DNA of 64,000 bases. Source: Rhodosorus marinus CCMP1338 (lineage: Eukaryota; Plantae; Rhodophyta). Where the stretch lies: positions 868,001 to 932,000 of the forward strand of contig JAMWBK010000004.1 in NCBI GenBank assembly GCA_029953675.1, read 5' to 3'. The position numbers and the translations under genes are program-made. The notes beneath the pieces were generated by a model that made no database searches, was not told where the DNA came from, and saw only the letters and a program-made list of their open reading frames with translations. Shown in pieces: positions 1 to 64,000 of this stretch; positions within the stretch are counted from its first letter, which is position 1, and each line of letters begins with the position of its first letter.

Positions 1-2
1 CA

Positions 3-1100
3 AGCCATGCCACGGTGTTTGTGAAAGCTCGAGGATCATGGACGGACAAGCTGCTGGTGAAGGTGCCAGAGGTCGGGGAGACCGTGGATATGAAATTGCA
101 CGTAGAAGGTCCATTCGGAACTCGAGCAAAGACGTACCTCCATTCTGAGGCGATGGCTATAATGGGAGCCGGGACTGGAATATGTGCGGTGCTGCCTTAT
201 GCGTTCCAGTACTCTCTAACGCATCCCGACCGCAAAGTGACTGTTGTTTGGATCGCAAGGTGTGTAGAGGACGTAGCGTGCTATCCAGAGCTCTACCATA
301 TGTGCAAGTACCTCGAGAAGAAGGGCAATTTTGATCTGAAGATGCATTTGACGCGGGAAGAGAGCACTCCTCCTGAGGTTATTGAAGTCGGAGACGAGAC
401 TGAGGTGAACCTGTTGCAGGAGGTGGAGGAGCAGATCAGCAGAGATGAGTCTTCCAACGGCGAGAAGCAGAGTCCCAGGGAGGGTCTTAATGATGAATCC
501 GTATCGTCGGGAGGGGACGTGCGTTCGACCTCCTTCGGAACGGAGAAATTGATTGAGGAGAACAGGCAGAAGGCTGCAGTCTACGGCTACTACGGGGCGA
601 TGACTCTCATTGTTGCGGTGTTTGGCGTTGGACTGTTCTCTTTCTTCTGGCCGAGAGCGCTTCAAAATGAAGAAGATATCCCGTGGGATATCTGTGATAT
701 ATGGCAACGTGAGAACCCGGAAACCGGGGAGATAGCTGTACCTACCCTGAGCGCGTACGAGATGTTCTCATGCTTTTATTGGCAGGCTATGACGATGACG
801 ATATCAGTATTGATGGGCACGCTTGCCGGTGCAGTTGTGGTGCTGGCATATCCGTTCTTTGTCCAGAGGATGGAGAGTAAGCAGAACTTTGAACCTCCAG
901 CGAGCCTTACAAGATCTGAAGTAACCACTCAGTGGATCGTCGGCCGACCGAATATCGAGGAGTACCTGGACGAGTTCAACGAACAGGCGGAATCAACATC
1001 AGTTATGGCCGCTGGACCGGAAAGGCTCGTTATCCAGATCGAGAACATGGTCGCTAAGCGCCACAGAATCGAGTTTACGAGGGAGTCCTGGAAGGTTTAG
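3..1100 (+). CDS. Ferric reductase (FRO/FRE-like flavocytochrome), C-terminal part; 5' end lies outside the window
   Basis: Open frame from the window edge. NAD-binding motifs VEGPFG and GAGTGI, two late hydrophobic segments, C-terminal MAAGPERL...FTRESWKV. Near-identical to 6202-7299, whose upstream part holds the haem-binding TM domain and FAD motif WHPFSI. Confidence 0.85.
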   Translation, partial: SHATVFVKARGSWTDKLLVKVPEVGETVDMKLHVEGPFGTRAKTYLHSEAMAIMGAGTGICAVLPYAFQYSLTHPDRKVTVVWIARCVEDVACYPELYHMCKYLEKKGNFDLKMHLTREESTPPEVIEVGDETEVNLLQEVEEQISRDESSNGEKQSPREGLNDESVSSGGDVRSTSFGTEKLIEENRQKAAVYGYYGAMTLIVAVFGVGLFSFFWPRALQNEEDIPWDICDIWQRENPETGEIAVPTLSAYEMFSCFYWQAMTMTISVLMGTLAGAVVVLAYPFFVQRMESKQNFEPPASLTRSEVTTQWIVGRPNIEEYLDEFNEQAESTSVMAAGPERLVIQIENMVAKRHRIEFTRESWKV

Positions 1101-4100
1101 GAGGTATTTGGAGGCCGCGAGAATTCGGGTTTAGATATTAACACTACTCAATTCTCCATAGCAACTTAACCGGTTTTCCTTCTCTTTGCGACACCTGCGT
1201 GCCTTGTTCGAGCGTTTCAAAGTAAAGAGAATACCAGCAATACGTCGATCGTCGCATGAGCGCTTTGTCCCAGTTCAGTTCAGTTTGAAACGATGGGCAT
1301 ATTTACTTTTACGTGTAGTCGGATTATATTTAGAAAAAGTAGCCATCCACAAATAATTATAATTCAGAAATAGCTCCTGAATCTCCATTTTGTGACCGAC
1401 GGATACCATTTTTTAAATCTACGCCCCGAGATTATGAACGAATTGCGGACAGTATGAGTTTCGGGCTGATCAGGGGGGAAGAGAGCTAGAAAAGTTTCAA
1501 TGAAATACGATTCGAGTTCGCCTTCAGAGCGCGAACTCGTTGCAACTGCTTCCCAACGACGCCTTTGGAGTCTACGGTTTTGGTTTTACCCGGTTATGGG
1601 CCCCCCCCATCGTTCTCCACTTGTTCTAGTGATTCTTTTGCTAAAAAATACTTTCCTAGACGCATCCGCACCGTCTGCGGATGCGTTTAGAAAAGCATTT
1701 TACTATCTTCAGCAGTACTATGGTTACAGTATGCGACATTAAACCATTCGTTCGTTCGTATTATTTCGGCTCACCGCGCTGCAAGCATGACTGTCATCCG
1801 GATGGCAGGCAGCTCAATGGCCGCCCCGACTGATTTTGTTGATTGAATCATTTGCCTTAACCCCCCAACGTACCAAAAAAAAACGATTTTGATTTATTCC
1901 AGTCCCACTCCCCCTTAAAACCACGGGTCGGTTTTGATATTGACGCGCACGACGTAATCGCCGGGGTTCGAATACGTTATAGTTGTCCCCCTCTGATCTC
2001 GTTCAGTATGTGCACCGTTGCTCTATACATCCCGGGATTTAACTTTCATGTACGCGTGCTGGTGCGAGCGTTTCCCCAAAAAAACGGAATCCGTAAAAAC
2101 TAATTTACGGATTCCACCTTCAACGCTGTACTCGTTGGCTCCTTGGCTTAATCCTCTGCACTTAACCCACCACCACCCTGTATCAATCCGCGCTTTAATC
2201 CTCTACGCTTGGCCGCAGACATCCAAAGGAAATGACACAACAATTTGGTGTATTCTGATGAAAAACTTTCAAAAAACCTGCCTGGCTATTGGGGCCCCTT
2301 ATCCGTCATATTGATTTTCCTCTAATGTATGGTAGTTTTAGCGATTAATACATAGTACATGTACTAGTACTATGGACGATTGGCTGTCAAAATGCGAAAC
2401 TGTGTACTTTTTCTTTTCTTTTTCCTTTCCAGTATATCCATTCTGTTATCGAATTGTTAGGAAGTAAGGTCTGGTCAAGCCGTTCAACCGGATACGACAA
2501 ATCTGCTATTATTTCCTGGTTTCCAACTCCTGTCCCATATTCAAACTCAAAAATGCTTGTTACCCGTTCCTATCAGTTCGCGAAAACGGCTATCCGGTAA
2601 AACAGACCAATGCGGCTGTCAGGTTGGCGGACTATGCTGAGACTAAACAGTCACGGCCAAAAGATTGAAATAAATCATTGGTTGCCGACCTAGACGAAAA
2701 GTTCCTAAAGAGCAGAGGTGGAAAGAGAAAATTCTTCCTATTCCGTGGCAAATTGGGGAGATAAGGATAACGCCCGAACTTGATTGATATCTTTCCCAGC
2801 TAATATGCACTTTGCTTAAACCCAAATGATTGAACTTAGTACATAGCAAAGAGGTTGTCCTAGACCGTCCGATAAATCTTATCGCGGATAGACTATTAGA
2901 AAACGAATAGGTGTGTCTGGTTGAAAATTCAGAGGAAAAGCCAGTCCGATTGCCCTGATCCGATAATAAACGATCAAGCGAAAAGCCAGAATGCAGAAAT
3001 AAGAAGTAGAATGATCATGCAGCAGAATTGCGAACCACGCAGTTTTTGTTAATGTCCCCCCAAAGACGAAGACATAGGCTCAATCAGTATTCGTTTGTTG
3101 AGTGAAGAATGAATCGGACGCCAATCGGTCGTTGTCTGACCATTATCGGACAAACCAAGTGCTTTTCATTTGATTCGGGTTCGATAATCTTATATCGGAC
3201 ACGAGCCCGAAGTTAAATGCTCATAACTATTACACGTAAGGTTAGGTCCTGTAAACTTCTATCGGTACGTTTGATATTTATGAAACACTATCGGACGGAA
3301 ATGAAGACCCTAAGCGTGGACACTGCCACATCCCACTTCAAGCTATGTTGTTGACGATATCGGGACAAAAAAAAATTCCTATCGTACCAGGAATAGACTA
3401 ACCTGAATAGGAAAGATATTCCCTTCTAGCAGCGGTCAGGTAACGGAGCCGTGAACTTGTGTACTGTTCATGAAATAGATGCGCATAGCACCGTTTTTTT
3501 TTGGTCCTGATGACGGAACACGAACGGCATTTTTCGTCTCGTGTTTGTCAAGTTTTATGCATGAGGGTTCCTTTGGGTACGTAGTTCTCACCTGACCCGA
3601 TTAAGGAGCCCGACGTCTCAGAAATTGTGAAGGCATATCATCGGCCCTTACAACTTCTGAGACGTCGGGAAGTTCCTCCCTGATCGCACTGTCTTTTACA
3701 AATTTTTTTACTATGTTCCCCCCTGGTGCAGTCAAATACCTCCTGACAATAAACCCATCACAACGCCTTCACTGCCCTACACTACAGAAGTCTATATTTC
3801 TCCAGCCCAGACACTGCTCACCCTATTCACTCAGCCGAGGAATCAATTGTACTCCGCATTGAAGGAATTTCTGCAATGGATAGTCAGTCAATACTAAACA
3901 ATTCAATCTCTTCTGACCAACATAATTCTATATATTTTCATTTCCAATCAACACATCAAAAATCAGTCAGTATCATATTAGTAAATAAATATTGTAAGAA
4001 GTATAAATAGAGAACGCCGTGCCGCGAGAACTCGGAGGGCGAATTCTCCTTTCTCTTGGTGTTGAATGTCTTGGGCAACAGATTGCCTTACCCAGGCGAA

Positions 4101-4832
4101 ACTCAATCTGTGATTTGAATCGCGTCGAGGTAACCTTTCAGAACGCCAGGGGGAATGCGCTGTTCTACCGACTTCCTTCCTCCGTGCGTCCCGCCGCGCC
4201 CCCCCACGACTCCCTCTCCCCACCCCCTTCACCTCCTCCCAGTGCTTCAGCCTCTCTTTCATTCCCTTTCAAGGGAAGTGTGCTGCTGTAGTGATGGGTG
4301 GGTAAAGCTTTGGCGATGCCGCGTTGGTCGCGATAGGGGGATTGACTGGGCCGGGCTTTACTAGCTATTGACTTGCAGTCTCACTTACCCAAGGGTGTGT
4401 CCCGGAGAATTTTGCTTCTGTCCGGGGTATCAACAATATATTCATCGGATCTATCGGAGCTCGTTTGTTTTTTTTAGTTTTTGAATTATCCACGATCACA
4501 TGTGGATACTTGGCAGTTATTCCGATACATAGCTCGGACGCGGAAAGCTCCGTGTCCTATGTTGGATCAATCGATATGCGTCGATATGTATCCCCTTATC
4601 GCTCAGGATATGCATTTGTCGTTTGACACGAGTAAGTACCACTAGAACAACTTCCACTGTTTAATACAAAAGGCATTGCATGGGGAAATAGACTTGGCGG
4701 GGATGCGTCGAGTCTCGAGCGAACGTTGGCCTTTAGTTGGTGGATCCAATAGTTGCTAGTAGTGTACTGGGCTTAGTGGGGAAGAAGAAGTTTCGGAGAT
4801 TGGATTCAGAACTCTTGACTCGTTCGGACTCA

Positions 4833-7299
4833 ATGGCATATCAAACGCAGGTTGTTAGCACTCCGCAGCCTATCGGGGGCTACTGGAGGACAACAGCTCG
4901 GCTGGGAGTTGTATTTCTGACACTGTTGATGTTCTCGTTCGCTGTATCTCACCGATTGTGGAAAGGAGGATCTTGACGTGAGAAAGACCAAGAATCCGGC
5001 GAAGGCGTCTACTTCACAAATCCCGACCCGCATCTGTGGGGAGGTTCGCTGTGGTGGGATGTCCTGTACACATGCTGTTTGTGGACCCCCCTCGGTCTTA
5101 TTGCCTTAGTTGTAACTTCCGTGGACCGCAGCGGTGACAACCTAACGCTGGAGGCTCTTGATGAGAATCTGAAGGATACGAACAAGTCTGAGAGAATCCT
5201 CAGGGACCTTCAGGCAAGAATCTGGAAGCAGCGATTCGTCGTTGGAAAGAGTTGGTATCGGACTACGTGGAGCTGGGGTGACCTTATCGCAACCTTCATC
5301 CTCGTCACGGCAAACCTGATCTGGGGATTGTTCGGGTATTTGAAAGCGGTGAACGAGCACCGGCATCACCTGGAAATGATCACGGGTCGAAAAGAATACA
5401 TGCTCACGCTTACCTATTACTGGGCCTACTTAGCCGGTACGCCGCCCCCGTCCGCAGCTTGTTCACACATCATCCTACGCGTTCCCTTTCCCCTTCTCTC
5501 GACGTTTTTGCTCAACACCTTAGCTCCTTTCGTTTTTTCTTGTTTTTTAGCATACGCTGGGATGTTCGACGCCGGGGCGGCGATACTGTTTACGCTGCGT
5601 GAGAACCACTTGATTAGAACGACGATGGGTCCCGAGGGAGGTCAATACTTCCACGGGATTAAGTATCACATCGGGTTGGGATATCTCACCTTCGCTATTC
5701 TGACAGTACATTCCTTTGTCATCCTGGGTCTCGAAATGTATTATAGCGATTACGACACCTACCATGTGCTGAACCCCACCGCTGGATGGTTGGGACATAC
5801 AGATTTTTGGGGACTCCTGGCTTGGATTGCCCTCGCGCTTATGGTAGTTGGGTCGTTGTGGGCCGTTCGTCGATGGAACTATAGGGTGTTCTACTGGTCG
5901 CATCAGCTGTACATCGTGTTCTTTTTCGCGGCAGCTGTTCATTTTCCAACCGCGATCTACCCCATCGTCGGGGCGCTGCTCTACTTCTCCCTGGACCGAC
6001 TCGCGCCTTATCTCAACTTCGCGAGAGGAGTTACCGGGAAAGCCACTCGAGTTGCTGAAGAAATTATCAGAGTTGACGTCCCGCTGGTTCGCCTTGTGAA
6101 CCAGGAGTACGCGCCGGGAGACTGGTACAACCTCAGAATCCCATCTGTCAATTTGATCAACTGGCATCCATTCAGCATAGGGTCGTTTTACCGGAACACG
6201 CCAAGCCATGCCACGGTGTTTGTGAAAGCTCGAGGATCATGGACGGACAAGCTGCTGGTGAAGGTGCCAGAGGTCGGGTAGACCGTGGATATGAAATTGC
6301 ACGTAGAAGGTCCATTCGGAACTCGAGCAAAGACGTACCTCCATTCTGAGGCGATGGCTATAATGGGAGCCGGGACTGGAATATGTGCGGTGCTGCCTTA
6401 TGCGTTCCAGTACTCTCTAACGCATCCCGACCGTAAAGTGACTGTTGTTTGGATCGCAAGGTGTGTAGAGGACGTGGCGTGCTATCCAGAGCTCTACCAT
6501 ATGTGCAAGTACCTCGAGAAGAAGGGTAATTTTGATCTGAAGATGCACTTGACGAGGGAAGAGAGCACTCCTCCTGAGGTTATTGAAGTCGGAGACGAGA
6601 CTGAGATGAACCTGTTGCAGGAGGTGGAGGAGCAGATCAGCAGAGATGAGTCTTCCAACGGCGAGAAGCAGAGTCCCAGGGAGGGTCTTAATGATGAATC
6701 CGTATCGTCGGGAGGGGACGTGCGTTCGACCTCCTTCGGAACGGAGAAATTGATTGAGGAGAACAGGCAGAAGGCTGCTGTCTACGGCTACTACGGGGCG
6801 ATGACTCTCATTGTTGCGGTGTTTGGCGTTGGACTGTTCTCTTTCTTCTGGCCGAGAGCGCTTCAAAATGAAGAAGATATCCCGTGGGATGTCTGTGATA
6901 TATGGCAACGTGAGAACCCGGAAACCGGGGAGATAGCTGTACCTACCCTGAGCGCGTACGAGATGTTCTCATGCTTTTATTGGCAGGCTATGACGATGAC
7001 GATATCAGTATTGATGGGCACGCTTGCCGGTGCAGTTGTGGTGCTGGCATATACGTTCTTTGTCCAGAGGATGGAGAGTAGGCAGAACTTTAAACCTCCA
7101 GCGAGCCTTACAAGATCTGAAGTAACCACTCAGTATCGTCGGCCGACCGAATATCGAGGAGTACCTGGACGAGTTCAACGAACAGGCGGAATCAACATCA
7201 GTTATGGCCGCTGGACCGGAAAGGCTCGTTATCCAGATCGAGAACCTGGTCGCTAAGCGCCACAGAATCGAGTTCACGAGGGAGTCCTGGAAGGTCTAG
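4833..7299 (+). pseudogene. Ferric reductase (FRO-like) paralogue disrupted by three lesions
   Basis: ATG 4833. In-frame TGA 4974-4976. TM domain with His ligands (HIGLGY, VHSF, WSHQLY, AVHF) and WHPFSI. TAG 6279-6281 where copy 1 has GAG. 2-nt deletion near 7134 (CAGTATCG versus CAGTGGATCG). Native stop TAG 7297-7299. Confidence 0.85.
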
Positions 7300-7537
7300 C
7301 AGGTACTTTTGGAGGCCGCGAGAATTCGGGTTTAGATATTAACACTACTCAATTCTCCATGGTCACCTTAACCGGTTTTCCTTCTCTTTGCGACACCTAC
7401 TTGCCTTGTTCGAGCGTTTCAAAGTAAAGAGAATACCAGCAATACGTCGATCGTCGCGTGAAACGCTTGTCCCAGTTCAGTTCGAAACTCTGTTCCGAAA
7501 CGTCATCAAAATAACTACCTTCGTCTCAATCAAGACT

Positions 7538-7899
7538 AGTCGTTATCTCCCGGCTGCGGGGGAGCGCCGTGGATCTGCCGCCGCCAGCATGAGACGCCGC
7601 AAAGAGATCAAATACGCGGGGGCTTTGTCTTCCCCTGGTGTTCGTGCTTCGGCACTAGCACATCGCTTGGTACCCCTGATCATTGAGTGCTTTGGGTTCA
7701 TGGACTCTGTTGGTTCTCGCTGGCTTCGGGAGTTGTTCCGCGAACGCCCTGACCGTCTTCAATCGTTGTTTACCCGCTTAAGTTTCCTGCTGTGGCGCAT
7801 GAATGCCGCTTTGATGTTGGAGGCGCGAGTACTTCGCCGCGCTTAGTCTTTTTTTCCCCTCGGGGTTTTTTTTTCAGCCTCCGATTAAACCATTCATTC
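7538..7899 (+). mobile_element. Family A RT/RLE non-LTR retrotransposon, 5'-truncated 3' end with 9-bp TSD
   Basis: Encodes the family A C-terminus (...LVPLIIECFGFMDSVG...LEARVLRRA*), 3' UTR and TTC(A/G) tail. ATCAAGACT at 7529-7537 and 7900-7908. Confidence 0.9.
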
Positions 7900-8200
7900 A
7901 TCAAGACTCAGCACCCAACACCATTCCAAGGAAAAAAATTAATCATATATTAATAAAAATATCTCTATATGAATACAACATAGTTAGTTTTAGGTGAATC
8001 GGAGTATATTTAGAAAATATAGCCCACAAATAAACTCGAATTCAGAAGTAGGTCCTGAATCTTCAATTTGTTACCCACGGGTACCATTTTTTAAACCTAC
8101 ATCCCAATTACGCACCTAATCATTATATTGAAGGAATGTGAGTAATCTCAGACTGAAAGAAAAAAGCCCAAGGGGAAGAAAATGACTGATTGCGGCGAGG

Positions 8201-8760
8201 TGTTTAATCGGAGACTGAAAGAAAAAACCCCGAGGGGAAAAAAAAGACTAAGCGCGGCGAAGATCGCGCGCCTCCAACATCAAAGCAGCGTTCAGACGCC
8301 ACTCACGCAAGGAACTTAAACGGGTAAACGAGGACAGACGGTCAGGGTGTTTCGCCGAACAATTCCCGATGCCATTGAGAACCAACGGAATCCATAAACC
8401 CAAAGCACTCATGACCAGAGGTACCAGGCGATGAGCTAGAGCCGAAGCACGAATCCCTGGGGAAGACACAAGACCCCCGCATATTTCAACTCTTTGCATA
8501 TTGGCAGGCGGCAAATCTACAGCGCTCTCCCGCAGCCAGCAAACAGCGACCAGCCTGAGGATTAGGAACAGCAAGATCAACGTGCATCGTACGTCGGCTA
8601 TCGTCACAGCTGACCACGAGGTCAGCAACAGGGAGTTCATCATTCTGATAGTCTGCGACAGGCAGGGGCTTCTCACGTTCAATTTCAAGACCGGCTTGCC
8701 GTACGATAGGTCGAAGTTCGCGGTATAACAGGCTCAAGATCCGCGTATGTCGTTGCAACA
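8201..8760 (-). mobile_element. Family A 3' fragment, older and degraded
   Basis: Reverse complement of the A 3' UTR and RLE region (ADLVVSCDDSRRTMHVDLAVPNP) with frameshifts. A further degenerate tail lies at about 8150-8185. Confidence 0.85.
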
Positions 8761-10112
8761 TTGGGCTTGTGACATTGGAAGGTAATTGGCAATTACCGGT
8801 AATACCGAGGGTAAATATTTCGAGGGTCTTTGTGGTAATCCCGACAATTACGGGCCGCCTTAGTGGAAAAATCGACTTTTTTCACCTCCCAAACGGTAGC
8901 GAAGGACCTTCGGAAGGTTAACCTTTTTTGTTGGAAGTTTTGGAGCGTTTTTGACGAGTTTATTCATCTGGTTTAGACGCGCGAGGCGCTGCACTGCATG
9001 CTACCGACTGTGAATTAAGAACTTTTGACTTTGGCGGGCTGAGTTGTTTCATTCTTGACGGGTTTCTCACATGGGTGAGTGAAAATTTTGTATGAGGTAG
9101 TTAGAGTGCGATTTGAAAGACTTCACGGCGTCTCCTTCAAGAAGGGCCTCGTCGTCCTTGGCAAAAGTTTTGAGAGCTTGACTCTTCCCCGCACCATCAT
9201 CATCTGTACCTGGGTCGTAGGTGTGCTCCAGCCTGTAGTTGCCCGCGGATCTTTCAGATTCATCGACAGATTCATGGTCAGATTCATGGTCAGATTCATC
9301 GTCAGCTTCATCAGACTCAGCACCATCGTCGGCAATATTTATCGTGGGGACAGAATCATGTTCCCGAGCAACACCTCCCGACATGCTTTCGTTGGACAAC
9401 CTCTCCGATCCTTACGCTGGTGAGGTTACCCGCTTGTAGTAAGCCGTTGGGGTTCCACTTTCATGCTCAAGGTTGGTCTTTTCCACCCTGGGCCCAAGGA
9501 TGTAAGCCCCAGCAGAGTTGTTTCCAAGTCAGCCATGATTCGGAAGGAAACGGCCCAATCTTCAGATCAAAATTTTTGACCTGATCCCGGAGCTCCTCTC
9601 TCCAGGAACTTTTACTTGTTGCTTGCTCGCTAAACAATTTTTGGTACAGATTCTCCACGACCAAGCAAAGACAAACACGTTGTTTATGACGTGGATATAT
9701 GCCCACTCCCCTCAGGCAGGGGTCAAGCATCCAAGAAGCGTATGACACTGGACGAAGTGCGTCCATCATCCGCTTCTCTATTGCGTTTAAAAAATGGGTG
9801 GCTCGATTTTCCTTTCCGATGTTTCCGTCCTCTTTTACTATTCTTTGTTGAAGGGGCGCCGATCAAACCTGTATCAGCACCAGCCTGGTATTCCTGCGAT
9901 ATTGGTCCATTCTCTCCGCAATCTTTGCAATTCTTGCAGATTCGACCCCCGCAGGTTTGCACCCTCAATTTCAGCCCCGAATCGCGAAATTGGTGATGAA
10001 TTGAGAACCCCTCTTAAGGCGGGGCAAAACCGAGAGATGCTTCGTCGGGTCAGGCCCTCGACTCCGTTTGCAGAACAACATGTTTTTTTGCATTGAATGA
10101 AGGATTTTCATT

Positions 10113-10449
10113 GAACGAACGAATGGTTTAATCGGAGGCTGAAAAAAAAACCCCGAGTGGAAAAAAAGACTAAGCGCGGCGAAGTACTCGCGCCTCCAAC
10201 ATCAAAGCGGCATTCATGCGCCACAGCAGGAAACTTAAGCGGGTAAACAACGATTGAAGACGGTCAGGGCGTTCGCGGAACAACTCCCGAAGCCAGCGAG
10301 AACCAACAGAGTCCATGAACCCAAAGCACTCAATGATCAGGGGTACCAAGCGATGTGCTAGTGCCGAAGCACGAACACCAGGGGAAGACAAAGCCCCCGC
10401 GTATTTGATCTCTTTGCGGCGTCTCATGCTGGCGGCGGCAGATCCACGG
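10113..10449 (-). mobile_element. Family A 3' fragment, young
   Basis: Nearly identical to 7560-7899 in reverse, with (GAAC)n tail at 10113. Confidence 0.9.
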
Positions 10450-10452
10450 AGC

Positions 10453-10535
10453 AGGAATCGAACGAACGAATGGTTTAATCGGAGGCTGAAAAGGAATCGA
10501 ACGAATGGTTTAATCGGAGGCTGAAAAAAGGAATC
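10453..10535 (-). repeat. Two ~30-nt family A terminal micro-insertions separated and flanked by AGGAATC
   Basis: AGGAATC at 10453, 10492 and 10529, enclosing two copies of (GAAC)1-2 GAATGGTTTAATCGGAGGCTGAAA(A)n. Confidence 0.85.
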
Positions 10536-10927
10536 AGGGAAACCAGAAATCTGTGTTTATTTATCATTTTTATATTATTTTAAGAAATGTGTTTAGAACT
10601 CGAGAAAATCAAGTTCCGTAGGAACAGTTTGTAGCGAGACAGACAGACAGATGTCAATCTTTTGGGTCAAGTGCTGAGATTTTCTCGATATGCTTCATCC
10701 GTTAAGTGGTGGAAATGGAGAAACTATCAGAACACGTGTATGGGTCTCGGATAGCAGGGACCCCGAACGACTTGAGAACTTTCCCCCAGGAACTGTACCG
10801 AGACTGGATCCCGCTTGGCGGGCGCATTACCCTTCCACATGGCCATTTTCCGCTCATCAAAAACGTCATCCAGTTGCGAGGAGAGAGCCTCAGGTAAGCA
10901 CCCCTCACTAAGACCTCGTATTGAAAC

Positions 10928-11395
10928 CAGCGCACCTAGGGCTATGCTAGTAAAGTCCTCCGCCGGGGGGCCGCGGCTTCAGCCCTTCGAAGAGTTAAGG
11001 AACGACGGTATGCTGAGAGCATGGCCAGTCTGCCTTGCGCTGAGGGTCGCTCTCACCGGTTCCAGCCATTCATTGTGGAAAGCTTTGGTCACGTCGATAA
11101 GTCGGGTTTAGAGTGGTTGCGGAAATGTTTTGCTGAGCATCCTACTGAATATTTGGCGCTCTTGAGGCGTTTAAGTGTCTCCCTTTGGCGATATTCCAGC
11201 GACATGCTTTCCGAGGCGCGCCATCGGCGCCTGGGGTTGCATACTTCCCTCCCTAGTTATTAGTTCATCTTCACGCCTTGCGTAGCGCTTCAGGCTATGC
11301 TAGTAAAGTCCAGTAAAGTCCTTGCTAGTAAAGTCCTTGCTAGTAAAGTCCAGTCCAGTAAAGTTCTAGCATGCTAGTAAAGTCCAGTAAAGTCC
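10928..11395 (+). mobile_element. Family B RT/RLE non-LTR retrotransposon 3' fragment with expanded tail array
   Basis: Encodes ...FQPFIVESFGHVDKSGLEWLRK...HTSLPSY*, then the 3' UTR and AGTAAAGTCC repeats at 11302-11395. An extra tail piece is embedded at 10940-10958. Confidence 0.9.
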
Positions 11396-11439
11396 AGTTC
11401 AACCGCCGGATCCCAAGTAGTCAAGGCGTTGACGAAATG

Positions 11440-11760
11440 ACCATCGCCGCGGGTTGGCTTCTCGTGTTTGCACCAACAGTCAAACCACCCAACCCTGCAG
11501 CCATAGCTGGCTGGTGATGAAGGAAGCCATGATCCTCCTCCTCCAAAGCTGCAAGTCCAGCATCAAGCAAGGAACCAAAGACCTCTCGCGCTCGGGCAAG
11601 TGCAGGAAGGGCCAGCCAAGGCCTCCAATTCGGAAGGCACAGCTATCGTAGAAAGTAGTTAGCATCCGATAGGCACTACAGCGAAAGATTAGAAACGCCG
11701 CTTGCACGAACCCCTCTGGCAAGTAGACACAGATCGGCGTGAAGATGCTCGTGTTTGGCC
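11440..11760 (-). mobile_element. Degraded fragment of a CRE-like RT thumb region (family uncertain)
   Basis: ORF 11480-11722 contains AFLIFRC and RIGGLG, parallel to IALFRFC and RWGGLG in family C. Confidence 0.5.
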
Positions 11761-11968
11761 AAACGGCCTCGTAAGGCGTTCACAGTAAAGCTAGATGTGC
11801 CGACGAGGACACCGAATAGAGTGAATTCCTCTGGGTTTGCCAAATATCCTGAAATCACGAGGGAACCGTGACAGGAGTACACCTAACACCACCCCAGAAA
11901 TCACATTTGCGCTCTCCGAAAGCAGGAAATCCTGGACAGGCTTGTGCAGAAAGCCTTTGAGGTTAGTA

Positions 11969-12027
11969 CCAAGTGGGCTTGTACCAGTGACAAGTGGGCT
12001 TGTACCAGTGACAAATGGGCTTGTACT
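11969..12027. repeat. 21-bp tandem repeat (CAAGTGGGCTTGTACCAGTGA), about 2.7 copies
   Basis: Read directly from the sequence. Confidence 0.85.
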
Positions 12028-12299
12028 CATGCACAGAACACGCAGAGCGTGAATTTCACCATGCTAAGGCGGATGAGGTCGTGCCAAGGAGGGAGGGGGG
12101 GGAGAGGGGGCAGGACTCTCTTGAGAATTTTACGCTTTTTGTTAGCAGATTACTACCCATATTCACCTATCGAATGCTCCCTTGAAGCTCCACGTAGATG
12201 CCTTCTGTGTTCAGAGGGGTCCGGTAGAACTACCAGGTCTGGGACACCCATGGGTCAATCGTCAGTACCATAGATCTTTGTATTGACGGAAATTAGAGG

Positions 12300-13080
12300 G
12301 GGGTTCTTTGGAAGTAGGACTTGCTGACCCTTCTGGTGCTGGCGTGGTGGTTGACTTCGTGACCTTCCTAGCATGGGATATGAGCTCCTCTCCACCGACG
12401 AAATCCGCTGCAGGTTACGCCTTCGTTTGGGACTCCCGATACCTGGTCTTCGCACTACTCCTGAATTCACAGTCTGTGCCAAACCAAACGCTGCGGATGG
12501 GACTCAACGTTTATTCCACTGTTCTACTTCAGCGAGGAATTGGACTCTGCGCCATAACCGCATTCGTGTTAAACTCGCGCGTCACCTCCGCCGGTGGCAC
12601 CATCATGATCTTCAAGTCGAGCCTTTCGGGTTTTTGGAGGGTAGTCGTCTTCGACCAGACATTGTCGGTCGTCATCACCACACAGGCAATCAGTACGTAA
12701 TTGAAGTCAAGGTGGAATCCCCACTACGAGCCCACCTCCTCGTTCGAGCCGCATGTCAAACTGGTTATGCCGCAGCGATCGCTGAAGCCGGGAAACGAGC
12801 CAAATATCGGGATGACATCGCTGACCACAACGACTTTCAATTTGTACCCTTCACGGTTTGGTCGACTCGGGCAAGCGGCCCAAAACTTCATTGCCGAAAC
12901 TACTGCACATCTCGAGCACAAAGCGGACGCGCAAACGCTCATTCGCGTGGACATTAATCGAGAGCTATGCCGAGGCACGGCTCGCTTGGCGATCCACGCC
13001 ATGCGCAAAGATAATCATGTTCGGACGCTGTTCCCTGTAGAAAGGAATCTTCTACCCCACTCTGGGGTCTCCTTAGCCTG
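12300..13080 (+). mobile_element. Family D (relative of family C) restriction-like endonuclease region, frameshifted
   Basis: LRLRLGLPIPGL, zinc-knuckle remnant (FHC...LRHNRI), RPDIV...YVIEVKVESP (PD-(D/E)XK core), FVPF then FGRLG in the next frame. Alignable by eye with 29269-30306. Confidence 0.8.
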
Positions 13081-13084
13081 GTTT

Positions 13085-13760
13085 GATTGGCTTTATTGGC
13101 TTTATTAGCATTGACTTTATGAGCCAATGCTATGCTAATAAAGCTGGCGTTATTAGCATAGCCTACAGCGCTACGCAAGCCGTTAAAAGGAACTAAGAAC
13201 TAGGTAGGGAAGCGTGCAAACCCAGGCGCCGATGCCGCGCCTCGGCAAGCATGCTGCTCGAATATCGCACAGAGAGACACTTAAGCGCCGCAAGAGTTCC
13301 AAGTATTCAACAGGATGCTCAGTAAAACATTTCCGCAACCACTCCAAACCCGACTTCTCCACGTGACCAAAGCTTTCCACAATGAAAGGCTGGAACCGGT
13401 GGGAGCGGCCCTAAGCGCGAGGCAGGCTGGCCATACTCTCAGCATACCGTCGTTCCTTCACGCGGCGAAGGGCCGAAGCAGCTGCTCCCCGGTGGCGGGC
13501 GGCAGCCGTGAGATGGGCGCTTGCCACAGGGCATGTAATCTCGAGGTCAACATATGCTGAGCGTCTGGCGGCAGCATCGGAGACGAGGAGATCAGCGATA
13601 CAGCGGGGCGGCGGTGCCCTATCCGAGACAGATCTGGATAGTTCCGATTCCACCTCAACCGTATGCCCTACCCGAGTCAGAAATTCGCTGAGAATGTACT
13701 TGAAGCGAGTGTGACGCCTCGTACGAAGACCTCTCAACAGTCCACATGAACCTAAGAAGC
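13085..13760 (-). mobile_element. Family B 3' fragment (RLE domain) with variant tail AATAAAGCC
   Basis: RRHTRF, ADLLVSDAAARRSAYVDLEITCP, ESFGHVEKSG and the B 3' UTR. Confidence 0.9.
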
Positions 13761-13762
13761 CT

Positions 13763-16229
13763 GGCTTTTATTGGCATAGCCTGAAGCGCTACGCAGGGCG
13801 TGAAAAGGAACTAAGAACTAGGTAGGGAAGCGTGCAAACCCAGGCGCCAATGGCGCGTTTCGGCAAGCATGCAGCTCGAATATCGGCACAGAGAGACACT
13901 TAAGCGCCGCAAAAGTTCCAAGTATTCAACAGGATGCTCAGTAAAACATTTCCGCAACCACTCCAAACCCGACTTCTCCACGTGACCAAAGCTTTCCACA
14001 ATGCAAGGCTGGAACCGGTGGGAGCAACCCTAAGCGCGAGGCAGACTGGCCATACTCTCAGCATACCGTCGTTCCTTCACGCGGCGAAGGGCCGAAGCAG
14101 CTGCTCCCCGGTGGCGGGCGGCAGCCGTGAGATGGGCGCTTGCCACAGGGCATGTAATCGCGAGGTCAACATATGCTCAGCGTCTGGCGGCAGCATCGGA
14201 GACGAGGAGATCAGCGATACAGCGGGGCGGTGCCCTATCCGAGACAGATCTGCGTAGTTCCGATTCCACCTCAACCGTATGCCCTACCCGAGTCAAACAG
14301 TCGCTGAGAATGTACTTGAAGCGAGTGTGACGCCTCGTACGAAGACCTCTCAACAGTCTGCATGAACCTAAGAAGTGGTAACCACAAGCATCGATCCGAC
14401 TCTCACATCCCTGACAGAAATACGGCCGATTAGAGTGCCACGGAGCTTGTGGCAAACCCAGATAGTTCCGTGCCGCAGAGCGGAACTGAAAGGCATCGAG
14501 ACGGTGACCCAGTGACGAAGGCAGCGTGGTTAACCACAAGTGCGACAGGTTGCCTCCCATGCCGCGGAGGCGAGCGGTGGTGGTAGGCGGTGTGAGGGGA
14601 GAGTTGCGCAAGATTGCCTGAGCGGCACTGTGTTGGTCCCGGTTAGGCTAGTTGAATCATATCTGTGCGCGAGCTTCACAATCGCCTCATACGCGGGTAA
14701 TCTGGAACAGGTGACCCGGGGCTGGCTTACCCCTCGTCTGCGAGGATTCTGTCGATGGGAGAGTCCCAGTACGTCCCCATAACAGCTCTTTCCAGGAGCG
14801 GAACTTGGATCGGTTGTCGTCCGGCACGTCTTTGCACTTACTGAACACCTGTTTCAGAGCATCATAGATACTCAAAAGCGGTGGCGGAAGGGTCGCGGGG
14901 TCTTCGCTAGTCAGTGCTCTAGCCGAAAGGCAGGCACTTCGAATCCGAAAACTCACCAAGGCGCGAGACGCGGTAGCCCAGGAGGCGACCGCCGCCACCC
15001 GAAAAATGCCGTTTTCTCGCTCCGCGTGAAGTTTCAACGGGCTCCCTGCCATCTAGTCTCCGAGTCTTTGGTGAACTTGAGGGGCTCGAGCATCATGGCG
15101 TCGGTTTGGGGAGTGACAACTGCGTGCAAGACTCCTCCGAACGAGTTTTAGCACGCCTTAAGCAGCTCACTGACGCCATTGAGCGCCTACCGGACAGCAT
15201 GCTACAATCTCAGGGGTGCCCAGCAACGTCACGTCGTCCTGGTAGGCACAGATTCGAAGATCCGGCGACTCAGCCGCCAGTCGCAAGAGCACGATTTGCA
15301 AGGCACAGGCGTGAAGCACAGGCCCACAAGGATCACCCTGTTGAACGCCAGTACGTGCTACAAAAACAGAGCCCTGCGTTGTCAACTAAGGGAGGCTCCC
15401 CCTCCGTAAATACCGGATAGGAACGGCCACGCCTCCGGGAACACCCTTCGAATCACCTCCAAAGCATGCGTCCGCGAGACGGTGTTGAACGCGTTACGGA
15501 ATTCAACCACCAAAACGCCCCAATATGGCCTACTGGCTCGCTCGAGCTTTGATCGCATGAGTGATCAGTTCGCAACCCCCGGAAAATCCCACCCCTACCT
15601 GCCAAGGCGCCATAAAAGCTGTGACTCGCTGGCGTAGGCGCTGGCATAGCCACCTCCCGGCGAGCTTCCGTAGACTCTCGACCATGCCGATCGGCCGGAG
15701 ACGCGGGTGTGCCGGCTCGTGGTCAGGTTTCGTTAGCAAGCAAAGCTGTGCCCGTCGCAGATGGTCCCAAGGGGCAGACGCACCCCCTGCACCCTGGAAC
15801 AGCGTATTCAGGATCTTTACCACCGCGCTCTGGCCAGGCTTGCTCAGGGCCTGTAGTAATTCCGTTCGTAGCCCGGAGGGTCCAGGGCAGCGTCCACGAC
15901 GGGAGGTCCGGAGCAAATCCTCCAGATCAGACTCACGGAGCGTTAGGTCGATGCGAAACCTGGCCAACTCTGGACGGTCCAAAAGTGCCTCGAATTCGGG
16001 GAGCAAATCCACGACGGGAACAAAGCCGACATAGTCTGGTCGAGGCTCTCGTCGTACGGGAGGACAGGCGCCTGGCCCTCCAAGACCCGTGCCGCTTGAC
16101 TCAGGTCGCCAACCGCCACCAATTTCTGCACTCGAGTCGTCAGGGCCATACTGGTCCAGTCCGAGCCCGACGGACAGAGTGCTCCGATGACGCCAAGCAG
16201 CTTTGCTGCAACACCTCAAATTCCCCGTT
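13763..16229 (-). mobile_element. Family B copy with RT and RLE, internally deleted and carrying an inverted segment at 15055-15210
   Basis: RT motifs PGPSGLR, LRPIG, WQVGVG..GGCE, DFRNAFN, GVQQGDPCGP, YQDD. RLE knuckle CQGC...HFLGSC. Segment EHHGVGLG...MLQS reads on the plus strand. Confidence 0.88.
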
Positions 16230-16232
16230 CAG

Positions 16233-16452
16233 GGCTTTGCTAGCATAGCCTGAAGCTCTACGCAAGACGTGAAAAAGAACAAAGAACTAGGGAGGGAAGC
16301 GTGCAAACCCAGGCGCCGATGGCGCGCCTCGGCAAGCATGCTGCTAGAATATCGCCACAGGGCGACACTCAAACGCCGTAAAAGCGCCAAGTACTCAGTA
16401 GGATGCTCAGCGAAACATTTCCGCAACCACTCTAAACCCGACTTATCCACGT
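16233..16452 (-). mobile_element. Family B 3' terminal piece (~220 nt) lodged inside the N-terminal part of another B copy
   Basis: HVDKSGLEWL...LPSS, 3' UTR and GCTAGCAAAGCC tail, with B N-terminal coding sequence on both sides. Confidence 0.85.
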
Positions 16453-17750
16453 GACGGTGTCGCGAAGGTTACGCTCCAGGCTCGTGAAGATGAAGTCCAG
16501 GGTGGTCCCCGCCACTAAGAGCTCTCCGCGAGGTAGAACGACAGGCGGAATCCTGCCACGGAGGGGAAGCGAACCGCCTTCCAAAGAAATCCATCGCCGG
16601 AGCCAACTCCGCAGGCGCGTACGCCAGATGCCCCAGTCTCCGCCCTCCTTCAGGACATAAGACTGCAGGTCCATGGGCTGCGACCTCGCAGCCGTGCCCG
16701 GAGAGCCAATCGTGCTTCTTCCCCTTAGACCCGGGTGAGTCGGTCCTCGCTCGTTTGCCTCCTAACCTCACCAAACTGGTCAACCGGCCACTCCGCGAGG
16801 CTCGCGGGATGGCTCCCCCGGGCTTTAACCAAGTAATAGGGGCGTTCTCGACCGACATACCCTCCGGCTCCCCTTCCTCGCCACTCGCACTGGAAGTAGT
16901 GCTGGGAGCGAAGCTCTCTAATACTCCCAAACTCCGTAGCTCTCCCTTGTGACTGGAGGTCAGCACAAGGTGCCTCTCGCGGTCGAAAAAGGTAGAGGCG
17001 GCTGCGCGCAGATGGCGTGGACCCGACGCGAAACGCTCCGAAAGTATCCGCTCCATGCGATGAATGCGAAGCCAATGGATGGCTGCGGCTTTCACTTTGG
17101 TCTCGTGCTCAGAGAGCCCTGCTGTTTCTCCGGGAGAGAGCAAAGTGCCCGGAAAACGGTCGAACCCGAAATGCAGTACGACCTGGGGTTGAGAACGCAA
17201 CCAGCGGGCGCTTCAGGTCACTGCTCGGTAGGCTTCGCCAGTAGGGCCTGCAGGTACTTTGCCGCGTTCGCTGTGACCCTGAAGAGAACATCCCGACGCT
17301 CGTAGTTGGCAAATATGAAGTCTTCCCGACGGCAGCCCAAGGATTCCGCGAAAATGTTCCGGAAATCGCGCATGTTCGGCACCTGGCCACGGGTTGTCTG
17401 CGGCCAAACGTTCCGCCCCCACAAAAATTGCAAGGTCGTGTCCGTGGTTCCAACATTAGCCTCTTTCTGAGGCTAAAATCTTATCATTGCCGCCGTACGG
17501 GCGGTGGTGGTGCACTTGGGGCGATCACGCACTCCTGCCTGGGCCGGACGCTGTTGACCCACGGAGGGCCTGCCCAGGACGGGAAAGTCCGCTCCGGCTG
17601 AGGGAACATTCGAAGGATGAGGCAGCTCCGCACACCTCTCCGAAGAGGCGCCAGCCGCGGAACCATATTTGTCACCTCCAGATCCCAGGAGCCGCCTTCG
17701 ACTGTCCCGGGACCGGTTGTTGTTGATTGACCTGGGGAAGTTGACTGTCG
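16453..17750 (-). mobile_element. Probable 5' and N-terminal region of family B
   Basis: MDLQSYVLKEGGDWGIWRTRLRSWLRRW matches DLKGHVDQVGGDWGVWRPQFQSWIRRW at 41517. Further broken ORFs (16469-17200, 17218-17433) lie upstream. The outer boundary is uncertain. Confidence 0.6.
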
Positions 17751-18833
17751 CTTAGCCTAGCCCCTCCTGTTTAGCGCTACATTCGGTAGTTGGAATAAAC
17801 GGAAACAGTAAATCCATCTATAGTGGCGGCCGCAGTTCGATAAATGGAGAGCCCTGACGGGCTCTCCGACGTTGTGGAAATGGATACCTCGCTTTGAACG
17901 AAGCATTCAACACCCAACGAAGTTTAAGCGAAAAGCTTAGACAAAAAAAGATCATATTGATTGATATCTGTGCGTTGGACGTATCTATACATTACACGCG
18001 TACATAAAACCAATTAATTTGTTCTTACCATACAAAAACATAGACTACACGAAAAAAGCTAATTAAATAAATTTAAACAGTATATTTCAATCACAGCTAA
18101 ACTCTCTACAGACGGAAGAAAATTTAAATTAATAGATATATCCAATAAAATAACGATAAGTTGAAAAATATTATCGAATTAAATAACTGAAGAACAACGT
18201 TTGAGTTTAATAAAAGCAGCATATGATTAAATTACAATAATACAGGTATATTGTATCGTATGAATTAAATAAGTTACAGACTTAAGAAAATATAGATTTT
18301 CTGGATGAAGCGCAAAAACTTCAAAAAAAGAGGTAGCAGGAATTTTTGGCGATAACCGCTGATGGTGCGCCCATCAATGACGACTTGCCGAGAGGTTAGC
18401 CCGGCGGGGGGGGGGGGGAGGAATAGATGATAAAAAGAAGAGCTAAGAGCTTTAATATAAGCATGAAATCGAGGATAAGTAATGGATGCGGTCTGGGTAT
18501 TGAGTAAGGACCCGGTTTTTGTGGATTAGGAAGGGCGTTTGGAGGAGATCTTGGTCGCGTCCTAGGCACCGCCCATGGGTAGAAGGCTGCCATCACGAAA
18601 CCGTCTTACGTTAAAGTGCTGGGCACGGATTCTGCATTATGAGTACTGCATTCGGCATTGTGTAAGCTTGAAAGGGAGATTAGCGAGTGGTATCTTAATT
18701 AACTACTCGAAACGTTGACCAATTCGTCGGGCGAGGAGAGTATAAATCGGATCGAAGCTGCTATGAAGACTTGTGACGTTTAGAACACAGCGTTTGAAGT
18801 TCAAATTTGATAGTGGAGTTGAATTTTGTGAGC

Positions 18834-20417
18834 ATGGAGTTGAGTGTGAACCGGATTCTGTTGATAGTTGTGTGTTTCCTGGTCGCTCGATGTCGAGCGG
18901 CGGTGAGCTTGAGGGATACCTCACGGTTGTGGCCGTCTGAGGTGATCAAATTCGGTTTTGATGACAACGTAGATTCTGAGGCCAGAGATGATGTGGTGGC
19001 TGCCTTGCGTCACATTCGGAATGAAACCTGTCTCGGCTTCATATTCTCTCAGTCGGCGGTAACTGGACTTGTTTTCAGGTCGGATCTTAATAGATGCTAT
19101 AAGACCAAGATTGGATATCGCGGTCCCGGGAAACATTCTGTCTACGTAAACCGAGACTGCCCCGGATCTATTCCTCTCCGATCACAGGTAATACACGAGG
19201 TCGGACATGCCCTGGGTCTTGCTGATGAATATAACCGTCCTGATCGAAACCGATTCCTTCGGGTTCGCCTCAGCAACGTCGCCCAGTCGAACCGGACCAA
19301 GTTCAACAAATTATCGTGGAGGAAAGTTGATCCTCTCGAACAGGATTTCGACCGGAGTTCTATCATGCAGTATGGCTCCAATTTTCTCTCCAAGAACGGC
19401 AGGGAGACTATCTCCACTCTGAGCAACCCAGGCCTCATTCCTGGCACCACCCTCAGCCCCGGGGATGTGAAGAGTCTGATGATGATGTACAGATGCCCCT
19501 TCAGGGCTCAAAGCATGAGGCTTTCATTGGAGGTCATTGCACGAAAACGCCTTCAGAATGACGTTGTGGTAAGCTTTGAGGTCTCGGACACGACTCCGGG
19601 TCGGTTTCCACCGATCATCAGGTCGTCTGGCGCACCCCGTGGTTCAGGACCGCTGAAGCTGCCAGGGCCGATAGACTTCGGTGTGGGCACTTGGGTGGCT
19701 TTGAAGATCAGGGTCTCAAAGCTCAGTGACGATGCTACGGAAGTTTTCATCCCTTACTCGCGTTTACAAATAATTCACCGGGACTACGTTGTCAAGCTTT
19801 GTAGAACACCGTATAGCTGTTCGAGGTCGGTCTCAGTTAGAATCATCGCAGAGCCCGCGACGAACTACTGTTATCCCAGTCCGTGTATGAACGACGGAAG
19901 ATGTAGAAGCGGAGCCAATGATCCGATCTGCGAGTGCAGACCGGGTTTTTACGGGAAATTTTGCCAGAAAAGGTTCGGCTCTCTGAAGGTGGACGTGAAG
20001 CACGGAATGAATCTGAGGAGATTCGACGCTACAACGCCATCTGACCCCTTCGTCCTAGTGAGGGCCTACAGGGCGGATGGCACTTACTTAGAGAGGAAGA
20101 CGAGGACCATAATGGACAATGAGCTAAATCCGGTGTGGAATGAAACCCTGGAATTTGGAGTGGACTGGTGGGAGAAAATCATTCTCACCGTTTTCGACGA
20201 CAACACCTTCATCTACCCTCAGCCAATCATCTCAAACGAGCGCGTCTCGCTCATGAACTCTGTCTTCTCGATGGGAGGAACCCCAGTCGGGTTCAAAATG
20301 CACGATCAGCACCATCCCACGCCAAGCCAGTCCTTCGTCGAGTACACAGTCTCTTTCACTGCAGTCAGCGATAACTTTTCCCCTCCAGATGCCAACAAGA
20401 ACGTCATTCTGCCGTGA
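18834..20417 (+). CDS. Secreted astacin-family (M12A-like) zinc metalloprotease with EGF-like and C-terminal C2 domains (527 aa)
   Basis: Signal peptide from ATG 18834. HEVGHALGLADEYNRPDR zinc motif, Met-turn SIMQY, six-Cys EGF (CYPSPCMNDGRC...CECRPGFYGKFC), C2 motifs SDPFV, NPVWNE, VFDD. Intronless. Confidence 0.9.
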   Translation: MELSVNRILLIVVCFLVARCRAAVSLRDTSRLWPSEVIKFGFDDNVDSEARDDVVAALRHIRNETCLGFIFSQSAVTGLVFRSDLNRCYKTKIGYRGPGKHSVYVNRDCPGSIPLRSQVIHEVGHALGLADEYNRPDRNRFLRVRLSNVAQSNRTKFNKLSWRKVDPLEQDFDRSSIMQYGSNFLSKNGRETISTLSNPGLIPGTTLSPGDVKSLMMMYRCPFRAQSMRLSLEVIARKRLQNDVVVSFEVSDTTPGRFPPIIRSSGAPRGSGPLKLPGPIDFGVGTWVALKIRVSKLSDDATEVFIPYSRLQIIHRDYVVKLCRTPYSCSRSVSVRIIAEPATNYCYPSPCMNDGRCRSGANDPICECRPGFYGKFCQKRFGSLKVDVKHGMNLRRFDATTPSDPFVLVRAYRADGTYLERKTRTIMDNELNPVWNETLEFGVDWWEKIILTVFDDNTFIYPQPIISNERVSLMNSVFSMGGTPVGFKMHDQHHPTPSQSFVEYTVSFTAVSDNFSPPDANKNVILP

Positions 20418-21352
20418 GCTGATCGAGAACTGACTTCAAGGGAACTCTGCTCCGCTGTGGCTTCCCAAGATCGCCCCATCCAGCGATCTTTCCATTTTTA
20501 CCTTAAACCAATCAACTATCCCGGGATTCGACCAAAAACTTGGAGTTCTATTGGATGTTTCCTAATATATTGGTTTTATGATCTTTGTGATACTTAATAT
20601 AAATATAATAATATGATATCACCATTAATATATATTCACCCAATAATATTTGTTTTATGATTTGTAATATTCCATTTACGTAAACTACTAGGACATGGCT
20701 CTGAATTGTATATGAATAGATCATAATTATAATTGTTTTTGTTATTTATTAATAGATTATTGTGAAGAAAATGTGCGTGAACGTTTTCGATTGGCGAAGG
20801 TTTAACGGGAAATGTATGAGCCGGATACCCAGCTTTGCGAGCTGGATCAAAGGTTGGGTGGAGGAGAAGCTAGTTCCACGGCACGAAGGTTACTTGCATT
20901 TTTGGCGTGGAGCTCTGTCGTCGTGGGGACGGGTCGTTTCAAATTCATTCAAAGCAAGCTCTGAAAGCGGACACGGAAATCCACGCAACGGCTTGATAAT
21001 AAAGCAGAATCATCTCAAAGACCAGCCGTCATGTGTGTGTGCCAGACTGGAAAATTACTCCCGGTGTGATGGTCGGTTACCAAAGCTAGCGTCTAGCCCT
21101 GGTGATACTGAATAGATCTTTGCCACCACCATTCCCATATCAGCCGGGTACAGTCAAAAAAATTCCAGTCAATGTTTACTTCCATCCTCACAAACCAATC
21201 CTGGTTACTCCCCTCTGTGTCCCCTACTGTGCAAAGCACCGGACATCAGTCCTCATACTTTCCTCCTATTCCTATTTACAATGGACGGAATTATGTTTCC
21301 CTACACGCCCTACTGTATCCGAACTTGACGACGTCCCCCAGCGTCCGGATTC

Positions 21353-24300
21353 TCAACCATAAACTGCGTTTAGTTTCTTAACCTCAGATTTGTTGAAGAT
21401 AAACCATCGAGTGGGACCCGCACTCCTGTCGTCTTCCCAAAATTTGAATTTTGTGTTTCCCGGGGCCCTCAAAGCGTTCACGGTGAAGTTGGAGCCCACG
21501 ACGACGATTGCGCGAAGCGGGGATGGCCCGGAGACAGAGTCAGCGGAAACTTTGACCCCGGTTGGCATCGTAGAAACTGAAACTGTTGACGTCTGAGGCC
21601 GAATCTGCCTGGTTTCGACAAATGTCGTCTTATCGCTCAAGAATCCTGCTTGAAACTCTAGGTAGAAAAAGTCTCCGTGGTCTTGAACTTTGTACGAGCC
21701 ATTCGCCTTTTGAAGGATCGTCTGCTCCAAGTGCTCGTGGCAGACTGTCGCGCAGTGAACCAGCAACACGCGGAGATTGTACTCCTGCGGCGGAACTGGC
21801 GCTCCTCGGTAGTCGAAGCACTTCACGTTGTAGTTGATCGTATCACCAATTTTAAATGTACTAGGCATCCGTCCGAAGGAGCACTGACGCTTCTTGGTCG
21901 TTTGAGGCGCACAGTCAAACGTGGCGCTGGACAGCTGCGCAGCTCCCCCAGCCCCCGTCGCCCGTATCGTAATCTGATCCAAGCCCCTGACGTTGCAGTC
22001 CATGTTCTTTCCCGCACTGGGATTGACAGTTCCGCTGTTGCAAAGGACCCTACCAGAGACACCTTTGACGGCCACCGCAATATTTCTGGCGCCGTTGACG
22101 GCATCGACTCGCATTGTTAGCTTGGCGCATTTGCCGGGAACGAGGTAGTCCACTTCCGCTACCGGAACGATGTTAATGCGCTTGCCTTCTTCGATTTTGT
22201 TGAACCGACCGAGGGGCCTCACAGTCCTTCTGATGAGGTTGAACAAACCAACTTTCTGGCCCACCGCTTCTTCCAGCCGAGTCCTAAATGTCCGAACGAT
22301 GCCGCTCGTCAAGGGGTTGCCGTTCAAATCCTCTGCCCTCTTCCTGACCATCAGTTTGTACTCCGTATCTGCCAGGAGCTCCTGGCTAGGTCTGATGAAC
22401 ATCCTCCTCTGGTCGGCGCTGAATGAGGCTCGGAAACCAATGTCATATCCTCCCAAGGCTATGGGTTGCACTAGTTGAGCAGCATCCATTGTGCTCTGGA
22501 CGTCCATTGGCTCGCTAAACACAACCTCGATCGCTTGCTTCACACCGATCCGACCTGCCGGAAGCACTTGCTTGATTTTCGGATTGCTTCTATCGAAAGC
22601 ACCGCATCTAAACCTTGCGTCCGCCCAGCTTCCAATCCCAAGGGCCGGCTTCGTCCTTTCCGTCCGCTTAGTCACAAGCGCCACTACTTTGGCTCCCCTC
22701 ACGTCCACGTCTATCGACATCCCCCTTGCCGTTCTTGTTAGCGGTCTTGCGTTCCGGAATACCCGCTTCTGACCCTTCGAAGAACTCCACGTCCTCACCT
22801 CGAAGAACACCTCGACTGGTACGAACACGGTCCTGACATCGTCAACCCCGATCACAGCCTGCAGTCGCTTGCAATTCGGCGGAAGAGCCAATCTAACCAA
22901 TGAGTCCGCTACCACGGCTACGCCCTTGGCGAATTCTTCTCCCCGAATGGAGATCGGTGGAATCCTAGCAACGCCTTCAACCTCCTGCTGCCTGTCCCTG
23001 AGCACGTCAACCTGTTTCCTTCCGTTAACAGCCTCAAGCCATTTCAGGTCAGATACGAACCGCGAGAATCCAGTACCGGTTGTGAATCTCGACCTAAACG
23101 GGTTGCGCATCTTTCGGCCTTGGGTGTCCATCAAGTTACGTGACACGACAATCTCGTAGTCAGCCTTCGCTGAGAGCATTCCGCGGGGACTAATCACAAC
23201 GGAATGCGTGGAAGGCAGATAAGTCAGTTTGCTACGAACCAGCTGGTTCCTACTCCTGTTCCTCAGTTTTATGTTCTTCCCGTTGACAGCCTTCGGATTA
23301 ATTCTTTTCGAAAATTTTACTGTGAGCATGGAAGTTATCTCAACCTCCTTCGCGCCCTGCGGCGGGGTCATCTGAACGACTGTCGGGCGACTCTTGTCGA
23401 TTTGAAATCGCACCCTGAAGATCTTCTGAGCTCCAAGTGAGACGTAGTAGAGCCACCCATCGGGTCCTTGCTTAATCTGAACCACGCCAGCTACGTCAGA
23501 AATCATTGTTTGGGGCTTTCCTTTCATACCCCCGGCCTCACTGGGATTGATCAGTTTGATCCACCTGAAAGTGAAGTCCGCCACGGCAACCCTATTTCGA
23601 ATTGCTTGCGGCCACTTTGTGGAGTCGAGGCGAAGCGCGCCCGTCACAGCAGTCCCTTCGTTCCGGGCATAGATCCACAACGCCCGCTTCGTACCGAGCT
23701 TGCTTTTCCCCGTTCGGATGTCTGCACAGAGCTTATTGCCGTGCACTTTGATGTTGTCCACGTCCCCTTCTACACATGGCCAGCCAAAATTCAGACCCTT
23801 CATACCTCGGAATACAGCCTCCTTCGTCGCATATCCAACTTGGGGCACCAGTGGAGTCCTGAATACTCGATCGTAGCTGATTCGGAAAGGGTTCCGCAAC
23901 CCATAGTTCCATACCTTGGCTGCGTTTGGCCCTCCACCACGGAACGGGTTTGATCTACAGGGAGCACCGGTTCGGGTTATACATAAGATCTTACCACCCA
24001 TAAATTCGAGGTCTTGGGTTCGGAACGCGGTATCCTCAAAGTCGGGAGGGGCTTGAGCATCACCCAGTGATATGAAGATATTACCAGAGGGGCTCATAGC
24101 CAACCCACCCATGTTGTGGTGCTTACTATCCAGGCATATTACGTCCTTGCTGAAGATCGACTTGTTCAACCCGCAGCCCGTTGCGGGCGGGACTTGCTTA
24201 CCAATCAAGACGACTTCACCAAAGGCTCTAGTGAGATCTCTTGATACTCTGAAACGCACGATTTTCCCAGATTTTACACCGTCATCGGGGGTGTTGAGTC

Positions 24301-24649
24301 TCCGGTCCACGTACTGAACGTACAGGAACGGGTGCTTGTTGAACTGCGTATCGATCAGACAAGAGATCAGTCCTCTCCCTGCCAAAGAGACAATGCGGTC
24401 GGAGATATCAAGGAACGGTTTCGACTGGACAACCCCATTAATCGCTAGGTGAATTATTCCCCGCTTCTCACAGACAATCATCCGCGAGACATCGCCCGGA
24501 ATCCAATCCACATCAATAGGAGTCATAAAATCCCCATCGACAGCGACCTCGTGGACAAGATTCTCCATCTCCACCGTCACCTCGCCCCTTCCAACCCATA
24601 CCAGAACCAACAAACAAATCAACTTCAATCCCATCCTTTCCAAATCCAT
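21353..24649 (-). CDS. Secreted GSDH/PQQ-dependent sugar dehydrogenase-like beta-propeller protein with Big_5 and NPCBM-like modules (1098 aa)
   Basis: Signal peptide. Propeller motifs HNMGGL..SPSG.IFISLGD, MGGKILCI, YGLRNPFR, NFGWP, GPDGWLYY. Two SbsA/Big_5-like repeats (PTVV...P, VKFSKRI; VVFSEPMD). NPCBM-like FAKGVAV...LQAVIGVDD. Intronless. Confidence 0.85.
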   Translation of the reverse strand: MDLERMGLKLICLLVLVWVGRGEVTVEMENLVHEVAVDGDFMTPIDVDWIPGDVSRMIVCEKRGIIHLAINGVVQSKPFLDISDRIVSLAGRGLISCLIDTQFNKHPFLYVQYVDRRLNTPDDGVKSGKIVRFRVSRDLTRAFGEVVLIGKQVPPATGCGLNKSIFSKDVICLDSKHHNMGGLAMSPSGNIFISLGDAQAPPDFEDTAFRTQDLEFMGGKILCITRTGAPCRSNPFRGGGPNAAKVWNYGLRNPFRISYDRVFRTPLVPQVGYATKEAVFRGMKGLNFGWPCVEGDVDNIKVHGNKLCADIRTGKSKLGTKRALWIYARNEGTAVTGALRLDSTKWPQAIRNRVAVADFTFRWIKLINPSEAGGMKGKPQTMISDVAGVVQIKQGPDGWLYYVSLGAQKIFRVRFQIDKSRPTVVQMTPPQGAKEVEITSMLTVKFSKRINPKAVNGKNIKLRNRSRNQLVRSKLTYLPSTHSVVISPRGMLSAKADYEIVVSRNLMDTQGRKMRNPFRSRFTTGTGFSRFVSDLKWLEAVNGRKQVDVLRDRQQEVEGVARIPPISIRGEEFAKGVAVVADSLVRLALPPNCKRLQAVIGVDDVRTVFVPVEVFFEVRTWSSSKGQKRVFRNARPLTRTARGMSIDVDVRGAKVVALVTKRTERTKPALGIGSWADARFRCGAFDRSNPKIKQVLPAGRIGVKQAIEVVFSEPMDVQSTMDAAQLVQPIALGGYDIGFRASFSADQRRMFIRPSQELLADTEYKLMVRKRAEDLNGNPLTSGIVRTFRTRLEEAVGQKVGLFNLIRRTVRPLGRFNKIEEGKRINIVPVAEVDYLVPGKCAKLTMRVDAVNGARNIAVAVKGVSGRVLCNSGTVNPSAGKNMDCNVRGLDQITIRATGAGGAAQLSSATFDCAPQTTKKRQCSFGRMPSTFKIGDTINYNVKCFDYRGAPVPPQEYNLRVLLVHCATVCHEHLEQTILQKANGSYKVQDHGDFFYLEFQAGFLSDKTTFVETRQIRPQTSTVSVSTMPTGVKVSADSVSGPSPLRAIVVVGSNFTVNALRAPGNTKFKFWEDDRSAGPTRWFIFNKSEVKKLNAVYG

Positions 24650-27246
24650 TTCAGTTCCTCCTCCGTCTATTCTTCACGCCCTCCTCCTCCTCCCCCTCCG
24701 CCCCCTCCTCCCCCCGCTCCCCCCTCCTCTCCATCCCGCTCCTCCCACCCTCCCACCACTACCCCCACTCTCCTACCATGATACAACTTCCAAACTACAA
24801 TTCTATATACCCCTCCAATCCTTTCGCTCCTCGTAAACCCCGTCCTTTCACCATTACATCGTTTTTCTCTATATCCACGGAAATCAATCCAATTAATCTA
24901 TACAAATGTCAAACTCATCCAGAGGTTAGTCGCTCAAAAAAAAAGTCTCTATGAAAGAATAGTTAAAATCTAAATCACTATTTTGCGAATTGTCACGAAT
25001 CCTACAGGGGGTTATGTATGTTTTTACTGTAGTGGAACTGGAAAAATCCATAGAGGAAACCCTAGAGGAGAAAACTTGGCGTTTTTTTGTCCATTTCCAA
25101 ACCGCGATAGTTTGAAAAAATAATAAAGTAAAAAAGCTAATAAAGTAAAAAAGCGAATTGGCTAATATATTTAAAAAATGTGTCTAGAAATACTTGATAT
25201 TTTTTCGGTTGTTAGATCTGTTGAAATGAGTAAAAACTTTCCACATTCCAAGGGGTTGGGTGGTTATTCGCAGATTTTTTCAGCTAGGGGGTGGGTATCC
25301 CTGGGGGGGGGGGGCAATGCATGGATGAAAATAAAAATAAAATGACACTTTGATGACTCCTTGAAAGCCTCTTTCTGCTTTCTTCCTTGTTGTCTTAAAT
25401 TATGTGAATCATGTCATTATTGTAGTGAATCATGGGCCGAACGACGTAAATTTAACTCCTTACAATCTTAAATATCCTGATGTGTTTTGGATTTCCTAAA
25501 TTTCTTATCGTCACGTGGATGGAAGGGCAGAATCCATTGGTCGAACCGTCCGAGGAATATGGAGAGGCCCATAGAGAACACTTTTTTCTGCCACATTCTT
25601 TGTTTTGTTTTAAAACCAAGTTGGAGTAAAAGTAAAAAATCGTGACAAAGAAGAATTTGAGTGAACTTTTTAATAAACTATTCAAACTAAATTGGAGCAT
25701 TCACTATCCCCAAGTAAAAGTAAAAAATCGTGACAAAGGAGAATTTGATTGAACTTTTCAAGAGATCGTGTATGTTCTAAAATATATCGCCGATAATTGC
25801 GAATCCATGAAATTGTCATTTTTGCACGGCTTTTACAATGTGAAAACTGGAAATTTTTAGGGTCTCCATACAGAGCCCGAGGCCTTTATAATATCGTTTT
25901 TACTCTTTTTATTGACGATGGAGTCAAACTATATAGTACATATTTATGAAAAAAAAATAGATAGACGACAATTACAATAAAATGGTAACTTTACGGGTAT
26001 GAACTTTTTTTATTGTTCGTGTTCGGTTTGGAAACGACGTAAATAGGAAATTTGGGATCTAAAATATCATTGAATAACCAGTACAACGCTCGATTTTTTT
26101 CTTATACGCCGATATCATGACGAATTCATTCAATCATTGAGTTCGCCTTTGCTGGAGTTGGCTTACCCAACTGTATCGAGGGCGAGGGATAAGCGCGGAT
26201 GGACGAGGAGGTTTAGAAATTGTCGAGAGTAGGGAGGTTGCCTCATCAGGCGACAACTAATGTACTCCACGTGTGCGCATCTGTTTACAAAGCAAGATGT
26301 TGTCTGTACTTTTTCATTGGCTGCGCAACCATCCGTTAGGTGCACGAGGGTAAAGCTTACGGTTACTGGGGTTACTGGGGGGTTTTGGACGGCTTTGTTT
26401 GTGGAAAACGACGGAAAAAGCTGATAAAAAGTTACAAGTATGATTGTGAAGGAGGTACGCGGGCCGTACCCCGAGCCTCTTGTGATCGCGGGCCCACACA
26501 CCTCGGGTACCCGCGAAATGGAGAGGGCGAAAGAGCTGCTACAAGAGCAGCAGCAGCAGCAGCAGCAACAGCACCAGCATAGGGGAGCAGAACAGGAGGC
26601 AGAGAGGAATGCAGAACAGGGTGCAGCGGAGCAGGCCACAGCAGACCCAGCTGTCGCCTTTCTCCACCAGCTGCAGAGCTACGACCACTGCTATACCGCC
26701 CTGGGAATCGGCCAGTCGGACATCGCCGACTTCTACCAGGCCGCCTTCAACCTCTATTCCCGCATCAACTGCTCAAAAGAACTTCAATCAGTGACAGGAC
26801 GTCTGAATGAGCTCGCCAAAAAACCGCATATGTGGCAAGACGGACGAGCCACTACGACCCCGCCTCAACCCCCGCAGCAGCACCCGCGAACGGCGGCGGT
26901 CAATCAACATGCGGCAGAACCCATCATCAATCAACTTGCGGAGGGGACAGGTGTCCTTGCCTCACTGGACTATGCCACGGCCTTCCCTGTTGCCGGTACC
27001 AGCAGCACACGGCCAACGTACGCTCAAAGGACTGCCCAAAGTACTCCAGCTCGAGAATCAGAGGCTCAACTCCGACCAGCCGGGCGCCCGGGCCCACAGA
27101 GCCAGCAGGCAGCGCTCCGACAGTTGCACGCCGCTGTGGGAGGGTCCTCCTGGGGACCTGAGACCAAGCCGGTACTGGCGACCCTGAGGAATGTAAGATC
27201 GCCACGGATTGACGAGGTAGCCCCATCGGATTTCACCACGCTCCTT

Positions 27247-27884
27247 TTGCCCTGAGGAAGACGTGCCACGATCGACATGAGGCCCTCGTCGGCCGCTTTT
27301 CTTGAATCCCACCGCCGGTTTAGTGTTTCGGTATTCAGAGCGAGCAAAGATTGCAGTGCGTGTGCAATCTCGTCTGGTAAGTCACCTTCCGCCGGGTTGG
27401 GAAAGAGCGCTTGTAGTTGTCTCCACGTAGCCGCGGTAAAAGGTGCCATTTCGGTGGCCTGTAGGCTCCGAGCTGCATCTGAAAGGCGGCCAAGGTGTGC
27501 TAGTTTCAGCGCTCATCTTCACGCCTTGCGTAGCGCTTCAGGCTATGCTAGTAAAGTCCAGTTTCAGCGCTCGCTTGTGGCGCTCGAGATGTTTGCGTCG
27601 AACCGCTTCCACAAGCGAGCGCTGAAACTAGCACACCTTGGCCGCCTTTCAGATGCAGCTCGGAGCCTACAGGCCACCGAAATGGCACCTTTTACCGCGG
27701 CTACGTGGAGACAACTACAAGCGCTCTTTCCCAACCCGGCGGAAGGTGACTTACCAGACGAGATTGCACACGCACTGCAATCTTTGCTCGCTCTGAATAC
27801 CGAAACACTAAACCGGCGGTGGGATTCAAGAAAAGAGGCCGACGAGGGCCTCATGTCGATCGTGGCACGTCTTCCTCAGGGCAA
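27247..27884. repeat. Fold-back inverted duplication (276-bp arms, 28-nt loop) inside the family C element
   Basis: 27247-27580 is the reverse complement of 27609-27884 apart from one substitution and a 58-nt addition (micro-insertion plus TSD) in the left arm. Confidence 0.92.
27515..27559 (+). mobile_element. 45-nt family B terminal micro-insertion with 13-bp TSD
   Basis: ATCTTCACGCCTTGCGTAGCGCTTCAGGCTATGCTAGTAAAGTCC, flanked by AGTTTCAGCGCTC at 27502-27514 and 27560-27572. Confidence 0.92.
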
Positions 27885-30798
27885 GAGCCCAGGTCCTAGC
27901 GGTCTCCGAGCGGAACACCTCCAAGGTGCAACTCAACAGACGCAAGTGGCGTTGATTCGTGTATTGCGACAACTGGCGACCGCTCCTGAGAAATTTTCCC
28001 CGGCTCTGACCCGCGCCCTTCGCAGTAGTCGACTCCTGCCGTTCACGAAGCCTAACAAGGGTTCAGTGCCGCAGGAGCATCCCGGAGTTCGCCCTATCGG
28101 AGTACCAGAAGTTTTGCGCAAGGTAGCAACGCAATGGACTCTTCACGCGGTTATGGACAGGGTGCGTGAGCTCCTGGTGCCCTTACAACTGGGTATCGGA
28201 GTAAGTGGCGGGTGCGAACGCTCACTTCACGCGATCCAGGCCCATTTGTCATGCGAACCCGATTCGGTGGTCCTTCGCCTAGACCTTGAGAATGCCTTTA
28301 ATCGCATCGAGCGACGCCTTGCCAAGCAACTGGTGGACGAAAACTTGCCGGAGCTTGCACCAGTGTATAGACTTGGCTATGGAAGCGACAACGCGGACTC
28401 ACCGACGCTCTGTGGCTGGCGATCTTCCCCTGGACAGAACGAAACCGACACCTCTCGCCTGACTCTCCAAGCAACTACAGGAGTCCAACAGGGAGATCCA
28501 CTGGGGCCGGTGCTACATGCACTATCCCTGGCGCCCTTTCTAAGAGCGTTGCGAGCTAAGTTCCCCAACGAAACGATTGTTGCTATCCACGACGATATCA
28601 CGATTGTCGGGTCGCTACAAGCCGTGAAGGCGTCCCTGGCATGGGCAAAAACTGTGCTCCCCTCTCTTGGAGCACGCCTGCAACTCGGCAAGTGCACTGT
28701 GTACGGGGCGAACACTGACTACCACGCGAGTGGTCAACCATGAGATTCCTGGAGTGCAAGTGACCAGAGACGGAGTCACCATCCACTCGATACCGATAGG
28801 CAGCCGAGAATATATCGAACAGGAGTGCCGGGGGCTGCAAAATAAGCATGAGAAACTCTTTGAGGAAATTGCCAAGCTCCCACAACCGGAGCTTACGACG
28901 CAAATTGCCCTCTTCAGGTTCTGTGCAGAAACGCGACTAGACTATGTGCTACGATGCCTCGCATACGAGTTTGGAAGAAATCTGGCACGCGAGGCCGACG
29001 TGATGACCAGATATCACCTGGAAATTCTATTCGGAGGCCTCGCTACGACAGCTGTAGAGGACGATGAGTACGCAGAGCTGATCTCGGACCAAATCGCTCT
29101 GCCCTGCCGCTGGGGAGGTTTGGGTTTCGCTACTCGAAGCGCGTCCAACCCATCGCGTTTTACTCGTCATGGAGAAACACCTTCCGGAACAATGAAGATG
29201 AATGGCCATACCTGACTGAACTAGAGCGGGAGGTTACGGCAGAACGCTCACCAGACACATACGAGCCGATGGATCAAAGATGGTCGACTGCACAGCTGGC
29301 GGACCAGATCTGTGCATCGTCGCGAGCAATACAACGGAGGCTCGGACCAGAAACCCCGCCGCGGATCTTGGCACTGACAACCCTGCAACAACCGCGAGAA
29401 ACATCTCTTCGAAGCGCCCCGGGCGAGACTGCAGCTTGGAATAATGGTTCAATACAACAAACCCTCTCTCGAGAGGCACACCATTGTGCATTCCAAATGC
29501 TGGTCACCAACCCACGAATCTCCCCTGAAAACCGAGCTCGAATACGGTCTGCCGCGGGATCCGGGTCGGGAGTCTGGCTACGTGAAATACCAACGCTGAC
29601 ACCGAAAAATTTGAGTGCGGTTGAGATGCAGGTAAACGTTCGACAACTGCTGGGTCTGCCAATTCCGGGATTGCGGACCACCGAGAAGTGCACTAGTTGC
29701 CGGAGTAAACACGGAAGGACTGGGGTACAACGGTTTCATCACTGGCCAACATCAACTGGACTGTGGCAACGTAGGCATGACGAAATCTGCAGAGAGCTGG
29801 CACGGTGGCTAAGGCGATGGAACTTCATGGACGTAGAGCAAGAACCTGAGGGGTACTTCGAGAACTACGGACTGCGACCTAATATCGTTGCTAGGCATCC
29901 GAGGACCAAACAAAGGTATGCGCTGGATGTGACGGTGGTGTCACCATTACAGGGAAAATATTTGCGGAGGAGCCAAGATGATAGCGGATACGCGGCGAGA
30001 GCTGCGGAGAAGTGGAAAATCGCTCACTACAAAGAAGCGATGGTGATCGAGAAACCGGATGATAAGTTCATCCCGATAGCGATAGAGACGTTTGGGCGTA
30101 CGGGGCAAATGGCACAAGAGTTCCTCCGCGACAGCCGCAAACACCTACTGCACAGGAGTGAGGAGCTGAGAGAAGTGAGATCCCAGATAAACCGGCAACT
30201 ATGGCGAGGTAACGCAGAGATAGCATTAGGCGCTTTGCGCGTGGACCAGCTGGAGAATCCGCTGGTGCCTGTTTTTTCTTTTGAACGTAGCATGAGACCC
30301 CGGTAGCGGGGTTCCAGTAAGTTTCTCCCTAGATAGGATTAGACGTAGTGTTGCGCTGCAGTAGGCAGCTGCCCAGTAAAGCTTACGGTTACGGTCCGAA
30401 GATTTTGATGTAAGCGACTTCAACGTCGATGGAAGTTGCAATGGGAAGCGGTGCTACGCTAGTACGCCGAGGAGCTTCTGTTGTCCATCTGTTCAAGATT
30501 CAGTCCAACTCGAATTGCCCCTTCCACCATGGAAGTCATCTGACGGCTTTTCCACTTGCGACTAAATTCCAACATACACGAGGCCATCCTGGCCTTTCTT
30601 CCCCTCAAAAATGAACCACTCCAAGAGTGGCAGTCAAACTGCCGCACCAGGGACTTCACGTATGACCAGTCAGAATTTATTTATTGTGAGTACCGGAAAT
30701 CTTGGTGTCAACCACAGGCTGCATCGCTAAAGATAGCAAGGAGCCCAGACAACAGAGTATTGAACTCGACTCTATACCTTAAAAATGCTCTGTGTAGG

Positions 30799-33700
30799 CT
30801 ATTTGTACCTGGCAACGAAGGAAGTCTCACTATCTTCGGTAAACTTCAGCATCCGGAACGCAGGCTCGGATGAATCATCAAGCCACTTGCGGAATTTTAG
30901 CTCAGTTCCACCAAACGACAATTCCTCCGGGCCACCGAATCCGAGCGTTGTACCAATGACCACGCGTTCCGTGAACGGAGTTGAACGGCCAACCTTCCCG
31001 CCGAAGGACACTGGAAGGCCTGAAGGCTCAGTGTCCACGTCAACCTCAACAGTCTTCGGCTCCACGACTACGGTTGAAGATGCAGAAACGCCGTTGTCTC
31101 GCACGCGACATTCAATCTCGATGCGGCTGAAGTCTTGATAGTTGTCAACGACCCAACTGCCCTCCAGCGTGTTCGCGATTGTTGCCTCCGCTCGGTTGGT
31201 ACAGTCGCCGTGAGTGCAGTGGAGGCGATTGATGAACCACGTAACGCTGGTTTCCGGCAGTTCTTTGCCAGCACTGCCGTAGGCAACTCCGCTAAACTTC
31301 AGCTCCTTGCCAACCGTGAACGTGCTCGGGAACCTGGTAAGAACGCAACCTGGCTCGCCAAAGTTGGGTGTACACTCGAATACTGGGTCGCCAAGGATAG
31401 CCACCTCGTCACCAACGCTGGAATTCGCGGCTCCCGCGCGAAGAACAACCTCATTCTTGTCCGTGATGTCGCATAGAATCACCTTTGATCCGTCCGTTTT
31501 GTTCAATGTCAAGCTGCATTGCTTTCCACTTAGCGTTTCTCCATCACCTTCAACTCTGAACCTAATATTTCCGTTTCCGGCCGATTCGGCTCCCACGCCA
31601 ACCTGCATTGACACGGCTGAGCATTTCCCATCAACCTGGTAGTGCAGATTTCTCTGCACCCGGTTGATCTTCAGGCACGTTTTCATTTCTACGGAGGAGA
31701 AGAAAAGTTGCAGTTTCTTTCCATCCGGAGTTCTGTCCTCCTTCCATTTGCCGTCCTCGCTCGAAAGCTTCAGATCGAAGAGGGACACTTCCTTGCCCTT
31801 GCATATCAGCGATTCAACCTCAAATACGCAAGTGGCGCCCGACGACTTGCTAACAAACCGCAAGCTGTCCTCGCCCTTCAAATTGATCTTCTTCCTCTTC
31901 GCGAGGTCAGAGTCATTGAACGAACCCCTGGCTGCAATCCCGGAAGTCTTGATTTGGAGATCGCACTCCCGGCCATCGGCATGCGCGGCACTTTTGCCGA
32001 ATGATACAATGGCTGAGGAACAGGACTCCAGCTTGAACTTGAGTTTCGTGTCTCCCTTGACGCCAATACCGTTTCCGTTTTTGTCATAAGTCACGGCCTT
32101 GTCCAGCACTGTGCAGTCGGAGGATACCTCGTGATTACCCTTTCCGCTGACGTCGACCGGGTCCAAAGCGGTCACATCCACTGTTGATCCAAAAGGAGCG
32201 GGTGTCGCAATCGAAAATTTCCTCACTCGCGCTACGTCAAGGTGATTTCCGTACACATCTCGAACGCCCAGGTTCAGGAAAAGCTCGTAGTTGTTATCAG
32301 GCAGCAACGGAGGGTTGACTGTGACATTGAGCACCGTCGAATCGTGGTTGAACGTCTTGGTTGCGGTCACGTTTGCTGACTGTGTTTGAATGAAAATAGC
32401 ATCGAAGGCATGCTTATGGTTCATCTGCTTGTCGAACGTGATCGTGAAAGTCGGATCCTCGTACGGCAACTCCTGCGTTGTCGGCAGTATCGATACAACT
32501 TTTACAGGGTTTGTGTCGTATCCGTTGCAAAACAGTTGAGGGCTGCCCCACGAGCCCACGGTAGTTTCGGAGAGACCAGCGCTTGGCGGGACGCATTGCA
32601 GATCCAACTTTTGTCCGTTAACGTCTTCAACCACTCCTACCTCGCCGTTGTATCTCAGCAACGTGTCCTGCGTCTGATAAATGACGGTGGGTTCTCCATT
32701 TTTCGTGACTGTCACGGAACAATTCATTGCTCCCGTCATTGGGAACCCGGCGACATCGTCAACACCGACTGAAGTCCGAAAGTGGTTACACGTGTCCGGG
32801 ATATTTACTCTGACTCTAGAGGGAACGGATGGGAAGCCAATTCCCTTTCCGTACTTGATGCCTCGGATGGAAATCTCCGCCCCACCGATCTGCTCGTCCA
32901 GGGTCAAACCCTCCGGCGAAGATTTTGTGATCTTCATATCAGAGATCTGTATGTTGTAAGATGCGTTCGTCTTGAAAGTTGAGGTAAACTTTGACGTCAT
33001 CTCAACACCGTTTATGGACGAGGCTTTCGTCACTGTGACTTTGTACTCCGTGTTCTCCTTCAGCGCTGATGTAGGCGCCACCTTCGCCGTCAGTTGCTCG
33101 TAGCGAAAGCTGATCTTTACAGGCACAGTCGTCCCGCTGGCTTTCTCGGTGAGCTCAATTGCGGCGTCCAGAGTATCCGAATCCATAGGCAAGCTGAACC
33201 TCACATCCACGGTCTGGTTTACAGGCACCCCCGCGCTTCCGTCATAGGGAACGAATTCAGCCACTGTAGGCGGACTCTTGTCCTCCACGTACTCAATGCG
33301 GTAAAGCGTATTCAGCTTATATGAAGTAAGGTAGACATATCCATCCGGATGCGGTTGCATGTTTACGATCGACCCAACCCCATTGGCAAACTCAATGGGC
33401 CCCTCCACCATCTCAAACTTCGAGTTCACTTTCAGCCTGTAGATCCAGTCGTTGTCGTAGTCAACCACGAATAACCAGTTGCTGTATTCTGACGGCCAAT
33501 CAGGGTTGGTATTCTGCATCACATCCACAATACAGGTTCCCGCGGGTTCCCCGAAGAAATGTGCATAATCCCAGATCGAGTTGAATCCAGCTTGGATCTT
33601 GCCGTCCTGGATATCTCGGCAGGCCGTGTAGTTCATCATGGGCAAGTCGTAGATGGGTCCTTGGGTACAGGGCCATCCAAAGTTCTTTCCCTTTTCCAGT

Positions 33701-34548
33701 GCGTACAGACTCTCCCAGGAAGCTTCTCCCACATTAATCGAGTACACAACGTCATCAACTTCAGAGTAGTGGAATCGCCACGCGTTTCGGATGCCCAGAT
33801 TCCACTGTTTCGCAATGTTCTCCTCCTGCGAAACTCCAGAGGTGAACCATGGGTTCCCAGGTACTCCCTTGCCGTTCCTGGTTACCCTCAGAATTTTCCC
33901 AGTCAAATACCCATTCTCCTGAACTACCATGAGCTCCGGAATAAAACCCGCGCTCGATCCGTCGTCACCAATCGCAACATACAAGTATCCGTGCTTGTCC
34001 ATCGTGATACCTCCCATACTGTGCTTGTTTCGATCGATGCAGATAACGTCGTCCTCGATCGGGTCCAATGTCGTGTTCAGACATCCCGGAGAGCTGGTGA
34101 CTGTGCCAAGGATAACCTTCTCGAATGTCGCCTTGGTGAAGGCGTTGTTGACAGTGAATCGAGCCGTGCTTCCCGTGGTGGGACTACTGTCATCACCTTG
34201 GGGCGGCTTGTTCACGTAGCTGCAGTACAGGTACCGGTGGTTCTCGAAATCGTAGTCGAAGGTGCAGGATTTCAGTCCCCGAGCGCCATAGAAGGCGATC
34301 TGTGAAGTAATATTAAGAAACGGTTCCTCCTGCCTCACATTGTTCACATACAACCACGCCACTCCGTTAAGCTCCAACAGAATATACTTCTCCTTATCGC
34401 CGCGCACGAAAACCGTTCCGATCGGGCTCGAGACGTCTGCATCCACGGTCTCGAGCTCGAACTGTGGATCATTGAAGTTCACGGCCAGTCCAGCACCGAA
34501 CAACAATGCGAAAAGCACCACGAAACTCCCCAACGCACCACCTCTCAT
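30799..34548 (-). CDS. Second secreted GSDH/PQQ-dehydrogenase-like multidomain protein (1249 aa), paralogue of 21353-24649
   Basis: ATG 34548 opens a signal peptide (MRGGALGSFVVLFALLFGAGLA). HSMGGI...LYVAIGD, LTGKILRV, GIRNAW, NFGWP, PDGYVY. Big_5-like (SPPTVAEFVP, VRFSLPMD; ITFDKQM) and NPCBM-like (YGKGIG...FRTSVGVDD) modules. Same C-terminal module as the paralogue. Confidence 0.85.
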   Translation of the reverse strand: MRGGALGSFVVLFALLFGAGLAVNFNDPQFELETVDADVSSPIGTVFVRGDKEKYILLELNGVAWLYVNNVRQEEPFLNITSQIAFYGARGLKSCTFDYDFENHRYLYCSYVNKPPQGDDSSPTTGSTARFTVNNAFTKATFEKVILGTVTSSPGCLNTTLDPIEDDVICIDRNKHSMGGITMDKHGYLYVAIGDDGSSAGFIPELMVVQENGYLTGKILRVTRNGKGVPGNPWFTSGVSQEENIAKQWNLGIRNAWRFHYSEVDDVVYSINVGEASWESLYALEKGKNFGWPCTQGPIYDLPMMNYTACRDIQDGKIQAGFNSIWDYAHFFGEPAGTCIVDVMQNTNPDWPSEYSNWLFVVDYDNDWIYRLKVNSKFEMVEGPIEFANGVGSIVNMQPHPDGYVYLTSYKLNTLYRIEYVEDKSPPTVAEFVPYDGSAGVPVNQTVDVRFSLPMDSDTLDAAIELTEKASGTTVPVKISFRYEQLTAKVAPTSALKENTEYKVTVTKASSINGVEMTSKFTSTFKTNASYNIQISDMKITKSSPEGLTLDEQIGGAEISIRGIKYGKGIGFPSVPSRVRVNIPDTCNHFRTSVGVDDVAGFPMTGAMNCSVTVTKNGEPTVIYQTQDTLLRYNGEVGVVEDVNGQKLDLQCVPPSAGLSETTVGSWGSPQLFCNGYDTNPVKVVSILPTTQELPYEDPTFTITFDKQMNHKHAFDAIFIQTQSANVTATKTFNHDSTVLNVTVNPPLLPDNNYELFLNLGVRDVYGNHLDVARVRKFSIATPAPFGSTVDVTALDPVDVSGKGNHEVSSDCTVLDKAVTYDKNGNGIGVKGDTKLKFKLESCSSAIVSFGKSAAHADGRECDLQIKTSGIAARGSFNDSDLAKRKKINLKGEDSLRFVSKSSGATCVFEVESLICKGKEVSLFDLKLSSEDGKWKEDRTPDGKKLQLFFSSVEMKTCLKINRVQRNLHYQVDGKCSAVSMQVGVGAESAGNGNIRFRVEGDGETLSGKQCSLTLNKTDGSKVILCDITDKNEVVLRAGAANSSVGDEVAILGDPVFECTPNFGEPGCVLTRFPSTFTVGKELKFSGVAYGSAGKELPETSVTWFINRLHCTHGDCTNRAEATIANTLEGSWVVDNYQDFSRIEIECRVRDNGVSASSTVVVEPKTVEVDVDTEPSGLPVSFGGKVGRSTPFTERVVIGTTLGFGGPEELSFGGTELKFRKWLDDSSEPAFRMLKFTEDSETSFVARYK

Positions 34549-36789
34549 CCTCCCCGATAGTTCAGACTCAATCAGGCTATGCACCCCTCCTCCAATCACT
34601 AAAACAAAACAGGAAAACTTCTCAAAAGACCTTGTCACATCCCGTACCTCCTCTGCTACCCGTCTCCTGCTTCCACTTCTCAAACTGAAGCGCTTTATAC
34701 CTCCAAAATCCGAATCCTCTTGTTGACTGCAGAGAAGAAGAAGACGATGCCTTCCGATCCTCTTTCATGAATTCTTTACAAAATCCCTGGCCAAAGGATC
34801 CGGCTCACTGCCCAATGTTCCTTACAACGCTTAAGCTGCCCCTTTGCTCCATGCTGACACGCCGTCGATCACACTTGAAATCCGAAAATATTTTCGTGGC
34901 ATCGGACCAATGTTCTTGTATTCAGGTATTATAGCATAGGTCAAAAGTCACTAATTGAATCCAATCTTTGGCCAGCAGATAATTTCCATTATTTTGTTTT
35001 CGAAAAAAGATCGTTAATCTCGAAATTTGAGTGGTGTCCATCGGATTGTCTTCCTCTCGCCCCACTCCCACCTTTCCCCCACTCCAAAATGCTCGAAGAC
35101 AAATTCAAAGTTAAAATTTATGGGGTGGTCGCTCGCATGGGACGCCCAGTAAGGTCTTAGCTGCCCCAAACAAGATAATATTCAAAAAACATACTTTGAT
35201 TTGGAAGGAAAGGATATCTGAGACGTTGACAATTTATTTTTAGTATTTCCATGAAAATAATATTCACAAAACCTATTATTTGGAAAAACACCTGGTGAGA
35301 TTTTGTTTGATGACGTTTTAATTACAATGTGATAATTGGTTGTTGAGTTTGGTGTTCGATACGTCGCGAAGGAGGTGTAAGGCACAGTTTTTACATATAA
35401 TATTAGTTCTTTTGGAGATCGACAGGTTTTTCAATGATTTCGAAGGAAGCTTGCGGGGCTGGTCATTTCTGTCTGTTTCAGAGAATAGTGAGCGGCATCG
35501 CGAATGAACGTATTCATCTGAGTTGCTATCAGCCCCCCCTACACTTTCATATATGATTTACAGTGAGCCAAATATTTTTTTCTATGGAATGGCGAATTAC
35601 TCTGAGAAGATAGACTGGGTATGATATTTGATATTTGAGAGTCTATTTGGATATGAGAACGTTGTGCGGTAGGGCGTCCTTTCCGAGAACGTGTACCAAC
35701 CGTCGAAACAGAGAGGGCCGATGTAAAGACTCGGAAAATGGGTTTCTTTCTCGAAGGGGAAGAAACCCGATGGGACGGTCAATCTATTTGTGGTTTTATG
35801 GTGCCGATGGGACAGTCAATATATTGTGATTGAAAAGGACTACAGGGACGATACATTATGGGCGTCTGCCTCACCTCACACACATTACATTGACGTTTGC
35901 GTCCTGGTCATCACGCCCGGTTCTCTGATAAAACACCTGATAACAGATCTCTCCAACTCGGACGCTGAAGCTCGAACTTGGGCCTCAAGCTAGAGCCTAC
36001 TGAGGTCGACTTACGTTCACCCGTCAGACAACGAGTCAGCCGAAAAGACTTCAAAGAACTAAGATTAAACACGCCCCAAAACCCTACGAAATCAGCTAGC
36101 TAAGAAATCCTCTATATTTAGAAGTATTAGAGTTGTTTTGTACTCAAATGGACTTGTTTTTGCTGTTTTTTGCAAGGAGCGGCTAGATCTCTTCTATAAT
36201 TTTTGGAAATTCAATAGAGGTTTTATAGGAAGAGATTATGTGGACTGAACGAATTTATTCAGAGAATAGGAAAAACAATTCTTCTGATGACATCGAGCGG
36301 GTCCTCGCTGGGAGACAACGACGCCCTGAGATGACTGTAGTTGTTCGGAGAATGAAAAAAAAACTCAGTTGCTGACAGAGAGTGGCTCCCTCCTCGCTGG
36401 GAGAACTCGACGACAAAACTTGATCATCCGTTTATTCAGAGCCTAATTTTTACTACCCTGAGAAAGGAAAAACAAGACCCTGGAGGATGACGTGCGTCTA
36501 ACAATAACGCAGTATTGGAACGGCAGCTGGGCAAAGAAAGATCCGTGAGGAGGCTGTGAAGACGCCCTGGGTCGCTACGAAGCCATCGAGAACCTGCGCT
36601 ATCAACTAAGCCAAAGCGCTCGGTGATGAGGGGAACAAACGGTGTGATCTTCGCGTGCAGCGGCTTCTGAAAAAAAGACCAAGCTCATCGTCAGCATTTA
36701 TCCCTGGCCAAAAACGAACGGCTGCGCACAAACTTTTTGCATGCTCTACACTTACCGGCAGGCATGAATTTGTTTATTCGGAGTGTGAA

Positions 36790-37200
36790 TAACAGTGTAA
36801 AAAAGCCCTCCACCATGAAAGCAGGACTCAATACGCCACAGAAGGAAACTCAAACAGGCGAACAGCGGGGAGAGCCGGTCGGGGTCTCACTGAACAATTC
36901 CCGCGGTCAGCGGGAACAGACTGAATCCATGAAGCGTGACCGTACTGACGACCACAGACTGTAGGGCTAAAGAACGCTAAGACAAGGAGAGAGTCTAGAC
37001 ATATCCCAAGCGTATTTCACTTCTTTCGCCGTAGACAACGGCAAAAAACAACACCAAGCTAGCACCACAGCCCAAACTCCATCCCCAGCTTACCTCATCT
37101 TTCACAGACTACGAGCTGGTAGCACAGCCAGGATTCTCACGCTCAGCTGTGCTACCACAGGCTGTCGAGTCCCAAAAAGCTTAGGAGCCAGCAGAATCCG
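36790..37200 (-). mobile_element. Highly degraded family A-related 3' remnant
   Basis: CCCTCCACCATGAAAGCAGG...CGCCACAGAAGGAAACTCAAAC parallels the A sequence CGCCTCCAACATCAAAGCGG...CGCCACAGCAGGAAACTTAAGC. Confidence 0.5.
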
Positions 37201-37544
37201 TAGGACAATTCTGAACCTATTGACTTTAGGAAATTATTACATGTTTCCAGCCAACCCGATGGTAAAAAAAGAGAAAAACAAGTTGTTTTCCGAATCCATA
37301 TACCATCGTATTTTCTTCTCTTTTACTTCTAAGATGAAAATCTTATTTAATCATAATAAAAACAAATACGAACTTTCTAAATATGGGTGACCAGATAACC
37401 AATGATAACGTAGGCAATTTAATATTTTGTTTATTTGAACTTGTTCTTCTTGCAGTCTATTTTTGGGTTATGGTTGGCTAGTGAATAAATGAACGTGTTC
37501 TCCGCTACCTCAACAAATGTGTTTATTCAGAGGGTGGCAAAAAA

Positions 37545-37800
37545 TATTAACCCGAGGGGAAAAAGAAGACGACCACTGAAGATCTCCCGCCTCCAACATC
37601 AAAGCAGCGTTCATACGCCACAGCAAGAACGAGTTACTAACAACGAGGACGGCTGGTCGAGGGGCTCGCGGAACAATTCGTAAAGCCGACGGGAACCAAT
37701 GGAATCCATACACCCAACACACTCAATTACCAAGGACAAGAGACGATGAGCAAATGCCAGAGCTCGAATTCCAGGGAAAGAGAAAGCCCCCTCCTCCCCC
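37545..37800 (-). mobile_element. Degraded family A 3' fragment
   Basis: CCCGAGGGGAAAAAG 3' UTR and translation LLWRMNAALMLEA. Confidence 0.75.
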
Positions 37801-38619
37801 ACCTCTCTCCCCCGTGACGTCACATCGTGTCAGCGGCAGATAAAGGTTAAGCCCGCGGATTGGGAGCAGCGAGGTCAACGTACGCGCCACTCGATGATTG
37901 TGGTATGAGCCCGACGACCGTTAGCGGAGACTTTCACATCGCTAGCTCGGAAGCACTGCACATTCACCATTTGCCCCCCGTTGAAAGATGAGCCATTGAA
38001 CTGAAATTCATGACAAGGATAGACTGGCTTCCTGAGAAGCTTAAAAAGGGCAAGCTCTCATGAGGGAGTTTGCTGATATTTTTCTCGAAGTCATTAACCC
38101 AAGTGCCGCCCGCACACCGGAAAGTGACCAAACGATCTTTGTGAGGCAGGCTGAGGAGGACAAGGCTATTTACCAGTTCTTTGAACTACAAGCGCGTGCA
38201 CAAGTTGCCTTCCAGGTGGGAAAGCATGCAAGATGAACATTCCTAGCAAGCCTGCTCTGTACGGAACATTCCCAAAAACCTGTCCTACTAGTTAACGCCA
38301 GTATTTCTGACCGTTGTGGAGTCCGCTCTTTGCAAAGAACAATTCCCTCTATTCACGATCATTGCCTCTGTCTGCTGCGAACCCATGAGCAATAGTAGAC
38401 ACGCAACTATTTTCATATATTTGTAACAAGATCTCAGTTCTCAGCTCGAGGAGTTCCAGTAATAATTATTTGAATATTGTTAATCACTTCTATGTACATA
38501 AGTGTTGATCTGATCTGGTCACGATCGCTGAATGCATCGATCTAGTCCAGTGTTAGAGCTGTCCGCTCGCCAGCTTTTTGCAGCCGAGCGAGAGCAAGGC
38601 GCTGACTTCGACACCGCGT

Positions 38620-39888
38620 TCAGTGGATCTTGTGTTTCAACCTAAGGTGCCGTTTCAAATCCGAGCTCTGGAAGTACTTTGAGTTGCAGACGCGGCACTG
38701 ATGGTGTCTAGACTTTTCATGGACTGACCTCCGGTGCCTCACGAGCTTGGGTTTGGTCCCAAAACCGCGTCCGCAGATATCGCAGAAGTTGAATGCGGCC
38801 TTCTCATGAACAGTTTGAATGTGCACACGAACGTGACCGGACTGAGAGAATCTCTTCCCGCAAATTTCGCAGGGATAATTGCGTACGCGCAAATGGACGC
38901 TGTCGATGTGCCTCTTCAACTCGTACACCCGTTTAAACTCGTGTCCACACTCGGTGCACACATTTTCGCTGCCTGCCTCATCGGCGCTACTCCGCGGAGG
39001 GGAAGCAAACGAGTCATCAATACCCGGTGGATCAGCAGACTCGCTCGATGTCAATTCCTCTGTGCTTGGAAGTGCCAGCATTTCCTTCGCTGCAACAGCT
39101 GATCCAAGCGATTTGAAAAGCGCTCTGTCAAACAGCTTGTTCACAAAGTCCCTCCGCAGTTCACAGAGCTCGGGTCCACTAACAAACCTGTGAGCCAAAT
39201 TGACCTTGTACTTGCTCTCTGTCAGCTTCATTCCCATGGCATGAGCGATTTCCACCTGCATCCTACCCCAGGTCTTCGACAAAGCAGGTGCCACAGCTCT
39301 AAACCGTTCCCAGCAAGTCCCTTCGAGTTTGACGTCACGGTTGAAGTCGAGCGGCCCGTAATCCTGCTGGCCGTCGACATCTGAAGCCTTAATAACTTCG
39401 TCCACAATCCAGGGTGCATCCTTGTGGAATAAAATGGCCCTCATTGAGCACCAGCGCATACAATTATTGGTGATTTCGCCGCTCATCGTCGACAAAGATA
39501 TACGACCAGATTCGTATGCTACTGAAGCATGCGCCCTGAAGTTACTGCTCCCACGAACTGAGTACATCGAGAATCGTGTATCCAATATGCCATCATCGGA
39601 CGAGAATTTCGCTAGTGGGTTACTACCGTTCGTCATCCGACCTAGGCAGTACTCGTCAGAGTCATACTCGCACATCAGCAGGGACGTCCTTTGGATCCGC
39701 ACCGGAGCCATTTGCCAACCTGAAATCGACTCTGACTCTACCCGTTTCTCCACAGCAACAGACGACTCCAACCACCTCGAGTTCTCGTTGCATCGGTCCT
39801 CAGTGTACAACAGCCAACGTAACATCGGCTCAGACACTTTCCAATCCCCAAACAACATCCTCTTCGTCGGCTCATCCATCCCGTCCAT
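38620..39888 (-). CDS. C2H2 zinc-finger protein (422 aa) with four C-terminal fingers; putative transcription factor
   Basis: CTEC...HIDSVH, CEIC...HIQTVH, CDIC...HRRSVH, CRVC...HLRLKH. Intact intronless ORF. Confidence 0.9.
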   Translation of the reverse strand: MDGMDEPTKRMLFGDWKVSEPMLRWLLYTEDRCNENSRWLESSVAVEKRVESESISGWQMAPVRIQRTSLLMCEYDSDEYCLGRMTNGSNPLAKFSSDDGILDTRFSMYSVRGSSNFRAHASVAYESGRISLSTMSGEITNNCMRWCSMRAILFHKDAPWIVDEVIKASDVDGQQDYGPLDFNRDVKLEGTCWERFRAVAPALSKTWGRMQVEIAHAMGMKLTESKYKVNLAHRFVSGPELCELRRDFVNKLFDRALFKSLGSAVAAKEMLALPSTEELTSSESADPPGIDDSFASPPRSSADEAGSENVCTECGHEFKRVYELKRHIDSVHLRVRNYPCEICGKRFSQSGHVRVHIQTVHEKAAFNFCDICGRGFGTKPKLVRHRRSVHEKSRHHQCRVCNSKYFQSSDLKRHLRLKHKIH

Positions 39889-41516
39889 AAGTTCATTTAC
39901 AAAATCACCGCACCCAAAAAAAAATTTAAAAAAGTGGTTCCTCCTCTCAACCCCCTCCCCCCTCGCCCTTCCACCCCCTTAGAGACACGTCAAAATTTTT
40001 ATCCTTTTATCCACTGACTTTCCTCATTTAAAACAATCATCTCCTCCTTCCCGGCTCTTATTCAACATCCTTCCATCCTTTCATCTCCATGCCCCCCGCC
40101 TCCCCACCCCATTCCCCCCACTCCTTGCCCACCTACATCTGTCCGCAATAATATATATATATTCCCAACTTCACAAATTTTTGACTCATTCCATTTACTG
40201 GCGCACCTTCAATAATGATTGAGAGGAATCATTATTTAATACATTCTGTCCTTAATTAATAAACATTTATCATTATTTTGGTTTTATATTACTAATTTAT
40301 TAATTTATGCAATATATATAGGAATGTCTAAGGATTTAATTATGAATCTCGTGCGCCCAATAATGACTGAATCACTCGTCGGAGCTGTTGGCAGATGGGG
40401 TTTGAAAATATTAAGGGTCAAACGTAGATTTTTACATATGCTTTTTTCTATGTTCCTGCGAGAAACAAAATTAAGCTAAAAGCGGATTTTGGAGGGTTGG
40501 GAAGAAAAAAAAAGCGAATCTCCGGCTGTGCGACATTGATGGACTGACTGACTGCCAGCAATGCGGATGCGTTGGAGAACGGGGTGCAGCACGTCCTTCG
40601 TGAGATTTTCGGCGTGAGAGTTTCTTTTCTTTTTGAGGTCGGGGTTGTAAATTAGGAATGGTAGAAATCGGTGACATCAGTCGAACTGGTTTGGTTTCGG
40701 AGGAAAGCCAATGGACCCGGTGCATAAATAAGAAACATGAAGTTGTTTTTCTCCTATTTCTGCATGCGGGTATCAGCTACCGAAATCTTATGTCACTCGT
40801 CTGCAAGTCTTTCACAATGAGGGATTCCCATCCAATTTTCCGGTAGAAATAGAACCCATATATTGGATCTTTTCGTGCGCCAACACATATATCTCAAATA
40901 AAGCTTTTCCATCCTATCTGTATGGTTTTCTTTACAATTAACGAATATTGTGATTGATCAACAAAATTATACGATATTTATGATCTATTTTTGAGGAAGT
41001 CCTTGTCTTTATTAGTCAATGTCGTTCTTCATACGTAGATTAATTCAGTCTCTTTGTTTCCCCTCTCAGTTTTTTCTTTCCGGTGCCGATTAAATAAAGT
41101 CATTTCAATATGGCATGTACCAACGACCGATATAGACTAGAGTTCTAAATATAGATATATATAGTATTATATAGAGAAGAATTGAAACTTGTTAGAGTTT
41201 TGATTAAGAATATTATAGACAATATATTCATGTTTTGGGAGGGAGTTGGTGTTTGGGCGGACCAAGCCGTTTTTTAGGCTTAGTCAATTAGAACCTGATA
41301 TTGGACCCAACGTCGAATATCAAAACAAATTCTTTTCTTAAAGGAACAAGCCTCCTCCTTTATTTAGGCTACTATAGACCCGTCTAGACGGCAATAGTTA
41401 AATCTATTCCCCTTTCAACCTTGATGTGCCTTCTCTTTTGTTGTACCAAGTAGGTCGGGTTTTTCGGTGTTTACCCCTTTAAACCCTCCTGTTCTCGTGG
41501 GATTAACCACTTCCAT

Positions 41517-43700
41517 GTCGCAGCCCCTGGACCTGAAGGGTCACGTTGACCAGGTGGGAGGGGACTGGGGTGTTTGGAGACCGCAGTTTCAGAGTTGGAT
41601 TCGGAGGTGGGTTTCTTCGTTTGGGGGCTCGCTTCCTCTGATGGGGCCGGATTCCACCGATAGTACTGCCTCGCAGGGAACTCTTACAGGCTGGGTGTGT
41701 TTTGGACTCCTTATTTGCGGGTTTGGCCCGCAATCTGCGGGATGTGGTTATGTGGGAACTCTTGGGGATAATGCCGCGTTTGATCCTCCCCCCAGCTCGC
41801 ACATCGGCGCGTAGCTGGCATGTTCTTGGGGATAATGCCGCGTTTGATCCTCCCCCCAGTTCGCACATCGGCGCGTAGCTGGCATGTCCGGGACCGGCTC
41901 GCAATGTTCCTGCGAGGGGAATTTGAGGTTTTGCAAAGTGAGTACATGACGTCGCTCGAGGCCTCAGGGCGCACGGTCCAGTCCACGGGTGCCTCGCAAG
42001 TGACGGCTCGGGTGCAAAAGTTGATGGAGGTTGGCGATTTCAGTCGAGCGGCACGGGTTTTGGAGGGACAGGCGGCTGTCCTCCCCTATGGGATGACCGG
42101 CTTGCGGAACCGGCATACACCTTGTTTTCGTCGTCCGATGTGGAGTCCCAGTGTTGCGGTCTCTCTCGACAGACCAGAGTTGGCCCGCCTTCGCATAGAT
42201 ATGACAATTCGCTAGTCCGATTTGGAGGAACTTCTCCGTACCTCCCGCCGCGGACGTTCCCCTTGGGCTTCAGGCCTTCGCACGGAATTATTGCAGGCTT
42301 TGAGCGAGACGGGCCGACGCGAATTGGTGAAGATTCTGAACGCCTTTTTGCAGGGAACTTTACTCGCGTCCACACTGTGGGTACACTTACGGCGGGCGCA
42401 GCTTTGTTTGATTGCGAAAGCCGATCACTCGCCTGAGCATCCGCGTCTTCGGCGCATCGGAATGATTGAGAGCATCCGGAAGTTAGCGGGGAGGTGGCTA
42501 TGCCAGCGACTACGCCAGCGCGTTACAGCTTTTTTGGCTCCTCTCCAAGCGGGAGTGGGGTTTTCTGGGGGATTCGAACTGATTACCCATGCGATCGAGC
42601 TCGAGCGGGCCACTAAGTCGGCCTGGGGCATTCTCGTTGTTGACTTCCGGAACGCTTTCAACAGTGTATCCCGGACGCGCGCACTGGAGGTGGTTCGAAG
42701 GGCTTTTCCTGAGGTTTTGCCCTTTCAGCTGGGATATACGGAGGAGGAGGCCTCCCCTACATGTCTGGAGGGGGTGAAGTTTTTGAAGCATACACAGGGG
42801 TACAACAAGGTGATCCTTGTGGGCCGGTCCTTCACGCCTGCGCCTTGCAGCTCGCTCTGTTGCAACTCGCGACCGACATGGAGGACCTACGTATCTGTGC
42901 ATATCATGACGATGTGACGTTGATAGGTAGCCCTCCGGACTTAGATCGGGGGTTGACCAGGATCCAAGCCATTGCAAGTGAGGTGGGGTTGATAGTCGAG
43001 CCGGAGAAGTGTTGTTTTCTCCCACCCAGAGAAGCCCCTGCCCGACGCTCTCAGGCACCTTTGCCAACCTGAGGGTCTGATGCATCATGGTATTGGGTTG
43101 GGGAGTGATAACTTGGTGCAATCCTCCTGCGAACGAGTTTTAACCCGGCACAGGCAGCTCACAGATGCCATTGAGCGCCTTCCTGATGGTATGCTGCAAT
43201 CGGCGTGCCAGATTTCCCGATTTTCTGCCGGTCTCCAGCTCAACTATTGGCTCGCAGTCTTCCACCGCAATTGGGAGCGTGGATTGCTGCTAACGCGGAC
43301 GAGGCGACGCTACCACATTGGGACATACTCTTGGACGAACCACTTGCTTCGGCATCGGAACCTGACAAGGACCTGATACGGGCTCATATGGGTCTACCCT
43401 TGCGCTTGGGAGGCTTTGGAGTGGGTGACCGGAGTCTTGTCTACTCGGACTGCGACGGTAGCCTCTTGGGCCACCGCTCTTCATACCCTTGTCGGATTTA
43501 GGTTCCCAGTGCCTGCCTTTTAAGTTGGGCGCTGACGAACGATGACCCAGTCAACCTTCCGCAGCCACTACGCGCATCTATGACGTCCTGCAACAGGCGT
43601 TCGTCGGTGCAATGCCGTGCCGGAAGATAATCGATCCAAGTTCAGTTCCTGGAAGGAGATGCTATGGAGACGCAATGAGTGTGTAGTGGGATCTATGGTT
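41517..43700 (+). mobile_element. Family B-related copy (N-terminus, RT, thumb), degraded, lacking the 3' RLE end
   Basis: GDFSRAARVLEGQ, DFRNAFNSVSR, GVQQGDPCGP, YHDD, LPLRLGGFG. 64-bp internal tandem duplication at 41761-41887. Many frameshifts. Confidence 0.85.
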
Positions 43701-45841
43701 AATCGCGTGCTGGCCGACGATGGGGAAGCCAGCCCCCAGCCACTCGCCCCCGATTACGCGGGTATAATGAGCAGACCGTGGAGCTCACGCACTGATGTGA
43801 TCCAAGAAGCCTCACTTGGGGCCAACAAGTGAGGCTATGCGCAAAGAGGCTGGTAGGCAGCTCTTGGGTTGCACCCGGTACATACGAATGTACCAACTGC
43901 TATTGGCTGCTATGGTATTCTCAGAACCAAGGCGTCGTCAGAGTCCAGCAAAACACAGGACTCTTTGTGCGAGGAACTTGTCATCAGCAATAGATTGACT
44001 GTTGATATAACGAGATATCAATACAGAAGGACGAACTACAAATTTTAAAGTTTTTCGAAGGAATAATTCCGTTTCTAAAAATATACCTACCATCACGTTT
44101 CTTCCAATATTCAATGCCATATTCTCAAAAAAGACTGCTGGGACAGTTCGTTCTGTCCCAGGAGCAGGGAAGCCGACAACAAGAAATTCATTCATCAATA
44201 ACTGGTAGGAGGGGTGGCCGTTTGATAAAAGTCTTCCGTAAATCCGGCGAGATAGTTTCAAAAAACGCTCAGTTGGGAGTAGGTGGTCGCCCGCGTTTCT
44301 GGCTGAGCAAGTCAGTGCCGTCAGCCTCCTGTACAGCAGGTTTGCATGATTCTATATGGCAGTCTTTTTTCTCGGTGAGGCTGCGAGAGGCAGTGAGAAC
44401 GGGGGTTCTGTTCTGTTTTGTCATTTTCGAGTTTCGCAGGAATGGACCAAAAAAATCCTCCACGTGACTCTCGCGCAAGCGTGCGTATCGCTCTACGCGC
44501 CTGGTTTTCAAGGTCGCAAATGCTGAACCCAGAAAGTAGGCTCGCGGCGGCTTTTGTGGTTCCATACTGTCAAAACAAAGAAGCACGGATACCATCTTTA
44601 GCAAGGAATTCAGGGCCGATAGAATCTTCTAAAAGAGGTATTGAACAGTTACATCTTACATTTTACGTCGGCGACGACTACTGAATTCCCAGAATTCAAC
44701 TCGGATCCAGAGCTTTCTAGTCTCCCACGTGAGCTTCTACCACATGTAGACCGTAGTTGGACTCCGCCGACTTGCTTACAAGTTCTCGACATCTTGTGCG
44801 CATTCGTCGGAATGGTACATCGGATTTCTTTCATGCTTGATAAGAATCCATGTTTCCTCGCGAAGATTATAAAAGGACTTCGAGCACAAACTCGAGGTTG
44901 GAGGTGGTGGTAGAAACCATACACAACGAGCAGGGGACGGAGAAAGAGACAAGCAAGTTATAGAGAGATAGACAACGAATATAAAAGCAACAATGGTACA
45001 CTTCAGGAAAGATTCTGAGCACAAGGTCGACGAGGACTACATGCACGACAACGAGCACCACCGGTTCCATGGACTAGAGACGCTTAGTGGTGTGTTCCAC
45101 AGACCTCACGACGAGGAGCACGCGGAGGTCAAGGACGAGAAAGCGATGTTCAGCTGGCTATGGGTGGAGCACAACCCCTACAAGGCATTTTTGTAAAGCT
45201 GAGGACAGGTGCTCATGACTAATACGCTTTTACCACAGACGATGTGCGGGAGTGTGGTGCCTGCAGCCGTGTAGCCACAATGTAATTGTGATAAGATTGT
45301 AAATAGAAGCTGTGATTGGCAAATAAGAATTCATAGGTGTAGTCAGAAGAGGCTTAGAAAGGCCAATTTAGCGTATGGTCTTGGACAGGAGTCGAATCAG
45401 TATGTGACTAAAACTATTACAGAAAAGTTTGACATCAATGGCACAGACGCTGTGGTCTTTTTTCGATGAGAATCCGTTCAGAACAGTCAAATCCGTGGTC
45501 GCCGGAGCCTGGAATCATCTCCGTCGGCAGTGTCATTGAGTGAGAGTGGGAAACGATCCTATACACGGTTCGTACAACAAGTTCTATGAATTTAACCGAA
45601 ATTAGAGCGGTGGTTAAGACCTAAATAGTCAGCCACACAGCGTAATTAAGGATGGAGATATCACCTCACGTAGTAACAATGCCAACAAAGAGCTGAAATA
45701 TCTGTGCCCCATTCCGTAGACGGTGCTGTGACGTTACATGCTTTAAACGGGTTTCGTAGAAAGGTCAATTTCCCCACACATGCAGTCAATTCCGATCAAG
45801 ACCAAGTCATATATATGCAACTGAGCGTCACTCAATCCAAT

Positions 45842-46091
45842 GCAGGTTCCAACCTTTCGTTGGAAACCCTTGGTCCTCGTGAAAATTCCAGCTTGGAGTG
45901 GCTGCGGAAAAGTGTTACTGACCATCGTGATGAGTATCTGGTACTCCTACGCCGATGAAACGTCGCTCTTTGGCGATATTCTAGTATTTTACTCGCCGAG
46001 GAGCACCACCGCCCCCTGGGCCCGGTTTTGGCCCTAGTACCCAGTTCCATTTCCGCCCTGCGTGGCGCTTAAGGCTATGTTAGCAAACCCA
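45842..46091 (+). mobile_element. Old degraded family B 3' fragment
   Basis: LEWLRKSVTDHRDEYLVLLRR and GCGCTTAAGGCTATGTTAGCAAACCC tail. Possible TSD ATCCAAT. Confidence 0.65.
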
Positions 46092-46173
46092 TCCAATACA
46101 TCACCCCGAGAGCATCGACTACTTTTTTTTGCGCTGAAGGCGATGCTAGCTGAAGGCAATGCTAGTTACCCGG

Positions 46174-46221
46174 TTCATCTTCACGCCTTGCGTAGCGCTT
46201 CAGGCTATGCTAGTAAAGTCC
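46174..46221 (+). mobile_element. 48-nt family B terminal micro-insertion
   Basis: TTCATCTTCACGCC...GCTAGTAAAGTCC, flanked by AGTTACCCGG (46164) and AGTTACCTGG (46222). Confidence 0.85.
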
Positions 46222-46935
46222 AGTTACCTGGGTTTGCCACAAGCTCCGTGGGACTCTAATCGGCCGTCTTTCTGTCAGGGATGTGAGAGTCGGATCGATG
46301 CTTGTGGCTACCATTTCTTAGGTTCATGCGGATTGTTGAGAGGTCTTCGTACGAGGCGTCACACTCGCTTCAAGTACATTCTCGGCGAATGTCTGACTCG
46401 GGTAGGGCATACGGTTGAGGTGGAATCGGAACTACCCAGATCGGTCTCGGATAGGGCGCCACCCCGCTATATCGCAGATCTCCTCGTCTCCGATGCTGCC
46501 GCCAGACGCTCAGCATATGTTGACCTCGCGATTACATGCCCTGTGGCAAGCGCCCATCTCACGGCTGCCGCCCGCCGCCGGGGAGCAGCCGCTTCGGCCC
46601 TTCGCCGCGTGGAGGAACGACGGTATGCTGAGAGTATGGCCAGCCTGCCTCGCGCTGAGGGTCGCTCCCACCGGTTCCAGCCTTTCGTTGAGGAAAGCTT
46701 TGGTCACGTGGAGAAGTCGGGTTTGGAGTGGTTGCGGAAATGTTTCACTGAGCATCCTGTTGAATACTTGGAACTTTTGCGGCGCGTAAGTATCTCTCTG
46801 GCGATATTCGAGCAGCATGCTTGCCGAGGCGCGCCATCGGCGCCTGGGTTTGCACGCTTCCCTACCTAGTTCTTAGTTCCTTTTCACGGTTTGCGTAGCG
46901 CTGTAGGCTATGCTAGTAAAGTCCAGTAAAGCCAG
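46222..46935 (+). mobile_element. Family B 5'-truncated copy (complete RLE domain and tail)
   Basis: CQGC...HFLGSC, RRHTRF, ADLLVSDAAARRSAYVDLAITCP, ESFG. Tail GCTAGTAAAGTCCAGTAAAGCC. Confidence 0.9.
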
Positions 46936-48043
46936 CCAGTGGCAACGACGGCCCCCCAGCACAGTTCCGAACCAACGTCCGATATGATTTCTTTCTCTCG
47001 CGCTGCTGGGCAACTCTTGGGTTAAACCTCGTAGCTATGGCGGTGCCAATGGCTATCGGCTACCATCATGTGCTCACAAATCAGGCAGTTTTCAGTCGTC
47101 CAGTAAAACACGAAACTACGGTATGGACAATCTGTCCTACATAATGGATTGAATTCTCTTCAAGGAGATTGATATTTATAGACAGGCAAAATACTCAGTT
47201 TTAAAGTTTTTCGGAAACAAAACTGCGTTTCTAAAAATGGAGTTTTCCAGTACGAATCAACAGCTTGCTTTTAATACTCATTGGATATTCTCAAAGCACA
47301 CCGATGGGAGCGCTCGTCCAGGAGGGAACCCTAGAACGACAAAAAAAAAGGGCGGTGGAGGGTTGCTGTTGTCAAAGGCATCAAAGAAATCGGGAGGGAT
47401 AGATTTAAAACATGTCAGTTAGGAGTGAAAAAGGATTGTTCCCCGCGTTTCTGCGTGAGGATGTCAGCCTCATGTACAATCGATTCCTTTTGCTCGCCTT
47501 TTTTTTCGGCTTGGCTAGATCGAGCTCTTTGCAGAACATTTTTTTAATGAAAGTTTCTAGGAAAACGGAACGCGCACCCTGGCTGAACTTGCCCGATACT
47601 CCGCTGTTGGGTCGGGCTGCCTGCCTGGTTTCAGCGGCGCAAAGCAAGCTGGAGGCGCACCTCGGTAAGCTGTGTCAGTTTAGGGATACCCCACTACTGG
47701 TCTGGACTGCCTGTTTTTCAGTATCGGGAAACCAGCTGAAGGCCGCGCCGTTGCGGTTCCATACTTTTTTTACAAAAAAGCATCAGATACCATCCTCAAC
47801 AAGGAACTCAGGACCTGTGGAATATTCCAAAAGAACTATGGAACAGTTGCATCTTACGCAATTGACATTCTACGTCCATAACGGGTGCTGAATTCCCAGA
47901 ATTCAACTCCGATCCAGAGCTTTCTAATCTACCACGTGAATTTCTACCACATGTAGACCGTAGTTGAACTCCGCCGACTTGCTCACAAGTTCTCGACACC
48001 TTGTGCGACATTGTCGGAATGGTACATCGGATTTCTTTCGTGC

Positions 48044-48383
48044 CCGGTTATTTACGCTTCCCCCCCACACGCTGAGACCGGGAAGCGAGCCAAGTCTCGT
48101 GATGCCATCGGTGATCACAATGACTTGCAATTCGTACCTTTGGTAATCCTTGGGCGCAACACGTGAAGCACATGAATGCAGGGATGAGAGCAGCAGTTGA
48201 CATCCCAGCACATGTCCCTGAAACGCGTTGACGGAATTGATGAAACGTGCATCCCTGGATAGAAACAGACGTGTCGAGGCGAGATATATACGTGTAGACT
48301 CTGACGTGACTTGCAAGGGATGGGGGAAAGGAAACCCTGCTAAGACTTAGATAAGCCAAGTTATTATTAGCATATACTAGTGA
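48044..48383. repeat. 340-bp near-identical direct repeat, copy 1 (second copy at 51111-51449)
   Basis: CCGGTTATTTACGC...ATATACTAGTGA in both places, with only a few differences. Confidence 0.92.
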
Positions 48384-49643
48384 GGGGATACTCCAAGACA
48401 AGTAGTAGAGGAGCATGTACGTGAAAGACGTAACATGCACACCTTCTGTTCGAACATGTGGAACATGTTTCGGCCCGATATGTAATGATGGAGTTCGAAT
48501 CGAATTGGTCTAGTCAGAAATTCCGCGGCTCATCCCGACGGGTAACCGAAAACCGCCAGAGTGAGATACTGCGTATGTGGAGATATTACTGGGCAGCAGC
48601 TGTCTGACTGAATTGTTCAAAGATCCTGTTTAGTGCCGCGCGATCCTCGCGGGGCTTAAGCTTTTCTTTCAGCCTCCGACTAAACGATAGATTCAATTCT
48701 AACACTTTCTAGGGAAAACGCTTAGCTACGATAAAAAAGGCGAATACGGAATCAGTGGCTGGTTCCACTGATCCACACGCAAAGCCCCCAACGCTAGCTC
48801 GGCGTTCCCGGCCCAAACAATGATCGGTCGGTTTGGTCAGCATGTGCCGCAGCCTTCTCGCAATAGACTCGGGTCATCTGCCCAGTCCTCCCAAATGTTT
48901 CGATCGCAATCAGAATCTAATTTTGTCATGTAGATCTTCGGTCAGTATGGCCCTCCTTGTAGTGGGTAAGCTTCCAGCGCTCCACTTACTTCGCTGCATA
49001 CCCGTTGGTGCTTTCTCGTGGGAAGGTGTCTGCCACGTTCGGGCGGGAGATCACCACCAGATCAGGTCGCAGATTCGAATTACCCCAAGCGAGTGCTGTG
49101 ATCACAAAGCACGTGAACATACACATGTTGATGCGATAGATTCGATTCCCAGCGCCAGTCGGGTTGTTTGTTCGCAACTTCTAGTCTCCTATAGCAACGA
49201 ATAGTCCGCATCATGAATAATTGAAATATGTTTCATATGGTCTAGCCTGAAGAGCTGTCGTCTAGCTGTACCGCAAACGAGTGCTCTGCCCACGATCCTT
49301 GTTTCGTTGTGTTTGCAGAAGGTAGCTGCCGTAGCTGCCGTACAAAAGCCAATGGGTTGGTTTAGTATTTTGAAGAGGAAGATTCGATTGCAACAGAATG
49401 TCGATTGATCTGATCGTTCCCCCTAAGCATGGTTATGACCAGCTATTGGTCAACGCCGGGACGCTTCCTGTTGCTTACATCGTGTCTGGTGCGCGGAAGG
49501 GAGATCTGTGCGCGCTTAGCGAAGCCTATATAAGAGAGGTCATCTGATATTGGCGGGGGGGCAGGATGTAGACAAGCAAGAGCAGGAGGGAGGAGAAAGT
49601 TGATAAGAAAGTACTAGAAGGGAGAATACTGAGATTGCTGAAG

Positions 49644-49955
49644 ATGAAGCGTGGAGCGTTACTGGTCTGTTTGGTAGTGGTGATCGCGTATGCGAGTGCG
49701 CAAACGACGTGCACACGTCAGGAGGGACTTGAGCTTATTGAAGCTTGCCTGAGGCCGTTTGAGGGAACCTGCGTTAACAACCTTATTTTTGTCATAAGCG
49801 TTGCCTGTTGTCGGACTGTGCCGAGTGCAGTGCCATGCATTTTTGGGGCTCTTGATCAGTGTCCAGTCCAGAGTTTGGTGGGCCAATACAACGCAATTGC
49901 TACCCACTTTACCCACGAGTGCCTCCGTTTGGGAGTCGACGTACATATGCTATGA
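49644..49955 (+). CDS. Small secreted cysteine-rich protein (103 aa), unknown function
   Basis: ATG 49644, textbook signal peptide (MKRGALLVCLVVVIAYASA), 8 Cys in the mature part, purine-rich leader like other host genes here. Confidence 0.65.
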   Translation: MKRGALLVCLVVVIAYASAQTTCTRQEGLELIEACLRPFEGTCVNNLIFVISVACCRTVPSAVPCIFGALDQCPVQSLVGQYNAIATHFTHECLRLGVDVHML

Positions 49956-50149
49956 AGATCCGACCACGGGGCTTAATCCCCAACTCAGGTTCCTAGCAAA
50001 TTCCTAGCTTCAAGTGAAGAGTAGACTGCCAAATCTCAATAAATCTAGTTTTTGTTGAATGCACTCGTGACTATGCTCAATAGAATGGACTGGACTTAAA
50101 CTACCATAGCCTGAAGGGTTACGATAGTCTGGGGTTTTCTTCTCCGATC

Positions 50150-51000
50150 GACTGGCATGGCTAAACCGCTGGGAAAACTTCGTCAACGATATCACCGATG
50201 GGGGTTGACACTGGAAGAAACTCACCCACTGCCCAACCCTTACCTGCCAATTTGTACCACGAGCGCACGTAAACACAAGGTAGTGGGCAACCCCCGAATT
50301 TCCGCCCAAGACCGGGCGCGAATTCGGTCTGCCGCGAGCTCTGGATCTGGAGTCTGGTTGCGGGATTTGCCGACGCTCGTGCCGAAAAAATTGAATGCCC
50401 CCGAAATGCAGGTGAACATAAGACAGCTGTTGAGGTTGCCGATTCCGGGATTGCTCACCATGGAAAAGTGTACTAGTTCTCGTAGTTCGCATGCTACTAA
50501 AGGCGTACAACGATTTCAACATTGTCCCAACTTCGACCGAACTATGGCAGCGGAGACATGACGAGATCTGACCGAGTTGGCGCGATGGCTGAACCGATGG
50601 AACTTCCTGGACATCAAGCAAGAGCCACGACTAGATCTTGAAAACGCATTCAACGTACAGATCGACGTCTCGCCAAGCAACTCCTGGAGAAACACTTTCC
50701 GGAGCTGGAAGCAATTTACCGACTGGGATACGGGACGGACAGCACGGATTCCCCTACGTTTTTCGGGTGGTTCTCTAACAATGGACCAGAAAACACCCCC
50801 CCTACACGACTGACACTCCAGGCAACAACCGGAGTGCAACAAGGGGACCCGCTTGGACCTATTTACATGCACTCTCCCTGGCCCCTTTCTTGGAAGCCCT
50901 ACGCACCAAAGCACTGGAACTCACTATCGTGGCCATCCTCGACGACATCACACTAGTGGGACCGCTCGAAACGCTAAAGGAAGCACTCCTCTGGTCGTCT
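50150..51000 (+). mobile_element. Scrambled family C-related debris (RLE part followed by RT part)
   Basis: NPRIS..DRARIRSAA.SGSGVWL and LPIPGL at 50280-50620, then LDLENAFN, GVQQGDPLG and HDDIT at 50630-50990. Confidence 0.75.
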
Positions 51001-51110
51001 TCGAACCGACAATGTTATTCTTCACCACCGCACAGGTAAACAGTATGTTCTTGACCTCAAGGTGTAGTCCCAGCTACGAGTCCACTTAATCGCTCCAGGC
51101 GCCTGGCAAA

Positions 51111-51449
51111 CCGGTTATTTACGCTTCCCCCCCACACGCTGAGACCGGGAAGCGAGCCAAGTCTCGTGATGCCATCGGTGATCACAATGACTTGCTATTC
51201 ATACCTTTGGTAATCCTTGGGCGCAACACGTGAAGCACATGAATGCAGGGATGAGAGCAGCAGTTGACATCCCAGCACATGTCCCTGAAACGCGTTGACG
51301 GAATTGATGAAACGTGCATCCCTGGATAGAAACAGACGTGTCGAGGCGAGATATATACGTGTAGACTCTGACGTGACTTGCAAGGGATGGGGGAAAGGAA
51401 ACCCTGCGAGACTTAGATAAGCCAAGTTATTATTAGCATATACTAGTGA
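51111..51449. repeat. 340-bp direct repeat, copy 2, abutting a family A tail
   Basis: Matches 48044-48383. Confidence 0.92.
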
Positions 51450-52717
51450 ACGAACGAATGGTTTAATCGGAGGCTGAAAAAAAAAACCCCGAGGGGAAAA
51501 AAAGACTAAGCGCGGCGAAGTACTCGCGCCTCCAACATCAAAGCGGCATTCATGCGCCACAGCAGGAAACTTAAGCGGGTAAACAACGATTGAAGACGGT
51601 CAGGGCGTTCGCGGAACAACTCCCGAAGCCAGCGAGAACCAACAGAGTCCATGAACCCAAAGCACTCAATGATCAGGGGTACCAAGCGATGTGCTAGTGC
51701 CGAAGCACGAACACCAGGGGAAGACAAAGCCCCCCTGTATTTGATCTCTTTCCGGCGTCTCATGCTGGCGGCGGCAGATCCACGGCGCTCCCCCGCAGCC
51801 GGGAGATAACGACTAGCTTGAGGGTTAGGAACAGCAAGATCAACGTATGTGGTACGGCGGCTGTCGTCACAGGTGATCACCAGGTCGGCTACACGGCGTT
51901 CATCATTTTGAAAGTCCGCGACGGGTAAAGGTTTCTCACGTTCGATTTCCAGACCGGCTTGCCGGACTATAGGCCGAAGTTCCCGGTATAACAGGTTCAA
52001 GATCCGTGTGTGGCGGCGGGTTCGAGCACCTTTCACCGCCGGGCAACTAGCGAGCAGGTGGGCGCCAAAATCTGCGTTGTCTTCAGTCTGAGAGCAGAGA
52101 GGGCACGACGAACCCATCTCGTACGGCCAGGGGGGCTGATGTAAGCCGAGGTATAAGCGCAGTGAAGTACGCACTTCGAAATCCGACAGTGTGAGTGGCG
52201 GAAAGGCTGGTACGGTCATGAGCCACTGAGAGCTAATAACCCCTCCAAGACTACGTAGGCGGGCGCGAGCGCGAGAAGATGAGACCATCTGCGCGAGGAG
52301 TCGGCCATATGCAGCACGGTGCAAGTCTCAAGAAAGAATATTTTGCAGCGCATCCGTGCGTGCTTGAGCTCGGCTCCCAGCGCGCTGGGAATCATCAGGA
52401 GGATCAACTGGAACTTCTTCTTCTGCGGCAACCACTGGGTCAATCTCCCCTAGAACAGGTTCAGGCGCAGGACGAATCCCTGGGGCGGAGCCTCGAGACC
52501 GGTCAAATACAGCTCGCCAGTCAGGAAGACGGGGTTGAACGGCTTCGGGGAGACTAGTACAGGAATTCAGGGCGGTTTGGAGCTCCAGAAACAAGTCTTG
52601 GGCGCTTTCCGGTACGCTGGGAAGCAAGACACCCCGCGAGAGGCTCGCCATCAAATTGCGGAACTTCGAGATACCCAAGCTGCTCAAAGTGGGAAGTGCG
52701 GTTCCCCAGGCCCCTAC
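51449..52717 (-). mobile_element. Family A young 5'-truncated copy (thumb/linker plus intact RLE ORF)
   Basis: CPLC...HLLASC, RRHTRI, ADLVITCDDSRRTTYVDLAVPNP, IECFG, (GAAC)n tail. Near-identical to 62322-63530 in reverse. Confidence 0.92.
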
Positions 52718-55620
52718 TAAGCGCAGTGAAGTACGCACTTCGAAATCCGACAGTGTGAGTGGCGGAAAGGCTGGTACGGTCATGAGCCACTGAAAGCTAA
52801 TACACCCTCCAAGACTACGTAGGCGGGCGCGAGCGCTCGTTGTTGTTGTTTCGGTTTTGTTGCAGTCAGCGGTTAACCTATTGGCTCCGCTCACTTCCAA
52901 CTCTTTGGGGCCGGTGGTTGGCCATTCGTGCGGATGCTGAAAGTTTCCGTGGCCTTGGGTATTTTCTCGATGAGGAGCTGAGCGCTCTGTCGCGACCCAC
53001 CTGTGATGTTTTGCGCGCCCAGGTAGGCCTCCCATTGCGATTGGGGAAACTGGGCCTCTGCAACCGTGTTGTGTTCCAACCTGCAGCCGCAGTAGGGTCC
53101 TGGGGAACCGCACTTCCCACTTTGAGCAGTTTGGGTATCTCGAAGTTCCGCAATTTGATGGCCAGCCTCTCGCGGGGTGTCTTGCTTCCCAGCGTACCGA
53201 AAAGCGCCCAAGACTTGTTTCTGGAGCTCCAAGCCGCCCTGAATTCCTGTACTAGTCTCCCCGAAACCGTTCAACCCCGTCTTCCTGACTGGCGAGCTGT
53301 ATTTGACCGCTCTCGAGGCTCCGCACCGGGGATTCGTCCTGCGCCTGAACCTGTTCTAGTGGAGATTGACCCAGTGGTTGCCTCAGAAGAAGAAGTTCCC
53401 GTTGATCCTCCTGATGATTCCCAGCGCGCTGGGAGTCGGCCATATGCAGCACGGTGCAAGTCCCAAGAAAGGATATTTTGCAGCGCATCCGTGCGTGCTT
53501 GAGCTCGGCTCCCAGCGCGCTGGGAATCATCAGGAGGATCATCGGGAACTTCTTCTTTTGAGGCAACCACTGGGTCAATCTCCACTAGAACAGGTTCAGG
53601 CGCAGGACGGATCCCCGGTGCGGAGCCTCGAGAGCGGTCAAATACAGCTCGCCAGTCAGGAAGACGGGGTTGAACGGTTTCGGGGAGACTAGTACAGGAA
53701 TTCAGGGCGGCTTGGAGCTCCAGAAACAAGTCTTGGGCGCTTTTCGGTACGCTGGGAAGCAAGACACCCCGCGAGAGGCTGGCCATCAAATTGCGGAACT
53801 TCGAGATACCCAAACTGCTCAAAGTGGGAAGTGCGGTTCCCCAGGACCCTACTGCGGCTGCGGGTTGGAACACAACACGGTTGCAGAGGCCCAGTTTCCC
53901 CAATCGCAATGGGAGGCCTACCTGGGCGCGCAAAAACATCACAGGTGGGTCGCGACAGAGCGCTCAGCTCCTCATCGAGAAAATACCCAAGGCCACGGAA
54001 ACTTTCAGCATCCGCACGAGTGGCCAACCACCGGCCCCAATGAGTTGGAAGTGAGCGGAGCCAATAGGTTAACCGCTGACTGCAACAATACCGAAACAAC
54101 AACAACGAGCACTGGAGGAAGCCCGGAGGTAGCCGTCGAAGCTCTGCAACCAGCTGTCTGTGCTTACCGAGGAGCTGCAGCAAATCGCCTTCAACGAAGG
54201 ACGGCGACCCATAGGGGATGCCTAAGTGGACAAAACCATCCGGTCTCCAAATATCCTGGAACGACGCAGGTACCTGCTGCTCTTGTGCAGGTACACCTCC
54301 CCAGTAGAACGATTTGTGATGATTAACCTACAAGTCAACCCGCGAAGCCAAGGAGCGTAGACGATCATAGGCGAGCGCGAGAGTATCGGGGGGCCCCAAG
54401 AGGCACACGTCGTCGTGGTATGCAACCCTACGAACCTGCGGGAATTCGGAGCGAAGACAAAGCAAGACTAGTTGTAGTCCACAGGCATGTAGGAAAGGAG
54501 ACAAGGGATCACCCTGTTGTACCCCTGTTCGCGCCGCTAACGTGTGTGAGGAAGCGCCAAGGGTGTCATAGGTTGCCCCACGACCAAGCGGAGAATAAAG
54601 TCTACTAACAAAGGGAAAGCCTACAGGGAAGACTTCGCGCACCACGTGCATGAGAACCGGACGAGAGACGCGGTTCAACGCATTGGTAAAATCTACAGAG
54701 AGGAGCCCAGAATCTGGTGAGTACGCCATTTCCGAACGGAGTAAAACAGACAACAACTCACAGCCACCACGATAGCCCACGCCTAACTGCACGTGCCCAA
54801 AGAAACGGCGGGATTCGGGAACCAGGATTTTCACTAACCACCGCGCCGCCAATTTGCGGACCGCCTCAACAAGGCTAATAGGGCGAATAGCAGGGCTCGA
54901 GGCCGTGTGACCGGGCTTCGAAAGCAGACACAACTGCGAACGCCCGACCAAGAACCACGCACACTCACACAGGGGATCACCATTCACAAGCGCTTCGACC
55001 ACCAACGCCAACGCCTTCAAACCTTCATCACTTAAGAAACGGAGATATTCCACCCGCGGACCTGCGAATAGGAAGCACGTGGGGCACTGGAGGGAGCAGG
55101 ATTCGGGCACGACGCGGGCCCAGGAGGCGTCTGTCCATCGATAGGGGTAGGCCAGTCGGAATCAGGAATGACCGGAGCGGAGCGCTCGGGTCGGTTGAAG
55201 GCAGGCCCCGCTGTACCGTGCGGATCCGCGGGGACGGGCACCGGGGGGTATGGGGCAGGCGCGGAGGTGGAGAAGCGCTCCAAATAGGCGATCAGCAGGG
55301 GCAGGCGGTGTTCCTGGGAAGCAGTCACAAGAAGACTCGTCAGTTTCGAGCAGATCCCATGGGCCAACTCGTCAGCGCAGTCCGTGAGGGTGGCCGCGGT
55401 ACTAAACCCGCCCACGCTGAGCTCCACGCGCGCTGAGAGAACGGCTCCGTCCACCGGAATAGGTGGGGAAACCCCAACCATAACGATAGGAAGGTGTGAA
55501 AAACCGATTCCCCCACAAAACCCCCAAAAAGAGAACTTGTTCCCAACGTTTGCAACCAAAGAAAAACCACCACGACCTCCAAGGGGCGCTAGCAACCCCC
55601 AGCACGCACCACACCGCTAG
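52718..55620 (-). mobile_element. Family A copy with N-terminus and RT, 3'-truncated, containing a ~600-bp fold-back inversion
   Basis: IRPI, QLGVG..GGCE, DFTNALN, GVQQGDPLSP, YHDD, LPLRLGKLG. 52835-53435 is the reverse complement of 53509-54110. 5' boundary approximate. Confidence 0.88.
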
Positions 55621-55945
55621 AAGATGCGGGGGAAAAGGCTGCAGAAAGAAGCGCCTCCCACCGAAGAACACAATTGCGACTCAAAACCACCAAAAGCCAG
55701 CACCATACACCCTCACGAAACCAAAAGGCTTGACACACAAGCATCAATTGCTTTGACCCACAAGCGCAGGCTCTAACAGGTCCACCTCTGCTCCTCCATG
55801 CACTCCCATAGTCGCTGCAGTCTCCAAGTTTTTTAGATACCCCCTGGTGTTCCGATCGTGCGAGTCCGTTCCCGACCGACCAGATGCTCTTTCTAGAATT
55901 TTTCACCTCCGTCAGCTTCAAACAACACTTGACCATCCTCACCTC

Positions 55946-56260
55946 TGTGACGTCTCCGCCTTCCAGCAATGTTCGGCTATGCAAAATTATGCTCGGGCTG
56001 TGCCAGAATCTATGGAGGTGCAACACCAGTTTGGTCCCAATGGTTATTGCCCATTCCGATGAAGCAAGAGTATAAATACGATAGAAAATCCGATGACACT
56101 AAGGTTCGCCGGAGAAGAGGAAAAAGGAGAGAACCAGAATTTATAGAAAAAGGTTAGAATTAGGGATATATTCCCTAATTAGGGAGTAATTAGGGGGAAG
56201 TAAAACCTGAATTCTGGAATAATTTGAGGCGTCAACCCGGTGGACAGTTGAGACGTATCA
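55946..56260 (+). mobile_element. Probable 5' LTR (315 bp) of the Ty3/gypsy element
   Basis: TG...CA ends with an 8/10 terminal inverted repeat (TGTGACGTCT...AGACGTATCA), TATAAAT near 56070, followed 2 nt later by a PBS-like TGG. No second LTR in the window to confirm. Confidence 0.6.
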
Positions 56261-56262
56261 AG

Positions 56263-56273
56263 TGGTCTCATCG
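56263..56273 (+). promoter_or_regulatory. Putative primer-binding site
   Basis: TGGTCTCATCG just after the LTR-like CA. 8/11 match to the common initiator-Met PBS TGGTATCAGAG. Confidence 0.45.
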
Positions 56274-56328
56274 CAAGTTGCGATTGAGGAATCATTATGC
56301 GAACCTGAAAAGTGAGCCCAGTACTACT

Positions 56329-58354
56329 GGACTTTACTAGCATAGCCTGAAGCGCTACGCAAGGCGTGAAGATGAACTAATAACTAGGGAGGGAAGTATG
56401 CAACCCCAGGCGCCGATGGCGCGCCTCGGAAAGCATGTCGCTGGAATATCGCCAAAGGGAGACACTTAAACGCCTCAAGAGCGCCAAATATTCAGTAGGA
56501 TGCTCAGCAAAACATTTCCGCAACCACTCTAAACCCGACTTATCCACGTGACCAAAGCTTTCCACAATGTGCGTCCGGCGTGTGAACGCGTGTTGAAGAC
56601 CATCATAAATTGTCAAAAGCGGGGGCGGCAGGGTCACTGGATCCTCGTTGGTCAAAGCTCGAGCCAAGAGGCAGGCACTTCGCATCTGGAAGGTCACCAA
56701 CGTTCGCAGCGCGGTAGCCCAGGTGGCAACCGCCGCTGGCGAGCATACCAGCCCACGGTCTGCGACGCCGAATCCCCCTAATCGCAACGGTAGAGCGATC
56801 TGTGCACGAATAAAGTCCCTGTCGGGAGCAGCTTCAAGATCGAGGGGCTCATCCAAGAGCGTTCCCCAGTGTTGCAGGGTCATTTCGTCGGCTTTAGCCG
56901 CGATCCACGAGCCCCAAGCTCGAGGCAGGCTGCGCAACCAGTAGTTGAGTCTGGGACCGGCACAAAAGCGGGAAAGCAAGCAGGCCGATTGCAGCATGCT
57001 GTCGGGTAGGTGCTCAATGGCGTCGGTGAGTTGCTTCTGCCGTGCCAAAACTCGCTCGCAGGATGCTTGGACAAAGTTGTCAGTCCCCAATCCGACGCCG
57101 TGGTGTTCGAACCCTTCACGTTCGCTGATTAGTCGCAGAGTGGGTGGCAGAGAGTTCAGCGACACGTCCCTCGGGGAGAAAGCGACATTTTTCTGTTTCC
57201 ACAGTCAAACCGACGCGACGTGCAATCGCTTCGATCGCGGTCAGTCCCCTAGCCAGGGTGTCAGGGGTGCCCAGCAATGTTACGTCATCGTGGTACGCGC
57301 AGATTCGAAGATCCGAGACCTCAGTCGAAAGACGTAAAAGTACGAGCTGTAGGGCACAGGCATGAAGAAGAGGTCCGCAAGGGTCGCCTTGTTGGACGCC
57401 AGTATGTGCTTGAAAAACAGTGCCCTCCGTTGTCAAGTAGGGGAGGCTCTCCCCTCCGTAAATACCCGATAGAAACGGCCACGCCTCCGGAAACACACGT
57501 CGGAGCACCTCTAGCGCATGCGTCCGCGACACGCTGTTGAATGCGTTCCGGAAATCAACCACCAAGACTCCCCACTCTGGCCTACTGGCGCGTTCTAGCT
57601 CGATCCCATGGGTGATCAGTTCACAACCCCCAGAGAATCCCACCCCTACTTGCAAGGGCGCCATAAAAGCTGTGACGCGCTGGCGAAGGCGCTGGCATAG
57701 CCACCTCCCGGCTAACTTCCGTAGGCTCTCCACCATCCCGATCGGCCGGAGACGCGGGTGGGCCGGCTGGTGGTCAGGTTTCGTGAGCAAGCAAAGCTGT
57801 GCCTGCCGGAGATGTTCCCATGGCGCAGACGCACCCGATACGCCCTGGAACAACTTGTTAAGGATCCTCAGAAGCGCGCTCTTGCCAGGCTGGCTCAGGG
57901 CCTGCAATAGCTCTGTTCTTAGTCCGGAGGGTCCGGGACAGCGTCCCCGACGCGAGGTACGAAGCAAATCCTCCAGGTCAGACTCACTGAGCGTCAGATC
58001 GATGCGAAACCTGGCCAACTCCGGACGGTCCAAGAATACCTCGAATTCAGGGGACAAATCCACGTCGGACTCAGGGAACAAAGACGACACCGTCTGGGCG
58101 AGACTATCATCGTAGGGGAGGACAGGCGCCTGGCCCTCCAAAACCCGCGCCGCTCGACTTAAATCGCCCACTGCTACCAATTTCTGTACTCGAGCCGGCA
58201 CGGGCGACACTGTGCCATGCCGAGTCCGACGGGCGGATGGTGCTGACGACGCCAAATAGCTGCGCTGTAGTACTTCGAAGTCTCCCTTCAAGAACAGGGC
58301 CAGTCGGTCTCGTACTCGCCATCTGCGCTCCGATGTGTGAATGGGGGCCAGAAT
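56329..58354 (-). mobile_element. Family B copy (RT, thumb, internally deleted RLE) inserted in the gypsy leader, with 11-bp TSD
   Basis: CCAGTACTACT at 56318-56328 and 58355-58365. RT ORF 57116-58291 with DFRNAFN, GVQQGDPCGP, YHDD. Confidence 0.93.
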
Positions 58355-58463
58355 CCAGTACTACTAGAACCAGAAAAGAACCAGAGGAATCCTATATAAC
58401 CAGTGAACCACGAGAACCCCTATAGAACCAGAACCCTGAACCAGAAAACCTGACAGAACCAGA

Positions 58464-59257
58464 ATGGCCGCATTGATTAAGATCCAGGCCCCGCAGCCAC
58501 GAGCATACGATGGCAAACGGGACGCGCTTACTATTAGTACATTCTTGAACAAACTCAGAACGTATTTAAGTTGGCCCGTCTGCCTGACGATGATGAAGTC
58601 TAAAAGATTACCCTCGCAGAGGGATATCTCAATGGCTACGCTTCGTATTGGTGGTCCCTGATACCTGAATCGCAAAAACCCACGAGCTACGCCGGATTTG
58701 AGGATGCTTTAAAATCGCAGTTCTACCCTGCAGACGCTAAGATCCGGGCTAAACAACAATTGGCTCGAGCCGTACAACGTTCATCAGTTGCAGCGTACAC
58801 CTCCTATTTCAATAAGTGCCTGATACAAGTTGGGGAAATATCCGAGTCGGAGAAATTCGATCGATTTGTGGATGGCCTGAAACCGGAAATAATGAAATTC
58901 ATTTTTATTCAGGATATTTCCACGTTTGAAGATGCTCAATCCCTGGCACTCAAAATCGAGGGCGCCGACCTCGCGAGCCAAGGGCTTCGACGGGATATCC
59001 CAGATCCGCGACAACGGAAGCTGGAATGTAGAGTAACTTCGGTACCAAGAGGTACTCGATCTGGCCGGCGCTACCAACCTGGAGTACAACCCGGCATACA
59101 AGCGTTGCAGCGACGTGATTACACGCATATCGTTTGTAATTACTGCGGCAAGAAGGGACACACTCAACGTGTCTGTTGGGAGAATCCTAATAGAGACCCG
59201 ACAGTCTCGAAGTCTACACCTCCTACAACCCAGCAGTTAAACGAGGGGCGGCAGTGA
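58464..59257 (+). pseudogene. Ty3/gypsy gag, disrupted
   Basis: Retrotransposon gag motifs (YDGKRD, SVAAYTSYF...FVDGLKPEI) and CCHC knuckle CNYCGKKGHTQRVC, split over frames. Confidence 0.85.
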
Positions 59258-62200
59258 CACACGCCGACACTGTTGCCGAACCAGGCGTCTCACTGACGGC
59301 ACTGACGGCAGATATGACTCTAGATGGATGGATCAACGGTCGGGAAATTTCTCTCTTAGTTGATACCAGCAGCAGTCACTCTGTTTTGAGGGGTACTCCA
59401 GATGCTACTCCAATTATCCTAACCCAACACGGGAAATTGGACACGGCCTCCCCGGGCACATCCATAAAAATCTTGGGCGAAGCCAACGTAACCTTACAAC
59501 TATGCGGTCACAACTTCGAGTGGCAACCTTTACGTTGTGGAAGACGCCGCAAGCCCAAGGTATTTGGGAAGAGATTTTCTCAACTACTATCAAGCGAGAT
59601 TCGACCTACCAAACCAGCTACTGATGTTGAACCCCGATAAAGGAAATAACCCAGAAGTACCAACATACGAACCGGAAAAACCAGAAAACCATCCTGACAC
59701 ACAACCTGAATACCCAGAAGATCAACTTGTCTATCCAAAAGAACAACCTAAAAACCCTGCAGAACCGAAACCTGAAAACCCGGAAAATTACTGTGAAGAA
59801 AACCCTCAAGAATTTGTTACGAAGAACCAGAAAACAACAACCAAAGTCAACCTGGCGATTGTCAACTGTCGGAGGAACCCGCAACCAAAAATATCATGAA
59901 GATTACACACGAACGAATGGTTTAATCGGAGGCTGAAAAAAAAAACCCCGAGGGGAAAAAAAGACTAAGCGCGGCGAAGTACTCGCGCCTCCAACATCAA
60001 AGCGGCATTCATGCGCCACAGCAGGAAACTTAAGCGGGTAAACAACGATTGAAGACGGTCAAGATTACACAAGGGCGAACAAAGACGATCGATGTGGAGA
60101 AATTTATTACGGATAAATACGCGGACGTTTTCGTGGAGGATATTACGGATCTGCCTCCTTGGCGAAATGTCAATTTCACGATCGATTTGAAACCCGGAAC
60201 TGAGCCAACATCCCAAAGACCATACCGCATGAGTCTTGCGGATCAGAAGGAGCTGAAGACTCAACTAAATGACCTGCTGAGCAAAAACCTTGTTCAACCT
60301 AGCTCGTCGCCTTTTACTTCACCCTGTCTTTTTGTGGACAAAAAGGATGGTGGGCGGCGACTGTGCATAGACTACCGTAAATTGAACCAGGTAACAATCG
60401 TCAACAAGACCAGCCCGCCAAGGATAGACGATTGTCTGGATGCTCCCGGCAACGCCACATATCTCAGTGTGATCGATTTGAGGAGTGGTTATTGGGAACT
60501 ACGAGTGGAGGAGAAAGACATTCTGAGAACAGCATTCACGACGCCATTTGGTCTTTACGAGTGGTTAGTGATGCCGTTTGGACTGACAAATGCTCCTGCT
60601 GTGTTTACTCGACTATTGAACAGTATTTTCTTCAACAAGTTAAACGTTTTCGTCATGAATTTCTTTGACGACAGTATTATCTACTCGGCGAATAAGGAAG
60701 ACCACAAAGGACATCTAGACATCGTCTTCTCGAAGCTGAGAAACCACCGACTCTATACAAAGCGGTCAAAGTGCGTCTTCGGTGTACCAGAAACGAAATA
60801 TTTGGGTCATCTGGTTGGGAGTGGGAGACGACGGCCGGATCCTGGCAAGGTAGCCGCCCTTAAAAATTGGCGAGTCCCAGAAAATGTGCACGATGTCAGG
60901 TCCTTCTTGGGTTTTACGGGCTATCTCCGTAACTATGTGCCACGATTCAGCCTGGTAGCAGCACCCCTGACAAACCTCACGAGGAAGAATGTAGATTTTC
61001 TGTGGGGACCGGAGCAGCAGAAAGCATTTGACACCCTGCGGGAGAAATTGATGCAGCAGCCAGTATTACGAAATCCGGATTTTACAAAAACCTTCACAAT
61101 TTGTACTGATGCCAGCAATAAAGGAGTAGGGGCTGCGTTGTTGCAAACCTTCGAAGATGGAGAACATCCACTTGCGTACTTCTCACAGCGGTTCACCACT
61201 ACGGAGGAGAAGTATTCCACTTATGAACGAGAACTCTACGCGTTGACCCTAGCGGTATTACATTGGCGGACGTACGTCGAGGGCCAACGATTTGGGCTTC
61301 GAACAGATCATAAACCACTACGATTTCTACATTCCCAGCGGGAATTAACAAAACGACAGACAAGATATGTCAATAGACTCCTGCCGTTTACTTTTGATAT
61401 CGAATACAAGAAAGGAGCAGAAAATATCGCAGACCCTCTCAGCCGAGGAGCGATCAACCAGCTGGCGGTCTCCGGTATATTACCCCAAGAAGATTGGACC
61501 GGAGCATATCTACAAGATCCTGATTTCGCAGCAGTCTACCCAGAAGCAGTGAAGTACGCGGAGCAGGGATCTCGTAGAAAGCAGGACATTTTATACAAAC
61601 ATCATCGCGTTCGTGTGCCGCGGAAATTCGTACCGGACTTACTGCGGAAACACCATGATGAACCAACCGGAGGTCATTTTGGCCTTCATAAAACGGTTAA
61701 CCTATTAATGCGGCGATATTATTGGCGGACTTTAAGAGACGATGTTCAGTCCCTGATCCGAACCTGTGAAATCTGCCAACGGCAAAAACCATTGAGAGCT
61801 TCTCAGGGATTTCTACAACCACTTCCTGTACCTGAGTCAAAGTTGGGGGACATCACCATGGATTTCATTGCTAGTCTTCCCATTACTAAGTCCGGAGCTG
61901 ACGCAATTCTAGTGATTGTTGATCGTTTCTCGAAATACGCGAAATTTATCGCTACAAGGACGGATGCAGACGCTCGTATGACGACAGAGCTGTTTTTCGA
62001 ACACTGGGTGCGTTTTGCAGGCTTACCGCAGACGATAGTCTCCGATCGAGATTCCAAGTTTACCAGGCTCTTTTGCCAGCAACTAATGAGGATGCTCAAG
62101 GTAAAAACTCGCTTAAGTACGTCATACCATCCCCAGACGGATGGACAGACAGAACGAGTTAACCAGACTTTGGAGACCCATTTGCGGTGTAACAGTAGAC

Positions 62201-62318
62201 AAGCGACATGGGCCTCTGATCTTCCCATGGCGGAGCTGGTATATAATACACAAATTTCTGAGTCCAGTAAGTACTCACCGTTTGAGCTCCTATATGGGCG
62301 AAACCCTAACCCTTTGAT
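59254..62318 (+). pseudogene. Ty3/gypsy pol (protease, RT, RNase H, integrase), frameshifted, interrupted and 3'-truncated
   Basis: LLVDTSSSHS (protease), KKDGGRRLCIDYRKLN, MPFGL, FFDD (decayed YXDD), TDAS (RNase H), HHCC integrase (GHFG...CEICQ), TMDF, VSDRD, QTDGQTER. Domain order is gypsy-type. Confidence 0.93.
59909..60060 (-). mobile_element. 152-nt family A 3' micro-insertion inside gypsy pol with 10-11-bp TSD
   Basis: AAGATTACAC(A) at 59899 and 60061 flanks the A tail, 3' UTR and last codons. Confidence 0.93.
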
Positions 62319-63530
62319 CGCGAGCCTCTCGCGGGGTGTCTTGCTTCCCAGCGTACCGGAAAGCGCCCAAGACTTGTTTCTGGAGCTCCAAACCGCCCTG
62401 AATTCCTGTACTAGTCTCCCCGAAGCCGTTCAACCCCGTCTTCCTGACTGGCGAGCTGTATTTGACCGGTCTCGAGGCTCCGCCCCAGGGATTCGTCCTG
62501 CGCCTGAACCTGTTCTAGGGAACCTGTTCTAGGGGAGATTGACCCAGTGGTTGCCGCAGAAAAAGAAGTTCCAGTTGATCCTCCTGATGATTCCCAGCGC
62601 GCTGGGAGCCGAGCTCAAGCACGCACGGATGCGCTGCAAAATATTCTTTCTTGAGACTTGCACCGTGCTGCATATGGCCGACTCCTCGCGCAGATGGTCT
62701 CATCTTCTCGCGCTCGCGCCCGCCTACGTAGTCTTGGAGGGGTTATTAGCTCTCAGTGGCTCATGACCGTACCAGCCTTTCCGCCACTCACACTGTCGGA
62801 TTTCGAAGTGCGTACTTCACTGCGCTTATACCTCGGCTTACATCAGCCCCCCTGGCCGTACGAGATGGGTTCGTCGTGCCCTCTCTGCTCTCAGACTGAA
62901 GACAACGCAGATTTTGGCGCCCACCTGCTCGCTAGTTGCCCGGCGGTGAAAGGTGCTCGAGCCCGCCGCCATACACGGATCTTGAACCTGTTATACCGGG
63001 AACTTCGGCCTATAGTCCGGCAAGCCGGTCTGGAAATCGAACGTGAGAAACCTTTACCCGTCGCGGACTTTCAAAATGATGAACGCCGTGTAGCCGACCT
63101 GGTGATCACCTGTGACGACAGCCGCCGTACCACATACGTTGATCTTGCTGTTCCTAACCCTCAAGCTAGTCGTTATCTCCCGGCTGCGGGGGAGCGCCGT
63201 GGATGTGCCGCCGCCAGCATGAGACGCCGCAAAGAGATCAAATACAGGGGGGCTTTGTCTTCCCCTGGTGTTCGTGCTTCGGCACTAGCCCATCGCTTGG
63301 TACCCCTGATCATTGAGTGCTTTGGGTTCATGGACTCTGTTGGTTCTCGCTGGCTTCGGGAGTTGTTCCGCGAAGGCCCTGACCGTCTTCAATCGTTGTT
63401 TACCCGCTTAAGTTTCCTGCTGTGGCGCATGAATGCCGCTTTGATGTTGGAGGCGCGAGTTCTTCGCCGCACTTAGTCTTTTTTTCCCCTCGGGGTTTTT
63501 TCTTTCAGCCTCCGATTAAACCATTCGTCG
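62319..63530 (+). mobile_element. Family A young 5'-truncated copy fused to the gypsy integrase
   Basis: Intact RLE ORF 62658-63476 and A tail. 14-bp duplication AACCTGTTCTAGGG near 62507-62534 shifts the frame. Gypsy sequence does not resume afterwards. Confidence 0.92.
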
Positions 63531-63719
63531 TTTGAACCTACCAGAGCTAACGATAACGGGAGCCTAGTACCTGCGTCTGTCATCAGAGGGCGACAGCTCT
63601 GGCTTGTATCCACATCAACATCGTCCGTACAAGATCGTCTTGGATGTCGATTAAGCTCGTTCGAAGAGAGTGTAGTCGTCATGCTGTAAATACTCTAGCA
63701 CGCAGCGCATGACATGAAC

Positions 63720-63925
63720 ATATCACCTCACGTACTAACAATGCAGACGAAGAGCTGAAACATCTGTGCCCGATTCCGTCGCGGGTGCTGGGACGTTACA
63801 TACCTTGACGCGCGCGAAAGAAAATTCAAATTGCCCCCATATCAGGTCGATCCCGGTCAACACCAAGTAAGAAATATGCCTATTAAACGCGTGAGCGTCG
63901 ACTACTTTTTGTGCTAAAGGCAATC
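63720..63925. repeat. Dispersed repeat of unknown class, also at about 45660-45830 plus 46100-46160
   Basis: ATCACCTCACGTA.TAACAATGC...GAAGAGCTGAAA.ATCTGTGCCC.ATTCCGT and GAGC.TCGACTACTTTTT shared between the two loci. Confidence 0.7.
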
Positions 63926-64000
63926 CTCGTAACGAGGGAGGGCAGTTGAGGGGAGGACTTTTTGTTGTGCCTTAGGTTCATCAACGTCCGACGCCCGGCT

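Follow-up and report, generated by a model that had tools for sequence, protein, structure and literature searches.

Stacked 3'-terminal segments in the tails of an R2-like, non-site-specific LINE of the red alga Rhodosorus marinus

Introduction

Rhodosorus marinus is a unicellular red alga. In a 64-kb stretch of one of its contigs (JAMWBK010000004.1 of assembly GCA_029953675.1, positions 868,001-932,000; hereafter the window), a short copy of a non-LTR retrotransposon, belonging to a family that we call B, is followed by an irregular array of units that repeat the element's own 3' terminus. An initial annotation likened this tail to the product of telomerase, and proposed either that a reverse transcriptase (RT) had repeatedly realigned on the end of the RNA, or that the tail itself had been the target of repeated, very short insertions. 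We asked what kind of element family B is, how its tails are built in other copies, and which mechanism best accounts for the array (hereafter the focal array). A literature search found no description of Rhodosorus retrotransposons, nor of such elements in red algae; family B is probably undescribed, and the phenomenon reported here is of a known kind.

Sequences examined

About 20 independent B-type 3' ends were read. They come from the window, from ~5 kb upstream of it (L007), from 21 kb of another contig (L008) and from transcripts (L001, L009 and L010), a sample that amounts to ~95 kb of one genome (the 64-kb window plus ~30 kb) and three transcript contigs. Positions 5416-21696 of L007 are the same DNA as window positions 1-16281 (100% identity, same contig) and are not independent of the window. 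A metagenome scan with the conserved 20-mer GCGTAGCGCTTCAGGCTAKG returned a single unrelated, bacterial-looking match and no extra B copies.

Results

Family B is a LINE with an R2-like reverse transcriptase and a restriction-like endonuclease

Family B is a single-ORF non-LTR retrotransposon (LINE) of R. marinus with an R2-like RT and a C-terminal restriction-like endonuclease; its full size is estimated at ~3 kb from truncated copies. The RT domain was recognised as RVT_1 (E=3.9e-16), and its best matches among solved structures (PDB) were R2 proteins (E=2e-11), ahead of L1 ORF2p (3e-8), all matches being LINE proteins. The B ORF at 46159-46869 carries the motifs CQGC..H..C, RRH, ..IADLLV.. 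and VDLAI, and the C-terminal domain of this copy and of its relatives displays a CCHC motif and an RH / E / (P)D / D / K pattern. When this domain was turned into a profile with window copies among its members, it matched residues 989-1147, the R2 endonuclease domain, with E=3.3e-13. The B C-terminus combines a PD-(D/E)xK restriction-like endonuclease with a CCHC motif, as in the non-LTR group bearing such an endonuclease (RLE). N-terminal zinc fingers are absent from B and its relatives, though visible in P0023-type proteins.

The endonuclease region is deleted in the longest B copy of the window, 56329-58354 (-). An endonuclease-less B family, suggested by this copy without the nuclease core, was ruled out by the 46225-46937 copy and the relatives, which encode the nuclease. 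A Penelope-like element, considered from the tandem arrangement of copies, was also ruled out, RT and C-terminal nuclease both being LINE/R2-like. Finally, the ~700-nt units at 46225 and 14464 are not a SINE-like partner of B, being 5'-truncated B copies that encode the endonuclease domain.

B copies of 45, 224, 355, 609, 700, 704 and ~2026 nt share one common 3' end, are truncated at their 5' ends and have no LTRs. With the target site duplications (TSDs) described next, family B shows the 5' truncation, the TSDs and the lack of LTRs that are footprints of target-primed reverse transcription (TPRT).

Family B inserts at AGT-like sites without site specificity

The two clear B TSDs, of 13 bp and 11 bp (Table 1), both begin with AGT, as a remark on a CT^AGT site in the initial annotation had anticipated. 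Of nine right flanks read in the window, five open with AGT and nearly all with A. The flanks differ from one another (AGTTCAACC, AGTTTCAGC, AGTAGTACT, AGTGGCAAC, ATTGAATG, AGGCTAAGG and others) and have only A, AG or AGT in common. Since they are otherwise unrelated, B is not site-specific, and nothing in its flanks corresponds to the one defined, repeated target of R2, R4, NeSL, CRE or Utopia.

A 224-nt 5'-truncated B fragment at 16232-16455 (-) lies inside the B copy 15210-16683 (-), with ~95 nt of its host missing; this insertion is a target deletion rather than a duplication.

A putative small hairpin and single-stranded tail at the end of the B RNA

The B RNA is predicted to end in a 7-bp hairpin and, beyond it, a single-stranded tail of 11 nt (U plus AGUAAAGUCC). 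The hairpin is present in all B subfamilies, and in each the repeated unit starts 1 nt after it. Across 15 B-type 3' ends, 92% of cells are paired, the observed values being reached by 22-39 of 500 shuffles, and two pairs change on both sides, one from A-U to G-C and one from G-C to U-G. The covariation in this alignment lends the hairpin no more than moderate support. When the 97-nt 3' end was folded alone its energy was not significant (z = -0.13), and the small hairpin was the sole conserved part. Rfam at gathering thresholds gave no match in the window, hence no ribozyme or known RNA at the B ends.

The tail unit varies by subfamily (AGTAAAGTCC, AATAAAGCC, AGCAAAGCCC, AATAAAACC and others) around an A(A/G)(U/C)AAA core found in all. 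The repeated unit is almost exactly the single-stranded tail beyond the hairpin, and in the irregular units the restart point lies 2, 4, 5 or 9 nt farther 5', within the hairpin's 3' arm. We conjecture that the hairpin could serve as a boundary for the RT. The transcript contigs L001, L009 and L010 run through B tails into the flank or the next copy. The terminal motifs of family B and of two further families, A and C, all contain A(A/G/T)TAAA, which resembles a polyadenylation hexamer, 2-4 nt from the element end.

The focal array consists of eight stacked 3'-terminal segments

The focal array closes a 5'-truncated B copy of ~355 nt, whose ORF (11021-11263, stop at 11263) ends ...FIVESFGHVDKSGLEWL... 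(Table 1). An exact search of the window located perfect AGTAAAGTCC units on the + strand at 11302, 11312, 11327, 11342, 11376 and 11386; the window holds 11 matches to this unit where 0.11 are expected by chance, a count reached in 0 of 100 shuffles. Together with a base-by-base reading, which found no poly(A) in the focal tail, the search confirmed the description given in the initial annotation: 11302-11395 holds six perfect units, one variant and one partial, with three units restarting upstream (ATGCT- or TTGCT-), and the tail is indeed not polyadenylated.

The array parses into eight stacked 3'-terminal segments of the B RNA. After the main copy these measure 10, 15, 15, 5, 10, 19 and 10 nt, the seven further segments spanning 11312-11395 (coordinates checked by script and with TRF, which reports periods of 10, 15 and 30). 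All segments end in ...GT(C/T)C, that is, at the element's terminus. Extra bases stand at junctions (T at 11322, T at 11337, TAGC at 11367-11370), a 12-nt palindrome, CTAGCATGCTAG, occupies 11366-11377, and the 25-nt blocks 11297-11321 and 11371-11395 are identical.

The copy belongs to a young subfamily: 11071-11315 and 56325-56569 are 99.6% identical (1 base different in 245), and 27513-27562 and 46173-46224 are fragments that match this subfamily without a mismatch (100%). Because these three 99.6-100% identical fragments carry one unit each (at 56329, 27559 and 46221), the focal array was not inherited, and this comparison places its origin at or after the insertion of the 355-nt copy. At the other end of that copy, the stacked segment GGCTATGCTAGTAAAGTCC (10940-10958) is identical to the final 19 nt of five B copies.

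Table 1. Coordinates of the features discussed. Positions are those of the window unless L001, L007 or L008 is named.
Feature	Position	Strand	Details
3'-terminal B segment, 19 nt, GGCTATGCTAGTAAAGTCC	10940-10958	+	directly 5' of the 355-nt copy; stacked at its 5' junction
5'-truncated B copy, ~355 nt	10957-11311	+	BLAST against other B copies; end of endonuclease/C-terminal ORF plus 3' UTR
7-bp hairpin, GCGUAGC / loop GCUUCAG / GCUAUGC	11280-11300	+	RNAalifold consensus; ends 1 nt before the repeated unit
Multi-unit tail, 8 segments	11302-11395	+	focal array
Segment 1, GGCTATGCT+AGTAAAGTCC	11293-11311	+	end of the 355-nt copy
First tail unit, AGTAAAGTCC	11302-11311	+	single-stranded tail past the hairpin; has AGTAAA hexamer
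Segment AGTAAAGTCC	11312-11321	+	base-by-base reading
Segment TTGCT+AGTAAAGTCC	11322-11336	+	base-by-base reading
Segment TTGCT+AGTAAAGTCC	11337-11351	+	base-by-base reading
Partial unit AGTCC	11352-11356	+	base-by-base reading
Variant unit AGTAAAGTTC	11357-11366	+	base-by-base reading
Segment TAGC+ATGCT+AGTAAAGTCC	11367-11385	+	base-by-base reading
Last segment, AGTAAAGTCC	11386-11395	+	base-by-base reading
AGT at right-hand junction	11396-11398	+	read as target sequence pairing with tail AGU
Flank, AGTTCAACC...	from 11396	+	right of focal array
Older subfamily array, 9-nt unit (3-5 units)	13080-13154	-	AATAACGCC, AGC, inverted TTTATTAGCATAGC (13129-13142), ATTGGCTCATAAAGTC, AATGCT+AATAAAGCC, AATAAAGCC, AATCAAACC
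Head-to-tail pair of 5'-truncated B copies	13150-14464	-	704 nt (14464-13761), then ~609 nt (13758-13150)
Stand-alone 5'-truncated B insertion, 45 nt, one unit	27515-27559	+	TSD AGTTTCAGCGCTC, 13 bp, at 27502-27514 and 27560-27572
3'-terminal B segment, 49 nt, one unit	46173-46221	+	directly 5' of the 700-nt copy; 52-nt match 46173-46224, including AGT, 100% identical to young subfamily
5'-truncated B copy, ~700 nt, encoding endonuclease domain	46225-46937	+	tail AGTAAAGTCC (46915-46924), AGTAAAGCC (46925-46933), AGCC (46934-46937), then AGT
5'-truncated B copy, ~2 kb, RT domain, one unit	56329-58354	-	TSD AGTAGTACTGG, 11 bp, at 58355-58365 and 56318-56328
Multi-unit tail (3-5 units)	L007 2917-2960		AGTAAATTCC AGTAAAGCCC A-AGTAAAGCC AGCC AGTAAAGCC
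Multi-unit tail (3-5 units)	L008 20562-20588		AATAAAACC ACC AGTAAATCC ATCC ...
Multi-unit tail (3-5 units)	L008 13191-13267	-	includes ACC partial
Multi-unit tail	L001 1189-1207		transcript contig
Two stacked 3'-terminal family A segments, 33-36 nt	10457-10529	-	upstream of truncated A copy 10117-10452
Family A 3' ends	near 7890, 10117, 51450, 59910 and 63520

Stacked tails recur across family B

At least two units are present in about 7 of the 20 readable B tails, and the number of units ranges from 1 to 8 across the ~20 3' ends. The initial annotation had stated that other B copies carry one or two; most copies are indeed single-unit, but further complex B-type arrays of 3-5 units were found in the window, in L007 and in L008 (Table 1). 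The B tail is a short tandem repeat of variable copy number with no poly(A), as at the 3' ends of stringent-type LINEs. The focal array is one case of family-wide stacking in independent B insertions.

Among the partial units, AGTCC occurs at 11352 and at 50087-50091, AGCC at 46934 and in L007, ACC and ATCC at L008 20562-20588, and ACC again at L008 13191-13267. Every partial unit (7/7) is a copy of the last 3-5 nt of its left-hand neighbour, so that the duplications always end at the element's terminus. If duplications of 3-5 nt fell at random in a 10-nt unit, the chance of this terminal phase in all partials would be ~1e-5 to 1e-6, as a rough estimate.

Repeated tails also occur at two other LINE-like 3' ends of the window. 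A diverged B-like end at 50087-50124 (-) reads GGCTATGGT AGTTTAAGTCC AGTCC, and a LINE-like end at 26355-26376 (-) has CCAGTAACC repeated twice.

Stacked and inverted pieces also occur at 5' junctions

B 5' ends abut another B tail in seven cases (10958, 13761, 46221, L007 2265, L008 13806, L001 29 and L009 1020). At L007 2148-2265, two longer copies enclose a stack of two 3' UTR pieces (~53 and 44 nt), and the variants read in order GCGCTGTAGG, GCGTTTCAGG twice, and GCGCTTCAGG. As the pieces carry GCGTTTCAGG and their neighbours GCGCTGTAGG and GCGCTTCAGG, they were not copied from the adjacent DNA. The segments of this stack stop short of the terminus, at GGCTATGCT, GGCTAT and AGTAAAGC.

In the older array, 13129-13142 is the reverse complement of the B 3' end. 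Family B and its sister family A display the footprints of R2-type template jumping: stacked pieces at 10940-10958, 46173-46221, L007 2173-2265 and, for family A, 10457-10529; the extra T and TAGC at junctions; the inverted piece at 13129-13142; and the palindrome at 11366-11377. We infer from these footprints that the RT made the stacked, extra-base and inverted pieces.

Inverted duplications of 99% identity are present in two LINE copies, 27244-27514/27617-27887 (spacer 102 nt) and 53009-53438/53506-53935 (spacer 67 nt), and may be snap-back cDNA products. At the centre of the former lies the 45-nt B fragment. Directly before the 49-nt B fragment, GCTGAAGGC(G/A)ATGCTA occurs twice at 46133-46165; 13 of its 16 bases are like the part of B running from the hairpin loop to the 3' arm, and these units may, on this resemblance, be stacked pieces from another subfamily.

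A sister family stacks its 3' ends as well

The C-terminus of family A is homologous to that of B, and its 3' end is ...GATTAAACC plus a (RTTC)2-3 tail. The junctions of its stacked pieces at 10457-10529 each read ...GTTCG|ATTCC, and a 62-nt duplication of the A 3' end occupies 8143-8260. The 3'-end stacking is the same phenomenon in a second family. The 3' end of family C is ...CAGTAAAGC (TTACGG)2.

Discussion

How the focal array may have been made

Taking the element type, the TSDs, the parse of the array and its recurrence as directly observed, we favour RT stuttering and template jumping during TPRT as the origin of the focal array, with a probability of roughly 0.6. That an RT repeatedly restarted on the RNA 3' terminus, as the initial annotation had suggested, is the best-supported explanation, given that the segments end at the terminus, that the partials are terminal in every case, that stacking recurs, and that sibling copies have a single unit. 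The endonuclease would nick a target whose first sense-strand bases are A, AG or AGT, and the freed target 3' end, complementary to AG(T), would pair with the AG(U) that follows or starts a tail unit. The RT would then copy the 10-nt tail, and the nascent cDNA would often detach at the base of the hairpin or shortly inside it and re-engage the RNA 3' terminus. Re-engagement through a 2-3-nt AG(U) match would yield perfect 10-nt units and AGTCC/AGCC partials; alternatively, the cDNA could gain one base as it jumps, namely the T in front of TGCT. Each abortive round would add one copy of the terminal 5-19 nt, so that 11302-11395 would correspond to seven rounds, followed by a run-through giving the 355-nt copy and by a final jump adding the 19-nt piece at 10940-10958. 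Jumping at any cDNA stage would also generate head-to-tail pairs, 3' pieces at 5' junctions and inverted (snap-back) pieces.

Some observations count against stuttering. A search allowing up to 3 mismatches found no TSD for the focal cluster, nor for the clusters at 46937 and 13080, and a single insertion event at the focal cluster is therefore unproven. Moreover, the segment ends of the L007 stack, lying off the terminus, imply that internal microhomology switching takes place too and that the process is not purely one of terminal re-initiation.

The array might instead have grown in the DNA after a copy had landed with one or two units, by replication slippage or unequal exchange as in a minisatellite. 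Slippage yields tandem duplications like these, of 3-5, 10 and 15 nt, and could produce short ones ending at the terminus as soon as there are two units; it may have contributed, for instance by a single DNA-level duplication behind the two identical TTGCT 15-mers, and the identical 25-nt blocks could mean a larger one. We nevertheless consider this origin unlikely, because at least five duplication steps would be needed within 84 nt while the adjacent 245 nt differ from the sister copy by 1 base, because 7/7 partial units end exactly at the RNA terminus, and because it leaves unexplained this terminal phase, the extra or inverted bases at junctions and the L007 stack segments, which are of a different variant from the neighbouring DNA. 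Repeated self-targeting, in which a ^AGT nick site inside the B tail would receive serial truncated insertions of 5-19 nt that add target-duplication copies, was the other proposal of the initial annotation. It would require ~8 independent events at one site, with none in three same-subfamily fragments; no separate 11-13-bp duplications accompany the 5-19-nt pieces; and stacks are also found where the acceptor is no tail (L007 2172 and 2225). We regard it as quite unlikely, even though both clear TSDs begin with AGT, another B tail directly adjoins seven B copies or fragments, and the 355-nt copy stands between two AGTAAAGTCC units that are readable as a 10-bp TSD.

It is very improbable that the source B RNA already held the whole array and was copied once. 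The read-through transcripts of B tails (L001, L009 and L010) do mean that a genomic array could be transcribed, but no other copy with this array exists in the 64 kb plus ~30 kb of genome covered, and the single-unit tails of the three nearly identical fragments speak against it as well. An assembly or consensus-polishing artefact in the repeat is extremely improbable: the data come from a single assembly, of which L007 is no independent part, being the same contig, but the array is shorter than 100 nt, irregular and non-periodic in content, embedded in a 3.19-Mb contig, and accompanied by similar arrays at several other loci.

Comparison with UnaL2, R2 and telomerase

UnaL2, an eel element of the L2 clade, and other stringent LINEs share with B a short repeated tail, variable in copy number, where reverse transcription starts, behind a conserved 3' hairpin that is putative in B. 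CR1, L2 and the Drosophila I factor, with its (TAA)n, also belong to this group of stem-loop plus short tandem-repeat tails. The proposed stutter of B resembles the slippage of UnaL2. However, UnaL2 has a 5-nt unit (UGUAA, usually in three copies) and an AP-type endonuclease, whereas B has a restriction-like endonuclease and usually a single unit of 9-10 nt, nearly its whole single-stranded tail, with restarts 2-9 nt into the hairpin. The combination of an AP-type endonuclease with an L2/CR1-clade RT is not found in B; its endonuclease being restriction-like, B works like UnaL2/CR1-type elements without belonging to their clades.

Among solved structures, the RT and endonuclease domains of B are both closest to R2 proteins. 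The R2 RT initiates by template jumping, engaging RNA 3' ends through 0-2 bp of pairing; it appends +1 untemplated bases and jumps serially over at least 10 templates (PMC8594491), and R2 insertions in cells show tandem 5' junctions, with upstream 3'-end pieces, as well as snap-backs (PMC11371274). In contrast to B, R2 targets one specific site in 28S rDNA and jumps in vitro after reaching the 5' end of its template; B is not site-specific, and its RT would have moved off the template when only 5-19 nt were copied. In the RepBase scheme quoted in PMC4640811, RLE-bearing LINEs comprise CRE, R2, R4, NeSL and HERO, of which HERO inserts mostly non-specifically. HERO and the other RLE clades have, like B, an RT and a C-terminal CCHC/PD-(D/E)xK endonuclease; B belongs with the RLE-bearing LINEs, placed by its domains, and is HERO-like in lacking site specificity.

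Telomerase recopies a short RNA segment after a 2-3-nt realignment, as is proposed here for B, and in both cases a structural element flanking the template could set a boundary. Unlike telomerase, B has a LINE RT, mostly single-unit copies, uneven units and an interstitial array, the latter ~0.88 Mb into a contig of 3,191,941 bp and set between ordinary unique flanks. Identical units added from a fixed template are not what the array contains: its segments are of 5, 10, 15 and 19 nt with extra bases at junctions. The telomerase-like framing of the initial annotation thus proved overstated. The length of the stacked 3' segments varies from 3 nt up to hundreds of nt, with no fixed-template cycle; stacks also occur at 5' junctions and in family A, and in one of them the segments end off the terminus and derive from a different B variant than the flanking copies; and the RT matches, among solved structures, only LINE proteins (R2 and LINE-1 ORF2p). 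The array is telomerase-like only by analogy. A true repeat-addition cycle of the B RT, with the hairpin as boundary, realignment over 2-3 nt of AG(U) and repeated addition of AGTAAAGTCC to a DNA 3' end, seems to us decidedly improbable. If it did exist, it would be a LINE enzyme doing telomerase's job on a 10-nt template, a tractable LINE-telomerase intermediate, and possibly a means of healing broken ends in R. marinus.

Abortive initiation and serial jumping of this kind are known chiefly from in vitro work and from engineered R2 insertions. Should the stutter reading be right, the B tails would be unusually clear in vivo footprints of such behaviour by an R2-related RT, in the form of 3-19-nt stutters, stacked 3' pieces at 5' junctions and snap-backs. 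They would also document an active, non-site-specific RLE LINE lineage in red algae, and the short hairpin-plus-tail RNA would offer a compact substrate for studying how a LINE RT chooses and holds its start site. The tails leave the current understanding of LINE mechanisms unchanged, and annotators should be warned that they are neither satellites nor telomere-like repeats.

Other features of the window

A Ty3/gypsy-type LTR retrotransposon at 58760-62532 (+), with gag, protease and an 827-aa pol ORF, adjoins the truncated B copy 56329-58354. A segmental duplication (1-1281 versus 6202-7483; L007 3812-6696), with 94-99% identity, covers the region of a NOX/ferric-reductase gene, and another paralogue sits immediately 5' of the window. 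A ferric-reductase gene of the window has 90% identity to a protein of R. marinus. A pair of intronless paralogues, at 21353-24649 (-) with 1098 aa and at 30799-34683 (-) with 1294 aa, encode glucose/sorbosone dehydrogenase, Big_5 and NPCBM domains; their architecture looks bacterial, and a horizontal transfer into the red alga is possible.

Follow-up and report, generated by a model that had tools for sequence, protein, structure and literature searches.

Family B, an R2-group retrotransposon of the red alga Rhodosorus marinus, and its probable preference for C-Y^A-G-T insertion sites

Family B of the red alga Rhodosorus marinus is assigned, from its RT and C-terminal domains, to the R2 group of RLE-type non-LTR retrotransposons, and its young copies lie at unrelated sites that share an AG directly after the nick. 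The best explanation of these sites is that B inserts by TPRT with an invariant ^AG (CT-3' primer) and a weak upstream C-Y preference, so that its site consensus is probably C-Y^A-G-T. The sequence CTAGT is the commonest form of this site and represents a preference, not a rule. The evidence comes from a window, the whole 64,000-nt stretch of DNA that was analysed, and from additional loci of the same genome.

Element class and domain structure

The RT of family B matches the Pfam model RVT_1 (E=3.9e-16 for the 2-kb copy at 56329-58354 on the minus strand), and in a PDB search its top matches are the R2 proteins 9nl3 and 9dou (E about 2e-11), with LINE-1 ORF2p ranking lower. A C-terminal profile of ten domains, in which B is combined with a second RLE family of the window (family A, 29269-30306) and with eight distant relatives, matches R2 residues 989-1151, which cover the zinc knuckle and the RLE, with E=3.4e-10. 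As a single sequence, the C-terminal segment gives a weak match to R2 (E=0.3), and a Pfam search of the CCHC/RLE segment of B matched zero models. Because the RT best matches R2 and the C-terminal profile matches the R2 knuckle and RLE, B is placed in the R2 group, and the proposal of an earlier, sequence-only reading of the window that B is an RLE element inserting by TPRT holds.

In the C-terminal alignment, C19, C22, R47, H48, and D102 are invariant and D87 and K132 nearly so, and the motifs conserved in the RLE region are C..C, RH, E, (RP)AD, DxxV/I, and K. Older B-like copies at 46225-46933 and 13767-16231 carry C-x2-C...H-x4-C, RH, E-x-E, ADLL, VDLAI, and K downstream of the RT. The domain order of B thus reads as RT, then a CCHC knuckle, then a predicted PD-(D/E)xK restriction-like endonuclease. 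The N-terminal ORFs of the longest copy (19345-21013 of locus L007) and of window positions 16469-17200 gave no Pfam match, a provisional result on partial copies, and the equally provisional search for zinc-finger, Myb, and AP-endonuclease domains detected none in the recovered N-terminal ORFs, which do not derive from full-length copies.

The reading frames of B are without annotation in NCBI assembly GCA_029953675.1. The closest proteins, at 78-86% identity, come from short transcripts or contigs of other Rhodosorus-like samples (L001, L002) without usable flanks, and the next relatives, at 34-38% identity, are proteins from Rhodosorus, Symbiodinium natans, the sponge Ephydatia muelleri, and metagenomes. 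Pattern scans of a metagenome collection with patterns for the B tail and 3' UTR (GCTNNAGGCTATGYTARYAAAGYCC and TGCGTAGCGCTKYAGGCTAKG) gave zero matches.

The 3' end of B, whose last 26 nt are CGCTTCAGGCTATGCTAGTAAAGTCC, is common to the young copies, and the four young copies in the window are 99.6-100% identical across it. The tail motif has 14 matches in the window compared with 1.0 expected. A conserved hairpin in the 3' UTR was sought by eye and was dropped because the subfamily variants failed to covary.

The window is dense in retroelements, with several non-LTR families and a Ty3/gypsy pol at 60049-62532, and host genes are few, comprising two GSDH/Big_5/NPCBM paralogues, an astacin, and a ferric reductase. 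An exact look-up of fourteen window ORFs matched one host gene, a C2H2 zinc-finger gene at 38620-39888 on the minus strand, whose product is identical to an NCBI protein encoded on contig JAMWBK010000004.1; the window spans about positions 868,001-932,000 of this contig.

Insertion sites in the window

Copies of B show the footprint of TPRT, namely an exact common 3' end, variable 5' truncation, and TSDs. The young insertions in the window and the features adjoining them are as follows, with strands given relative to the window.

10939 to 10958, plus strand: B tail fragment, 20 nt GGCTATGCTAGTAAAGTCC, after CACCTAG and directly abutting the next copy
10959 to 11395, plus strand: young B copy, 437 bp, keeping the C-terminal end of the RLE segment, followed by AGTTCAACC
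27502 to 27514, plus strand: upstream TSD copy of site 27502, 13 bp AGTTTCAGCGCTC, preceded by GTGCT
27515 to 27559, plus strand: young B insert, 45 nt (47 nt with a 2-nt overlap), ending GCTAGTAAAGTCC
27560 to 27572, plus strand: downstream TSD copy, 13 bp AGTTTCAGCGCTC, followed by GCTTGTGG
27609 to 27629, minus strand: empty paralogue of site 27502 on the other arm of a 99% inverted repeat, uninterrupted GCTAGTTTCAGCGCTCGCTTGTGG
46164 to 46173, plus strand: TSD copy of site 46164, AGTTACCCGG, after AATGCT and the tail-like GCGCTGAAGGCGATGCTAG CTGAAGGCAATGCT
46174 to 46221, plus strand: young B insert, 48 nt, its first base directly after the B stop codon
46222 to 46231, plus strand: second TSD copy, AGTTACCTGG, with one CpG-to-TpG mismatch
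46225 to 46933, plus strand: older B-like copy, 86% identical to young B and 94% to copy 13767-14464, with an intact CCHC/RLE reading frame
56318 to 56328, minus strand: 3' TSD copy, 11 bp, CCAGTACTACT on the plus strand and AGTAGTACTGG in element orientation
56329 to 58354, minus strand: young B copy, 2026 bp, with a 48-nt 3' UTR ending GCTAGTAAAGTCC
58355 to 58365, minus strand: 5' TSD copy, CCAGTACTACT on the plus strand, the adjoining bases in element orientation being ...GGTTCT

The three insertions with TSDs that the sequence-only reading had described, at 27502, 46164, and 56318/58355, were all recovered where it had placed them, and two of their targets were confirmed by empty paralogues. 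Site 27502 is rebuilt as GTGCT^AGTTTCAGCGCTC; its insert is essentially the 3' UTR alone and is 100% identical to the other young copies, and the opposite arm of the inverted repeat (27609-27629, reverse complement) provides a control, reading through as GGTGTGCTAGTTTCAGCGCTCGCTTGTGG. The target of the minus-strand copy is rebuilt as GGTTCT^AGTAGTACTGG with an 11-bp TSD, and an uninterrupted paralogue of it is present in L007 at about 1526-1605 (...TTTTCTGATTCTAGTAGTACTGGGCTCAC...). The copy itself is 5'-truncated and internally deleted, with the RT kept and the CCHC/RLE segment missing. These paralogous empty sites establish that the AG(T) at the 3' junction is supplied by the target and that the TSDs are real.

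Site 46164 is rebuilt as AATGCT^AGTTACCYGG with a 10-bp TSD. The insertion is in tail-like sequence and coincides exactly with the homologous GCT^AG, and from TACCTGG onward its downstream flank is the 5' end of the older B-like copy at 46225-46933. The copy at 10959-11395 ends in a compound tail (11299-11395) followed by AGTT, in agreement with the earlier observation that this fourth tail is followed by AGT. Either only AG was duplicated in this event or the copy is nested; its 5' junction is ambiguous because a paralogue of the flanks was not found and the flanks, once joined, are crossed by no reading frame. An automated TSD search around ten older B-like copies returned nothing reliable, and a candidate empty site for the copy at 16029 of L007 was rejected as a shared downstream repeat.

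Independent insertions and site statistics

Because the three window sites had generated the hypothesis of CT^AGT targeting, further insertions of B were sought in an extra sample of about 110 kb from the same genome (loci L004-L008), located through host paralogues. Two young insertions were found beyond the window, both in L006; none was present in L004, L005, or L008, and L007 holds only longer B copies with unreadable junctions. The first insertion in L006 has a 40-nt insert, the target GGTGGGT^AGTCTAAGA, and a 9-bp TSD beginning AGTC. The second, on the minus strand, has a 26-nt insert, the target CAGGTTCC^AGCCTTTCAT, and a 10-bp TSD (TTCC^AGCC). The target of this second insertion is part of an older B-like copy and reads uninterrupted GGTTCCAGCCTTTCATTGTGG in more than 10 paralogues; the nick may fall anywhere within the shared TCC, so that the -1 and -2 bases are ambiguous at this site. 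Both inserts are 100% identical to the B 3' end, and both sites are without CTAG (GT^AG and CC^AG), the second being also without the T of AGT.

The sample accordingly comprises six young events from about 173 kb, five of them with clean TSDs; four had formed the hypothesis and the two from L006 are independent, and background frequencies were taken from 160 kb. The six sites are unrelated sequences, including another transposon, a B-like copy, a repeat array, and a gene-proximal site, and three of the six targets are in B-like or tail-like sequence. All six inserts share their 3' end and measure 26, 40, 45, and 48 nt, 437 bp, and 2026 bp. TSDs of the five clean events are 9-13 bp long, the base after the second nick is G in four of these five, and uninterrupted paralogous sites are available for three events.

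At every site the nick is followed by A at +1 and G at +2 (6/6, background P(AG)=0.062), and T at +3, completing AGT, is present at five of six. Upstream of the nick, T occupies -1 at five sites, the sixth having C (0.16 expected given AG; p about 5e-4), and C occupies -2 at five of six (0.25 expected given AG). The full CTAGT is found at 4/6 sites overall and at 0/2 of the independent ones. With a background P(CT|AG) of 0.037 and P(AG) of 0.062, the three CT^AGT sites out of three are not a matter of chance, but they are the sample that generated the hypothesis. CTAG is depleted in the genome sample of 160 kb, which nevertheless contains 212 CTAGT sites; only 4 are occupied and 208 are not, and the motif is thus far from sufficient. 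The claim that B integrates at CT^AGT survives as an over-representation and fails as a rule.

The primer end on the cut strand is ACT-3' five times and GCT-3' once, with CT-3' invariant (6/6). The proposed pairing of an ACT-3' end with AGU in the tail describes five of the six events, GCT-3' being the exception. Junction microhomology of 3-5 nt is present at all sites (AGT, AGT, AGTA, AGT, AGT, and TCCAG). Matches between the target upstream of the nick and the tail junction (..ATGCT|AGT or ..GTCC|AGT) are 4, 5, 2, 2, 1, and 3 nt long, a total of 17 nt over six sites where 0.59 nt would be expected at each (p about 1.5e-4, for a statistic chosen post hoc); restricted to the two independent sites, the same post hoc statistic gives a p of about 0.04. 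Contiguous matches to the tail junction that span the nick are 7, 8, 6, 5, 4, and 5 nt. In older subfamilies with AAT-type tail units the tail is still followed by AG (AGT, AGC, AGA, AGT, and AGG), which suggests, as an indication only, that the AG is more than the first two bases of a following tail unit.

Head-to-tail arrays

Tails of B are directly followed by B bodies, either 5'-truncated or apparently full-length, at 10958, 13767, and 16232 in the window, at 14458 in L004, and at 19357 in L007. This placement of B behind B tails far exceeds random expectation. The window holds one extended example.

13150 to 17517, minus strand: older B-like array, consisting of an N-terminal part with a 224-nt 3' end (17517-16232), a segment running from RT to RLE to tail (16231-13767), and a further segment (13760-13150)

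Read as a nested insertion, the junction at 10958 would have GCT^AGTAAAGTCC as its target and a 10-bp TSD that corresponds to a single tail unit. The first nick would fall in the old tail at GCT^AGTAAAGTCC and the second 10 bp further on, leaving the new body abutting the old tail. An extra AGTAAAGTCC follows the new tail at 11395, as the nested reading predicts. The sequence-only reading had set this embedded tail aside as a misfit; it fits nesting with a 10-bp TSD, and template jumping accounts for it equally well.

Site choice and array formation

The preferred explanation of site choice, in which an invariant ^AG is combined with a looser upstream preference, can be set out as a series of steps. 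The first nick would leave a cut strand ending in CT-3' at an element-sense site N^AG(T). In the tail RNA (GCUAGUAAAGUCC-AGUAAAGUCC...), each unit ends in GUCC and is followed by AG(U), with which this CT-3' end could pair, and every 3' junction accordingly reads GTCC|AG(T). Upstream of the nick there is a looser preference, position -2 favouring C and position -1 a pyrimidine, usually T; these bases lie outside the primer, and their bias may for that reason come from the endonuclease or from the RNP. The TSD would be produced by a second nick, 9-13 bp downstream, and reverse transcription mostly aborts early, within about 50 nt. The two mini-copies in the window are essentially the 48-nt 3' UTR, since they start 0-3 nt from the stop codon. 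Which component reads which base can only be suggested, and selection of the AG by the nuclease or by primer-RNA pairing would leave the same traces, the two being indistinguishable from sequence alone.

Alternative accounts assign these roles differently. Under the strict rule of the sequence-only reading, the RLE nicks the centre of the palindrome CTAG, CT^AGT is obligatory, and the copy of the motif in the tail drives self-nesting. The 4/6 sites with CT^AGT in a genome depleted of CTAG, the position of site 46164 at the homologous GCT^AG of tail-like sequence, and the B bodies directly behind tails at the junctions listed above all favour such a rule, but the independent GGGT^AGTC and TTCC^AGCC targets are without CTAG and have clean 9-10-bp TSDs and 100% identical inserts, the second is confirmed by many paralogous empty sites, and 208 of 212 CTAGT sites are empty. 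The strict rule is accordingly very unlikely, and its central element, a CTAG-specific nuclease, is contradicted by nicks at GT^AG and CC^AG. At the opposite extreme, nicks could be nearly independent of sequence, with extension only of those ends that pair with AG(U) or UCCAG of the tail and with the upstream CT an accident or a by-product of B context. That AG is the sole invariant feature (6/6), that every junction has 3-5 nt of microhomology, and that three of six targets are B-like or tail-like is what this account would expect. T at -1 and C at -2 (5/6 each), however, lie beyond the nick and are unable to prime, the upstream match at the independent sites is marginally over background (p about 0.04), and subfamilies with AAT-type units keep AG after the tail, so that microhomology as the sole determinant is considered unlikely. 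Enrichment of AGT only, which the sequence-only reading had named as the mark of priming by microhomology without endonuclease preference, is seen in part, in that both L006 sites have AG(T) without CTAG, but the residual bias at -1 and -2 goes beyond it. It has to be considered, too, that the tail RNA might pair with the intact target across the future nick (..GCU|AGU.. or ..UCC|AGU..) and thereby position the nuclease. The nick-spanning matches of 7, 8, 6, 5, 4, and 5 nt and the upstream sum of 17 nt point in this direction, but the matches are short, the statistic is post hoc, a precedent in the R2 group for pairing upstream of the nick was not found in the papers on RLE elements that were consulted, and a simple C-Y^A-G preference of the nuclease accounts for identical data. 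Guidance of this kind is given even less credence than the strict rule.

The arrays are real, and the claim that insertions make new targets and thereby cause self-nesting is borne out to the extent that B bodies do stand behind B tails, but the arrays and the tail fragments at 5' junctions may equally have arisen by template jumping of the RT, or by re-initiation on tail repeats, in a single event with no retargeting. R2-type RTs are known to jump between templates, and an origin by such jumping is favoured by the tail fragments at the 5' junctions of B (10939-10958 and 46131-46164), by the repeated (TT)GCTAGTAAAGTCC in the compound tail at 11299-11395, and by the near identity of adjacent copies (13150-13760 and 13767-14376, 95-98%). 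The insertion at 46164 is nonetheless a separate event because it has its own 10-bp TSD, the 10958/11395 junction fits a nested insertion whose 10-bp TSD is one tail unit, and the end of the old tail is exactly where the second nick would fall if placed 9-13 bp from GCT^AGT, matching the junctions at 10958 and 16232. Single-event formation of the arrays is a serious possibility, somewhat short of an even chance, and tail-targeting and template jumping are indistinguishable here. A composite scheme, in which the RLE would cut opposite a duplex of tail RNA and target and the recreation of two such sites in the tail of every insertion would form a self-propagating rule that builds head-to-tail arrays, is judged very improbable.

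Comparison with known systems and significance

RLE-type retrotransposons are under development as gene-insertion tools, and to our knowledge nearly all that is understood of RLE mechanism comes from the rDNA-specific R2. As a recently active and dispersed member of the R2 group, family B offers a natural case for weighing the shares of nuclease and template pairing in target choice, for which its useful junction features are the invariant CT-3' primer end, the 3-5 nt of tail pairing, and the 9-13-bp stagger.

R2 proper owes its 28S-rDNA specificity to N-terminal zinc-finger and Myb domains. Family B resembles R2 proper (R2Bm, avian R2; 8gh6, 9nl3, 9dou) in its RT and knuckle/RLE matches and in nicking and then priming, but it occupies many unrelated sites with 9-13-bp TSDs, and no zinc-finger or Myb domain was detected in its recovered N-terminal ORFs. 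In TPRT generally, L1 and R2 included, the nicked target pairs with the template at its 3' end, and in L1 the target TTTT/A matches the poly(A) tail. The Zepp element of Chlorella is of the APE type, has poly(A) tails, and self-nests into the tails of earlier copies. Family B shares with Zepp the head-to-tail clusters in which a new copy starts at the end of an older tail; unlike Zepp, it is of the RLE type, and its nesting is indistinguishable from template jumping.

Most RLE-type elements are site-specific, but microsatellite-specific ones, such as Dong in (TAA)n and Togen in (TG)n, are known (PMC4640811, PMC3636483). Like those of Dong and Togen (PMC4640811), the nick-exposed bases of B complement the template RNA at its 3' end, a relationship through which target motif and tail co-vary in Dong, Togen, and L1. 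In contrast to these elements, B inserts into unique sequences, with only 4-8 nt in common between target and tail, instead of into arrays of its tail repeat, and pairing is 2-5 nt; only site 46164 of the six is in tail-like sequence, so that targeting of tail-repeat arrays in the manner of Dong and Togen is not the pattern seen. RLE elements dispersed without a strict target site are also known, as in HERO, EhRLE3, and YURECi (PMC3636483, PMC4640811). With these B has in common the order RT-CCHC-PD-(D/E)xK, 5'-truncating TPRT, and dispersal that is specific neither for rDNA nor for spliced-leader genes, and it differs from them in its short C-Y^A-G-T bias and its 10-nt repeat tail. In the crocodilian Utopia, whose specificity is weakened, junctions carry short target-like motifs (PMC4640811). 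Family B is likewise a dispersed RLE element with short sequences resembling the preferred target at its junctions, but Utopia takes its motif from U2 snRNA genes and seldom shows recognisable TSDs (PMC4640811), whereas the TSDs of B are clean and its motif is related to the tail of B itself. The integration rule that the sequence-only reading had considered unusual therefore has precedents on both counts, in target-to-tail pairing and in RLE elements without strict sites, and family B is a new red-algal RLE family that acts like known microhomology-assisted TPRT, a modest addition to these systems.

Deletion derivatives and short insertions of family B

The young 2-kb copy of the R2-group retrotransposon family B at 56329-58354 of the window has lost approximately 0.8-0.9 kb, including the CCHC/RLE segment, by comparison with the copies at 10959-11070 and at 20551-22761 of L007, another locus of the same genome. 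The deletion junction joins ...QHAFTRR to THIVESFGH, and the copy at 10959, which is of the same young age, retains the end of the CCHC/RLE segment. Internal deletions are also found in a transcript from a related strain (L001) and at L007 17811-19357, with the last 76-240 nt kept in each, and deletion derivatives that retain the 3′ end seem to be common.

The starting points of two independent mini-insertions (window 27515-27559 and 46174-46221) lie 0-3 nt from the stop codon of B, and the inserts thus consist essentially of the 48-nt 3′ UTR. With two cases, this could be due to chance, or the ORF/UTR boundary could be a favoured place for stopping or breakage. Tail fragments of 16-20 nt (GGCTATGCTAG.. 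and GGCAATGCTAG..), located at window 46131-46164 and 10936-10958 and on the minus strand of a further locus (L005 20120-20140), directly abut a preceding ..TAG, and the duplication consists of AG only. These fragments may represent a second junction class staggered by 2 nt; alternatively, microhomology may have acted at the 5′ junction.

In four of the five clean events, a G immediately follows the TSD at the position of the top-strand nick; this weakly hints at a preference at the second nick.

Junctions at the TSD ends of the clean events
Window 27573, C^G
Window 46232, G^G
Window 56317, G^G
L006 (further locus) 22594, A^G
L006 14454, T^T

Tails and tail-like sequences

The compound tail at window 11299-11395 reads GCTAGTAAAGTCC AGTAAAGTCC TTGCTAGTAAAGTCC TTGCTAGTAAAGTCC AGTCC AGTAAAGTTCTAGCAT GCTAGTAAAGTCC AGTAAAGTCC, and it was produced either by a series of micro-insertions within the tail or by recurrent re-initiation or template jumping. 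The ATG of the tail motif (GCTATGCTAG) starts long reading frames that run into post-tail sequence at window 46159-46869 and L007 19345-20265, the L007 frame continuing into the N-terminal part of the B copy that follows; these frames are possibly coincidental. A degenerate array of short AACC-ending units (AGAACC, AGTGAACC, AGAAAACC...) occurs at window 58366-58470 and L007 1481-1680, with units resembling B-like tail units in reversed orientation, and the 2-kb B copy is inserted at its edge.

Neighboring host genes and family A

Two GSDH/Big_5/NPCBM paralogues lie 6 kb apart:
21353-24649, minus strand, first gene
30799-34683, minus strand, second gene

At least four other such genes occur elsewhere in the genome, mostly amid abundant transposons. 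The orthologue from MMETSP Rhodosorus has only 86% identity, indicating that the public transcriptome strains and the assembled strain are different lineages.

Coordinates of family A, a second RLE-type family with an inverted duplication of its 5′ part:
27244-27514 and 27617-27887, inverted duplication, 271 nt, 99% identical
27277-28743, RT ORF
29269-30306, RLE ORF

The arms reach GCTTGTGG/CCACAAGC flanking a 28-nt centre, and both a twin-priming-like inversion and a fold-back are possible sources of the palindrome. The B insert is present in a single arm, and the palindrome is therefore older than the B insertion. CC|AGTAAG and GCCC|AGTAAAGC are also found in the family A 3′ region (30300-30390), and thus a CCAGTAAAG-like 3′ motif may be common to RLE families of this genome.
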